DNA of 64,000 nucleotides, taken from the NCBI GenBank assembly GCA_030390025.1, contig JASTWF010000104.1, forward strand, positions 248,001 through 312,000, read 5' to 3'. Below are positions 1 through 64,000 of the stretch, one piece after another; within the stretch, counting starts at the first letter, position 1, and each line of letters starts with the position of its first letter. Both the position numbers and the translations under genes were made by a program. The notes beneath the pieces were generated by a model. The model was not told where the DNA came from. It was given only the letters and a program-made list of their open reading frames with translations, and ran no database searches. Source of the DNA: Squalus acanthias. Its lineage: Eukaryota.

Positions 1-52
1 AGGCTGTAATGAGGTCGGCAGCTGAGTGGTCTTGGCGGAACCCAAACTGGGC
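1..52 (-). mobile_element. Small fragment of a non-LTR retrotransposon RT (CR1/L2-like)
   Basis: Reverse strand reads ..QFGFRQDHSAADLITA.., the QxGFR motif of LINE reverse transcriptases; cut by the window edge. Confidence 0.5.
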
Positions 53-335
53 TGCCTGCCTCTCTCCCGGGGCTTTGTCTGCACCCGGGTGGCCCTGGAG
101 AAGGAGTCCGCCAGGGCGCTTTAGGCCTTCTGTGACCGGTGGGCACCGCAGGGACTGGAGTGTGGAGTGGATAGTGAAGTAGCCTGATGATTTAATTTGT
201 TCAGTTTCCTTTATTTTTTATGAGTTGGGTTTTATAATTTGTGTCCCTCTCAATAGTGGGCTCTTTTGTTAGATGATTTTGATTGATGACACCGGGACCA
301 TCCAGGGTCTCCTTATTGTTTCAATGAAAAGAGTA
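53..335 (+). mobile_element. Degenerate 3' end of an L1/Tx1-like LINE with T-rich 3' UTR
   Basis: Translates CLPLSRGFVCTRVALEKE..AFCDRWAPQGLEC, resembling the C-terminus of fish Tx1-like ORF2 (from recall), followed by a T-rich tail. Confidence 0.4.
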
Positions 336-3300
336 GAGCTGTGAGATTCTCAGTGATGAAGACAGCAGCCCCAGGTCCGCTCTAACCTGCTCCATCCTTT
401 CTCAATTCCTTGTACCTTTCAGTGAATATTTCTGCCGTCACTGTCACTGAGCCATGTGTCAGCCATGCACTAAACAGCTCATTTATCCAAGACAGTTGAG
501 GTTGGTGATCTAATTCTAATACGTCTTATGTTTGCATAAAAACATTTAAAGGTTTAACATTGCTTCTTCAGAGTTCTCATACGCCAGCTAGAGAGTTTAA
601 TGATCAATATAGATGCACTGATTCTCCAACCCAAGCAGCTTATTTGCAACATGTCTACAATGTATATATTATATATAACTGTGGGGTGAGTCAGTACAGG
701 AGGCGGTGCTGTTTGTCCATTATTATATATTCTATATAACTGTGGGGTGAGTCAGTACAGGAGGCGGTGTTGTTTGTCCATTATTATATATTCTATATAA
801 CTGTGGGGTGAGTCAGTACAGGAGGCGGTGCTGTGTGTCCATTATTATATATTATATATAACTGTGGGGTGAGTCAGTACAGGAGGTGGTGCCGTGTGTC
901 CATTATTATACATTATATATAACTGTGGGGTGAGTCAGTACAGGAGGCGGTGCTGTGTGTCCATTATTATATATTATATATAACTGTGGGGTGAGTCAGT
1001 ACAGGAGGTGGTGCTGTGTGTCCATTATTATATATTATATATAACTGTGGGGTGAGTCAGTACAGGAGGCGGTGCTGTGTGTCCATTATTATATATTATA
1101 TATAACTGTGGAGTGAGTCAGTACAGGAGGCGGTGCCCTGTGTCCATTATTATATATTATATATAACTGTGGGGTGAGTCAGTAGAGGAGGTGGTGCTGT
1201 GTGTCCATTATTATATATTATATATAACTGTGGAGTGAGTCAGTACAGGAGGCGGTGCCCTGTGTCCATTATTATATATTATATATAACTGTGGGGTGAG
1301 TCAGTACAGGAGGCGGTGCCGTGTGTCCATTATTATATATTATATATAACTGTGGGGTGAGTCAGTACAGGAGGTGGTCCCTGTGTCCATTATTATATAT
1401 GATATATAACTGTGGGGTGAGTCAGTACAGGAGGTGGTGCTGTGTGTCCATTATTATATATTATATATAACTGTGGGGTGAGTCAGTACAGGAGGTGGTG
1501 CTGTGTGTCCATTATTATATATTATATATAACTGTGGGGTGAGTCAGTACAGGAGGCGGTGCTGTGTGTCCATTATTATATATTATATATAACTGTGGGG
1601 TGAGTCAGTACAGGAGGTGGTGCTGTGTGTCCATTATTATATATTATATATAATTGTGGGGTGACTCAGTACAGGAGGCGGTGCTGTGTGTCCATTATTA
1701 TATATTATATATAACTGTGGGGTGAGTCAGTACAGGAGGCGGTGCTGTGTGTCCATTATTATATATTATATATAACTGTGGGGTGAGACAGTACAGGAGT
1801 TGGTGCTGTGTGTCCATTATTATATATTATATACAACTGTGGGGTGAGTCAGTACAGGAGGCGGTGCTGTGTGTCCATTATTATATATTATATATAACTG
1901 TGGGGTGAGTCAGTACAGGAGGCGGTGCTGTGTGTCCATTATTATATATTATATATAACTGTGGGGTGTGTCAGTACAGGAGGCGGTGCTGTGTGTCCAT
2001 TATTATATATTATATATAACTGTGAGGTGAGTCAGAACAGGAGGCGGTGCCGTGTGTCCATTATTATATATTACATATAACTGTGGGGTGAGTCAGTACA
2101 GGAGGCGGTGCTGTGTGTCCATTATTATATATCATATATAACTGTGGGGTGAGTCAGTACAGGAGGCGGTGCCGTGTGTCCATTATTATATATTATATAT
2201 AACTGTGGGGTGAGTCAGTACAGGAGGTGGTGCTGTGTGTCCATTATTATATATTATATATAACTGTGGGGTGAGTCAGTACAGGAGGCGGTGCTGTGTG
2301 TCCATTATTATATATTATATATAACTGTGAGGTGAGTCAGTACAGGAGGTGGTCCCTGTGTCCATTATTATATATTATATATAACTGTGGGGTGAGTCAG
2401 TACAGGAGGTGGTCCCTGTGTCCATTATTATATATTATATATAACTGTGGGGTGAGTCAGTACAGGAGGCGGTGCTGTGTGTCCATTATTATATATAACT
2501 GTGGGGTGAGTCAGTACAGGAGGTGGTGCTGTGTGTCCATTATTATATATTATATATAACTGTGGGGTGAGTCAGTACAGGAGGCGGTGCTGTGTGTCCA
2601 TTATTATATATTATATATAACTGTGAGGTGAGTCAGTACAGGAGGTGGTCCCTGTGTCCATTATTATATATTATATATAACTGTGGGGTGAGTCAGTACA
2701 GGAGGCAGTGCTGTGTGTCCATTATTATATATTATATATAACTGTGGGGTGAGTCAGTACAGGAGGCGGTGCTGTGTGTCCATTATTATATATTATATAT
2801 AACTGTGGGGTGAGTCAGTACAGGAGGCGGTGCTGTGTGTCCATTATTATATATTATATTTAACTGTGGGGTGAGTCAGTACAGGAGGCGGTGCTGTGTG
2901 TCCATTATTATATATTATATATAACTGTGGGGTGAGTCAGTACAGGAGGCGGTGCTGTGTGTCCATTATTATATATTATATATAACTGTGGGGTGAGTCA
3001 GTACAGGAGGCGGTGCTGTGTGTCCATTATTATATATTATATAACTGTGAGGTGAGTCAGTACAGGAGGCGGTGCTGTGTGTCCATTATTATATATTATA
3101 TATAACTGTGGGGTGAGTCAGTACAGGAGGCGGTGCTGTGTGTCCATTATTATATATTATATATAACTGTGGGGTGAGTCAGTACAGGAGGCGGTGCTGT
3201 GTGTCCATTATTATATATTATATTTAACTGTGGGGTGAGTCAGTACAGGAGGCGGTGCTGTGTGTCCATTATTATATATTATATATAACTGTGGGGTGAG

Positions 3301-6300
3301 TCAGTACAGGAGGCGGTGCTGTGTGTCTATTATTATATATTATATATAACTGTGGGGTGAGTCAGTACAGGAGGCGGTGCCGTGTGTCCATTATTATATA
3401 TTATATATAACTGTGGGGTGAGTCAGTACAGGAGGCGGTGCCGTGTGTCCATTATTATATATTATATATAACTGTGGGGTGAGTCAGTACAGGAGGCGGT
3501 GCCGTGTGTCCATTATTATATATAATATACAACTGTGGGGTGAGTCAGTACAGGAGGCGGTGCTGTGTGTCCATTATTATATATTATATATAACTGTGGG
3601 GTGAGTCAGTAAAGGAGGCGGTGCTGTGTGTCCATTATTATATATTATATATAACTGTGGGTGAGTCAGTACAGGAGGCGGTGCTGTGTGTCCATTATTA
3701 TATATTATATATAACTGTGGGGAGTGTCAGTACAGGAGGCGGTGCTGGGTGTCCATTATTATATATTATATATAACTGTGGGGTGAGTCAGTACAGGAGG
3801 TGGTGCTGTGTGTCCATTATTATATATTATATATAACTGTGGGGTGAGTCAGTACAGGAGGCGGTGCTGGGTGTCCATTATTATCTATTATATATAACTG
3901 TGGGGTGAGTCAGTACAGGAGGCGGTGCCGTGTGTCCATTATTATATATTATATATAACTGTGGGGTGAGTCAGTACAGGAGGCGGTGCTGTGTGTCCAT
4001 TATTATATATTATATATAACTGTGGGGTGAGTCAGTACAGGAGGCGGTGCTGTGTGTCCATTATTATATATTATATATAACTGTGGGGTGAGTCAGTACA
4101 GGAGGTGGTGCTGTGTGTCCATTATTATATATTATATATAACTGTGGGGTGAGTCAGTACAGGAGGCGGTGCCGTGTGTCCATTATTATATATTATATAT
4201 AACTGTGGGGTGAGTCAGTACAGGAGGCGGTGCCGTGTGTCCATTATTATATATTATATATAACTGTGGGGTGAGTCAGTACAGGAGGCGGTGCTGTGTG
4301 TCCATTATTATATATTATATATAACTGTGGGGTGAGTCAGTACAGGAGGCGGTGCTGTGTGTCCATTATTATATATTATATATAACTGTGGGGTGAGTCA
4401 GTACAGGAGGCGGTGCTGTGTGTCCATTATTATATATTATATATAACTGTGGGGTGTTTCAGTACAGGAGGCGGTGCTGTGTGTCCATTATAATATACTA
4501 TATATAACTGTGGGGTGAGTCAGTACAGGAGTCGGTGCTGTGTGTCCATTATTAGATATTATATATAACTGTGGGGTGAGTCAGTACAGGAGGCGGTGCT
4601 GTGTGTCCATTATTATATATTATATATAACTGTGGGGTGTTTCAGTACAGGAGGCGGAGCTGTGTGTCCATTATTATATATTATATATAACTGTGGGGTG
4701 AGTCAGTACAGGAGGCGGTGCTGTGTGTCCATTATTATATATTATATATAACTGTGGGGTGAGACAGTACAGGAGTGGTGCTGTGTGTCCATTATTATAT
4801 ATTATATACAACTGTGGGGTGAGTCAGTACAGGAGGCGGTGCTGTGTGTCCATTATTATATATTATATATAACTGTGGGGTGAGTCAGTACAGGAGGCGG
4901 TGCTGTGTGTCCATTATTATATATTATATATAACTGTGGGGTGTGTCAGCACAGGAGGCGGTGCTGTGTGTCCATTATTATATATTATATATAACTGTGA
5001 GGTGAGTCAGAACAGGAGGCGGTGCCGTGTGTCCATTATTATATATTACATATAACTGTGGGGTGAGTCAGTACAGGAGGCGGTGCTGTGTGTCCATTAT
5101 TATATATCATATATAACTGTGGGGTGAGTCAGTACAGGAGGCGGTGCCGTGTGTCCATTATTATATATTATATATAACTGTGGGGTGAGTCAGTACAGGA
5201 GGTGGTGCTGTGTGTCCATTATTATATATTATATATAACTGTGGGGTGAGTCAGTACAGGAGGCGGTGCTGTGTGTCCATTATTACATATTATGTATAAA
5301 TGTGGGGTGAGTCAGTACAGGAGGCGGTGCTGTGTGTCCATTATTATATATTATAGAAACTGTGGGGTGAGTCAGTACAGGAGGTGGTGCCCTGTGTCCA
5401 TTATTATATGTTATATATAACTGTGGGGTGAGTCAGTACAGGAGGTGGTCCCTGTGTCCATTATTATATATTATATATAACTGTGGGGTGAGTCAGTACA
5501 GGAGGCGGTGCTGTGTGTCCATTATTATATATTATATATAACTGTGGGGTGAGTCAGTACAGGAGGCGGTGCTGTGTGTCCATTATTATATATTATATAT
5601 AACTGTGGGGTGAGTCAGTACAGGAGGCGGTGCTGTGTGTCCATTATTATATATTATATATAACTGTGAGGTGAGTCAGTACAGGAGGTGGTCCCTGTGT
5701 CCATTATTATATATTATATATAACTGTGGGGTGAGTCAGTACAGGAGGTGGTCCCTGTGTCCATTATTATATATTATATATAACTGTGGGGTGAGTCAGT
5801 ACAGGAGGCGGTGCTGTGTGTCCATTATTATATATAACTGTGGGGTGAGTCAGTACAGGAGGTGGTGCTGTGTGTCCATTATTATATATTATATATAACT
5901 GTGGGGTGAGTCAGTACAGGAGGCGGTGCTGTGTGTCCATTATTATATATTATATATAACTGTGAGGTGAGTCAGTACAGGAGGTGGTCCCTGTGTCCAT
6001 TATTATATATTATATATAACTGTGGGGTGAGTCAGTACAGGAGGCGGTGCTGTGTGTCCATTATTATATATTATATATAACTGTGGGGTGAGTCAGTACA
6101 GGAGGCGGTGCTGTGTGTCCATTATTATATATTATATATAACTGTGGGGTGAGTCAGTACAGGAGGCGGTGCTGTGTGTCCATTATTATATATTATATTT
6201 AACTGTGGGGTGAGTCAGTACAGGAGGCGGTGCTGTGTGTCCATTATTATATATTATATATAACTGTGGGGTGAGTCAGTACAGGAGGCGGTGCTGTGTG

Positions 6301-9300
6301 TCCATTATTATATATTATATATAACTGTGGGGTGAGTCAGTACAGGAGGCGGTGCTGTGTGTCCATTATTATATATTATATATAACTGTGGGGTGAGTCA
6401 GTACAGGAGGCGGTGCTGTGTGTCCATTATTATATATTATATATAACTGTGGGGTGAGTCAGTACAGGAGGCGGTGCTGTGTGTCCATTATTATATATTA
6501 TATATAACTGTGGGGTGAGTCAGTACAGGAGGCGGTGCTGTGTGTCCATTATTATATATTATATATAACTGTGGGGTGAGTCAGTACAGGAGGCGGTGCT
6601 GTGTGTCCATTATTATATATTATATATAACTGTGGGGTGAGTCAGTACAGGAGGCGGTGCTGTGTGTCCATTATTATATATTATATATAACTGTGGGGTG
6701 AGTCAGTACAGGAGGCGGTGCTGTGTGTCCATTATTATATATTATATATAACTGTGGGGTGAGTCAGTACAGGAGGCGGTGCTGTGTGTCCATTATTATA
6801 TATTATATATAACTGTGGGGTGAGTCAGTACAGGAGGCGGTGCTGTGTGTCCATTATTATATATTATATATAACTGTGGGGTGAGTCAGTACAGGAGGCG
6901 GTGCTGTGTGTCCATTATTATATATTTATATAACTGTGGGGTGAGTCAGTACAGGAGGCGGTGCTGTGTGTCCATTATTATATATTATATATAACTGTGG
7001 GGTGAGTCAGTACAGGAGGTGGTGCCTGTGTCCATTATTATATGTTATATATAACTGTGGGGTGAGTCAGTACAGGAGGTGGTCCCTGTGTCCATTATTA
7101 TATATTATATATAACTGTGGGGTGAGTCAGTACAGGAGGCGGTGCTGTGTGTCCATTATTATATATTATATATAACTGTGGGGTGAGTCAGTACAGGAGG
7201 TGGTGCTGTGTGTCCATTATTATATATTATATATAACTGTGGGGTGAGTCAGTACAGGAGGCGGTGCTGTGTGTCCATTATTATATATTATATATAACTT
7301 TGAGGTGAGTCAGTACAGGAGGTGGTCCCTGTGTCCATTATTATATATTATATATAACTGTGGGGTGAGTCAGTACAGGAGGCGGTGCTGTGTGTCCATT
7401 ATTATATGTTATATATAACTGTGGGGTGAGTCAGTACAGGAGGCGGTGCTGTGTGTCCATTATTATATATTATATATAACTGTGGGGTGAGTCAGTACAG
7501 GAGGCGGTGCTGTGTGTCCATTATTATATATTATATATAACTGTGGGGTGAGTCAGTACAGGAGGCGGTGCTGTGTGTCCATTATTATATATTATATATA
7601 ACTGTGGGGTGAGTCAGTACAGGAGGCGGTGCTGTGTGTCCATTATTATATATTATATATAACTGTGGGGTGAGTCAGTACAGGAGGCGGTGCTGTGTGT
7701 CCATTATTATATATTATATATAACTGTGGGGTGAGTCAGTACAGGAGGCGGTGCTGTGTGTCCATTATTATATATTTTATAACTGTGGGGTGAGTCAGTA
7801 CAGGAGGCGGTGCTGTGTGTCCATTATTATATATTATATATAACTGTGGGGTGAGTCAGTACAGGAGGTGGTGCCCTGTGTCCATTGTTATATGTTATAT
7901 ATAACTGTGGGGTGAGTCAGTACAGGAGGTGGTCCCTGTGTCCATTATTATATATTATATATAACTGTGGGGTGAGTCAGTACAGGAGGCGGTGCTGTGT
8001 GTCCATTATTATATATTATATATAACTGTGGGGTGAGTCAGTACAGGAGGTGGTGCTGTGTGTCCATTATTATATATTATATATAACTGTGGGGTGAGTC
8101 AGTACAGGAGGCGGTGCTGTGTGTCCATTATTATATATTATATATAACTGTGAGGTGAGTCAGTACAGGAGGTGGTCCCTGTGTCCATTATTATATATTA
8201 TATATAACTGTGGGGTGAGTCAGTACAGGAGGCGGTGCTGTGTGTCCATTATTATATATTATATATAACTGTGGGGTGAGTCAGTACAGGAGGCGGTGCT
8301 GTGTGTCCATTATTATATATTATATATAACTGTGGGGTGAGTCAGTACAGGAGGCGGTGCTGTGTGTCCATTATTATATATTATATATAACTGTGGGGTG
8401 AGTCAGTACAGGAGGTGGTGCTGTGTGTCCATTATTATATATTATATATAACTGTGGGGTGAGTCAGTACAGGAGGCGGTGCTGTGTGTCCATTATTATA
8501 TATTATATATAACTGTGTGGTGAGTCAGTACAGGAGGCGGTGCTGTGTGTCCTTTATTATATATTATATATAACTGTGGGGTGAGTCAGTACAGGAGGCG
8601 GTGCTGTGTGTCCATTATTATATGTAATATATAACTGTGGGGTGAGTCAGTACAGGAGGCGGTGCTGTGTGTCCATTATTATATATTATATATAACTGTG
8701 GGGTGAGTCAGTACAGGAGGCGGTGCTGTGTGTCCATTATTATATATTATATATAACTGTGGGGTGAGTCAGTACAGGAGGCGGTGCTGTGTGTCCATTA
8801 TTATATATTATATATAACTCTGGGGTGAGTCAGTACAGGAGGCGGTGCTGTGTGTCCATTATTATATATTATATATAACTGTGGGGTGAGTCAGTACAGG
8901 AGGTGGTGCTGTGTGTCTATTATTATATATTATATATAACTGTGGGGTGAGTCAGTACAGGAGGTGGTGCTGTGTGTCCATTATTATATATTATTTATAA
9001 CTGTGGGGTGAGTCAGTACAGGACGCGGTGCCGTGTGTCCATTATTATATATTATATATAACTGTGGGGAGTGTCAGTACAGGAGGCGGTGCTGTGTGTC
9101 CATTATTATCTATTATATATAATTGTGGGGTGTGTCAGTACAGGAGGCGGTGCTGTGTGTCCATTATTATATATCATATATAACTGTGGGGTGAGTCAGT
9201 ACAGGAGGCGGTGCTGTGTGTCCATTATTATATATTATATATAACTGTGGGGTGAGTCAGTACAGGAGGCGGTGCTGTGTGTCCATTATTATATATTATA

Positions 9301-11925
9301 TATAACTGTGGGATGAGTCAGTACAGGAGGCGGTGCTGTGTGTCCATTATTATATATTATATATAACTGTGGGGAGTGTCAGTACAGGAGGCGGTGCTGG
9401 GTGTCCATTATTATATATTATATATAACTGTGGGGTGAGTCAGTACAGGAGGTGGTGCTGTGTGTCCATTATTATATATTATATATAACTGTGGGGAGTG
9501 TCAGTACAGGAGGCGGTGCTGGGTGTCCATTATTATATATTATATATAACTGTGGGGTGAGTCAGTACAGGAGGCGGTGCCGTGTGTCCATTATTATATA
9601 TTATATATAACTGTGGGGTGAGTCAGTACAGGAGGCGGTGCTGTGTGTCCATTATTATATGTTATATATAACTGTGGGGTGAGTCAGTACAGGAGGTGGT
9701 GCTGTGTGTCCATTATTATATATTATATATAACTGTGGGGTGAGTCAGTACAGGAGGCGGTGCCGTGTGTCCATTATTATATATTATATATAACTGTGGG
9801 GTGAGTCAGTACAGGAGGCGGTGCCGTGTGTCCATTATTATATATTATATATAACTGTGGGGTGAGTCAGTACAGGAGGCGGTGCTGTGTGTCCATTATT
9901 ATATATTATATATAACTGTGGGGTGTTTCAGTACAGGAGGCGGTGCTGTGTGTCCATTATAATATACTATATATAACTGTGGGGTGAGTCAGTACAGGAG
10001 TCGGTGCTGTGTGTCCATTATTATATATTATATATAACTGTGGGGTGAGTCAGTACAGGAGGCGGTGCTGTGTGTCCATTATTATATATTATATATAACT
10101 GTGGGGTGTTTCAGTACAGGAGGCGGTGCTGTGTGTCCATTATTATATATTATATATAACTGTGGGGTGAGTCAGTACAGGAGGCGGTGCTGTGTGTCCA
10201 TTATTATATATTATATATAACTGTGGGGTGAGTCAGTACAGGAGGTGGTGCCCTGTGTCCATTATTATATATTATATATAACTGTGGGGTGAGTCAGTAC
10301 AGGAGGCGGTGCCCTGTGTCCATTATTATATATTATATATAACTGTGGGGTGAGTCAGTACAGGAGGCGGTGCTGTGTGTCCATTATTATATATTATATA
10401 TAACTGTGGGGTGAGTCAGTACAGGAGGTGGTGCTGTGTGTCCATTATTATATATTATATATAACTGTGGGGTGAGTCAGTACAGGAGGCGGTGCTGTGT
10501 GTCCATTATTATATATTATATATTACTGTGGGGTGAGTCAGTACAGGAGGCGGTGCTGTGTGTCCATTATTATATATAATATATAACTGTGGGGTGAGTC
10601 AGTACAGGAGGCGGTGCTGTGTGTCCATTATTATATATTATATATAACTGTGGGGTGAGTCAGTACAGGAGGCGGTGCTGTGTGTCCATTATTATATATT
10701 ATATATAACTGTGGGGTGAGTCAGTACAGGAGGCGGTGCTGTGTGTCCATTTTTATATATTATATATAACTCTGGGGTGAGTCAGTACAGGAGGCGGTGC
10801 TGTGTGTCCATTATTATATATTATATATAACTGTGGGGTGAGTCAGTACAGGAGGTGGTGCTGTGTGTCCATTATTATATATTATATATAACTGTGGGGT
10901 GAGTCAGTACAGGAGGCGGTGCTGTGTGTCCATTATTATATATTATATATAACTGTGGGGTGAGTCAGTACAGGAGTCGGTGCTGTGTGTCCATTATTAT
11001 ATATTATATATAACTGTGGGGTGAGTCAGTACAGGAGGCGGTGCTGTGTGTCCATTATTATATATTATATATAACTGTGGGGTGTTTCAGTACAGGAGTC
11101 GGTGCTGTGTGTCCATTATTATATATTATATATAACTGTGGGGTGAGTCAGTACAGGAGGCGGTGCTGTGTGTCCATTATTATATATTATATATAACTGT
11201 GGGGTGTTTCAGTACAGGAGGCGGTGCTGTGTGTCCATTATTATATATTATATATAACTGTGGGGTGAGTCAGTACAGGAGGCGGTGCTATGTGTCCATT
11301 ATTATATATTATATATAACTGTAGGGTGAGTCAGTACAGGAGGCGGTGCTGTGTGTCCATTATTATATATTATATATAACTGTGGGGTGAGTCAGTACAG
11401 GAGGCGGTGCTGTGTGTCCATTATTATATATTATATATAACTGTGGGTGAGTCAGTACAGGAGGCGGTGCTGTGTGTCCATTATTATATATTATATATAA
11501 CTGTGGGGTGAGGTCAGTACAGGAGGCGGTGCTGTGTGTCCATTATTATATATTATATATAACTGTGGGGTGAGTCAGTACAGGAGGCGGTGCTGTGTGT
11601 CCATTATTATATATTATATATAACTGTGGGGTGAGTCAGTACAGGAGGCGGTGCTGTGTGTCCATTATTATATATTATATATAACTGTGGGGTGAGTCAG
11701 TACAGGAGGCGGTGCTGTGTGTCCATTATTATATATTATATATAACTGTGGGGTGAGTCAGTACAGGAGGCGGTGCTGTGTGTCCATTATTATATATTAT
11801 ATATAACTGTGGGGTGAGTCAGTACAGGAGGCGGTGCTGTGTGTCCATTATTATATATTATATATAACTGTGGGGTGAGTCAGTACAGGAGGCGGTGCTG
11901 TGTGTCCATTATTATATATTATATA

Positions 11926-13000
11926 AAATAACAACAGAAAACGCTGGAAAAACTCAGCAGGCCAGGCAGCATCCGTGGAGAGAGAAAGAGAGTTAACCTT
12001 TCAGGTCGATGACCATTCGTCAGAACTGTGAAGAGCTGGAAATCAAATAGATTTAAGGCCAGAGTAAAGCTGGGAAAAGGGGGAGGGGATAAAAGAACAA
12101 AGGGGGGATGAAGAGACATTAAGAGACATTAAGAGATATGCAAGGCTAGAGGTGGTGTTAATGTGACAGATTAAGGCTGAAAGAAGTGTGAAATCCACTG
12201 GCAGAATGAAGGACAGCTGCCAGCTTCTAGGAGGGAAAAAAAGGTGGGGGGGGGCAAATAAAAGGGTGGAAAAAGTAAAATATAAATGTGATTGGAGCTG
12301 AGGTTATGATCTAAAATTGTTGAACTCGATATTGAGTCCAGAGGGCTGTAGCGTGCCTAAACGAAAGATGAGGTGCTGTTCCTCGAGCTTACGCTGCGCT
12401 TCCGTGGAACAGTGTAATAGGCCGAGGACGGTGAGGTCAGAGTGGGAGTGAAGCGGTGAATTAAAGTGACAGGCCACCGGGAGCTCGGGGTCCCCCTTAC
12501 GGACTGAACGGAGGTGTTCCGCAAAGCGGTCACCCAATCTGCGTTTGGTCTCCCCAATGTAGAGGAGACCACATCGTGAGCAGCGAATACAGTATACTAA
12601 ATTGCAGGAAGTACAAGTAAATCGCTGTTTCACCTGGAAGGGGTGTTTGGGGCCCTGGACAGTGGGAAGAGGGGAGGTGTAAGGGCATGTGTTGCATCTC
12701 CTGCGCGTGCACGGGAAGGTGCCGGGCGAAGGGGAAGGGGTGCTGGGGGTGGTAGAGGAGTGGACTAGGGTGTCGCGGAGGGAGCGGTCCCTGCGGAATG
12801 CTGAAAGGGGAGGTGAGGGGAAGATGTGTTTGGTGGTGGGATCACGCTGGAGGTGGCGGAAATGGCGGAGGATGATCCGTTGAATGTGGAGGCTGGTGGG
12901 GTGAAAGGTGAGGACAAGGGGAACCCTATCGTGGTTCCGGGAGGGAGGGGCAGGGGTGAGGGTAGAAGTGCGGGAGATAGAACGGACACGGTCGAGGGCC
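11926..13000 (-). mobile_element. 5'-truncated Penelope-like retroelement (Neptune-like), copy 1; GIY-YIG endonuclease ORF 12304-13002, extended to 13107 through the satellite
   Basis: ORF has CxxxxCxxC linker, NLVYCIRCSRCGLLYIGETKRRLGDRFAEH (GIY-YIG core) and LGTLQPSGLN; no RT core; 3' UTR with hammerhead-like motif. Confidence 0.92.
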
Positions 13001-16000
13001 ATAACTGTGGGGTGAGTCAGTACAGGAGGTGGTGCTGTGTGTCCATTATTATATATTATATATAACTGTGGGGTGAGCCAGTACAGGAGGCGGTGCTGTG
13101 TGTCCATTATTATATATTATATATAACTGTGGGGTGAGTCAGTACAGGAGGCGGTGCTGTGTGTCCATTATTATATATTATATATAACTGTGGGGTGAGT
13201 CAGTACAGGAGGCGGTGCTGTGTGTCCATTATTATATATTATATATAACTGTGGGGTGAGTCAGTACAGGAGGCGGTGCTGTGTGTCCATTATTATATAT
13301 TATATATAACTGTGGGGTGAGTCAGTACAGGAGGCGGTGCTGTGTGTCCATTATTATATATTATATATAACTGTGGGGTGAGTCAGTACAGGAGGCGGTG
13401 CTGTGTGTCCATTATTATATATTATATATAACTGTGGGGTGAGTCAGTACAGGAGGCGGTGCTGTGTGTCCATTATTATATATTTTATATAACTGTGGGG
13501 TGAGTCAGTACAGGAGGCGGTGCTGTGTGTCCATTATTATATATTATATATAACTGTGGGGTGAGTCAGTACAGGAGGTGGTGCCCTGTGTCCATTATTA
13601 TATGTTATATATAACTGTGGGGTGAGTCAGTACAGGAGGTGGTGCCTGTGTCCATTATTATATATTATATATAACTGTGGGGTGAGTCAGTACAGGAGGC
13701 GGTGCTGTGTGTCCATTATTATATATTATATATAACTGTGGGGTGAGTCAGTACAGGAGGTGGTGCTGTGTGTCCATTATTATATATTATATATAACTGT
13801 GGGGTGAGTCAGTACAGGAGGCGGTGCTGTGTGTCCATTATTATATATTATATATAACTTTGAGGTGAGTCAGTACAGGAGGTGGTCCTGTGTCCATTAT
13901 TATATATTATATATAACTGTGGGGTGAGTCAGTACAGGAGGCGGTGCTGTGTGTCCATTATTATATATTATATATAACTGTGGGGTGAGTCAGTACAGGA
14001 GGCGGTGCTGTGTGTCCATTATTATATATTATATATAACTGTGGGGTGAGTCAGTACAGGAGGCGGTGCTGTGTGTCCATTATTATATATTATATATAAC
14101 TGTGGGGTGAGTCAGTACAGGAGGCGGTGCTGTGTGTCCATTATTATATATTATATATAACTGTGGGGTGAGTCAGTACAGGAGGCGGTGCTGTGTGTCC
14201 ATTATTATATATTATATATAACTGTGGGGTGAGTCAGTACAGGAGGCGGTGCTGTGTGTCCATTATTATATATTATATATAACTGTGGGGTGAGTCAGTA
14301 CAGGAGGCGGTGCTGTGTGTCCATTATTATATATTATATATAACTGTGGGGTGAGTCAGTACAGGAGGCGGTGCTGTGTGTCCATTATTATATATTATAT
14401 ATAACTGTGGGGTGAGTCAGTACAGGAGGTGGTGCCTGTGTCCATTATTATATATTATATATAACTGTGGGGTGAGTCAGTACAGGAGGCGGTGCTGTGT
14501 GTCCATTATTATATATTATATATAACTGTGGGGTGAGTCAGTACAGGAGGCGGTGCTGTGTGTCCATTATTATATATTATATATAACTGTGGGGTGAGTC
14601 AGTACAGGAGGTGGTGCCTGTGTCCATTATTATATATTATATATAACTGTGGGGTGAGTCAGTACAGGAGGTGGTGCTGTGTCCATTATTATATATTATA
14701 TATAACTGTGGGGTGAGTCAGTACAGGAGGCGGTGCTGTGTGTCCATTATTATATATTATATATAACTGTGGGGTGAGTCAGTACAGGAGGTGGTGCTGT
14801 GTGTCCATTATTATATATTATATATAACTGTGGGGTGAGTCAGTACAGGAGGCGGTGCTGTGTGTCCATTATTATATATTATATATAACTGTGAGGTGAG
14901 TCAGTACAGGAGGCGGTGCCTGTGTCCATTATTATATATTATATATAACTGTGGGGTGAGTCAGTACAGGAGGCGGTGCTGTGTGTCCATTATTATATAT
15001 TATATATAACTGTGGGGTGAGTCAGTACAGGAGGCGGTGCTGTGTGTCCATTATTATATATTATATATAACTGTGGGGTGAGTCAGTACAGGAGGCGGTG
15101 CTGTGTGTCCATTATTATATATTATATATAACTGTGGGGTGAGTCAGTACAGGAGGTGGTGCTGTGTGTCCATTATTATATATTATATATAACTGTGGGG
15201 TGAGTCAGTACAGGAGGCGGTGCTGTGTGTCCATTATTATATATTATATATAACTGTGGGGTGAGTCAGTACAGGAGGCGGTGCTGTGTGTCCATTATTA
15301 TATATTATATATAACTGTGGGGTGAGTCAGTACAGGAGGCGGTGCTGTGTGTCCATTATTATATGTAATATATAACTGTGGGGTGAGTCAGTACAGGAGG
15401 CGGTGCTGTGTGTCCATTATTATATATTATATATAACTGTGGGGTGAGTCAGTACAGGAGGCGGTGCTGTGTGTCCATTATTATATATTATATATAACTG
15501 TGGGGTGAGTCAGTACAGGAGGCGGTGCTGTGTGTCCATTATTATATATTATATATAACTGTGGGGTGAGTCAGTACAGGAGGTGGTGCTGTGTGTCTAT
15601 TATTATATATTATATATAACTGTGGGGTGAGTCAGTACAGGAGGTGGTGCTGTGTGTCCATTATTATATATTATATATAACTGTGGGGTGAGTCAGTACA
15701 GGAGGCGGTGCTGTGTGTCCATTATTATATATTATATATAACTGTGGGGAGTGTCAGTACAGGAGGCGGTGCTGTGTGTCCATTATTATCTATTATATAT
15801 AATTGTGGGGTGTGTCAGTACAGGAGGCGGTGCTGTGTGTCCATTATTATATATTATATATAACTGTGGGGTGAGTCAGTACAGGAGGCGGTGCCGTGTG
15901 TCCATTATTATATATTATATATAACTGTGGGGTGAGTCAGTACAGGAGGCGGTGCTGTGTGTCCATTATTATATGTTATATATAACTGTGGGGTGTTTCA

Positions 16001-19000
16001 GTACAGGAGGCGGTGCTGTGTGTCCATTATAATATATTATATATAACTGTGGGGTGAGTCAGTACAGGAGTCGGTGCTGTGTGTCCATTATTATATATTA
16101 TATATAACTGTGGGGTGAGTCAGTACAGGAGGCGGTGCTGTGTGTCCATTATTATATATTATATATAACTGTGGGGTGTTTCAGTACAGGAGGCGGTGCT
16201 GTGTGTCCATTATTATATATTATATATAACTGTGGGGTGAGTCAGTACAGGAGGCGGTGCTGTGTGTCCATTATTATATATTATATATAACTGTAGGGTG
16301 AGTCAGTACAGGAGGCGGTGCTGTGTGTCCATTATTATATATTATATATAACTGTGGGGTGGGTCAGTACAGGAGGCGGTGCTGTGTGTCCATTATTATA
16401 TATTATATATAACTGTGGGGTGAGTCAGTACAGGAGGCGGTGCTGTGTGTCCATTATTATATATTATATATAACTGTGGGGTGAGTCAGTACAGGAGGCG
16501 GTGCTGTGTGTCCATTATTATATATTATATATAACTGTGGGGTGAGTCAGTACAGGAGGCGGTGCTGTGTGTCCATTATTATATATTATATATAACTGTG
16601 GGGTGAGTCAGTACAGGAGGCGGTGCTGTGTGTCCATTATTATATATTATATATAACTGTGGGGTGAGTCAGTACAGGAGGCGGTGCCTGTGTGTCCATT
16701 ATTATATATTATATATAACTGTGGGGTGAGTCAGTACAGGAGGTGGTGCCTGTGTCCATTATTATATATTATATATAACTGTGGGGTGAGTCAGTACAGG
16801 AGGCGGTGCTGTGTGTCCATTATTATATATTATATATAACTGTGGGGTGAGTCAGTACAGGAGGCGGTGCTGTGTGTCCATTATTATATATTATATATAA
16901 CTGTGGGGTGAGTCAGTACAGGAGGCGGTGCTGTGTGTCCATTATTATATATTATATATAACTGTGGGGTGAGTCAGTACAGGAGGCGGTGCTGTGTGTC
17001 CATTATTATATATTATATATAACTGTGGGGTGAGTCAGTACAGGAGGCGGTGCTGTGTGTCCATTATTATATATTATATATAACTGTGGGGTGAGTCAGT
17101 ACAGGAGGCGGTGCTGTGTGTCCATTATTATATATTATATATAACTGTGGGGTGAGTCAGTACAGGAGGCGGTGCTGTGTGTCCATTATTATATATTATA
17201 TATAACTGTGGGGTGAGTCAGTACAGGAGGCGGTGCTGTGTGTCCATTATTATATATTATATATAACTGTGGGGTGAGTCAGTACAGGAGGTGGTGCTGT
17301 GTGTCCATTATTATATATTATATATAACTGTGGGGTGAGTCAGTACAGGAGGCGGTGCTGTGTGTCCATTATTATATATTATATATAACTGTGGGGTGAG
17401 TCAGTACAGGAGTCGGTGCTGTGTGTCCATTATTATATATTATATATAACTGTGGGGTGAGTCAGTACAGGAGGCGGTGCTGTGTGTCCATTATTATATA
17501 TTATATATAACTGTGGGGTGTTTCAGTACAGGAGTCGGTGCTGTGTGTCCATTATTATATATTATATATAACTGTGGGGTGAGTCAGTACAGGAGGCGGT
17601 GCTGTGTGTCCATTATTATATATTATATATAACTGTGGGGTGTTTCAGTACAGGAGGCGGTGCTGTGTGTCCATTATTATATATTATATATAACTGTGGG
17701 GTGAGTCAGTACAGGAGGCGGTGCTTGTGTCCATTATTATATATTATATATAACTGTGGGTGAGTCAGTACAGGAGGCGGTGCCTGTGTCCATTATTATA
17801 TATTATATATAACTGTGGGGTGTGTCAGTACAGGAGGCGGTGCTGTGTGTCCATTATTATATATTATATATAACTGTGGGGTGAGTCAGTACAGGAGGCG
17901 GTGCTGTGTGTCCATTATTATATATTATATATAACTGTGGGGTGAGTCAGTACAGGAGGCGGTGCTGTGTGTCCATTATTATATATTATATATAACTGTG
18001 GGGTGAGTCAGTACAGGAGGCGGTGCTGTGTGTCCATTATTATATATTATATATAACTGTGGGGTGAGTCAGTACAGGAGGCGGTGCTGTGTGTCCATTA
18101 TTATATATTATATATAACTGTGGGGTGAGTCAGTACAGGAGGCGGTGCTGTGTGTCCATTATTATATATTATATATAACTGTGGGGTGAGTCAGTACAGG
18201 AGGCGGTGCTGTGTGTCCATTATTATATATTATATATAACTGTGGGGTGATTCAGTACAGGAGTCGGTGCTGTGTGTCCATTATTATATATTATATATAA
18301 CTGTGGGGTGAGTCAGTACAGGAGGCGGTGCTGTGTGTCCATTATTATATATTATATATAACTGTGGGGTGTTTCAGTACAGGAGGCGGTGCTGTGTGTC
18401 CATTATTATATATTATATATAACTGTGGGGTGAGTCAGTACAGGAGGCGGTGCTATGTGTCCATTATTATATATTATATATAACTGTAGGGTGAGTCAGT
18501 ACAGGAGGCGGTGCTGTGTGTCCATTATTATATATTATATATAACTGTGGGGTGTGTCAGTACAGGAGGCGGTGCTGTGTGTCCATTATTATATATTATA
18601 TATAACTGTGGGGTGAGTCAGTACAGGAGGCGGTGCTGTGTGTCCATTATTATATATTATATATAACTGTGGGGTGAGTCAGTACAGGAGGCGGTGCTGT
18701 GTGTCCATTATTATATATTATATATAACTGTGGGGTGAGTCAGTACAGGAGGCGGTGCCGTGTGTCCATTATTATATATTATATATAACTGTGGGGTGAG
18801 TCAGTACAGGAGGCGGTGCTGTGTGTCCATTATTATATATTATATATAACTGTGGGGTGAGTCAGTACAGGAGGCGGTGCTGTGTGTCCATTATTATATA
18901 TTATATATAACTGTGGGGTGAGTCAGTACAGGAGGCGGTGCTGTGTGTCCATTATTATATATTATATATAACTGTGGGGTGAGTCAGTACAGGAGGCGGT

Positions 19001-19151
19001 GCTGTGTGTCCATTATTATATATTATATATAACTGTGGGGTGAGTCAGTACAGGAGGTGGTGCTGTGTGTCCATTATTATATATTATATATAACTGTGGG
19101 GTGAGTCAGTACAGGAGGCGGTGCTGTGTGTCCATTATTATATATTATATA

Positions 19152-20226
19152 AAATAACAACAGAAAACGCTGGAAAAACTCAGCAGGCCAGGCAGCATCC
19201 GTGGAGAGAGAAAGAGAGTTAACCTTTCAGGTCGATGACCATTCGTCAGAACTGTGAAGAGCTGGAAATCAAATAGATTTAAGGCCAGAGTAAAGCTGGG
19301 AAAAGGGGGAGGGGATAAAAGAACAAAGGGGGAGATGAAGAGACATTAAGAGACATTAAGAGATATGCAAGGCTAGAGGTGGTGTTAATGTGACAGATTA
19401 AGGCTGAAAGAAGTGTGAAATCCACTGGCAGAATGAAGGACAGCTGCCAGCTTCTAGGAGGGAAAAAAAGGTGGGGGGGGCAAATAAAAGGGTGGAAAAA
19501 GTAAAATATAAATGTGATTGGAGCTGAGGTTATGATCTAAAATTGTTGAACTCGATATTGAGTCCAGAGGGCTGTAGCGTGCCTAAACGAAAGATGAGGT
19601 GCTGTTCCTCGAGCTTACGCTGCGCTTCCGTGGAACAGTGTAATAGGCCGAGGACGGTGAGGTCAGAGTGGGAGTGAAGCGGTGAATTAAAGTGACAGGC
19701 CACCGGGAGCTCGGGGTCCCCCTTACGGACTGAACGGAGGTGTTCCGCAAAGCGGTCACCCAATCTGCGTTTGGTCTCCCCAATGTAGAGGAGACCACAT
19801 CGTGAGCAGCGAATACAGTATACTAAATTGCAGGAAGTACAAGTAAATCGCTGTTTCACCTGGAAGGGGTGTTTGGGGCCCTGGACAGTGGGAAGAGGGG
19901 AGGTGTAAGGGCATGTGTTGCATCTCCTGCGCGTGCACGGGAAGGTGCCGGGCGAAGGGGAAGGGGTGCTGGGGGTGGTAGAGGAGTGGACTAGGGTGTC
20001 GCGGAGGGAGCGGTCCCTGCGGAATGCTGAAAGGGGAGGTGAGGGGAAGATGTGTTTGGTGGTGGGATCACGCTGGAGGTGGCGGAAATGGCGGAGGATG
20101 ATCCGTTGAATGTGGAGGCTGGTGGGGTGAAAGGTGAGGACAAGGGGAACCCTATCGTGGTTCCGGGAGGGAGGGGCAGGGGTGAGGGCAGAAGTGCGGG
20201 AGATAGAACGGACACGGTCGAGGGCC
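19152..20226 (-). mobile_element. Penelope-like element copy 2 (GIY-YIG ORF 19530-20228)
   Basis: Same junctions and near-identical sequence to copy 1. Confidence 0.92.
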
Positions 20227-21996
20227 ATAACTGTGGGGTGAGTCAGTACAGGAGGTGGTGCTGTGTGTCCATTATTATATATTATATATAACTGTGGGGT
20301 GAGTCAGTACAGGAGGCGGTGCTGTGTGTCCATTATTATATGTTATATATAACTGTGGGGTGAGTCAGTACAGGAGGCGGTGCTGTGTGTCCATTATTAT
20401 ATATTATATATAACTGTGGGGTGAGTCAGTACAGGAGGCGGTGCTGTGTGTCCATTATTATATATTATATATAACTGTGGGGTGTGTCAGTACAGGAGGT
20501 GGTGCCGTGTGTCCATTATTATATATTATATATAACTGTGGGGTGAGTCAGTACAGGAGGCGGTGCTGTGTGTCCATTATTATCTATTATATATAATTGT
20601 GGGGTGTGTCAGTACAGGAGGCGGTGCTGTGTGTCCATTATTATATATTATATATAACTGTGGGGTGAGTCAGTACAGGAGGCGGTGCCGTGTGTCCATT
20701 ATTATATATTATATATAACTGTGGGGTGAGTCAGTACAGGAGGCGGTGCCGTGTGTCCATTATTATATATTATATATAACTGTGGGGTGAGTCAGTACAG
20801 GAGGCGGTGCTGTGTGTCCATTATTATATATTATATATAACTGTGGGGTGAGTCAGTACAGGAGGCGGTGCTGTGTGTCCATTAATATATATTATATATA
20901 ACTGTGGGGTGTTTCAGTACAGGAGGCGGTGCTGTGTGTCCATTATTATATATTATATATAACTGTGGGGTGTTTCAGTACAGGAGGCGGTGCTGTGTGT
21001 CCATTATTATATATTATATATAACTGTGGGGTGAGTCAGTACAGGAGGCGGTGCTGTGTGTCCATTATTATATATTATATATAACTGTGGGGTGTTTCAG
21101 TACAGGAGGCGGTGCTGTGTGTCGATTATTATATATTATATATAACTGTGGGGTGAGTCAGTACAGGAGGCGGTGCTATGTGTCCATTATTATATATTAT
21201 ATATAACTGTAGGGTGAGTCAGTACAGGAGGCGGTGCTGTGTGTCCATTATTATATATTATATATAACTGTGGGGTGGGTCAGTACAGGAGGCGGTGCTG
21301 TGTGTCCATTATTATATATTATATATAACTGTGGGGTGAGTCAGTACAGGAGGCGGTGCTGTGTGTCCATTATTATATATTATATATAACTGTGGGGTGA
21401 GTCAGTACAGGAGGCGGTGCTGTGTGTCCATTATTATATATTATATATAACTGTGGGGTGAGTCAGTACAGGAGGCGGTGCTGTGTGTCCATTAATATAT
21501 ATTATATATAACTGTGGGGTGAGTCAGTACAGGAGGCGGTGCCGTGTGTCCATTATTATATATTATATATAACTGTGGGGTGAGTCAGTACAGGAGGTGG
21601 TGCCGTGTGTCCATTATTATATATTATATATAACTGTGGGGTGAGTCAGTACAGGAGGCGGTGCTGTGTGTCCATTATTATATATTATATATAACTGTGG
21701 GGTGAGTCAGTAGAGGAGGTGGTGCTGTGTGTCTATTATTATATATTATATATAACTATGGGGTGAGTCAGTACAGCAGGCGGTGCTGTGTGTCCATTAT
21801 TATATATTATATATAACTGTGGGGTGAGTCAGTAGAGGAGGTGGTGCTGTGTGTCTATTATTATATATTATATATAACTGTGGGATGAGTCAGTACAGGA
21901 GGCGGTGCTGTGTGTCCATTTTTATATATTATATATAACTGTGGGGTGAGTCAGTACAGGAGGCGGTGCTGTGTGTCCATTATTATATATTATATA

Positions 21997-23071
21997 AAAT
22001 AACAACAGAAAACGCTGGAAAAACTCAGCAGGCCAGGCAGCATCCGTGGAGAGAGAAAGAGAGTTAACCTTTCAGGTCGATGACCATTCGTCAGAACTGT
22101 GAAGAGCTGGAAATCAAATAGATTTAAGGCCAGAGTAAAGCTGGGAAAAGGGGGAGGGGATAAAAGAACAAAGGGGGAGATGAAGAGACATTAAGAGACA
22201 TTAAGAGATATGCAAGGCTAGAGGTGGTGTTAATGTGACAGATTAAGGCTGAAAGAAGTGTGAAATCCACTGGCAGAATGAAGGACAGCTGCCAGCTTCT
22301 AGGAGGGAAAAAAAGGTGGGGGGGGCAAATAAAAGGGTGGAAAAAGTAAAATATAAATGTGATTGGAGCTGAGGTTATGATCTAAAATTGTTGAACTCGA
22401 TATTGAGTCCAGAGGGCTGTAGCGTGCCTAAACGAAAGATGAGGTGCTGTTCCTCGAGCTTACGCTGCGCTTCCGTGGAACAGTGTAATAGGCCGAGGAC
22501 GGTGAGGTCAGAGTGGGAGTGAAGCGGTGAATTAAAGTGACAGGCCACCGGGAGCTCGGGGTCCCCCTTACGGACTGAACGGAGGTGTTCCGCAAAGCGG
22601 TCACCCAATCTGCGTTTGGTCTCCCCAATGTAGAGGAGACCACATCGTGAGCAGCGAATACAGTATACTAAATTGCAGGAAGTACAAGTAAATCGCTGTT
22701 TCACCTGGAAGGGGTGTTTGGGGCCCTGGACAGTGGGAAGAGGGGAGGTGTAAGGGCATGTGTTGCATCTCCTGCGCGTGCACGGGAAGGTGCCGGGCGA
22801 AGGGGAAGGGGTGCTGGGGGTGGTAGAGGAGTGGACTAGGGTGTCGCGGAGGGAGCGGTCCCTGCGGAATGCTGAAAGGGGAGGTGAGGGGAAGATGTGT
22901 TTGGTGGTGGGATCACGCTGGAGGTGGCGGAAATGGCGGAGGATGATCCGTTGAATGTGGAGGCTGGTGGGGTGAAAGGTGAGGACAAGGGGAACCCTAT
23001 CGTGGTTCCGGGAGGGAGGGGCAGGGGTGAGGGCAGAAGTGCGGGAGATAGAACGGACACGGTCGAGGGCC
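21997..23071 (-). mobile_element. Penelope-like element copy 3 (GIY-YIG ORF 22375-23073)
   Basis: Same junctions; protein identical to copy 2. Confidence 0.92.
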
Positions 23072-24658
23072 ATAACTGTGGGGTGAGTCAGTACAGGAGG
23101 TGGTGCTGTGTGTCCATTATTATATATTATATATAACTGTGGGGTGAGTCAGTACAGGAGGCGGTGCTGTGTGTCCATTATTATATGTTATATATAACTG
23201 TGGGGTGAGTCAGTACAGGAGGCGGTGCTGTGTGTCCATTATTATATATTATATATAACTGTGGGGTGAGTCAGTACAGGAGGCGGTGCTGTGTGTCCAT
23301 TATTATATATTATATATAACTGTGGGGTGTGTCAGTACAGGAGGTGGTGCCGTGTGTCCATTATTATATATTATATATAACTGTGGGGTGAGTCAGTACA
23401 GGAGGCGGTGCCGTGTGTCCATTATTATATATTATATATAACTGTGGGGTGAGTCAGTACAGGAGGCGGTGCCGTGTGTCCATTATTATATATTATATAT
23501 AACTGTGGGGTGAGTCAGTACAGGAGGCGGTGCTGTGTGTCCATTATTATATATTATATATAACTGTGGGGTGTTTCAGTACAGGAGGCGGTGCTGTGTG
23601 TCCATTATAATATATTATATATAACTGTGGGGTGAGTCAGTACAGGAGTCGGTGCTGTGTGTCCATTATTATATATTATATATAACTGTGGGGTGAGTCA
23701 GTACAGGAGGCGGTGCTGTGTGTCCATTATTATATATTATATATAACTGTGGGGTGTTTCAGTACAGGAGGCGGTGCTGTGTGTCCATTATTATATATTA
23801 TATATAACTGTGGGGTGAGTCAGTACAGGAGGCGGTGCTATGTGTCCATTATTATATATTATATATAACTGTAGGGTGAGTCAGTACAGGAGGCGGTGCT
23901 GTGTGTCCATTATTATATATTATATATAACTGTGGGGTGGGTCAGTACAGGAGGCGGTGCTGTGTGTCCATTATTATATATTATATATAACTGTGGGGTG
24001 AGTCAGTACAGGAGGCGGTGCTGTGTGTCCATTATTATATATTATATATAACTGTGGGGTGAGTCAGTACAGGAGGCGGTGCTGTGTGTCCATTATTATA
24101 TATTATATATAACTGTGGGGTGAGTCAGTACAGGAGGCGGTGCTGTGTGTCCATTAATATATATTATATATAACTGTGGGGTGAGTCAGTACAGGAGGCG
24201 GTGCCGTGTGTCCATTATTATATATTATATATAACTGTGGGGTGAGTCAGTACAGGAGGTGGTGCCGTGTGTCCATTATTATATATTATATATAACTGTG
24301 GGGTGAGTCAGTACAGGAGGCGGTGCTGTGTGTCCATTATTATATATTATATATAACTGTGGGGTGAGTCAGTAGAGGAGGTGGTGCTGTGTGTCTATTA
24401 TTATATATTATATATAACTATGGGGTGAGTCAGTACAGCAGGCGGTGCTGTGTGTCCATTATTATATATTATATATAACTGTGGGGTGAGTCAGTAGAGG
24501 AGGTGGTGCTGTGTGTCTATTATTATATATTATATATAACTGTGGGATGAGTCAGTACAGGAGGCGGTGCTGTGTGTCCATTTTTATATATTATATATAA
24601 CTGTGGGGTGAGTCAGTACAGGAGGCGGTGCTGTGTGTCCATTATTATATATTATATA

Positions 24659-25733
24659 AAATAACAACAGAAAACGCTGGAAAAACTCAGCAGGCCAGGC
24701 AGCATCCGTGGAGAGAGAAAGAGAGTTAACCTTTCAGGTCGATGACCATTCGTCAGAACTGTGAAGAGCTGGAAATCAAATAGATTTAAGGCCAGAGTAA
24801 AGCTGGGAAAAGGGGGAGGGGATAAAAGAACAAAGGGGGAGATGAAGAGACATTAAGAGACATTAAGAGATATGCAAGGCTAGAGGTGGTGTTAATGTGA
24901 CAGATTAAGGCTGAAAGAAGTGTGAAATCCACTGGCAGAATGAAGGACAGCTGCCAGCTTCTAGGAGGGAAAAAAAGGTGGGGGGGGCAAATAAAAGGGT
25001 GGAAAAAGTAAAATATAAATGTGATTGGAGCTGAGGTTATGATCTAAAATTGTTGAACTCGATATTGAGTCCAGAGGGCTGTAGCGTGCCTAAACGAAAG
25101 ATGAGGTGCTGTTCCTCGAGCTTACGCTGCGCTTCCGTGGAACAGTGTAATAGGCCGAGGACGGTGAGGTCAGAGTGGGAGTGAAGCGGTGAATTAAAGT
25201 GACAGGCCACCGGGAGCTCGGGGTCCCCCTTACGGACTGAACGGAGGTGTTCCGCAAAGCGGTCACCCAATCTGCGTTTGGTCTCCCCAATGTAGAGGAG
25301 ACCACATCGTGAGCAGCGAATACAGTATACTAAATTGCAGGAAGTACAAGTAAATCGCTGTTTCACCTGGAAGGGGTGTTTGGGGCCCTGGACAGTGGGA
25401 AGAGGGGAGGTGTAAGGGCATGTGTTGCATCTCCTGCGCGTGCACGGGAAGGTGCCGGGCGAAGGGGAAGGGGTGCTGGGGGTGGTAGAGGAGTGGACTA
25501 GGGTGTCGCGGAGGGAGCGGTCCCTGCGGAATGCTGAAAGGGGAGGTGAGGGGAAGATGTGTTTGGTGGTGGGATCACGCTGGAGGTGGCGGAAATGGCG
25601 GAGGATGATCCGTTGAATGTGGAGGCTGGTGGGGTGAAAGGTGAGGACAAGGGGAACCCTATCGTGGTTCCGGGAGGGAGGGGCAGGGGTGAGGGCAGAA
25701 GTGCGGGAGATAGAACGGACACGGTCGAGGGCC
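24659..25733 (-). mobile_element. Penelope-like element copy 4 (GIY-YIG ORF 25037-25735)
   Basis: Same junctions; protein identical to copies 2 and 3. Confidence 0.92.
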
Positions 25734-26651
25734 ATAACTGTGGGGTGAGTCAGTACAGGAGGTGGTGCTGTGTGTCCATTATTATATATTATATATAACT
25801 GTGGGGTGAGTCAGTACAGGAGGCGGTGCTGTGTGTCCATTATTATATGTTATATATAACTGTGGGGTGAGTCAGTACAGGAGGCGGTGCTGTGTGTCCA
25901 TTATTATATATTATATATAACTGTGGGGTGAGTCAGTACAGGAGGCGGTGCTGTGTGTCCATTATTATATATTATATATAACTGTGGGGTGTGTCAGTAC
26001 AGGAGGTGGTGCCGTGTGTCCATTATTATATATTATATATAACTGTGGGGTGAGTCAGTACAGGAGGCGGTGCCGTGTGTCCATTATTATATATTATATA
26101 TAACTGTGGGGTGAGTCAGTAGAGGAGGTGGTGCTGTGTGTCTATTATTATATATTATATATAACTGTGGGGAGAGTCAGTACAGGAGGCGGTGCTGTGT
26201 GTCCATTATTATATATTATATATAACTATGGGGTGAGTCAGTACAGGAGGCGGTGCTGTGTGTCCATTATTATATATTATATATAACTGTGGGGTGAGTC
26301 AGTAGAGGAGGTGGTGCTGTGTGTCCATTATTATATATATTATATATAACTGTGGGGTGAGTCAGTACAGTAGGCGGTGCTGTATGTCTATTATTATATA
26401 TTATATATAACTGTGGGATGAGTCAGTACAGGAGGCGGTGCTGTGTGTCCATTATTATATATTATATATAACTGTGGGGTGAGTCAGTACAGGAGGTGGT
26501 GCTGTGTGTCCATTATTATATATTATATATAACTGTGGGGTGAGTCAGTACAGGAGGCGGTGCTGTGTGTCCATTATTATATATTATATATAACTGTGGG
26601 GTGAGTCAGTACAGGAGGCGGTGCTGTGTGTCCATTATTATATATTATATA

Positions 26652-27728
26652 AAATAACAACAGAAAACGCTGGAAAAACTCAGCAGGCCAGGCAGCATCC
26701 GTGGAGAGAGAAAGAGAGTTAACGTTTCAGGTCGATGACCATTCGTCAGAACTGTGAAGAGCCGGAAATCAAATAGATTTAAGGCCAGAGTAAAGCTGGG
26801 CAAAGGGGGAGGGGATAAAAGAACAAAGGGGGGGATGAAGAGACATAAAGAGACATTAAGAGATATGCAAGGCTAGAGGTGGTGTTAATGTGACAGATTA
26901 AGGCTGAAAGAAGTGTGAAATCCACTGGCAGAATGAAGGACAGCTGCCAGCTTCTAGGAGGAAAAAAAAGGTGAGGGGGGGGCAAATAAAAGGGTGGAAA
27001 AAATAAAATATAAATGTGATTGGAGCTGAGGTTATGATCTAAAATTGTTGAACTCGATATTGAGTCCAGAGGGCTGTAGCGTGCCTAAACGAAAGATGAG
27101 GTGCTGTTCCTCGAGCTTACGCTGCGCTTCCGTGGAACAGTGTAATAGGCCGAGGACGGTGAGGTCAGAGTGGGAGTGAAGCGGTGAATTAAAGTGACAG
27201 GCCACCGGGAGCTCGGGGTCCCCCTTACGGACTGAACGGAGGTGTTCCGCAAAGCGGTCACCCAATCTGCGTTTGGTCTCCCCAATGTAGAGGAGACCAC
27301 ATCGTGAGCAGCGAATACAGTATACTAAATTGCAGGAAGTACAAGTAAATCGCTGTTTCACCTGGAAGGGGTGTTTGGGGCCCTGGACAGTGGGAAGAGG
27401 GGAGCTGTAAGGGCATGTGTTGCATCTCCTGCGCGTGCACGGGAAGGTGCCGGGCGAAGGGGAAGGGGTGCTGGGGGTGGTAGAGGAGTGGACTAGGGTG
27501 TCGCGGAGGGAGCGGTCCCTGCGGAATGCTGAAAGGGGAGGTGAGGGGAAGATGTGTTTGGTGGTGGGATCACGCTGGAGGTGGCGGAAATGGCGGAGGA
27601 TGATCCGTTGAATGTGGAGGCTGGTGGGATGAAAGGTGAGGACAAGGGGAACCCTATCGTGGTTCCGGGAGGGAGGGGCAGGGGTGAGGGTAGAAGTGCG
27701 GGAGATAGAACGGACACGGTCGAGGGCC
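26652..27728 (-). mobile_element. Penelope-like element copy 5 (GIY-YIG ORF 27032-27835)
   Basis: Same junctions; several SNPs shared with copy 6. Confidence 0.92.
26717..26753 (-). ncRNA. Minimal type I hammerhead ribozyme motif in Penelope 3' region (intact form)
   Basis: Minus strand AGTT-CTGACGA-ATGGTC-ATC-GACCT-GAAA-CGTT-AACT: CUGAnGA and GAAA core boxes, GGTC/GACC stem II, palindromic AACGTT stem III, AGTT/AACT stem I. Confidence 0.75.
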
Positions 27729-28705
27729 ATAACTGTGGGGTGAGTCAGTACAGGAGGTGGTGCTGTGTGTCCATTATTATATATTATATATAACTGTGGG
27801 GTGAGCCAGTACAGGAGGCGGTGCTGTGTGTCCATTATTATATATTATATATAACTGTGAGGTGAGTCAGTACAGGAGGCGGTGCTGTGTGTCCATTATT
27901 ATATATTATATATAACTGTGGGGTGAGTCAGTACAGGAGGCGGTGCTGTGTGTCCATTATTATATATTATATATAACTGTGGGGTGAGTCAGTACAGGAG
28001 GCGGTGCTGTGTGTCCATTATTATATATTATATATAACTGTGGGGTGAGTCAGTACAGGAGGCGGTGCTGTGTGTCCATTATTATATATTATATATAACT
28101 GTGGGGTGAGTCAGTACAGGAGGCGGTGCTGTGTGTCCATTATTATATATTATATATAACTGTGGGGTGAGTCAGTACAGGAGGCGGTGCTGTGTGTCCA
28201 TTATTATATATTTTATATAACTGTGGGGTGAGTCAGTACAGGAGGCGGTGCTGTGTGTCCATTATTATATATTATATATAACTGTGGGGTGAGTCAGTAC
28301 AGGAGGCGGTGCTGTGTGTCCATTATTATATATTATATATAACTGTGGGGTGAGTCAGTACAGGAGGCGGTGCTGTGTGTCCATTATTATATATTATATA
28401 TAACTGTGGGGTGAGTCAGCACAGGAGGCGGTGCTGTGTGTCCATTATTATATATTATATATAACTGTGGGGTGAGTCAGTACAGGAGGCGGTGCTGTGT
28501 GTCCATTATTATATATTATATATAACTGTGGGGTGAGTCAGTACAGGAGGCGGTGCTGTGTGTCCATTATTATATATTATATATAACTGTGGGGTGAGTC
28601 AGTACAGGAGGCGGTGCTGTGTGTCTATTATTATATATTATATATAACTGTGGGGTGAGTCAGTACAGGAGGCGGTGCTGTGTGTCCATTATTATATATT
28701 ATATA

Positions 28706-29782
28706 AAATAACAACAGAAAACGCTGGAAAAACTCAGCAGGCCAGGCAGCATCCGTGGAGAGAGAAAGAGAGTTAACGTTTCAGGTCGATGACCATTCGT
28801 CAGAACTGTGAAGAGCCGGAAATCAAATAGATTTAAGGCCAGAGTAAAGCTGGGCAAAGGGGGAGGGGATAAAAGAACAAAGGGGGGGATGAAGAGACAT
28901 TAAGAGACATTAAGAGATATGCAAGGCTCGAGGTGGTGTTAATGTGACAGATTAAGGCTGAAAGAAGTGTGAAATCCACTGGCAGAATGAAGGACAGCTG
29001 CCAGCTTCTAGGAGGAAAAAAAAGGTGAGGGGGGGGCAAATAAAAGGGTGGAAAAAATAAAATATAAATGTGATTGGAGCTGAGGTTATGATCTAAAATT
29101 GTTGAACTCGATATTGAGTCCAGAGGGCTGTAGCGTGCCTGAACGAAAGATGAGGTGCTGTTCCTCGAGCTTACGCTGCGCTTCCGTGGAACAGTGTAAT
29201 AGGCCGAGGACGGTGAGGTCAGAGTGGGAGTGAAGCGGTGAATTAAAGTGACAGGCCACCGGGAGCTCGGGGTCCCCCTTACGGACTGAACGGAGGTGTT
29301 CCGCAAAGCGGTCACCCAATCTGCGTTTGGTCTCCCCAATGTAGAGGAGACCACATCGTGAGCAGCGAATACAGTATACTAAATTGCAGGAAGTACAAGT
29401 AAATCGCTGTTTCACCTGGAAGGGGTGTTTGGGGCCCTGGACAGTGGGAAGAGGGGAGCTGTAAGGGCATGTGTTGCATCTCCTGCGCGTGCACGGGAAG
29501 GTGCCGGGCGAAGGGGAAGGGGTGCTGGGGGTGGTAGAGGAGTGGACTAGGGTGTCGCGGAGGGAGCGGTCCCTGCGGAATGCTGAAAGGGGAGGTGAGG
29601 GGAAGATGTGTTTGGTGGTGGGATCACGCTGGAGGTGGCGGAAATGGCGGAGGATGATCCGTTGAATTTGGAGGCTGGTGGGATGAAAGGTGAGGACAAG
29701 GGGAACCCTATCGTGGTTCCGGGAGGGAGGGGCAGGGGTGAGGGTAGAAGTGCGGGAGATAGAACGGACACGGTCGAGGGCC
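28706..29782 (-). mobile_element. Penelope-like element copy 6 (GIY-YIG ORF 29086-29889)
   Basis: Same junctions; two private amino-acid changes (H>Q, L>S). Confidence 0.92.
28771..28807 (-). ncRNA. Minimal type I hammerhead ribozyme motif (intact form)
   Basis: Same motif as 26717-26753; copies 1-4 carry GAAAGGTT instead of GAAACGTT. Confidence 0.75.
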
Positions 29783-31231
29783 ATAACTGTGGGGTGAGTC
29801 AGTACAGGAGGTGGTGCTGTGTGTCCATTATTATATATTATATATAACTGTGGGGTGAGCCAGTACAGGAGGCGGTGCTGTGTGTCCATTATTATATATT
29901 ATATATAACTGTGAGGTGAGTCAGTACAGGAGGCGGTGCTGTGTGTCCATTATTATATATTATATATAACTGTGGGGTGAGTCAGTACAGGAGGCGGTGC
30001 CGTGTATCCATTATTATATATTATATATAACTGTGGGGTGAGTCAGTACAGGAGGCGGTGCTGTGTGTCCATTATTATATATTATATATAACTGTGGGGT
30101 GAGTCAGTACAGGAGGCGGTGCTGTGTGTCCATTATTATATATTATATATAACTGTGGGGTGAGTCAGTACAGGAGGCGGTGCTGTGTGTCCATTATTAT
30201 ATATTATATATAACTGTGGGGTGAGTCAGTACAGGAGGCGGTGCTGTGTGTCCATTATTATATATTATATATAACTGTGGGGTGAGTCAGTACAGGAGGT
30301 GGTGCTGTGTGTCCATTATAATATATTATATATAACTGTGGGGTGAGTCAGTACAGGAGGCGGTGCTGTGTGTCCATTATTATATATTATATATAACTGT
30401 GGGGTGAGTCAGTACAGGAGGCGGTGCTGTGTGTCCATTATTATATATTATGTATAACTGTGGGGTGAGTCAGTACAGGAGGCGGTGCTGTGTGTCCATT
30501 ATTATATATTATATATAACTGTGGGGTGAGTCAGTACAGGAGGCGGTGCTGTGTGTCCATTATTATATATTATATATAACTGTGGGGTGAGTCATTACAG
30601 GAGGCGGTGCTGTGTGTCCATTATTATATATTATATATAACTGTGGGGTGAGTCAGTACAGGAGGCGGTGCCTGTGTCCATTATTATATATTATATATAA
30701 CTGTGGGGTGAGTCAGTACAGGAGGTGGTGCTGTGTGTCCATTATTATATATTATATATAACTGTGGGGAGTGTCAGTACAGGAGGCGGTGCCCTGTGTC
30801 CATTATTATATATTATATATAACTGTGGGGAGTGTCAGTACAGGAGGCGGTGCCCTGTGTCCATTATTATATATTATATATAACTGTGGGGTGAGTCAGT
30901 ACAGGAGGCGGTGCCGTGTGTCCATTATTATATATTATATATAACTGTGGGGTGAGTCAGTACAGGAGGCGGTGCCGTGTGTCCATTATTATATATTATA
31001 TATAACTGTGGGGTGAGTCAGTACAGGAGGCGGTGCTGTGTGTCCATTATTATATATTATATATAACTGTGGGGTGAGTCAGTACAGGAGGCGGTGCTGT
31101 GTGTCCATTATTATATATTTTATATTACTGTGGGGTGAGTCAGTATAGGAGGCGGTGCCGTGTGTCCATTATTATATATTCTATATAACTGTGGGTTGAG
31201 TCAGTACAGGAGGTGGTGCTGTGTGTATCGA

Positions 31232-31259
31232 GGTTTTTGTAAGGCTCTGTCTCACTGTG
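31232..31259 (-). other. Recombination signal sequence, 12-bp spacer (12-RSS)
   Basis: Minus strand CACAGTG + AGACAGAGCCTT (12 nt) + ACAAAAACC, consensus heptamer and nonamer directly after the V exon. Confidence 0.98.
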
Positions 31260-31557
31260 TAAGGGCTGCTATAAGCATTCTGACAGTAATAGTCTGCCAC
31301 ATCCTCACTCTGCACATTGCTGATGGTCAGGGTGAACGTGTTGGACTGTTGACTGCCGGTGAAACGCTCCGAGGTTCCTGTGAAACGAGTTGTTGCAGCA
31401 TAGATCAGGAGAGAGGGTTTCTGGCCGGCTTTCTGCTGGTACCAAGCAAGGTAGCTGCTAATGGATGAGCTGGCGGTACAGGTGATGGTCGCGGTCTGTC
31501 CCTGACTCACTGACAGCACCGGGGGAGACTGGGTCATGATGATGTCCCCACTGATAC
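31260..31557 (-). CDS. IGKV: Ig light-chain V exon, kappa / shark NS4 (type III)-like, germline unrearranged
   Basis: [99 protein letters not shown]; conserved Cys, WYQQ and YYC; pyrimidine tract and AG acceptor; 12-RSS as in kappa. Confidence 0.95.
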
Positions 31558-31742
31558 CTGGGGGAAATAGAGAAAGAAAGTGAAGTAAGCACTGTCACAG
31601 AAAGACGCTGTAAAATGAGATATTGCTCGAGACAGTGACCATTCCTCTAGTTTCAGCATTTTCCCATCAATCACAAGTCAGTAGAATTGGACAGAAATCG
31701 ACAGCAGGGAGATATTAAACGTGGAAGGAGAGAGATTCGTAC

Positions 31743-31791
31743 CTGCGACGCAGAATGCCAGAGACCAGATCAGCTGGACGGGTGAAATCAT
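31743..31791 (-). CDS. IGKV: Leader exon of the Ig V gene (MISPVQLIWSLAFCVA-G)
   Basis: ATG at 31791, hydrophobic signal peptide, phase-1 GT donor, 185-bp intron to the V exon. Confidence 0.93.
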
Positions 31792-31851
31792 GGTGTCTGC
31801 TCCTGTCCCTGTGCCTGGTTACTGATAAACTGCCCCTTCACTGGGCTCTGC

Positions 31852-31946
31852 TTTATAAACCTGCAGCCTGCGAGAGTCTCACTGTCCGGCCCTCAGTATG
31901 TAAATGTCATCACCCAGAGAAAGCCACGTCAGCACATTTCACTTCC
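31852..31946 (-). promoter_or_regulatory. V-gene promoter: TATAAA, octamer variant ATTTACAT, TGACGTGG, PU.1/IRF composite GGAAGTGAAA
   Basis: Motifs at 31852-31857, 31898-31905, 31924-31931 and 31937-31946, conserved in the second V copy. Confidence 0.7.
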
Positions 31947-32709
31947 TCTTCGCTCTGTCTCTCTCTCTCTCTCCTTCTCTCACTCCCACCTCCATAGTTT
32001 TGTGAATTCTGTAACTGATCTCTACAACAGACGTTATTACTGGAGAGTGGAACACTGAGGAGAGATGTAGCACAGTTAAAGGCCTCTCTCTTTCTATCAC
32101 TCTGTCTCACTGCCTCCACCTCGCTCCCTCTTTCCCAAAATCTTTCTCTCTCTCTCCCTCTTTCCCACAGTCTCCCTCTCTCTCTCACTGTGTCTTACAG
32201 CCTCCACCTCGCTCTCTCTCTCCCACAGTCTCCCAGGTGCAGTACACTTAAATGCAGAGTAAAACTCCCTCTGCTCTGCCCCACCAATGGATGTTAACCC
32301 TTGACCCCAGAGCGTGCCTTATCCTGGAGTAAGTCCCCATTCCCCACAGAGGACATCCGTTGACCTCTCTCAGTAAACTGGCTGTTTATTGTCTAATTAA
32401 GGGCCGTTCTTTGCTGTTGGCCGATTCTCACTGGGGACTGGCTTCAACAGAAAGCTCATTTCATGAAGGCCCAGCAGAGAGAGGAGATCCTCACCCCATC
32501 AGTGTGAGCTGGAGCGACAGGACAGGGTCTGACCCACTGACCCATCCTGTCCACTCAGAAAATGTTGGAATCCCTTCCCCTCTCCTTCCCCTTCCATGGC
32601 CCGGCTCCGGGTCACGGTGTTTTTACTGGGATCAGGTGTGGACGATCACACATTTACAGCATAAAGGATCCACACTCCACGTCTACCATGGAGTCCATGT
32701 CCCACTGAT

Positions 32710-33042
32710 CCCCAATAGGGACCAGTAAACACGGCTCCTTCCTATTGGACCCCAATAGGGACCAGGAAATATGGCTCCTTCCTATTGGGCCCCAATAGGG
32801 ACCAGTAAACATGGCTCCTTCCTATTGGTCCCCAATAGGGACCAGTAAACACGGCTCCTTCCTATTGGACCCCAATAGGGACCAGTAAACACGGCTCCTT
32901 CCTATTGGACCCCAATAGGGACCAGTAATCACGGCTCCTTCCTATTGGACCCCAATAGGGACCAGAAAACATGGCTCCTCCCTATTGGTCCTCCAATAGG
33001 AATCAGTAAATCTGGGCCTCCTTCCTATTGGTCCTCCAATAG
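32710..33042. repeat. ~40-bp minisatellite with internal inverted CCAATAGG/CCTATTGG
   Basis: Unit CCCAATAGGGACCAGTAAACACGGCTCCTTCCTATTGGAC, about 8 copies. Confidence 0.9.
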
Positions 33043-33200
33043 CTGAGCTTTAAACCCCACATCCTCTCCATCTCGTCGGACTCTTATTTCCATCTCCACA
33101 ACATTGCCCATCTCCAGTCTACATCAGCCCCTTGACGGAAGAATCCTTTATATCTGCTTGGCTCGTCTCCAAACTCGATTATTCCGATGGCCTCTCCCGG
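33043..33200 (+). mobile_element. Degenerate L2-like LINE fragment
   Basis: YFHLHNIAHL..SKLDYS resembles the L2 ORF2 C-terminal region; longer counterpart at 59040-59920. Confidence 0.55.
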
Positions 33201-33459
33201 CTGATGCCCTCTGCAGTCAGATATGCTGCTGACAGGCTCCAGGCTTACACACGTGGAATGGGGAAGTGGGTGAGGTCGGAATGTGCTGTCGGGGCCCATG
33301 GAACTGTCCCCCAGCATGAAGCCTTCCTCAGGAGAGGAGAGGGAATGTTCGCAGCCCTGAGCTCCATTTCCCACACCAGGCTTTTCTTGTTCCAGTGAAT
33401 GAATGAGATGCCAACTTCGTGCCCAAGTTAGGGGCAGTCTAGTGTTGTGGGCCCATGTT

Positions 33460-33610
33460 CACAAGAGGGAATTGGATATATACTTGAAAAGGAACAATTT
33501 GCTGGGTTACGGGAAAGAGAGGGGGAGTGGGACTAATTGGGAAGCTCTTTCAAGGAGCCGGCACAGGCACGATGGGCCGACTGGCCTCCTCCTGTGCTGT
33601 AAGATTCTCG
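33460..33610 (+). mobile_element. 3' tail of a CR1-type LINE
   Basis: ..ATGGGCCGACTGGCCTCCTCCTGTGCTGTAAGATTCT 3' hairpin/tail motif; mirrored at 58620-58770. Confidence 0.65.
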
Positions 33611-35362
33611 GCTGTGAGCGCGGTTCAATTAGCCAACGTACAGCTGCACCGACCTCCCTCTTTCACTTCCTCTGTTGGTGAAGCTTCATTCTTCCGATCT
33701 GACAGTCTATTCAGTTTTTTTTTGCACCGGGGATTTCTGCTGTGGTCTGAGCCTCTAATAATAACTGTCCAATCAGCCAGAAGAACAGCAGCTAGGACCA
33801 GCTAGGACTGTGGACCCAGGCTCACCGGTGACCGACACCCCCGCCCACCCCCCGTGAACCATTAAACAGGAGCCCATTTGAAGAAGAGCCTGTGCTGAGA
33901 TTCTGGGGGGGGAGCGGGCGGTGAAATTCAGTTAAGCTCAAAAACGGGCGCGGGGATTGCGATGCGCGATCTGCCCGGGCCTGTTGAAAGGAGTTCAGGC
34001 AGCACATAAAATTCGAGCTGCCTGTTACTTTACATGACTGCAGCGGCAGCCCAGCGCTGAACGCGCTGCTGACTGGCTGTGCACTTAGCAGGGGGCTGAA
34101 GTTTGCGATGTTCGCGCGAGGCTAGCTTTACTTAACGCTAACCTGCACTTATTAAAGGCAGCCTGCACATCTTAAAGGTGAGCTGCCTTCTGGTGATAAA
34201 AAATGTTAACTGTACGTCAGCACAAATCCAAATGGCTCAACAGTCCAGGGAAAGGGCACCCAGGGTCTCGGACACAGCGCTCGAGGCCTTTCTGCAGGGG
34301 GTGAACACTCGAAGAGAGGTCCTCTATCATTTGGGGCCAGGGGACCAGGAGGCCCTCCGGAAAAAAGGATGTGGGACCAAATCACCGAGGCGGTCACTGC
34401 CAGCAGTGATGTCCCCACCACCTGGCTCCAGTGCCCAAAGAAGTTTAATGACCTCAGACGAGTGGTGAAGGTCAGTGAATGTATCTTCAAAAGCCGTCTC
34501 CTACCAACTGCACCACTAGCCTCAGACACTGCTCACTGCACGACCCCCCCATCACTCACCTACCAACAATCTCGAGCAATCACGAGGCACACCTCACATT
34601 CCTACCTTCACCTCACCCTCACACACTTAGCACTGATGCAAGCCTCACACCCACATCTCACAGCTTGAACACAGTCAGTTATTCAACCATGACAGCCACA
34701 TCACCCAAACACATTACACCACACTCACTGACACACTTCCCTTTCTCTTGCAGGAAAAGGTGGCGCATAACTGGGGCCAGCAGACCTTAACCTGCGGGGG
34801 ACAGGCTCGCCTGTATCACCTCACCCCCTTGGAGGAGACGGTGCTGGCCATTCTTGGCAGGGGCATGACTGAGCCGGTGGCCAGCGGTGGGGCTGAAAGA
34901 ATACAAGGTGCCGGTATCCTCATACGTTATCCTTCTCCTCACATCCCACTTCCCCCTCATCCCACAATCTCTTCTGATTTACAAGCTGCACATGGTGTAA
35001 GCATGCAGCTCTTGCTTTACCCACCTTCCCTCACCACAACTCTACCCTTGTGCCTTCCTCATTCAGACACCCAACAAACCCAGACCGTCCAGCCAGTGGT
35101 TGAACAAGAAGAAGGAGAAGAGAGTGAAGAAGAAGAAACACCGTCACTCGATTTCACACTCCAGCCACCAGCTCCTCGAGGTCGACCAGCACGGCCATTT
35201 TAACATCTCCCCCACTGAAAGTCAGCAGCCTTCCACCAGCCATGCTGCAGCCACTGGGGTAGCACTGCGTAGGAGCACTAGGATAGGCAAAGGTACACGC
35301 CAGACAGTTACTAAGGGAATATACAAGGGTGATTAGTTGATTTTTTGATGTAATATTGGATC

Positions 35363-35510
35363 TATTTCTTAAGGCTAAAGGGATCAAGGGATATGGGGAG
35401 AAGGCAGGGACAGGGTACTGAATTTGGATGACCAGCCATGATCTCATCAAATGGCGGAGCAGGCTCGAGGGGCTGAATGGCCTACTCCTGCTCCTATCTT
35501 CTATGTTTCT
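35363..35510 (+). mobile_element. Short CR1-type LINE 3' end with 14-bp target-site duplication
   Basis: ATGTAATATTGGAT at 35349-35362 and 35511-35524; insertion absent from the right arm (~56670). Confidence 0.8.
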
Positions 35511-35621
35511 ATGTAATATTGGATGCATATATTGATAAAGTTGTATTTGAGAGTTTGCTTTGTGGTGGCTTTTATTTCAGCATTGTGGCAAAGAGGACGC
35601 TGTGATGATCAGTAACAGAGG

Positions 35622-36820
35622 TGTAAAGTTTCCAAAATTTGCAGATCCCCAAAACCTAAGCAAAAAGGATTTTGGAACTACCCCAGAGTGATAAAAAAAT
35701 GCATTTGGGCCTAACATAAGGAATTTAAGACCAAAAACTAAGCTTTGGCTTTTTAAAAGGACATGTCTGGACATGTAAGGGAGAGGGGGCTGCACAGGAC
35801 GTGGGTTCAACCTCTGTAAATAGCAGTTTTGGGTATTGCATTGTCTGGGATTCGGGATGACGTCATTCAAGCCCCAGCAAACATTAACATTTGGACAATA
35901 GGCCCTGGGAGAAGGCAGCCCCACCCAAAACACAGGAACCATTAAAACCGATCACAGAACCCATTAAAGACATGCATAAAGATAGGAGTGCTAGGCCCAG
36001 CAAGAAACCCAAAACATGAGGACAATGCAAACTCCGATTAAACAACAAGCCATTTGACACTTAGTAAAGTCTTTACTGTTGACGAGGTCTTACAATGACC
36101 AGGATTTGATTTGGTTTTGATAAGGCCACTTCAATTTAATATAATTGAAGGCCCATCAAGCAGTTACATCAGTTCAGTAAGAAGGGAGTTCAAGTTCAAC
36201 AGAATTCAAAGCCTGTGTTGAACTGAAGTCAGGGCGACAGTTACAGAAGCGGGCGGAAGGCAGTTTCCACAGTTCTGCAAGAAGGCAGTTCCACAGCTCG
36301 GAAGAAGACAGTTTAAACAGAGGCAGAGTTACAGCAAGAAGTTCAACAAAGAAGGCCAACAGCTTCACAAGCAGACCAACACGCAAGAAGAGACCAGAGC
36401 GACCGCCTCAGTGACCATCGGACACCTCGCGGCAACAAGGGCCTTCCGAAACCTTTTACTCAAAAGACTCTAAACCCTAACTCTCAACTGTCAAGGATTC
36501 GTTTGGTGAGCATTATCCCTGGTTCTCCAGAGTCCAAGCTAGCTAGTGAAGTGGGATTGGGAGGGGTGAAGTATTCTTCTCATGTTATTTCCCTCGCTTG
36601 TACCGAAGTGTTCCCCACCTTTAGAGTGTTAAGAGTGTTTGTGTTGTGTTTTTACTTTCTTGAATAAAGATCAAAGTTCTTGCATCAAAACCAGTTGTCT
36701 ACTGCACCTTTGTTCACAACCCCCAAATAAGTCCAAGATTTAGAACCAGGGGCGTGGGAGCGATTCGAACCGCTCACTGAGTCAGAGGTGAGGCTGACCC
36801 CTACCACACCACCCCCTACA
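35622..36820 (+). mobile_element. Solo LTR (subfamily related to the central element)
   Basis: TGTA...TACA termini, 4-bp TSD GAGG, AATAAA near 36663; shares GAGCGACCGCCTCAGTGACCATCGGACACCTCGC block and 3' end with the central LTRs. Confidence 0.9.
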
Positions 36821-37654
36821 GAGGGAAGGGAAGGTGTGGGACAAATGTTAAAACAGGAATTGGGGTTGTGGTCACTGGTACCACAGGCGGATGATTCAAT
36901 CCCAGATATCCCGGGTTGCCTCCTTCTTTCCGCTTCCTCCTCCTCCTCTTCTGCTTCCTCCTCTTCTGCTTCCTCCTCTTCTGCTTCCTCCTCCCTCTGC
37001 GAGCAGCTTGTCTCCTTTGCTGCCTCTGCTCCATCTCCATGTCATGCTGCAGCCCAAGGGGGACTGCAACTAGAGCCCCCAGGACTGGGAGCAAGTGGTG
37101 TTCTCAGAGGCCTTCCTTTAAGAGCCAAAGCCTTGCAAATGTCCAGCAGCACTCCCTGCACACTTTAACAACTTTTTAAATGTCTTACACGGAGCCACTA
37201 CTCCAATAAGCTGTACAGGAACCAATACAAAAGCAAAAATCAAAACTTACCTGAAATTTGCGTGTGTCCCTTTAAGTAGTGCTGGTGGGGGGTCCATCGT
37301 GCAGCTGAATGCACGTTCACCTGTGCGTGCTTTGGAGAGATGTACATTCGAGGGGCAACGTCCAAAATAGCAGGTCGTGCGTCAATTCAGCAATCCACAC
37401 TGATTGACATCACGATCTGCCTCATTACCATTTTTCTAGTGAACGCAGAACGGCCGCACAGCCGACCTGCCCAAAATGGCGGCCGCCACGGGCCGCGCCA
37501 GAAGTGGGTGGGAACAGTTCAGGAGAGTGCGACACAGTTTCCTCTTTCACCCAACCGTAACTCCCAAGGTCACGGAGGAGCGAGCTGAACTCTCGCTTGT
37601 TTTATTTACTTCAAAATACCAAGAAACTGCAACGAGAAAAGTCCATTTACCCAT

Positions 37655-38290
37655 TAGTCCATTTAATCTCCTTCCACACACCATGTACACTCCACCCTAT
37701 CATGGACTCTACCCACCCATTTAATCTCCTTCCACACACCATGTTCACTCCATCCTATCATGGAGTCTACCCACCCATTTAATCTCCTTCCACACACCAT
37801 GTACACTCCACCCTATCACGGAATCTACCCACACATTTAATCTCCTTCCACACACCATGTACACTCCACCCTATTATTGACTCTACCCACCCATTTAATC
37901 TCCTTCCACACACCATGTGCACTCCACCCTATCATGGACTCTACCCACCCATTTAATCTCCTTCCACACACCATGTCCACTCTACCCTATCATGGACTCT
38001 ACCCACCCATTTAATCTCCTTCCACGCACCATGTGCACTCTACCCTATCATGGACTCTACCCACCTATTTAATCTCCTTCCACACACCATGTACACTCCA
38101 CCCTATCATGGACTCTACCCACCCATTTAATCTCCATCCACACACTATGTCCACTCTATCCTATCACGGACTCTACCCACCCATTTAATCTCCTTCCACA
38201 CACCATGTCCACTGTACCCTATCATGGACTCTACCCACACATTTAATCTCCTTCCACACTCCATGTACACTCCACCCTATCATGGACTCT
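37655..38290. repeat. 58-bp minisatellite
   Basis: Unit ACCCACCCATTTAATCTCCTTCCACACACCATGTACACTCCACCCTATCATGGACTCT, about 11 copies; about 7 copies at 55430-55830. Confidence 0.92.
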
Positions 38291-38394
38291 GTGGGGATAA
38301 ATTTGATAGCCACCAAAAACTGGTGGGGGGATCACGATGCGTGATTTACCCGCACACATTTCTGCTTATAAAGGCAGCATGCCAACTTCGTGGC

Positions 38395-39110
38395 TCTGTG
38401 ACTGGGCGTGAGGGTGAGGCCCAGGCCCTGTGACTGGGAGTGGGAGTGAGGCTGAGGGCCTGTGACTGGGAGTGGGAGTGAGGCCCAGGGTCTGTGACTG
38501 GGAGTGGGAGTGAGGCCCAGGGCCTGTGACTGGGAGTGGGAGTGAGGCTGAGGGCCTGTGACTGGGAGTGGGAGTGGGGCCCAGACCCTGTGACTGGGAG
38601 TGGGTGTGAGTCCCAGGCCCTGTGACTGGGAGTGAGAGTGAGGCCCAAGCCTGTGACTGGGTTTGAGGCCCAGGGCCTGTGACTGGAAGTGGGAGTGGGG
38701 CCCAGGCCATGTGAATGGGAGTGGGAGTGGGGCCCAGGGCCTGTGACTGGGAGTGGGAGTGGGGCCCAGGTCCTGTGACCGGGTGTGAGTGTGAGGCCCA
38801 GGGCCTGTGACTGGGAGTGGGAGTGAGGCCCAGGGCTTGGGAGTGGGAGTGAGGCCAAGGGCCTGTGACTGGGAGTGGGAGTGGGGCCCAGGTCCTGTGA
38901 CCGGGTGTGAGTGTGAGTCCCAGGGCCTGTGACTGGGAGTGGGAGTGAGGCCCAGGCCCTGTGACTGGGAGTGGGAGTGGGGCCCAGGGCCTGTGACTGG
39001 GAGTGGGAGTGGGAGTGGGAGTGAGGCCCAGACCCTGTGACAGGGAGTGGGAGTGGGGCCCAGGCCCTGTGACCGGGGGTGGGAGTGAGGCCCAGGCCCT
39101 GTGACCGGGG
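38395..39110. repeat. ~32-33-bp G-rich minisatellite
   Basis: Unit GGCCCTGTGACTGGGAGTGGGAGTGAGGCCCA; mirrored at 54415-55330. Confidence 0.9.
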
Positions 39111-39229
39111 GTGCTGCAGCATTCTCCTGACGCAGCCTTTGCCTCTGGTTGAGTGACCGAACCTCTGATGATTTATTCCCCACAGCGAGAGAATGTGTGC
39201 AGAATGTCCCTTTGTACAAAGGCCAGAAA

Positions 39230-39518
39230 TAGAAAGAAGGACTTGCATTTCTATAGCGCCTTTCACAACCTCAGGATGTCCCAAAGCGCATCACAGCCAA
39301 TGAAGTACTTTTTGAAGTGTAGTCACTGTTGTAATGTAGGAAATGCAACAGCCAATTTGTGCACAGCAAGCTCCCACAAACAGTAATGAGATAATGACCA
39401 GATCATCGGTGTTTAGTGCTGGATGAGTGATAAAAATTGGGCCGGACACCGGGGGGAACTCCCCTGCTCTTCTTCGAATTGTGCCATTGGATCTTTTACA
39501 TCCACCTGACAGAGCAAA
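39230..39518 (-). mobile_element. Deu-domain SINE-like fragment with L2-type 3' tail
   Basis: Minus strand ends AAAGGCGCTATAGAAATGCAAGT; internal TGTTTGTGGGAGCTTGCTGTGC core recalled from Deu-SINEs; mirrored at about 54010-54295. Confidence 0.6.
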
Positions 39519-39519
39519 C

Positions 39520-39615
39520 AAAGCCGATGTTCTGAACAAGGAACTCTTGGAGACCAAAGAGAAGCTGGTGGAGACCAAAGATGAGAAGAGGAGACAGGAA
39601 GAACAGTCAGCACAG
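39520..39615 (+). pseudogene. RABGAP1L: RABGAP1L-like coiled-coil exon remnant
   Basis: [32 protein letters not shown] then GTATGG donor; matches recalled RABGAP1L [32 protein letters not shown]; acceptor replaced by SINE sequence. Confidence 0.7.
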
Positions 39616-39659
39616 GTATGGAAAGGAGAGGTGTCTGGGAGTGTGAGGGAGGCCCAGGC

Positions 39660-40340
39660 TCTGGGCCCAGGACTGGGAGTGAGAGTGAGGCCCGGGGCTC
39701 CGATCTGGGAGTGGGGCCCGGGGCTCTGAGTCTGGGAGTGGGGGCCGGGGCTCAGAGTCTGGGAGTGAGGCCCGGGGCTCTGCGTCTGGGAGTGGGGCCC
39801 GGGGCTCTGAGTCTGGGAGTGGGGCCCGGGGCTCTGAGTCTGGGAGTGAGGCCCGGGGCTCTGAGTCTGGGAGTGGGGCCCGGGGCTCTGAGTCTGGGAG
39901 TGAGGCCCGGGGCTCTGCGTCTGGGAGTGAGGCCCGGGGCTCTGAGTCTGGGAGTGGGGCCCGGGGCTCTGAGTCTGGGAGTAGGGCCTGGGGCTCCGAG
40001 TCTGGGAGTGGGGCCCGGGGCTCCGAGTCTGGGAGTGGAGCCCGGGGCTCTGAGTCTGGGTGTGGGGACTGGGAGTCCGAGTCTGGGAGTGGGGCCCGGG
40101 GCTCTGAGTCTGGGAGTGGAGCCCGGGGCTCTGAGTCTGGGAGTGGGGACTGGGGCTCCGAGTCTGGGAGTGGGGCCCGGGGCTCTGAGTCTGGGAGTGA
40201 GGCCCGGGGCTCCGAGTCTGGGAGTGGGGCCTGGAGCTCTGAGTCTGGGAGTGGGGCCTGGGGCTCTGATTCTGGGAGTGGGCCTCCGAGTCTGGGATTG
40301 GGGCCCGGGGCTCTGAGTCTGGGAGTGGAGCCCAGGCCCT
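39660..40340. repeat. 27-bp G-rich minisatellite
   Basis: Unit GGGGCTCTGAGTCTGGGAGTGGGGCCC; mirrored at 53079-53880. Confidence 0.9.
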
Positions 40341-40490
40341 GTGATCGCTGCTTGATGATGTCTTAGCCTCTCACCCTCTCCCCCGCCTCTCCTGCCCCTC
40401 CCGTTCCCCCCCTCCCCCATTCCTGTGTAATGTTCAGTCACCACGTTGATTAACAGGACCAGCAGTAATTCTTCCTCTTGTTCTGATCAG

Positions 40491-40547
40491 ATTTGTTCAC
40501 AGGAGAAGCAGCAGGCTGCGATAAAGGAGGAGCTGGAGATGGTGAAG
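40491..40547 (+). pseudogene. RABGAP1L: RABGAP1L-like exon remnant with internal deletion
   Basis: AG acceptor, ICSQ-EKQQAAIKEELEMVK, GT donor; recalled RABGAP1L [24 protein letters not shown]. Confidence 0.68.
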
Positions 40548-40691
40548 GTAGGAGTGGGCCTGACTCTGGCTGGGTAGCCTGTGAATGTCACACTCCTGTA
40601 TCGTATTGTCTCCACACTGTAACATCCATTGTACATCGAGTATGGTCTAATACGCAAACACTGTTAACTATCAACTAAATACACAGAGATA

Positions 40692-41060
40692 GGCCCCGGT
40701 CTCACACTGGGCCCCGGTCTCACACTGGGCCACAGTCTCACACTGGGTGACGGGCCCCGGTCTCTCACTGGGCGACGGGCCCCGGTCTCACACTGGGCCC
40801 CGGTCTCACACTGGGCCCCGGTCTCACACCGGGCGACGGGCCCCGGTCTCACACTGGGCCCTGGTCTCACACTGGGTGACGGGCCCCGGTCTCACACTGG
40901 GCGACGGGCCCTGGTCTCACACTGGGCCCTGGTCTCACACCGGGCGACGGGCCCCGGTCTCACACTGGGCCCCGGTCTCACACTGGGCGACGGGCCCTGG
41001 TCTCACACCGGGCGACGGGCCCCGGTCTCACACCGGGTGACGGGCCACGGTCTCACACTC
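40692..41060. repeat. 18/25-bp minisatellite
   Basis: Units GGGCCCCGGTCTCACACT with or without GGGCGAC. Confidence 0.88.
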
Positions 41061-41087
41061 TGTAATATCAGTGAGTGTGCTGAGGAC

Positions 41088-44000
41088 TGTAGGGGGTGGT
41101 AATGGGGTCAGCCTTCAATTTCTGACTTAGTGAGCGGTTCGAATCGCTCCCACACCCCTCTGGTTCCTAGACTTTGGACTTATTTAGGGATTGCGAACAA
41201 AAATGCAGTAGACAACAGGTCCTGATGAAAGAATTTTTACTTTATTTAAAAGAAAAAGTTAACATAGAACATAGAACAGTACAGCACAGTACAGGCCCTT
41301 CGGCCCTCGATGTTGTGCCGAGCATTGTCCGAGACCAAGATCAAGCTATCACACTCCCTATCACTCTGGTGTGCTCCATGTGCTTATCCATTAACCGCTT
41401 GAAAGTTCCTAAAGTGTCCGACTCCACTATCACAGCAGGCAGTCCATTCCACACCCCAACCACTCTCTGAGTAAAGAATCTACCTCGGACATCCCTTCTA
41501 TATCTCCCCCCATGCACCTTATAGTTATGCCCCCTTGTAACAGCTGCCTCTACCCGAGGAAATAGTCTCTGAACATCCACTCTATCTATCCCCCTCATCA
41601 TCTTATAAACCTCTATTAAGTCGCCTCTCATCCTCCTCCGCTCTAAAGAGAAAAGCCCCAACTCCCTCAATCTTTCCTCATAAGACCTCCCCCCCAAACC
41701 AGGCAGCATCCTGGTAAATCTCCTTTGCACTCTTTCCAATGCTTCCACGTCCTTCCTATAGTGAGGTGACCAGAACTGCACACAATATTCCAAATGTGGT
41801 CTCACCAAGGTCCTGTACAGTTGCAGCATAACCTCACGGTTCTTAAACTCAAACCCTCTGTTAATAAACGCCAACACACCATAGGCCTTCTTTACTGCTC
41901 TATCCACTTGAGTGGCAACCTTCAGAGATCTGTGGATATGAACCCCCAGATCCCTCTGCTCCTCCACGTTCCTCAGAACCCTGCCGTTGACCCTGTAATC
42001 CTTATTCAAATTTGCCCTACCAAAATGAATCACCTCGCACTTATCAGGGTTAAATTCCATCTGCCATTTTTTGGCCCAGCTCTGCATCCTATCAATGTCT
42101 CTTTGCAGCCTACAACTGCCCTCCACCTCATCCACTACTCCACCAATCTTGGTGTCATCAGCAAATTTACTGATCCACCCTTCAGTCCCCTCCTCCAAGT
42201 CATTGATAAAAATCACAAACAGCAGAGGACCCAGCACCGACCCCTGTGGCACACCGCTGGTAACTGGTCTCCAGTCCGAAAATGTTCCATCCACCACCAC
42301 CCTCTGCCTTCTATGAGATAGCCAGTTACTTATCCAATCGGCCAAATTTCCCTCTATCCCACAACTCCTTACTTTCTTCATGAGACGACCATGGGGAACC
42401 TTATCAAACGCCTTACTAAAATCCATGTATACGACATCAACTGCTCTACCTTCATCTACACACTTAGTTACCTCCTCAAAGAATTCAATCAAATTTGTTA
42501 GGCAAGACTTACCCTTCACGAATCCGTGTTGACTATCCCTGATTAAGTTGCCCCTTTCCAAATGGTCATAAATCCTATCCCTCAGGACCTTTTCCATTAT
42601 CTTACCAACCACCGAAGTAAGACTAACCGGCCTATAATTACCAGGGTCATTCCTATTTCCTTTCTTGAAGAGAGGAACAACATTCGCCACTCTCCAGTCC
42701 TCTGGCACCATCCCCGTGGACAGTGAGGACCCAAAGATCAAAGCCAGAGGCTCTGCAATCTCCTCCCTTGCCTCCCAAAGAATCCTAGGATATATCCCAT
42801 CTGGCCCAGGGGACTTATCGACCCTCAGGTTCTTCAAAATTGCTAAAACATCTTCCCTCAGAACATCTACCACCTCCAGCCTATCCACCTTTATCACACT
42901 CTCATCCTCAAGAACATGGCCCCTCTCCTCGGTGAACACTGACGAAAAGTATTCATTCATCACCTCTCCTATCTCTTCTGACTCCATGCACAAGTTCCCA
43001 CTACTGTCCTTGACCGGCCCTACCCTCACCCTGGTCATTCTTTTATTTCTCACATAAGAGTAAAAAGCCTTGGGGTTTTTCTTGATCCGACCCGCCAAGG
43101 ACTTCTCATGCCCCCTCCTAGCTCTCCTAAGCTCTTTTTTTAGCTCATTCCTTGCTACCTTGTACCCCTCAATCGACCCAACTGAACCTTGTTTTCTCAT
43201 CCTTACATACGCTTCCTTTTTCCTCTTGACTTAACAAACTTAAAACACACTTAATACTTAAACATAGATTGGGGAGCACACGGTACAGACGAGGGAGAAA
43301 GACAATATACCAAACAAAAACCTTATCCCTCCCAAAGATCCCACTATCTAGCTAGGTTTTTGGTTTCAGGAGATCAGGGATAATGCTCACCAACGAATCC
43401 TTGGCAGGATTTTAGAGTCTTTTGTTTAAAAGATTTCGTAAGGCCCTTGTTGCTGCGAGGTGTCCGATGGTCACTGAGGCAGTCGCTCTGGTTTCTTCTT
43501 GTGTGCTGGTCTGTTTTCTGGCCTTCCTCCTCGTGGCTTGTGGTGGTTTTTGCTGGAGCAGGGGGAGAGCTGTGTCCGCGTGGTCAGCGAGTCCAAAAAG
43601 AGAAAGAAGTTTTGGGACAGGCTTTCAATTATACTGTCTTTTTTTCGCGCCCAAAAACCCCTTACTAAAACGTTTCCTTTAGGTTGCAAATGAACCTTGC
43701 TTAGTCCATTATCTAGTTTTGGCGGGCTTGCCAGTTCCGATGGCTTTAGCTCAGTGTTAAACATGTCCTGATCGTTTTCCGATTTAAACACAGCCTTATC
43801 TACATGCCAAATCTGAACCCTATTGTCCTAGGGCTTTTGGCGGGCTTTTAAATCTGTCCTGTGGATACCTGGTTGATTGGCTTTTGATGAAGTACTAAAT
43901 GTTTTATTGATTTCAGGCTTCTGGTATCCTGTTTGGGCCTGGGAATTTCAAAAGGGGGTCTTGGATTATTCATATTTCGATGTGTGTGTGAGTTTTTGGT

Positions 44001-44324
44001 TTGTCTCTTCCTCCTTGGTAGGATTGCAGTGTGAACAATTCCCAGACAGCTTGATTGGGCCCCAATACCCAAAGCTGTCCACTGCCTGGCCACGCCCCTC
44101 CACAGCCTGTCTTGTGTCTGTGAAAGGTGTCTCTCCCAACAGTAAGATTCAAAAGTCATTTTCCTCAGGGTTTTTCTTCCCTGATCTTTAAAATGTCCAA
44201 AACTGAGGTTTTTACATCAAATCACTTCACTTAGGTCCCATCATCCCAAGTTTGTATGAAAGGTCCAAAAATCACTGCCTTTAGGGCTCTGTTAGAGTTT
44301 CTGGGGGATTTTGCGAAGCCTACA
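41088..44324 (-). mobile_element. Solo LTR (same family as central element) interrupted by a CR1 LINE
   Basis: TGTA...TACA termini, 4-bp TSD GGAC; reverse complement of LTR 51929-53078. Confidence 0.92.
41265..43230 (-). mobile_element. 5'-truncated young CR1 LINE; uninterrupted RT frame 41341-43200
   Basis: KSPGPDG, NYRPVSLTS, QHGF, DFSKAFDKV, GVPQGSVLGP, FADD motifs; AACATAG tail repeats; TTAACA TSD at 41259 and 43231. Confidence 0.95.
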
Positions 44325-44724
44325 GGACAGTATCACTGGAGTTTAACCTGTCAAAGCCACGCTGCCTAGTAGCACAGAGTTGTGGTAGAGATCCCAGTGT
44401 GCAGGGACAGGGTGAACCCTTTAGCTTCCTATGGTGACCTGGGCTGGCTGGTGAGGACTGCCAACACACCGGGGTCATTGAGCCGGTCTCCCAGGGCTGA
44501 GTCTAGTCTTCCGTCTGAAACAGCATCGTCTTAGAGTCATCTCAACCCCAAAGAGACCCACCTCCCTTCACTCCAAGCAGGACAGTCAGTGGTTGCTCAG
44601 TGTGGGATTGAGCCCTCACCAGGTGAAGAGCACAGCTCAGAACACGGTGTGTCAGTGCCTTGATATCATCCTCCTAACCACAGCCCATTGGTGGAGCAGC
44701 TGCAGGTGTGGGCTTCTCAACCAG

Positions 44725-44897
44725 CTGGAAAAGGCCAATGGAATGTTGGCCTTTCTCTGGGGGCTGCTATATAAAGGGCTGGAAGTTATGCTGCCGTTAT
44801 ATAAAGCTCTGGTCAGACCCCATCTGAACACTGGGTTCAGTTCTGGGCCCCGCACCTCAGGAAGGATATATTGGCCTTGGAGGGGGAGCAGCGCAGA
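44725..44897 (+). mobile_element. Degenerate CR1 ORF2 fragment
   Basis: KANGMLAF..LYKALVRPHL..RKDILALEGEQRRF; ends abruptly at the LTR. Confidence 0.75.
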
Positions 44898-46090
44898 TTC
44901 GCAAAATCCCCCAGAAACTCGAACAGAGCCCTAAAGGGAGTGATTTTTGGACTTTTCATACAAACTTGGGATGATGGGGCCTAAGTGAAGTGATTTGATG
45001 TAAAAACCTAAAGATCAGGGAAGAAAAAAACCTGAGGAAACTGACTTTTGGAATCTTACTGTTGGGAGAGACACCTTTCACAGACACAAGCTGCGAGGGG
45101 CGTGGCCGGGCAGTGAACAGATCAAGCTGTCTGGGAATTGTTTACACTGCGAATCCTACCAAGGTGCAAGAGACAAAGCAAAAACTCACAAACGCATTCA
45201 AATATGAATCCCCAGGGGCAAACAAGAGGCTGGAAATCTAAAAACGATTCCTGACAATAAAACTTCGATCACACAGTTTCATAGCCATTATCCCATCAAA
45301 AAAACCAATCAACCAGTTATCCACAGAACAGATTTAAAAGCCCACCAACAGACCTAGGACAATAGGGTGGAGATTTGGCACGTAGATAAGGCTGTGTTTA
45401 AATCGGAAAACGATCAAGACATGTTTAACACTGAGCAAAAGCCATCGGAACTGGCAAGCCCGCCAAAACTAGACAATTGGACTAAGCAAGGTTCATTTGC
45501 AACCTAAAGGAATCCGTTTTGTATGGGTTTTTTTGGGCGCGAAAAAGAAACAGTATAATTTGAAAGCCTGTGCCATAATTTCTCTCTCTTTCGGACTGGC
45601 TGACCACGCAGACACAGCTCTCTCCCTGCTCCAGCAAAACCTACCACAAGCCACGAGGAAGAAGGCCAGAAAACAGACCAGCACGCAAGAAGAAACCAGA
45701 GCGACTGCCTCAGTGACCATTGGACACCTCGCAGCAACAAGGGCCTTACGGAGTCTTTTAAACAAAAGACTCTAAAAATCCTGTCAAAGATTCATTGGTG
45801 AGCATTATCCCTGATCTCCTGAAACCAAAAACCTAGCTAGATAGTGGGATCTTTGGGAGGGATAAGGTTTTGTTTGATATATTGTCATTTCCCTCGCTTG
45901 TACCGTGTGCTCCCCAAATCTGTGTTTAAGTAGTCAGTGTGTTTCAAGTTTGTTACCTTTTTCTTTTAATAAAGTAAAATTCTTTCATCAGAACCTGTCG
46001 TTTACTGCAATTTTGTTCACAACCCCTAAATAAGTCCAAAGTCCAGGAACCGGAGGGGTGTGGGAGCGATTAAGATACCCCTTACATAAA

Positions 46091-46108
46091 TGGCGACCGC
46101 GGCAGGAC
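46091..46108 (+). other. Primer binding site, tRNA-Arg(UCG)
   Basis: TGGCGACCGCGGCAGGAC, 4 nt after the LTR end; complementary to the recalled vertebrate tRNA-Arg-TCG 3' end GTCCTGCCGCGGTCG-CCA. Confidence 0.8.
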
Positions 46109-46313
46109 TTTGGCGAAAGGGTTGTGAAGCAGTAAATGCTGGTTTTGAGGAGAGAACAAAAATGGAAGAGAGGATGTATATAAATGGGTCCTCAGGCTGT
46201 TGCATGCTGAACGTACTATGGACACTGCAGCTGCATGGACTGAGAGCAAGGAATACAATAAGTCTGTGGAAAAGGCCATATGGTTGGTCTGCTCCCAGAA
46301 ACAAATGTAGCTT

Positions 46314-47876
46314 ATGGGGAAGCGCATTCAGGCTCTCACAGAAGAGCTAAAGGAAGAAAGCCAACTGTCCCGTGCCAGAGCTATAGCAGGGGATAGGTTG
46401 TTAGCCGAGCTCGGCACAAAAGATCAGGAACAGTCACAGATGCTGGAGGAACACCGTGCCAGTAAGGGATACCTCCCGTGTCAGGCCACCGAGGCCAAAA
46501 GTAGTGAACTGGCATTGCGGGAAGAGAACACCCGCCTTGCCAAGCAATTAAGGGAACTCACAGAGAAGTTAAACGATGATCAGGCAGCCTACAGGGTAGC
46601 CAGTACAAGGGAGTTTGAGGTAGGAGACCACGGCCCCTGTCAGAAGCAGATTGAGAGTCTGAACCTTGCTCTGTCCAAGACAAAAGGCATGCTGTGCCTG
46701 ATAAGCCCGGGTGCGGCCCAGGCAGACCTGGAAGAGCAGGGGGAGACTGTTCGACCACCACCTGTGGCGCCAAGGAGAAGCTTGGTTAGGCAGCAGGAGG
46801 GGCAGACAATCTGTGAGGCTGACAGGGAGTGCACACCAGCACCTGTGGCGCCAAGTTTTGACTCGGTCTGGCAGCAGGGAGAGGGGGGCAAACCGATGCA
46901 GGAGAAGTCGGAGCCAGGGCCAATGTGCCCAGCACAACAGCAAAAATTCGGCCCGCCCGCCGGTGGTGGAGGTCAGGGACCCCTTGAAAGTCAATTCTTG
47001 GCTCCCCACGGTGCACAACAGCTTAGGGCTATGGTAAGCCACCTGAGTAAACTTACCCAAAAGGAAGACCCCTCAGTTCACTTCATGGAGGTGGAGCAAT
47101 CAGCAGCCATTAACGATTGTGACGATGCCGAAATGGCAAAAATGCTCCTGTTCTCATTAGATGGCAAATTATACCAGTCCCTCTCTGCTGAGAGCAAGAG
47201 AGGACGGAATGGGTATGCTGCTGTCAGGGAGGAAGTTTTAGAGGCCATGGGAATGAATGAGGGAAGTCCTTTCTCCCGGGTGGAGAAAACAGTGCAGCTT
47301 GTAGGGGAGACCCCACAGGCTTTCGCAGACAGGCTGTGGCTGGTGTACAGGGGTGCTTGTAATGGGGCTCTCGACAGGGCTAACCTGAACAGGGACGAGC
47401 TGGCCCACTGGCTCCGTAGCCTAGTAGCAAACAGCTTGCCACGAGTCAAAGCCAAAGCTGAGCTTTGGTTTGACCCAAGAGATCCCCGGGTCACCGAGGA
47501 GGCAGTGGTCAGGCAACTGACCCTAGCCTACCGGAACGGTAGGGGAGCTGAAGACACCCCACCGAAAGGGAAGGTGCATGAGATAAAGCCCAGTCAGGAT
47601 AAGAAGGAGTGGCACCAGGAAGGTGGTAAACCTTCCGACACGAAGCGTAACTGCTTCGGGTGCGGGAAGAGGGGACACTGGAGAAAGGACTGTAGAAATC
47701 CCTGGAAGGATATACTAACAAAGAATTCCCCAGCTTTTGCCCCAAAAGTAGAGGCACCGACCGCTTCCCCCACACTGGACACAATAGTAGCGGCCATCAG
47801 AGTCCTGTTTGGTGGTCCAGGGAAGGTAGCTACTGGTGCATTAATCCCATCTGCCCCCCCTAACGTAGACCTATGA
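46314..47876 (+). CDS. gag: Gag-like polyprotein (N-terminal coiled coil, capsid-like region, CCHC zinc knuckle)
   Basis: 520-aa ORF with CFGCGKRGHWRKDC (CX2CX4HX4C); position right after the PBS; true start may lie slightly upstream. Confidence 0.85.
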   Translation: MGKRIQALTEELKEESQLSRARAIAGDRLLAELGTKDQEQSQMLEEHRASKGYLPCQATEAKSSELALREENTRLAKQLRELTEKLNDDQAAYRVASTREFEVGDHGPCQKQIESLNLALSKTKGMLCLISPGAAQADLEEQGETVRPPPVAPRRSLVRQQEGQTICEADRECTPAPVAPSFDSVWQQGEGGKPMQEKSEPGPMCPAQQQKFGPPAGGGGQGPLESQFLAPHGAQQLRAMVSHLSKLTQKEDPSVHFMEVEQSAAINDCDDAEMAKMLLFSLDGKLYQSLSAESKRGRNGYAAVREEVLEAMGMNEGSPFSRVEKTVQLVGETPQAFADRLWLVYRGACNGALDRANLNRDELAHWLRSLVANSLPRVKAKAELWFDPRDPRVTEEAVVRQLTLAYRNGRGAEDTPPKGKVHEIKPSQDKKEWHQEGGKPSDTKRNCFGCGKRGHWRKDCRNPWKDILTKNSPAFAPKVEAPTASPTLDTIVAAIRVLFGGPGKVATGALIPSAPPNVDL

Positions 47877-49085
47877 CTAGAACCAGCGTAGGCTGTCTGC
47901 CTGTGTTCCCCGGGATACGATGTTAAGAAGGGGGTGGAGAAAGTGCAAGGGAGATGTTTGGTAGACACCGGAGCTGCCAGCACGGTGGTCCATTCAGAAG
48001 ACCTGACCAATTCACCCAGGTTTAACGGGGTCCCCTACAGTTTAATGGGAATCACAGGGAACGAGCAGGCTGGGGCAATGTCCAAACCTTTGGACATAGA
48101 TTTAGGATCCCTCCATACCACGTGGGAGGGTAACCAAAAGGCCGACAAGTTGGCCAAGCAGGGGGCCAAGGAAGGAGAGTTCTGGGATCCCTATAAAGCA
48201 GGTCCGGTAGCTGCAATCCGGGACAAGGGAGGCACACAGGGGGTAGCTTTGCCCCCGGACTTAAAGCAGGTCCAAGCCCAGAATCCTGTCTTTAAGGCCG
48301 GCCTGGTAAAGAGAGAGATTGGGGAGTCCCTAGAAGGTCCGTTCAGGGCAGAGGACGAGATTTTTAAACAGAATCACTGGCAAGCAGCCAGTAACCTGGG
48401 GAGCCAGCACCAGAAAAATCGGCTGCTGTTAGAACCCCAGAGAACCCACGAGTGGGAGATTGACCAGTGCAAACTGTTTAAACCTAAAAGGGAACAGCCG
48501 GCAAAGGTGGACTGCCCCCAAGTTAGAAATCCTCAGCCAGCAGCAGCTGTGGCAGACGCACAAGCTGCAGTGGGAGGGACAGTGTGTTGTCTCACAGGAG
48601 AGGTCACTCCACCGATTATGTGGGACTCAAGCACTCCCCCAGTGGCCAGAGCCCTAAGAAGGTCTCCCCGCACACCACAGCAAAGGCTACTGTGGCCACA
48701 GGTGTATCTGTTTAGAGGGTCCCACCCAAAGAGGGTTGCAACCCGAAGAAGAGCGCCCAAGAGCAGGGAGCGTTCTAAAGTTGGGGATTCCCAGCCTACA
48801 GCCTCCAACAGTGAGGGTTTCACAGGAGAGGTAGTACTGGGAGAAGAGAGAGAGAAGGGTCCCCCGCCCGCAGCCTCAGGCTGGGAGGAGCCCACAGATA
48901 TGAACGAGGGCGCTGCAGCCACACCAAAGGGGGTAGTGTGCTGCAGCACAGGACTCGGCTGGGATGTTAAGATACCCCCAGCGGTTTTGAGGAAGGCCTT
49001 CTGGGTACGCCGGTACAGGCCGCACTACACCCAGGTGTACAAGCCATCCAGAGGCCACATAAGGCAGAGACTAAACAGGATTTAA
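47877..49085 (+). pseudogene. pol: Deleted pol: protease fused to RNase H C-terminus and post-integrase tail; RT and integrase core missing
   Basis: LVDTGA protease active site, then EGNQKADKLAK (retroviral-type RNase H end); no YxDD or DDE core; TAG at 47889. Confidence 0.8.
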
Positions 49086-49287
49086 CCTTGCCGTCCGGAG
49101 ACGGGCGGCAAATGTACAGAATTTTCGGTTTTAAGTAATTGCAGTTTTGGTGGTTATGGGTTATCATTAGTTTAGTTGTTTGTAGAGTTTTTTTTTAAGT
49201 TTAAGGGCTTGATTAATTATCCAGCCAGAGAACCTTTCTGGGACATGGATATATGTTTTGTGTGTGCCCCTACAGAAAGGACTTCGG

Positions 49288-51644
49288 AATGACAAGGTTT
49301 CTGCTCCTGCTCGCCCTGGTAGGGGTGAGCATCGGTGACCGAGGTGACGTGGAGGACTCGCACATCTATGGGTGCTCAGGAGTGAGAGCACCAGTCGTCA
49401 CCGCAGGGGGTGGCGAGCGGGGAGTGGAGGAACTCGCCATCTACTTCCACGAGGGAAGGTGGCCAGGGTGGCTGGGGTCCAACTCTACTAAATACTCCAG
49501 CCAGCCTGGGTTCATGTACGGGGAGGCCTCCCTCCCATGCCCCAGAATATAGGTCGTTGCCACAAGGGTCAGTGTCACCGAGGGGAAGCGTGTGTGCCTT
49601 ACCTGTAAGGGACGAATTCCCCTGAATAGGTGGTGGTGGCTCAGGAAGCTGAGCAGGGATGCAGGGGACCATACAGCCGACTGGGAAAGATTAGGGAACG
49701 ACACCCACCGGACAATCACAGGGACCCAAGGAGGAGTTAGTGTTTGTTGGGATAAGTGGTGGGAGTCGGAACAGGGAGTCTATGTTTGTATGTGGGGATC
49801 AGAGGAAGCCTGCCCCACAGGGGTATCCATCATCTTCTCCAGCCAATGACAAGATGCCGGGGAGGGGATAGGGTGGGATTTTAGCCTGCATGGGTGCGTG
49901 GTCCCACACATTCCGGTCCCAGTTAATGCCACTGAACTCGTGGCACACACCCGAAAGCCCCTACCCATAACCCAGGTACCGAAAACCCTGGAAGAAAAGT
50001 GCCCTACCACCACCAAGGGACCAGGGAATGGGTTGGTCCTAGTACCAACCGAAAAGGTACTATACTAGGGGGTACACTATGCCGTAGCTTCAGTAATATT
50101 AAACCTCACCGAGGTATACTTACCTGAGTGGTTTCCTAAGGAGACGGAGCAGCTGTACCAGGCCCTGCTAAAGGAAATGTTTAGGAAATTTTACGAATTT
50201 GATTTTGCCAATATAGACAAGGTAGAGCTAGACAGAATACACCCTGAGAACCCTATGGGCATGGGTAGACAAAGAAGGGGAGCCTGGAATGATGTTTTCC
50301 ATGCCTATGGTACAGGGTCCTCTGTAATAAATAGCCTGGATGACATGGAATTACAGACACAGATAAATGGTTTAAAAACCCAGTTAAGAAAGATCCTGAA
50401 GGATGGGAACACAGTGGTAGGCTCAGAGCTACATGAGGACCAAGCTATGACGGTCCATTTAAAGGAAATTATTGCAGAATTGGAAAGGCATGCCAAAACA
50501 GTAAATGCACTCATACGGGATGATAGGAATGCATCGGATCAGGCTGCACAGAATGAGGTGTGTGTGCTGTACGGGGCATGGTTGCTGGGCGAGGGCCGTA
50601 GCAACCTGGAGGAATTAAAGCAAGGTTTAGTCCCCTCCTGGATCAGCAACAAGCACCTCGCAGCCCTCCACCCGTTTAGTAATTCGCTGAGCCCATGCCA
50701 ATTTCATCTAGCCTCTGAAGCCTACCCTGTCCCAATAGATTGTGGGCGTTCAAATCACACTATCATGGGGATAGTAGTGAGAATGCCGGTCATGAGTGGG
50801 ACAGCCCGACCCGTACCGGTATACAGGGTGGAGAACATTGGAGTCATTCAAGGGGGTGCACACATCTGTTTTACAGCGGTCCCACCTTATGTCATAAAGT
50901 GGGAGCACGCCATGACAGGTACTGACCTCTCCGGGTGCCGGAGCCGGGGTTCACACATAATACTGTGTCCCCAGCACTTGGACGCCTATTCGAAACCACA
51001 GTGCAGGGTTAAAGCTGCTGGCGCACGACCTATCAATTGTACCATGGAGGTGATGGCACACGGCCATGTTTCCCCACAGGTAGCATATATAGGGGGTGGG
51101 ACATATTGTGTCACCACAGGTGCGTTCCACTACCAGCATGGACACTTCTGGTGTCCGGTAAGTGACAGCAGTTTCTGCTTTAAACCCGAGGCAGAAGTTC
51201 AAGTGGCCCAGGAACGGATTGTCCCCATTCCTGAACCCTCCACTGTTCACCTCACTGCAACAGAAAACATCACCAACCTGCAAAAGTATGTGACTTACTT
51301 TGGATATAAAATTCCTCCTCTACCCGAACATCTTACCATCCTACTTAAAGCTGTAGAGATTTCACAAAAAACATTTCTACACCCTGGAACAGAAAACAGT
51401 TGAAATAGGGGCAGAGATTTTGGATATAGTAGTTCCACCCTGGTGGGATATTTTCGAGAATATAGAGGTACCTTCCTGGATCAGGATGGCTTCCCATCTT
51501 TTGGTGGTCTGCCAGCTTGGGATAGTTCTCTACCTGCTGTGTACAAAGTGCAGGGGAAGGGACGGGGAGCTCCGCTCCAGACACGAAGGGACTTGGGAAG
51601 TGCATCAAAATAAAGGCTATGGCCAGGGATGGAATGAACCTTGA
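49288..51644 (+). pseudogene. env: Env-like class I fusion glycoprotein gene, disrupted by stops and frameshifts
   Basis: Signal peptide MTRFLLLLALVGVSIG, furin site RQRR followed by GAWNDVFHAYGTGSSVINSLD, heptad region, Cys-rich segment, C-terminal TM HLLVVCQLGIVLYLLC; longest open piece 50177-51403. Confidence 0.75.
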
Positions 51645-53911
51645 ATTTTGTCTTTTAATAAAAAGATTTGTATGTGTGTTGTGTCATTTTTATGATGTGT
51701 ATGATGTGTTTTTTTCCAAGCTGTGCAGGGGTGTTGGACACTCTCCGTGCTTGGATGTGAAATAAAGATTGATTCTTACCTGTATGTACCTGAAACACCA
51801 CTTTCAAAAGGGGAATGAATGTTTGGGTTTTTAGTTTAGGTAATACAGGGGAAGGTTGGTTTTCGGGGATCGGAAATTTTGCTCACCTGTTAATGATACT
51901 AATTCAGTTTTAGTATCAAAGTGGGGGATGTAGGCTTCGCAAACTCCCCCAGAAACTCGAACAGAGCCCTAAAGGGAGTGATTTTTGGACTTTTCATACA
52001 AACTTGGGATGATGGGACCTAAGTGAAGTGATTTGATGTAAAACCCTAAAGATCACAAGAAGAAAACCCTGAGGAAAATGACTTTTCGAACCTTATTGTT
52101 GGGAAAGACACCTTTCACAGACACACAGGCTGCAGAGGGGCGTGGCCAGGCAGTGTAGTAAGCTGTCGACAAAACCAAAAGCCTCACAACACAAAAGACA
52201 ATATGAATAATCCAAGACCTCTTTTGGAATCAATAAAACATTTAGTACTTCATCAAAAACCAATCAACCAGGTATCCACAGAACAGATTTAAAAGCCCGC
52301 CAAAAGACCTAGGACAATAGGGGGAGATTTGGCGCGTAGATAAGGCTGTGTTTAAATCGGAAAACGATCGAGACATGTTTAACACTGAGCAAAAGCCATC
52401 GGAACTGGCAAGCCCGCCAAAACTAGACAATTGGACTAAGCAAGGTTCATTTGCAACCTAAAGGAATCCGTTTTAGTAAGGGTTTTTTGGGCGCGAAAAA
52501 GAAACAGTATAATTGAAAGCCTGTGCCATAATTTCTCTCTCTTTCAGACTGGCTGACCACGCGGACACAGCTCTCTCCCTGCTCCAGCAAAACCTACAAC
52601 AAGCCACGACGAAGAAGGCCAGAAAACAGACCAGCACGCAAGAAGAAACCAGAGCGACTGCCTCAGTGACCATCGGACACCTCGCAGCAACAAGGGCCTT
52701 ATGGAGTCTTTTAAACAAAAGACTCTAAAATCCTGTCAAGGATTCGTTGGTGAGCATTATCCCTGATCTCCTGAAACCAAAAACCTAGCTTGATAGTGGG
52801 ATCTTTGGGAGGGATAAGGTTTTGTTTGATATATTGTCATTTCCCTCGCTTGTACCGTGTGCTCCCCAATCTGTGTTTAAGTAATAAGTGTGTTTCAAGT
52901 TTGTTACCTTTTTCTTTTAATAAAGTAAAATTCTTTCATCAGAACCTGTCGTTTACTGCAATTTTGTTCACAACCCCTAAATAAGTCCAAAGTCTAGGAA
53001 CCAGAGGGGTGTGGAAGCGATTCGAACCTCTCACTGTGTCAGAAAGCGAAGGCTGACCCCATTAAGATACCCCTTACAGGGACCCACTCCAAGACTCGGA
53101 GCCCCGGGCCCCACTCCCCGACTCAGAGCCCCACTCGCAGACTCGGACCCTGGGCCTCACTCCCAAACTCGGAGCCCCGGGCCCCACTCCCAGACTCAGA
53201 GCCCCGGGCCCGACTCCCAGACTCAGAGCCCCAGGCCCCACTACCAGACTCGGAGCCCCTGGCCCCACACCCACACTCGGAGCCCTGGGCCTCACGCTCA
53301 CTCTCACTCCCAGACTCAGAGCCCCGAGCCCCACTCCCAGGTTCAGAGCCCCGGGCCTCACTTTCACTCACACTCCCAGACTCGGAGCCCCGGGCCCCAC
53401 TCCCAGACTCAGAGCCCCGGGCCTCACTCCCAGACTCAGAGCCCTGGGCCTCAATCTCACTCTCACACCCAGACTCGGAGCCCCGGGCCCCACTCCCAGA
53501 CTCGGAGCCCCGGGCCCCACTCCCAGACTCAGCCACGGGCCCCACTCCTAGACTCGGGGCCCCGGGCCCCACTGCCAGACTCAGAGCCCTGGGCCCCACT
53601 CCCAGACTCAGAGCCCCGGGCCCCACTCCCAGACTCAGAGCCCCGGGCCCCACTCCCAGACTCGGAGCCCCGGGCCTCACTCCCAGACTCGGAGCCCTGG
53701 GCCTCACTCCCAGACTCGGAGCCCCAGGCCCCACTCCCAGACTCAGATCCCTGGGCCCCACTCCCAGACTCAGAGCCCCAGGCCCCACTCCCAGAATCGG
53801 AGCCCCGGGCCCCACTCCCAGACTCAGAGCCCCGGGCCTCACTCTCACTCCCAGTCCCGGGCCCAGAGCCTGGGCCCCTCTCCCACTCTCAGACACCTCT
53901 CCTTTCCATAC

Positions 53912-54007
53912 CTGTGCTGACTCTTCTTCCTGTCTCCTCTTCTCATCTTCGGTCTCCACCAGCTTCTCTTTGGTCTCCAAGAGTTCCTTGTTGAGAACAT
54001 CGACTTT
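53912..54007 (-). pseudogene. RABGAP1L: RABGAP1L-like exon remnant (duplicate)
   Basis: KVDVLNKELLETKEKLVETEDEKRRQEEESAQ then GTATGG donor. Confidence 0.68.
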
Positions 54008-55929
54008 GTTTGCTCTGTCAGGTGGATATAAAAGATCCAATGGCACAATTCGAAGAAGAGCAGGGGAGTTCACCCGGTGTCCGGCCAATATTTATCACTC
54101 AACCAACACCTAAACACCGATGATCTGGTCATTATCTCATTACTGTTTGTGGGAGCTTGCTGTGCGCAAATTGGCTGTCGCATTTCCTACATTACAACAG
54201 TGACTACACTTCAAAAAGAACTTCATTGGCTGTGATGAGCTTTGGGACGTCCTGAGGTTGTGAAAGGCGCTATAGAAATGCAAGTCCTTCTTTCTATTTC
54301 TGATTTTTGTACAAAGGGACATTCTGCACACATTCTCTCGCTGTGGGGAATACATCGTCAGAGGTTCGGTCACTCAACCAGAGGCAAAGGCTGCATCAGG
54401 AGAATGCTGCAGCACCCCGGGTCACAGGCCCTGGGCCTCACTCCCACTCCAAGTCACAGGCCCTGGGCCCCACTCCCACTTCCAGTCACAGGCCCTGGGC
54501 CTCACTCCCACTCCCAGTCACAGGCCCTGGGCCCCACTCCCACACCCAGTCACAGGCCCTGGGCCTCACTTCCACTCCCAGTCACAGGCCCTGGGCCTCA
54601 CTGCCATGCCCAGTCACAGGACCTGGGCCTCACTTCCACTCCCAGTCACAGGCCCTGGGCCCCACTCCCACACCCAGTCACAGGCCCTGGGCCTCACTTC
54701 CACTCCCAGTCACAGGCCCTGGGCCTCACTGCCATGCCCAGTCACAGGACCTGGGCCTCACTCTCACTCCCAGTCACAGGACCTGAACCTCACTCCCACT
54801 CCCAGTCACAGGGCCTGGGCCTCACTGCCACTCCCAGTCACAGGCCCTGGGCCCCACTCCCACTCCCAGTCACAGGCCCTGGGCCTCACTTCCACTCCCA
54901 GGCACAGGCCCTGGGCCTCACTGCCACTCTCACTCACAGGCCCTGGGCCTCACTTCCACTCCCAGTCACAGGCCCTGAGCCTCACTGCCACTCTCAGTCA
55001 CAGGTGCCTGGGCCTCACTCTCACTCCCAGTCACAGGACCTGAACCTCACTCTCACTCCCAGTCACATGCCCTGGGCCTCACTCCCAGTCACAGGGCCTG
55101 GGCCTCACTGCCACTCCCATTCACAGGCCCTGGGCCTCACTCCCACTCTCAGTCACAGGTGCCTGGGCCTCACTCCCACTCTCAGTCACAGGTGCCTGGG
55201 CCTCACTCCCACTCTCAGTCACAGGTGCCTGGGCCTCACTCCCACTCCTACTCCCAGTCACAGGGCCTGGGCCTCACTCCCACTCCCAGGGCCTGGGCCT
55301 GGGCCTCACTCTCACTCCCAGTCACAGAGCCACGAAGTTGGCATGCTGCCTTTGTTACCAGAAATGTGTGCGGGTAAATCGCGCTTCATGATCCCCCACC
55401 AGATTTATGGGGCTATTAAATTTATCCCCACAGAGTCCATGATAGGGTAGAGTGTACATGGTGTTTTGAAGGAGATTAAATGGGTGGGTAGACTCCATGA
55501 TAGGGTAGAGTGTACTTGGTGTGTGGAAGGAGATTAAATGGGTGGGTAGAGTCCATGATAGGGTGGAGTGTACATGGTGTGTGGAAGGAGATTAAATGTG
55601 TGGGTAGAGTCCATGATAGGGTGGAGTGTACATGGTGTGTGGAAGGAGATTAAATGGGTGGGTAGAGTCCATGATAGGGTGGAGTGTACATGGTCTGTGG
55701 AAGGAGATTAAATGGGTGGGTAGAGTCCATGATAGGGTAGAGTGGACATGGTGTGTGGAAGGAGATTAAATGGGTGGGTAGAGTCCATGATAGGGTAGAG
55801 TGTACATGGTGTGTGGAAGGAGATTAAATGGACGAATGGGTAAATGGCCTTTTCTCGTTGCAGTTTCTTGATATTTTGAAGTAAATAAAACAAGCGAGAG
55901 TTCAGCTCGCTCCTCCGTGACCTTGGAGT

Positions 55930-58320
55930 TACGGTTGGGTGAAAGAGGAAACTGTGTCCCACTCTCCTGAACTGTTCCACCCACTTCTGGCGTGGCCCGT
56001 GGCGGCCGCCATTTTGGGCAGGTCGGCAGGGCGGCCGTTACCTGCGTTCACTAGAAAAATGATAAAGAGGCAGATCGTAATGTCAATCAGTGTGGATTGC
56101 TGAATTGACGCACGACCTGCTATTTTGGACGTTGCCCCTCGAATGTACATCTCTCCAAAGCACGCACAGGTGAGCGTGCATTCAGCTGCACGATGGACCC
56201 CCCACCAGCACTACTTAAAGGGACACACGCAACTTTCAGGTAAGTTTTGATTTTTGCTTTTGTACTGGTTCCTGTACAGCTTATTGGAGTAGTGGCTCCG
56301 TGTAAGACATTTAAAAAGTTGTTAAAGTGTGCAGGGAGTGCTGCTGGACATTTGCAAGGCTTTGGCTCTTAAAGGAAGGCCTCTGAGAACACCGCTTGCT
56401 CCCAGTCCTGGGGGGTCTAGTTGCAGTCCCCCTTGGGCTGCAGCATGACATGGAGATGGAGCAGAGGCAGCAAAGGAGACAAGCTGCTCGCAGAGGGAGG
56501 AGGAAGCAGAAGAGCAGGAGGAGGAAGCGGAAAGAAGGAGGCACCCGGGATATCTGGGATTGAATCATCTGCCTGAGGTACCAGTGACCACTGCCCCAAT
56601 TCCCCTTTCTGCTGAAATAAAAGCCACCACAAAGCAAACTTTCAAATTCAACTTTATCTATATATACTTGCAATATTACATCAAAAAATCAACTAATCAC
56701 TCTTGTATACTCCCTTAGTATCTGTCTGGCGTGTGCCTTTGTCTATCCTGGTGCTCCTACGCAGTGCTACCCCAGTGGCTGCAGCATGGCTGGTGGAAGG
56801 CTGCTGACTTTCAGTGGGGGAGATTTGAAAATGGCCTTGCTGGTCGACCTCGAGGAGCTGGTGGCTGGAGTGTGAAATCGAGTGACGGTGTTTCTTCTTC
56901 TTCACTCTCCTCTCCTTCTTCTTGTTCAACCACTGGCTGGACGGTCTGGGTTTGTTGGGTGTCTGAAATGAGGAAGGCACAAGGGTAGAGTTGTGGTGAG
57001 GGAAGGTGGGTAAAGCAAGAGCTGCATGCTTACACCATGTGCAGCTTGTAAATCAGAAGAGATTGTGGGATGAGGGGGAAGTGGGATGTGAGAAGGAGGA
57101 TAACGTATGAGGATACCGGCACCTTGTATTCTTTCAGCCCCGCCGCTGGCCACCAGCTCAGTCATGCCCCTGCCAAGAATGGTCAGCACCGTCTCCTCCA
57201 AGGGGGTGAGGTGATGCAGGCGAGACTGTCCCTCGCCAGTTAAGGTCTGCTGGCCCCAGTTATGCGCCACCTTTTCCTGCAAGAGAAAGGGAAGTGTGTC
57301 AGTGAGTGTGGTGTAATGTGTTTGGGTGATGTGGCTGTCATGGTTGAATAACTGACTGTGATCAAGCTGTGAGATGTGGGTGTGAGGCTTGCATCAGTGC
57401 TAAGTGTGTGAGTGTGAGGTGAAGGTAGGAATGTGAGGTGTGCCTTGTGATTGCTCGAGATTGTTGGTAGGTGAGTGATGGGGGGGTCATGCAGTGAGCA
57501 GTGTGTGAGGCTCGTGCTGCAGTTGGTAGGAGACGGCTTTTGAAGATTTGGTCCCACATCCTTTATTCTGGAGGGCCTCCTGGTCCCCTGGCGATAGAGG
57601 ACTTCACTTCGAGTGTTCACCCCCTGCATAAAGGCTTCGAGCGTTGTGTCCGAGACCTTGGGTGCCCATTCACAGAATCCCCACAATGCAGATAGAGGCC
57701 ATTTCGGCCCATCAAGCCTGCACCGACACATATCCCACCCTATCCCCGTAACCCCACATATTTAATCCCCCTAACACTAAGGGTCAATTTATCATAGCCA
57801 AATCAACCTAACCAGCACATCTTTTGGACTGTGGGAGGAATCCGGAGCAGCCGAAGGAAACCCACGCAGACACGGGGAGAATGTGCAAACTCCACACAGA
57901 CAGTCACCCGAGGCCGGATTCGAACCCAGGTCCCTGGCGCTGTGAGGCAACAGTGCTAACCACTATGCCACCGTGTTGCTCCCTGGCCTGTTGACCCATT
58001 TGGGTTTGTGCTGACGTACATTTAACATTTTTCATCACCAGAAGGCAGCTCACCTTTAAGATGTGCCGACTGCCTTTAAGAAGTGCAGGTTAGCGTTAAG
58101 TAAAGCTCGCCTCGCGCGAACATCGCAAACTTCAGCCCCCTGCTAAGTGCACAGCCAGTCAGCAGCGCGTTCAGCGCTGGGCTGCCGCTGCAGTCATGTA
58201 AAGTAACAGGCAGCTCGAATTTATGTGCTGCCTGAACTCCTTTCAACAGGCCCGGGCAGATCGCACATCGCAATCCCCGCACCCGTTTTTGAGCTTAATT
58301 GAATTTCACCCCCCCCCCCG
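55930..58320 (-). mobile_element. Decayed Harbinger-like transposon (duplicate)
   Basis: Mirror of 33915-37560 without the LTR and CR1 insertions, with a SINE insertion. Confidence 0.6.
57671..57979 (-). mobile_element. tRNA-derived V-SINE (HE1-like)
   Basis: A box TGGCATAGTGG, B box GGTTCGAATCC, V-domain GTGTGGAGTTTGCACATTCTCCCCGTGTCTGCGTGGGTTTCC, CR1-like tail; absent from the left arm. Confidence 0.85.
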
Positions 58321-59039
58321 CCCAGAATCTCAGCACAGGCTCTTCTTCAAATGGGCTCCTGTTTAATGGTTCACGGGGGGTGGGCGGGGGTGTTGGTCAC
58401 CGGTGAGCCTGGGTCCGCAGTTCTAGCTGGTCCTAGCTGCTGTTCTTCTGGCTGATTGGACAGTTATTATTAGAGGCTCAGACCACAGCAGAAATCCCCG
58501 GTGCAAAAAATAACTGAAAAGACTGTCAGATCGGAAGAATGAAGCTTCACCAACAGAGGAAGTGAAAGAGGGAGGTCGGTGCAGCTGTACGTTGGCTAAT
58601 TGAACCGCGCTCACAGCCGAGAATCTTACAGCACAGAAGGAGGCCATTCGGCCCATCGTGCCTGTGCCGGCTCCTTGAAAGAGCTTCCCAATTAGTCCCA
58701 CTCCCCCTCTCTTTCCCCGTAACCCAGCAAATTGTTCCTTTTCAAGTATATATCCAATTCCCTCTTGTGAACATGGGCCCACAACACTAGACTGCCCCTA
58801 ACTTGGGCACGAAGTTGGCATCTCATTCATTCACTGGAACAAGAAAAGCCTGGTGTGGGAAATGGAGCTCAGGGCTGCGAACATTCCCTCTCCTCTCCTG
58901 AGGAAGGCTTCATGCTGGGGGACAGTTCCATGGGCCCCGACAGCACATTCCGACCTCACCCACTTCCCCATTCCACGTGTGTAAGCCTGGAGCCTGTCAG
59001 CAGCATATCTGACTGCAGAGGGCATCACCACTGTGTCTA

Positions 59040-59920
59040 ATTCTGTCCTCACCCCAAATCCACACACAACTTGCATTTATCTCGTGCCTTTAATGTACAA
59101 AAGGTCTCGAGGCACTTCACATAGCTGCTGTAAGAACGGGGTGTGGGGGGAACGTTAGGAAGGGTGATTGAAGGCTTGGGTGAAAGGATGGCGTTTGATG
59201 GAGGAGAGAGAACTGGAGAGGGGGAGGGATTAAGGCCGGGAGTTCAGAGAGCAGGGCCTAGGCGCCTGAAGGCTCCGCCATCAATGGTGGGATGAAGGAA
59301 GCAGCGATGGGCAGGAGGCCAGAGTCAGAGAGAGAAGGGTGTGGGAGGGAATGTAGCTCAGCAGGACACAGAGGTACGGTGGAGCCAGGCCATGGGGGGA
59401 ATCAGAGACAAGGCTTTCAAATTCGATGTGTTTGGGGATGAGGGAGGCAGCATAGGTCAGTGAGGTCAGGGGTATTAGGTCAGTGAGGTCAGGGGTAGTG
59501 GGTCAGTGAGGTCAGGAGTAGTGGGTCAGTGAGGTCAGGGGAAGCAGGTCAGTGAGGTCAGGGCTAGTAGATCAGTGAGGTCAGGAGTAGTAGGTCAGGG
59601 GTAGTGGGTCAGTGCGGTCAGGGGTAGTAGATCAGTGAGGTCAGGGGTAGTGGGTCAGTGAGGTCAGGCGAAGTGTTGGAACAGCACTTGGTGTGAGGCA
59701 GGATACGGATCACTGCAATTTGAACAAGTTGGGGTTTATGGAGTGTGGATGAAGGAAGCCGAGAGAGGACATTGGAATAATCGAGTTTGGAGGCGAGCCA
59801 AGCAGATATAAAGGTTTCTTCTGTCAAGGAGCTGATGCAGACTGGAGATGGGCAATGTTGTGGAGATGGAAATAAGAGGCTGATGAGATGGAGAGGATGT
59901 GTTATTTGAAGCTCAGCTAT
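59040..59920 (-). mobile_element. Degenerate L2-like LINE 3' part containing a 21-bp minisatellite (59455-59670)
   Basis: SKLDYSNVL..QLVQ..RIL remnant, tail ATAAATGCAAGTTG; repeat GGTCAGTGAGGTCAGGGGTAGT. Confidence 0.6.
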
Positions 59921-59924
59921 TGGC

Positions 59925-60455
59925 GGACCAATAGGAAGGAGCCATGTTTACTGGTCCCTTTTGGGGGATCAATAGGAAGGAGCCATGTTTACTGGTCCCT
60001 AGTGGGGTCCAATAGGAAGGAGCCATGTTTACTGGTCCCTATTGGGGTCCAATAGGAAGGAGCCGTGTTTACTGGTCCCTATTGGGGGTCTAATAGGAAG
60101 GAGCCACATTTACTGGTCCCTAATGGGGGACCAATAGGAAGGAGCCATGTTTACTAGTCCCTAGTGGGGTCCAATAGGAAGGAGCCATGTTTACTGGTCC
60201 CTATTGGGGTCCAATAGGAAGGAGCCACATTTACTGGTCCCTAATGGGGGACCAATAGGAAGGAGCCATGTTTACTAGTCCCTAGTGGGGTCCAATAGGA
60301 AGGAGCCATGTTTACTGGTCCCTATTGGGGTCCAATAGGAAGGAGCCATGTTTACTGGTCCCTATTGGGGTCCAATAGGAAGGAGCCATGTTTACTGGTC
60401 CCTATTGGGGTCCAATAGGAAGGAGCCATGTTTACTGGTCCCTATTGGGGATCAG
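59925..60455. repeat. ~40-bp CCAAT-palindrome minisatellite (about 13 copies)
   Basis: Mirror of 32710-33042 with more units. Confidence 0.9.
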
Positions 60456-60924
60456 TGGGACATGGACTCCATGGTAGACGTGGAGTGTGGATCCTTTATG
60501 CTGTAAATGTGTGATCGATGCCCCTGATCCCAGTAAAAACACCGTGACCCGGAGCCGGGCCATGGAAGGGGAAGGAGAGGGGAAGGGATTCCAACATGTT
60601 CTGAGTGGACAGGATGGGTCAGTGGGTCAGACCCTGTCCTGTCGCTCCAGCTCACACTGATGGGGTGAGGATCTCCTCTCTCTGCTGGGCCTTCATGAAA
60701 TGAGCTTTCTGTCGAAGCCAGTCCCCAGCGAGAATAGGCCAACAGCACAGAACGGCCCTTAATTAGACAATAAACAGCCAGTCTACTGAGAGAGGCCAAA
60801 GGATGGCCACTGTGTGGGAATGGGGCCTTACTCCAGGATAAGGCATGCTCTGGGGTCAAGGGTTATCATCCATTGGTGGGGCAGAGCAGAGGGAGTTTTA
60901 CTCTGCATTTAAGTGTACTGCACT

Positions 60925-61575
60925 GGGAGAGAGAGAGGGAGACTGTGGGAGAGAGAGAGAGAGACTGTGGGAGAGAGAGAGAGGGAGACTGTGGGAGAGT
61001 GAGAGGGAGACTGTGGGAGAGAGAGAGAGGGAGACTGTGGGAGAGAGTGAGAGAGAGAGAGAGAGGGAGACTGTGGGAGAGAGAGTGAGGTGGAGGCTGT
61101 GAGACAGAGTGAGAGAGAGAGGGAGGCATTTAACTGTGCTACATCTCTCCTCGGTGTTCCACTCTCCAGTAATAATGTCTGTTGTAGAGATCAGTTACAG
61201 AATTCACAAAACTGTGGAGGTGGGAGAGAGACATAGAGAGAGAAAGAGACAGGGAAAGAGAGAGAGGGAAAGAGAGAGAGGGAGAAAGACAGGGAAAGAG
61301 AGAGAGAGAAAGAGCGATAGGGAAGAGAGCGAGAGACAGAGAGAGGGAGAGAGAACTGTGAACCAGAGACAGAGAGGGGTAGAGGGAGGCTGTGAGACAG
61401 AGGGAGATGAAAGCTAAGACAGGGAGAGGGTACCAGAGAGAGAGAGGTGGAGGCTGAGAGCCAGAGAGAAGGAGACAGAGGGAGAGAGATGGAGGCAGTG
61501 AGACAGAGGGAGGAGAGGCAGTGAGACATAGTGACAGAGAGAGGGGGAGGGAGAGAGAGAGAGAGAGAGAGAAGA
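60925..61575. repeat. GA-rich simple repeats upstream of the V promoter
   Basis: (GA)n and GAGACTGTGGGAGAGA units; expanded relative to 31950-32235. Confidence 0.8.
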
Positions 61576-61670
61576 GGAAGTGAAACGTGCTGACGTGGCT
61601 TTCTCTGGGTGAAGACATTTACATACTGAGGGCCGGACAGTGAGACTCTCGCAGGCTGCAGGTTTATAAA
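61576..61670 (+). promoter_or_regulatory. V-gene promoter: GGAAGTGAAA, TGACGTGG, ATTTACAT, TATAAA
   Basis: Motifs at 61576-61585, 61591-61598, 61617-61624 and 61665-61670; ATG at 61731. Confidence 0.7.
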
Positions 61671-61730
61671 GCAGAGCCCAGTGAAGGGGCAGTTTATCAG
61701 TAACCAGGCACAGGGACAGGAGCAGACACC

Positions 61731-61779
61731 ATGATTTCACCCGTCCAGCTGATCTGGCCTCTGGCATTCTGCGTCGCAG
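61731..61779 (+). CDS. IGKV: Leader exon of the Ig V gene (MISPVQLIWPLAFCVA-G)
   Basis: ACCATG context, signal peptide, phase-1 GT donor at 61780, 186-bp intron. Confidence 0.93.
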
Positions 61780-61965
61780 GTACGAATCTCTCTCCTTCCA
61801 CGTTTAATATCTCCCTGCTGTCGATTTCTGTCCAATTCTACTGACTTGTGATTGAAGGGAAAATGCTGAAACTAGAGGAATGGTCACTGTCTCGAGCAAT
61901 ATCTCATTTTACAGCGTCTTTCTGTGACAGTGCTTACTTCACTTTCTTTCTCTATTTCCCCTCAG

Positions 61966-62264
61966 GTATCAGTGGGGACATCATCATGACCCAGTCTCCC
62001 CCGGTGCTGTCAGTGAGTCAGGGACAGACCGCGACCATCACCTGTACCGCCAGCTCATCCATTAGCTACTACCTTGCTTGGTACCAGCAGAAAGCCGGCC
62101 AGAAACCCTCTCTCCTGATCTATGATGCAACAACTCGTTTCACAGGAACCTCGGAGCGTTTCACCGGCAGTCAACAGTCCAACACGTTCACCCTGACCAT
62201 CAGCAATGTGCAGAGTGAGGATGTGGCAGACTATTACTGTCAGCAAGATAACAGCTTCCCTCTA
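61966..62264 (+). CDS. IGKV: Ig light-chain V exon, kappa / NS4-like, germline unrearranged
   Basis: [59 protein letters not shown]...[15 protein letters not shown]; AG acceptor at 61964-61965. Confidence 0.95.
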
Positions 62265-62292
62265 CACAGTGAGACAGAGCCTTACAAAAACC
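62265..62292 (+). other. Recombination signal sequence, 12-bp spacer
   Basis: CACAGTG AGACAGAGCCTT ACAAAAACC. Confidence 0.98.
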
Positions 62293-62297
62293 TCAAT

Positions 62298-64000
62298 ACA
62301 CACAGCACCACCTCCTGTACTGACTCACCCCACAGTTATATATAATATATAATGATGGACACACAGCACCGCCTCCTGTACTGACTCACCCCACAGTTAT
62401 ATATAATATATAATAATGGACACACAGCACCGCCTCCTGTACTGACTCACCACACAGTTATATATAATATATAATAATGGACACACAGCACCGCCTCCTG
62501 TACTGACTCACCCCACAGTTATATATAATAATGGACACACAGCACCGCCTCCTGTACTGACTCACCCCACAGTTATACATAATATATAATAATGGACACA
62601 CAGCACCGCCTCCTGTACCGACTCACCCCACAGTTATATATAATATATAATAATGGACACACACACCGCCTCCTGTACTGACTCACCCCACAGTTATATA
62701 TAATATATAATAATGGACACACAGCACCGCCTCCTGTACTGACTCACCCCACAGTTATATATAATATATAATAATGGACACACAGCACCGCCTCCTGTAC
62801 TTACACACCCCACAGTTATATATAATATATAATAATGGACACACAGCACCGCCTCCTGTACTGACTCACCCCACAGTTATATATAATATATAATAATGGA
62901 CACACAGCACCGCCTCCTGTACTGACTCACCCCACAGTTATATATAATATATAATAATGGACACACAGCACCGCCTCCTGTACTGACTCACCCCACAGTT
63001 ATATATAATATATAATAATGGACACACAGCACCGCCTCCTGTACTGACTCACCCCACAGTTATATATATTATATAATAATGGACACACAGCACCGCCTCC
63101 TGTACTGACTCACCCCACAGTTATATATAATATATAATAATGGACACACAGCACCGCCTCCTGTACTGACTCACCCCACAGTTATATATAATATATAATA
63201 ATGGACACACAGCACCGCCTCCTGTACTGACTCACCCCACAGTTATATATAATATATAATAATGGACACACAGCACCGCCTCCTGTACTGACTCACCCCA
63301 CAGTTATATATAATATATAATAATGGACACACAGCACCGCCTCCTGTACTGACTCACCCCACAGTTATATATAATATATAATAATGGACACACAGCACCG
63401 CCTCCTGTACTGACTCACCCCACAGTTATATATAATATATAATAATGGACACACAGCACCGCCTCCTGTACTGACTCACCCCACAGTTATATATAATATA
63501 TAATAATGGACACACAGCACCGCCTCCTGTACTGACTCACCCCACAGTTATATATAATATATAATAATGGACACACAGCACCGCCTCCTGTACTGACTCA
63601 CCCCACAGTTATATATATAATAATGGACACACAGCACCGCCTCCTGTACTGACTCACCCCACAGTTATATATAATATATAATAATGGACACACAGCACCG
63701 CCTCCTGTACTGACTCACCCCACAGTTATATATAATATATAATAATGGACACACAGCACCGCCTCCTGTACTGACTCACCCCACAGTTATATATAATATA
63801 TAATAATGGACACACAGCACCGCCTCCTGTACTGACTCACCCCACAGTTATATATAATATATAATAATGGACACACAGCACCGCCTCCTGTACTGACACA
63901 CCCCACAGTTATATATAATATATAATAATGGACACACAGCACCGCCTCCTGTACTGACTCACCCCACAGTTATATATAATATATAATAATGGACACACAG
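62298..64000. repeat. 61-bp tandem repeat array in inverted orientation (about 28 units, continues off window)
   Basis: Reverse complement of the left array unit; starts 5 bp after the nonamer. Confidence 0.99.

Follow-up and report, generated by a model that had tools for sequence, protein, structure and literature searches.

A 5'-truncated Penelope-like insertion most likely amplified passively within a satellite array behind an immunoglobulin V gene

Six near-identical inserts, each with an open GIY-YIG nuclease frame, lie in a 61-bp satellite array directly behind an immunoglobulin light-chain V gene. The most likely account is an ordinary one: a 5'-truncated Penelope-like insert was amplified passively by turnover of the array, and its protein took no part in the expansion (probability roughly 0.86). 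The features in the window (the whole 64,000-nt stretch of DNA that we analyzed) are as follows, with the inserts named c1 to c6 by rising coordinate.

663..31226, minus strand: 61-bp tandem array, 394 parsed monomers
11926-13000, minus strand: insert c1; ATG at 13002, 232-aa ORF 13002-12304, then 3' UTR and hammerhead-like motif
19152-20226, minus strand: insert c2; ATG at 20228, ORF 20228-19530
21997-23071, minus strand: insert c3; ATG at 23073, ORF 23073-22375
24659-25733, minus strand: insert c4; ATG at 25735, ORF 25735-25037
26652-27728, minus strand: insert c5; ATG at 27730, ORF 27730-27032
28706-29782, minus strand: insert c6; ATG at 29784, ORF 29784-29086
28745..28815, minus strand: minimal hammerhead-like motif in the element's 3' pseudo-LTR, in c6 (CUGA..GA, 4-bp stem II, GAAA; recognized by eye)
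31232..31791, minus strand: immunoglobulin light-chain V gene with leader, intron and V exon (V-set E = 4.6e-19)
61731..64000, plus strand: paralogous V gene with its own 61-bp array (RSS at 62265; 27 monomers up to the window end)

The V gene has its leader ATG near position 31791 and a 12-bp-spacer RSS at 31259, with the array directly downstream. Monomers in the array diverge from the modal unit by 1.8% on average, and the modal unit contains an AT-rich run, the word TGACTCA and an ATG. A search across the window for a J-type RSS found none.

The inserts share a single origin. All six are on the minus strand and 1,075–1,077 bp long, their 5' and 3' junctions are identical, and the monomer that they interrupt is the same variant in every case, in agreement with a preliminary description of this DNA that proposed one insertion followed by amplification along with the array. 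Its statement that there is no clear target-site duplication also holds: because the interrupted monomer, with the insert taken out, is only 1 base longer than a normal monomer, any duplication is at most 1 bp. Six independent insertions are ruled out because the 5' truncation matches to the base in all copies. Pairwise differences between inserts range from 0 to 12 substitutions; c2, c3 and c4 are identical along their entire length, and c1 is probably a mosaic of the c5/c6 type and the c2–c4 type.

Inserts c3 and c4 have rare monomer variants in common on both sides, a block of 14 rare-monomer markers is shared by the c4–c3 and c3–c2 intervals, and the downstream flank of c5 resembles those of c3 and c4. 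Upstream monomer variants are common to c1, c5 and c6, and downstream of c1, c2 and c6 the flanks for the most part give no information. These last two observations leave some room for retrotransposition of some copies, in which read-through RNA containing upstream monomers and the insert, and stopping at the 3' end normal for the family, would be copied in trans, at the identical base of a different monomer, by the proteins of full-length family members. The target is identical in all monomers, and the insert stops at one of the family's common 3' ends. However, the two-sided matches of c3 and c4, the 14-marker block, the flank of c5 and 3' junctions that agree to the base in all six copies argue for duplication of DNA, which is sufficient on its own, and we consider retrotransposition very unlikely. 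The identity of c2, c3 and c4 could also suggest that their number is in part an artefact of assembling a repeat-rich region. This is equally improbable: the two intervals between these neighboring inserts are of unequal length (25 and 28 monomers) and hold different variant monomers, and c1, c5 and c6 each have changes of their own.

The array also duplicates in parts that have no insert. In the 184 distal monomers that hold no insert, rare variants form a longest collinear chain of 9, whereas the longest chains in 300 shuffles average 2.7 and never exceed 5. We rely on chain length for this result and not on the count of duplicated blocks (6, against a shuffle mean of 1.4 and maximum of 5), which is a weak control.

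The insert is the 3' third of a Neptune/Nematis-type Penelope-like element (PLE). It consists, in order, of the end of the reverse transcriptase (RT) thumb, a CX4CxxC linker, a GIY-YIG nuclease, a 3' UTR and the hammerhead-like motif. The 232 amino acids align with the C-terminal part of RT-bearing homologs, with 64–69% identity to the four best shark/ray proteins. In homologs P0009, P0014, P0019 and P0001 the RT precedes the homologous region, and 5' truncation has removed it from all six copies, which are fragments and not autonomous members of the EN+ PLEs. Nuclease residues Y137, Y148, G150, R159, H163 and E208 and the GLN motif are all there, and we take their catalytic roles to be those of their I-TevI counterparts. 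Two cysteines (C141 and C144) lie within the nuclease core, with H179 and H185 downstream; which His pair acts as binding ligands in the 232-aa protein is our assumption. Catalytic and zinc-binding residues are kept in all six copies.

The Pfam GIY-YIG match (E = 1.6e-4, 22.4 bits) is slightly below the 22.6 cut-off, and the predicted structure is an intact GIY-YIG fold (pLDDT 90). No fold match reached E = 0.001; the best was to the catalytic domain of I-TevI (PDB 1ln0; E = 2.0e-3, rmsd 2.1 A over 95 columns, TM 0.79 by target length), a phage homing endonuclease that would have this fold in common with the 232-aa protein at only 18% identity. The cysteines of the zinc-finger linker (C98-X4-C103-X2-C106) fit the CX2-5CxxC linker between RT and EN by which the excerpted text of PMC8557442 defines the Neptune/Nematis type. 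Linker, catalytic residues and predicted fold thus agree with the earlier reading of a linker + zinc-finger + GIY-YIG protein.

The hammerhead-like motif resembles in form the minimal class (PMC4209133), and in c1–c4 the base following GAAA differs from that in c6. Its folding energy is not significantly different from shuffled sequences (z = 0.88 and 0.10), and an Rfam search gave 0 matches at E <= 5. Two other element types were ruled out. Naiad elements have an N-terminal EN followed by RT and no hammerhead, whereas here a stop codon closes the EN, with the UTR after it, and the RT of homologs is N-terminal. An array of non-LTR retrozymes would have a hammerhead in every tandem unit, according to the available part of a preprint (bioRxiv 10.64898/2026.07.22.740005); that reading is rejected because no hammerhead is present in the 61-bp monomer and the motif is confined to the six inserts.

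The family is very abundant, with 47,848 matching contigs within one sequencing run and matches in 20 runs from 7 studies (no RNA run among those listed). Family contigs extend in frame beyond the 5' junction and at the 3' end diverge into unrelated flanks (127 contigs, agreement 0.41, run X1). A 30-nt extension seen in the family (run X6) is absent from the inserts. Summed family depth over the ORF in run X1 is about 0.6–2.6 million, which is not a copy number. The satellite–insert junction is bridged by none of the pieces and loose ends listed for runs X1, X5, X6 and X9 (X9 being RNA by guess), but more than 98,000 further pieces and 1,724 loose ends lie outside these, so this has no bearing on the presence or expression of the junction.

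Under passive amplification, a full-length family member would have introduced a nick into the AT-rich run of a single 61-bp monomer, and target-primed reverse transcription, starting at a usual 3' end of the RNA, would have halted after about 1,075 nt to leave a dead-on-arrival fragment. An in-frame ATG would have appeared once by chance, at insertion or right after. The array would then have kept duplicating blocks through unequal exchange or conversion, and those blocks that bore the insert would have brought it to six copies.

The 232-aa frame is open from the junction ATG in all six copies, as had been described. The family's native codon at this point is ACG (in V-D-T-A-L-D, from the consensus of ten X5 contigs running past position 29782), one transition away from ATG. 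The preliminary description derived the AT from the satellite and the G from the element. The junction ATG stands, but this derivation is not its sole possible one: because the family consensus reads ACG, the A is common to satellite and element, and the T may be either a 1-bp target duplication from the satellite or a C>T transition within a CpG of the element's own codon. TATA-like words at −62, −60 and −53 and TGACTCA at −17 precede the junction ATG in all six copies, as claimed, but they are part of the ordinary monomer and not special to the junction. Every monomer also has its own ATG. In c1, c5 and c6 the one at −105 reads into the ORF, to give 267 aa, because a monomer variant there removes a stop.

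Only five changes separate the copies within the ORF, four nonsynonymous and one synonymous, compared to a neutral expectation of about 74% nonsynonymous. The five variable sites coincide with the five where c6 departs from more than 95% of family depth; c2 has the family allele at all of them, and c6 has four private amino acid changes relative to the family, one of them inside the conserved FRLGTL motif. The remaining 27 family variants in the ORF, counted among the rows listed (19 of the 60 variant rows lie outside them), are 8:19 nonsynonymous to synonymous, which differs from 4:1 with a non-significant Fisher P = 0.053 in a comparison that has little power with five substitutions. At this low power the RT-less frame gives no indication of purifying selection, and it probably has no function. 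The frames remain open because an intact founder has since acquired only five ORF substitutions, a number that leaves a frame free of stops with probability 0.86. Open frames are no commoner than chance predicts, and therefore the case is most likely ordinary; the data favor what the preliminary description had offered as a fallback, that recent amplification explains them.

That description also suggested that the nuclease could be expressed from within the array, nick it and promote its expansion. Expression of the cassette would depend on the TATA-like and AP-1-like words of the satellite, or else on read-through that begins at the V promoter, on the same minus strand as the upstream V gene (the shared sense was correctly noted), and the RT-less nuclease would nick AT-rich monomers so that array and cassette expand together. 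The predicted GIY-YIG fold, the intact residues and the promoter-like geometry are in keeping with this, as is a favorable start context (purine at −3, G at +4). Judged by the usual distance from a TATA word, the last TATA-like word would put the start site past the closest ATG upstream but ahead of the junction ATG. The ORF is also less changed than the UTR (5 substitutions in 697 against 8 in 379, P = 0.075), and indels are restricted to three columns in UTR homopolymers. The excerpted text of PMC11167929 reports that PLE nucleases prefer AT-rich DNA and that the isolated Drosophila virilis Penelope nuclease domain cleaves DNA, and the part of PMC2193156 available puts the V–J interval of nurse shark NS4 genes at about 500 bp, against an array here of about 30 kb.

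Duplications distant from the inserts would also fit a nuclease that acts in trans. However, the 4:1 changes, including the one in FRLGTL, and the duplication of insert-free stretches leave the proposal unsupported, although not refuted. Also against it, the paralogous V gene has an array of at least 27 monomers with no insert among those inside the window, every monomer places an ATG upstream, and neither AATAAA nor ATTAAA occurs in the c2 UTR and the 200 bases downstream. In addition, the D. virilis nuclease needed the element's 30–40-bp 'tail' for recognition (PMC11167929, same excerpt), the family's 30-nt extension is missing here, and full-length family members probably already supply the same nuclease. 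We regard a nuclease driver as most improbable, slightly more so than retrotransposition or an assembly artefact. Just as remote is the version in which a captured RT-less Penelope nuclease, supplied by the monomer with promoter words and a start codon, nicks the monomers and drives the array lying between V and J to expand. Such a nuclease, if expressed and driving expansion, would make this a satellite that amplifies itself by means of a nuclease of its own, of which we found no case in the open-licence literature searched.

Passive amplification combines two known things in a clean, small case: a 5'-truncated Penelope-like insertion in AT-rich repeats, and passive copying. As in the Neptune/Nematis EN+ PLEs of PMC8557442 (excerpted text), the C-terminal GIY-YIG domain has core cysteines and a CX2-5CxxC linker upstream, to which that text ties a (TA)n insertion bias; 5' truncation is frequent, the target (TA)-rich, a clear target-site duplication absent and a hammerhead-like motif present at the 3' end. 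Unlike them, the copies here have no RT core, 5' pseudo-LTR, tandem or inverted partner copy, or 30-nt tail. Poseidon PAc of Anolis carolinensis and D. virilis Penelope, as far as the same excerpt of PMC11167929 describes them, similarly have an AT-rich-preferring GIY-YIG nuclease, an internal RT start that gives an optional tail, and a pseudo-LTR hammerhead, but the Penelope/Poseidon clade has no zinc-finger linker and its nuclease activity is demonstrated, whereas here the linker is present and the nuclease is predicted.

Copying of transposable elements by host recombination within satellites is described in the available part of a preprint (bioRxiv 10.64898/2026.09.17.752431) for Gypsy elements in Anoplius nigerrimus (n = 5), LINEs in Porphyrio hochstetteri (n = 11) and retroviruses in Cervus elaphus (n = 6). 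There too the copies are nearly identical, share a strand and have matching junctions, and they are interpreted as a single integration that was copied afterwards; recombination is probably how the blocks were copied here. Our case differs in that a Penelope-like fragment with an open nuclease frame is involved, in a 30-kb array behind an Ig V gene and not at a centromere. The six copies are useful dated markers for the growth of this 30-kb repeat. Among 93 near-length homologs, 16 start with Met, have no RT core and extend from the linker to the C-terminus by an alignment-based count, all being predictions that do not speak for expression and a few being chimeric gene models. Such Met-started RT-less fragments are common by-products of gene models, and open nuclease frames of this kind are to be expected in shark genomes.

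To go by its nearest named homologues, the window comes from a cartilaginous fish. Its minus strand holds an immunoglobulin light-chain V gene with a 12-bp-spacer RSS, and an array of 61-bp repeats starts directly behind this RSS; our monomer parse gave 394 units with a mean distance of 1.8% from the modal unit. The array is interrupted by six inserts of 1,075-1,077 bp each, numbered c1 to c6 by rising coordinate. The features are as follows.

663-31226, minus strand: 61-bp tandem array (tandem-repeat finding)
11926-13000, minus strand: insert c1 (inserts by sequence comparison)
19152-20226, minus strand: insert c2
21997-23071, minus strand: insert c3
24659-25733, minus strand: insert c4
26652-27728, minus strand: insert c5
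28706-29782, minus strand: insert c6
41341-43230, minus strand: 629-aa open frame with RVT_1 (Pfam, E = 1.4e-37)
46311-51403, plus strand: retrovirus-like stretch, with a gag-like frame containing a zinc knuckle and a short protease-like piece
near 61.7-62.3 kb: paralogous V gene with the same 61-bp array behind it (27 monomers to the window end)

The preliminary description had reported six copies with common junctions and an open 232-aa frame in each, and sequence comparison bore this out: the 5' and 3' junctions are the same in all six, and an ATG at the 5' junction opens the frame every time. Pairs of inserts differ by 0-12 substitutions (c2, c3 and c4 are identical), and all six interrupt one monomer variant, which is 1 base over-long after insert removal.

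Identity between the insert protein and the C-terminal portion of its four best shark and ray matches is 64-69%, and the protein aligns behind the reverse transcriptase (RT) of longer homologues (19 matches). Its predicted structure (pLDDT 90) is most similar to I-TevI (E = 2e-3, rmsd 2.1 Å), with no match under E = 0.001 in the structure search. According to PMC8557442, a CX2-5CxxC linker, present here as CX4CxxC, distinguishes Neptune and Nematis elements and goes with (TA)n targets, with insertions that are often 5'-truncated and with target site duplications that are not clear-cut. By eye we recognised a minimal hammerhead-like motif at the insert 3' end, for which a folding test gave no significant fold and Rfam no match. 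Contigs of the parent family diverge into unrelated flanks at 28706 (127 contigs of run X1, agreement 0.41). In run X6 the family 3' end carries a 30-nt extension, missing from all six inserts, that fits the optional tail described for Penelope-like elements (PLEs) in PMC11167929. The family is very abundant, with 47,848, 41,566, 6,326 and 2,251 contigs aligned in four sequencing runs. From homology, linker, 3'-end features and abundance, the insert is the 3' third of an ordinary PLE with a Neptune/Nematis-type linker.

Ten family contigs of run X5 extend beyond 29782 with the in-frame consensus V-D-T-A-L-D, so the native family codon at the junction is ACG. The ATG had been read as AT from the satellite and G from the element; the ATG stands, but its A is compatible with both sides, and its T has two candidate origins, duplication of 1 bp of target or, within the element's own codon, a C>T transition at the CpG. 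Each explains the extra base of the interrupted monomer. Under either origin the ATG arose once, ahead of amplification. Of the 289 positions upstream of the Zn linker at which truncation could fall, 8 (2.8%) would produce an in-frame ATG if the target is cut after AT; because the native Met of homologues aligns about 16 codons farther upstream of the junction, slightly longer fragments need no junction for a start.

We put a probability of about 0.86 on the six inserts being a dead-on-arrival PLE fragment, which would have inserted once in the array and then been multiplied passively as the array turned over. The c4-c3 and c3-c2 intervals have in common a block of 14 rare monomer variants, so c2-c4 moved as DNA together with their flanks; we give very little weight to retrotransposition of read-through RNA as the source of some copies, and as little to a partial assembly artefact. 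The upstream flank of c1 and one derived ORF allele, at the first of the variable sites, are as in c5/c6, and its remaining body is as in c2-c4. It is probably a mosaic of these types, a reading that requires c1-c4 to have the derived state at the base following the hammerhead GAAA, as suggested by the standard hammerhead core and by the lack of any family variant listed for 28778. The exchange point in c1 (11926-13000) would lie about 39-101 bases into the insert. The array duplicates without inserts as well: in the 184 distal monomers, which hold no insert, rare variants form collinear chains of up to 9, a length reached in 0 of 300 shuffles (mean 2.7, maximum 5). Five of the six duplicated blocks of the whole array are insert-free, though block count is a weak control, and no insert occurs among the 27 monomers behind the paralogous V gene. 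Gypsy, LINE and retrovirus copies inside satellites have been described in the same way, as a single integration that host recombination then multiplied (bioRxiv 10.64898/2026.09.17.752431).

The copies differ from one another at five ORF sites, and at each more than 95% of X1 family depth differs from c6, so these changes postdate insertion. Four are nonsynonymous and one synonymous (neutral expectation about 74% nonsynonymous), and one falls in the conserved FRLGTL motif. The other 27 family ORF variants, among 41 of 60 variant rows listed, comprise 8 nonsynonymous and 19 synonymous (Fisher P = 0.053 against 4:1), a ratio that would mark selection on active master copies. Since 3% of possible ORF substitutions make a stop, the probability of no stop after five changes is 0.86, and the data favour the fallback suggestion that recent amplification explains the open frames. 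The frames are open no more than chance predicts, on small numbers. Against this, changes are fewer in the ORF than in the UTR (5 in 697 versus 8 in 379, P = 0.075), and indels are absent from the ORF but present in UTR homopolymers. Among 93 near-length homologues, 16 are fragments that begin with Met, have no RT core and extend from the linker to the C-terminus; these 16 are gene predictions, a few of them chimeric.

That an expressed nuclease drives array expansion is the least credible explanation. The TATA-like and AP-1 units noted in the preliminary description are present upstream of the ATG (at -62 to -53, and TGACTCA at -17), and with G at -3 and +4 this geometry and start context would allow transcription and translation, but these words are parts of the ordinary monomer. 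Each 61-bp monomer also has its own ATG, so that ATGs recur every 61 bases before the ORF (the -105 ATG is in frame in c1, c5 and c6, giving 267 aa), and neither AATAAA nor ATTAAA occurs in the UTR or the following 200 bases of c2. According to PMC11167929, PLE nucleases prefer AT-rich DNA and an isolated domain can cleave, but in D. virilis the enzyme required the tail for recognition. A nuclease encoded by the inserts might act in trans, but full-length family members would already supply one. Contigs of run X9, whose identity as RNA is a guess, cover both the 61-bp monomer (29793-29845, depth 523-1,022) and the element.

Elsewhere in the window, the 629-aa frame is presumably a CR1-type LINE ORF2 fragment. 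The retrovirus-like stretch has no clear RT frame, and its envelope-like frame of 444 aa matched nothing in Pfam.

About 30.5 kb of 61-bp repeat lies directly behind the V RSS (663-31259, minus strand), and no J-type RSS was found within the 64-kb window. In nurse shark NS4 genes the V-J distance is about 500 bp (PMC2193156). Should J be located past base 1, the interval here would exceed that distance more than 60-fold, and the array and all six inserts would be cut out on rearrangement. CACAG words are present throughout the monomer, and variants at 17758 (minus) and 62629 (plus) approach a 23-bp-spacer RSS, with one heptamer and two nonamer mismatches. An inverted duplication upstream of both V genes (31937-38232 versus 55432-61271, 88-98% identity by block) sets them head to head, about 30 kb apart, with a 61-bp array behind each. 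Other minisatellites in the V upstream regions (32710-33042, 37659-38290, 38396-39105, 39683-40333 and 53083-53844) have units of 40, 58, 32 and 27 bp and are partly mirrored in the inverted duplicate.
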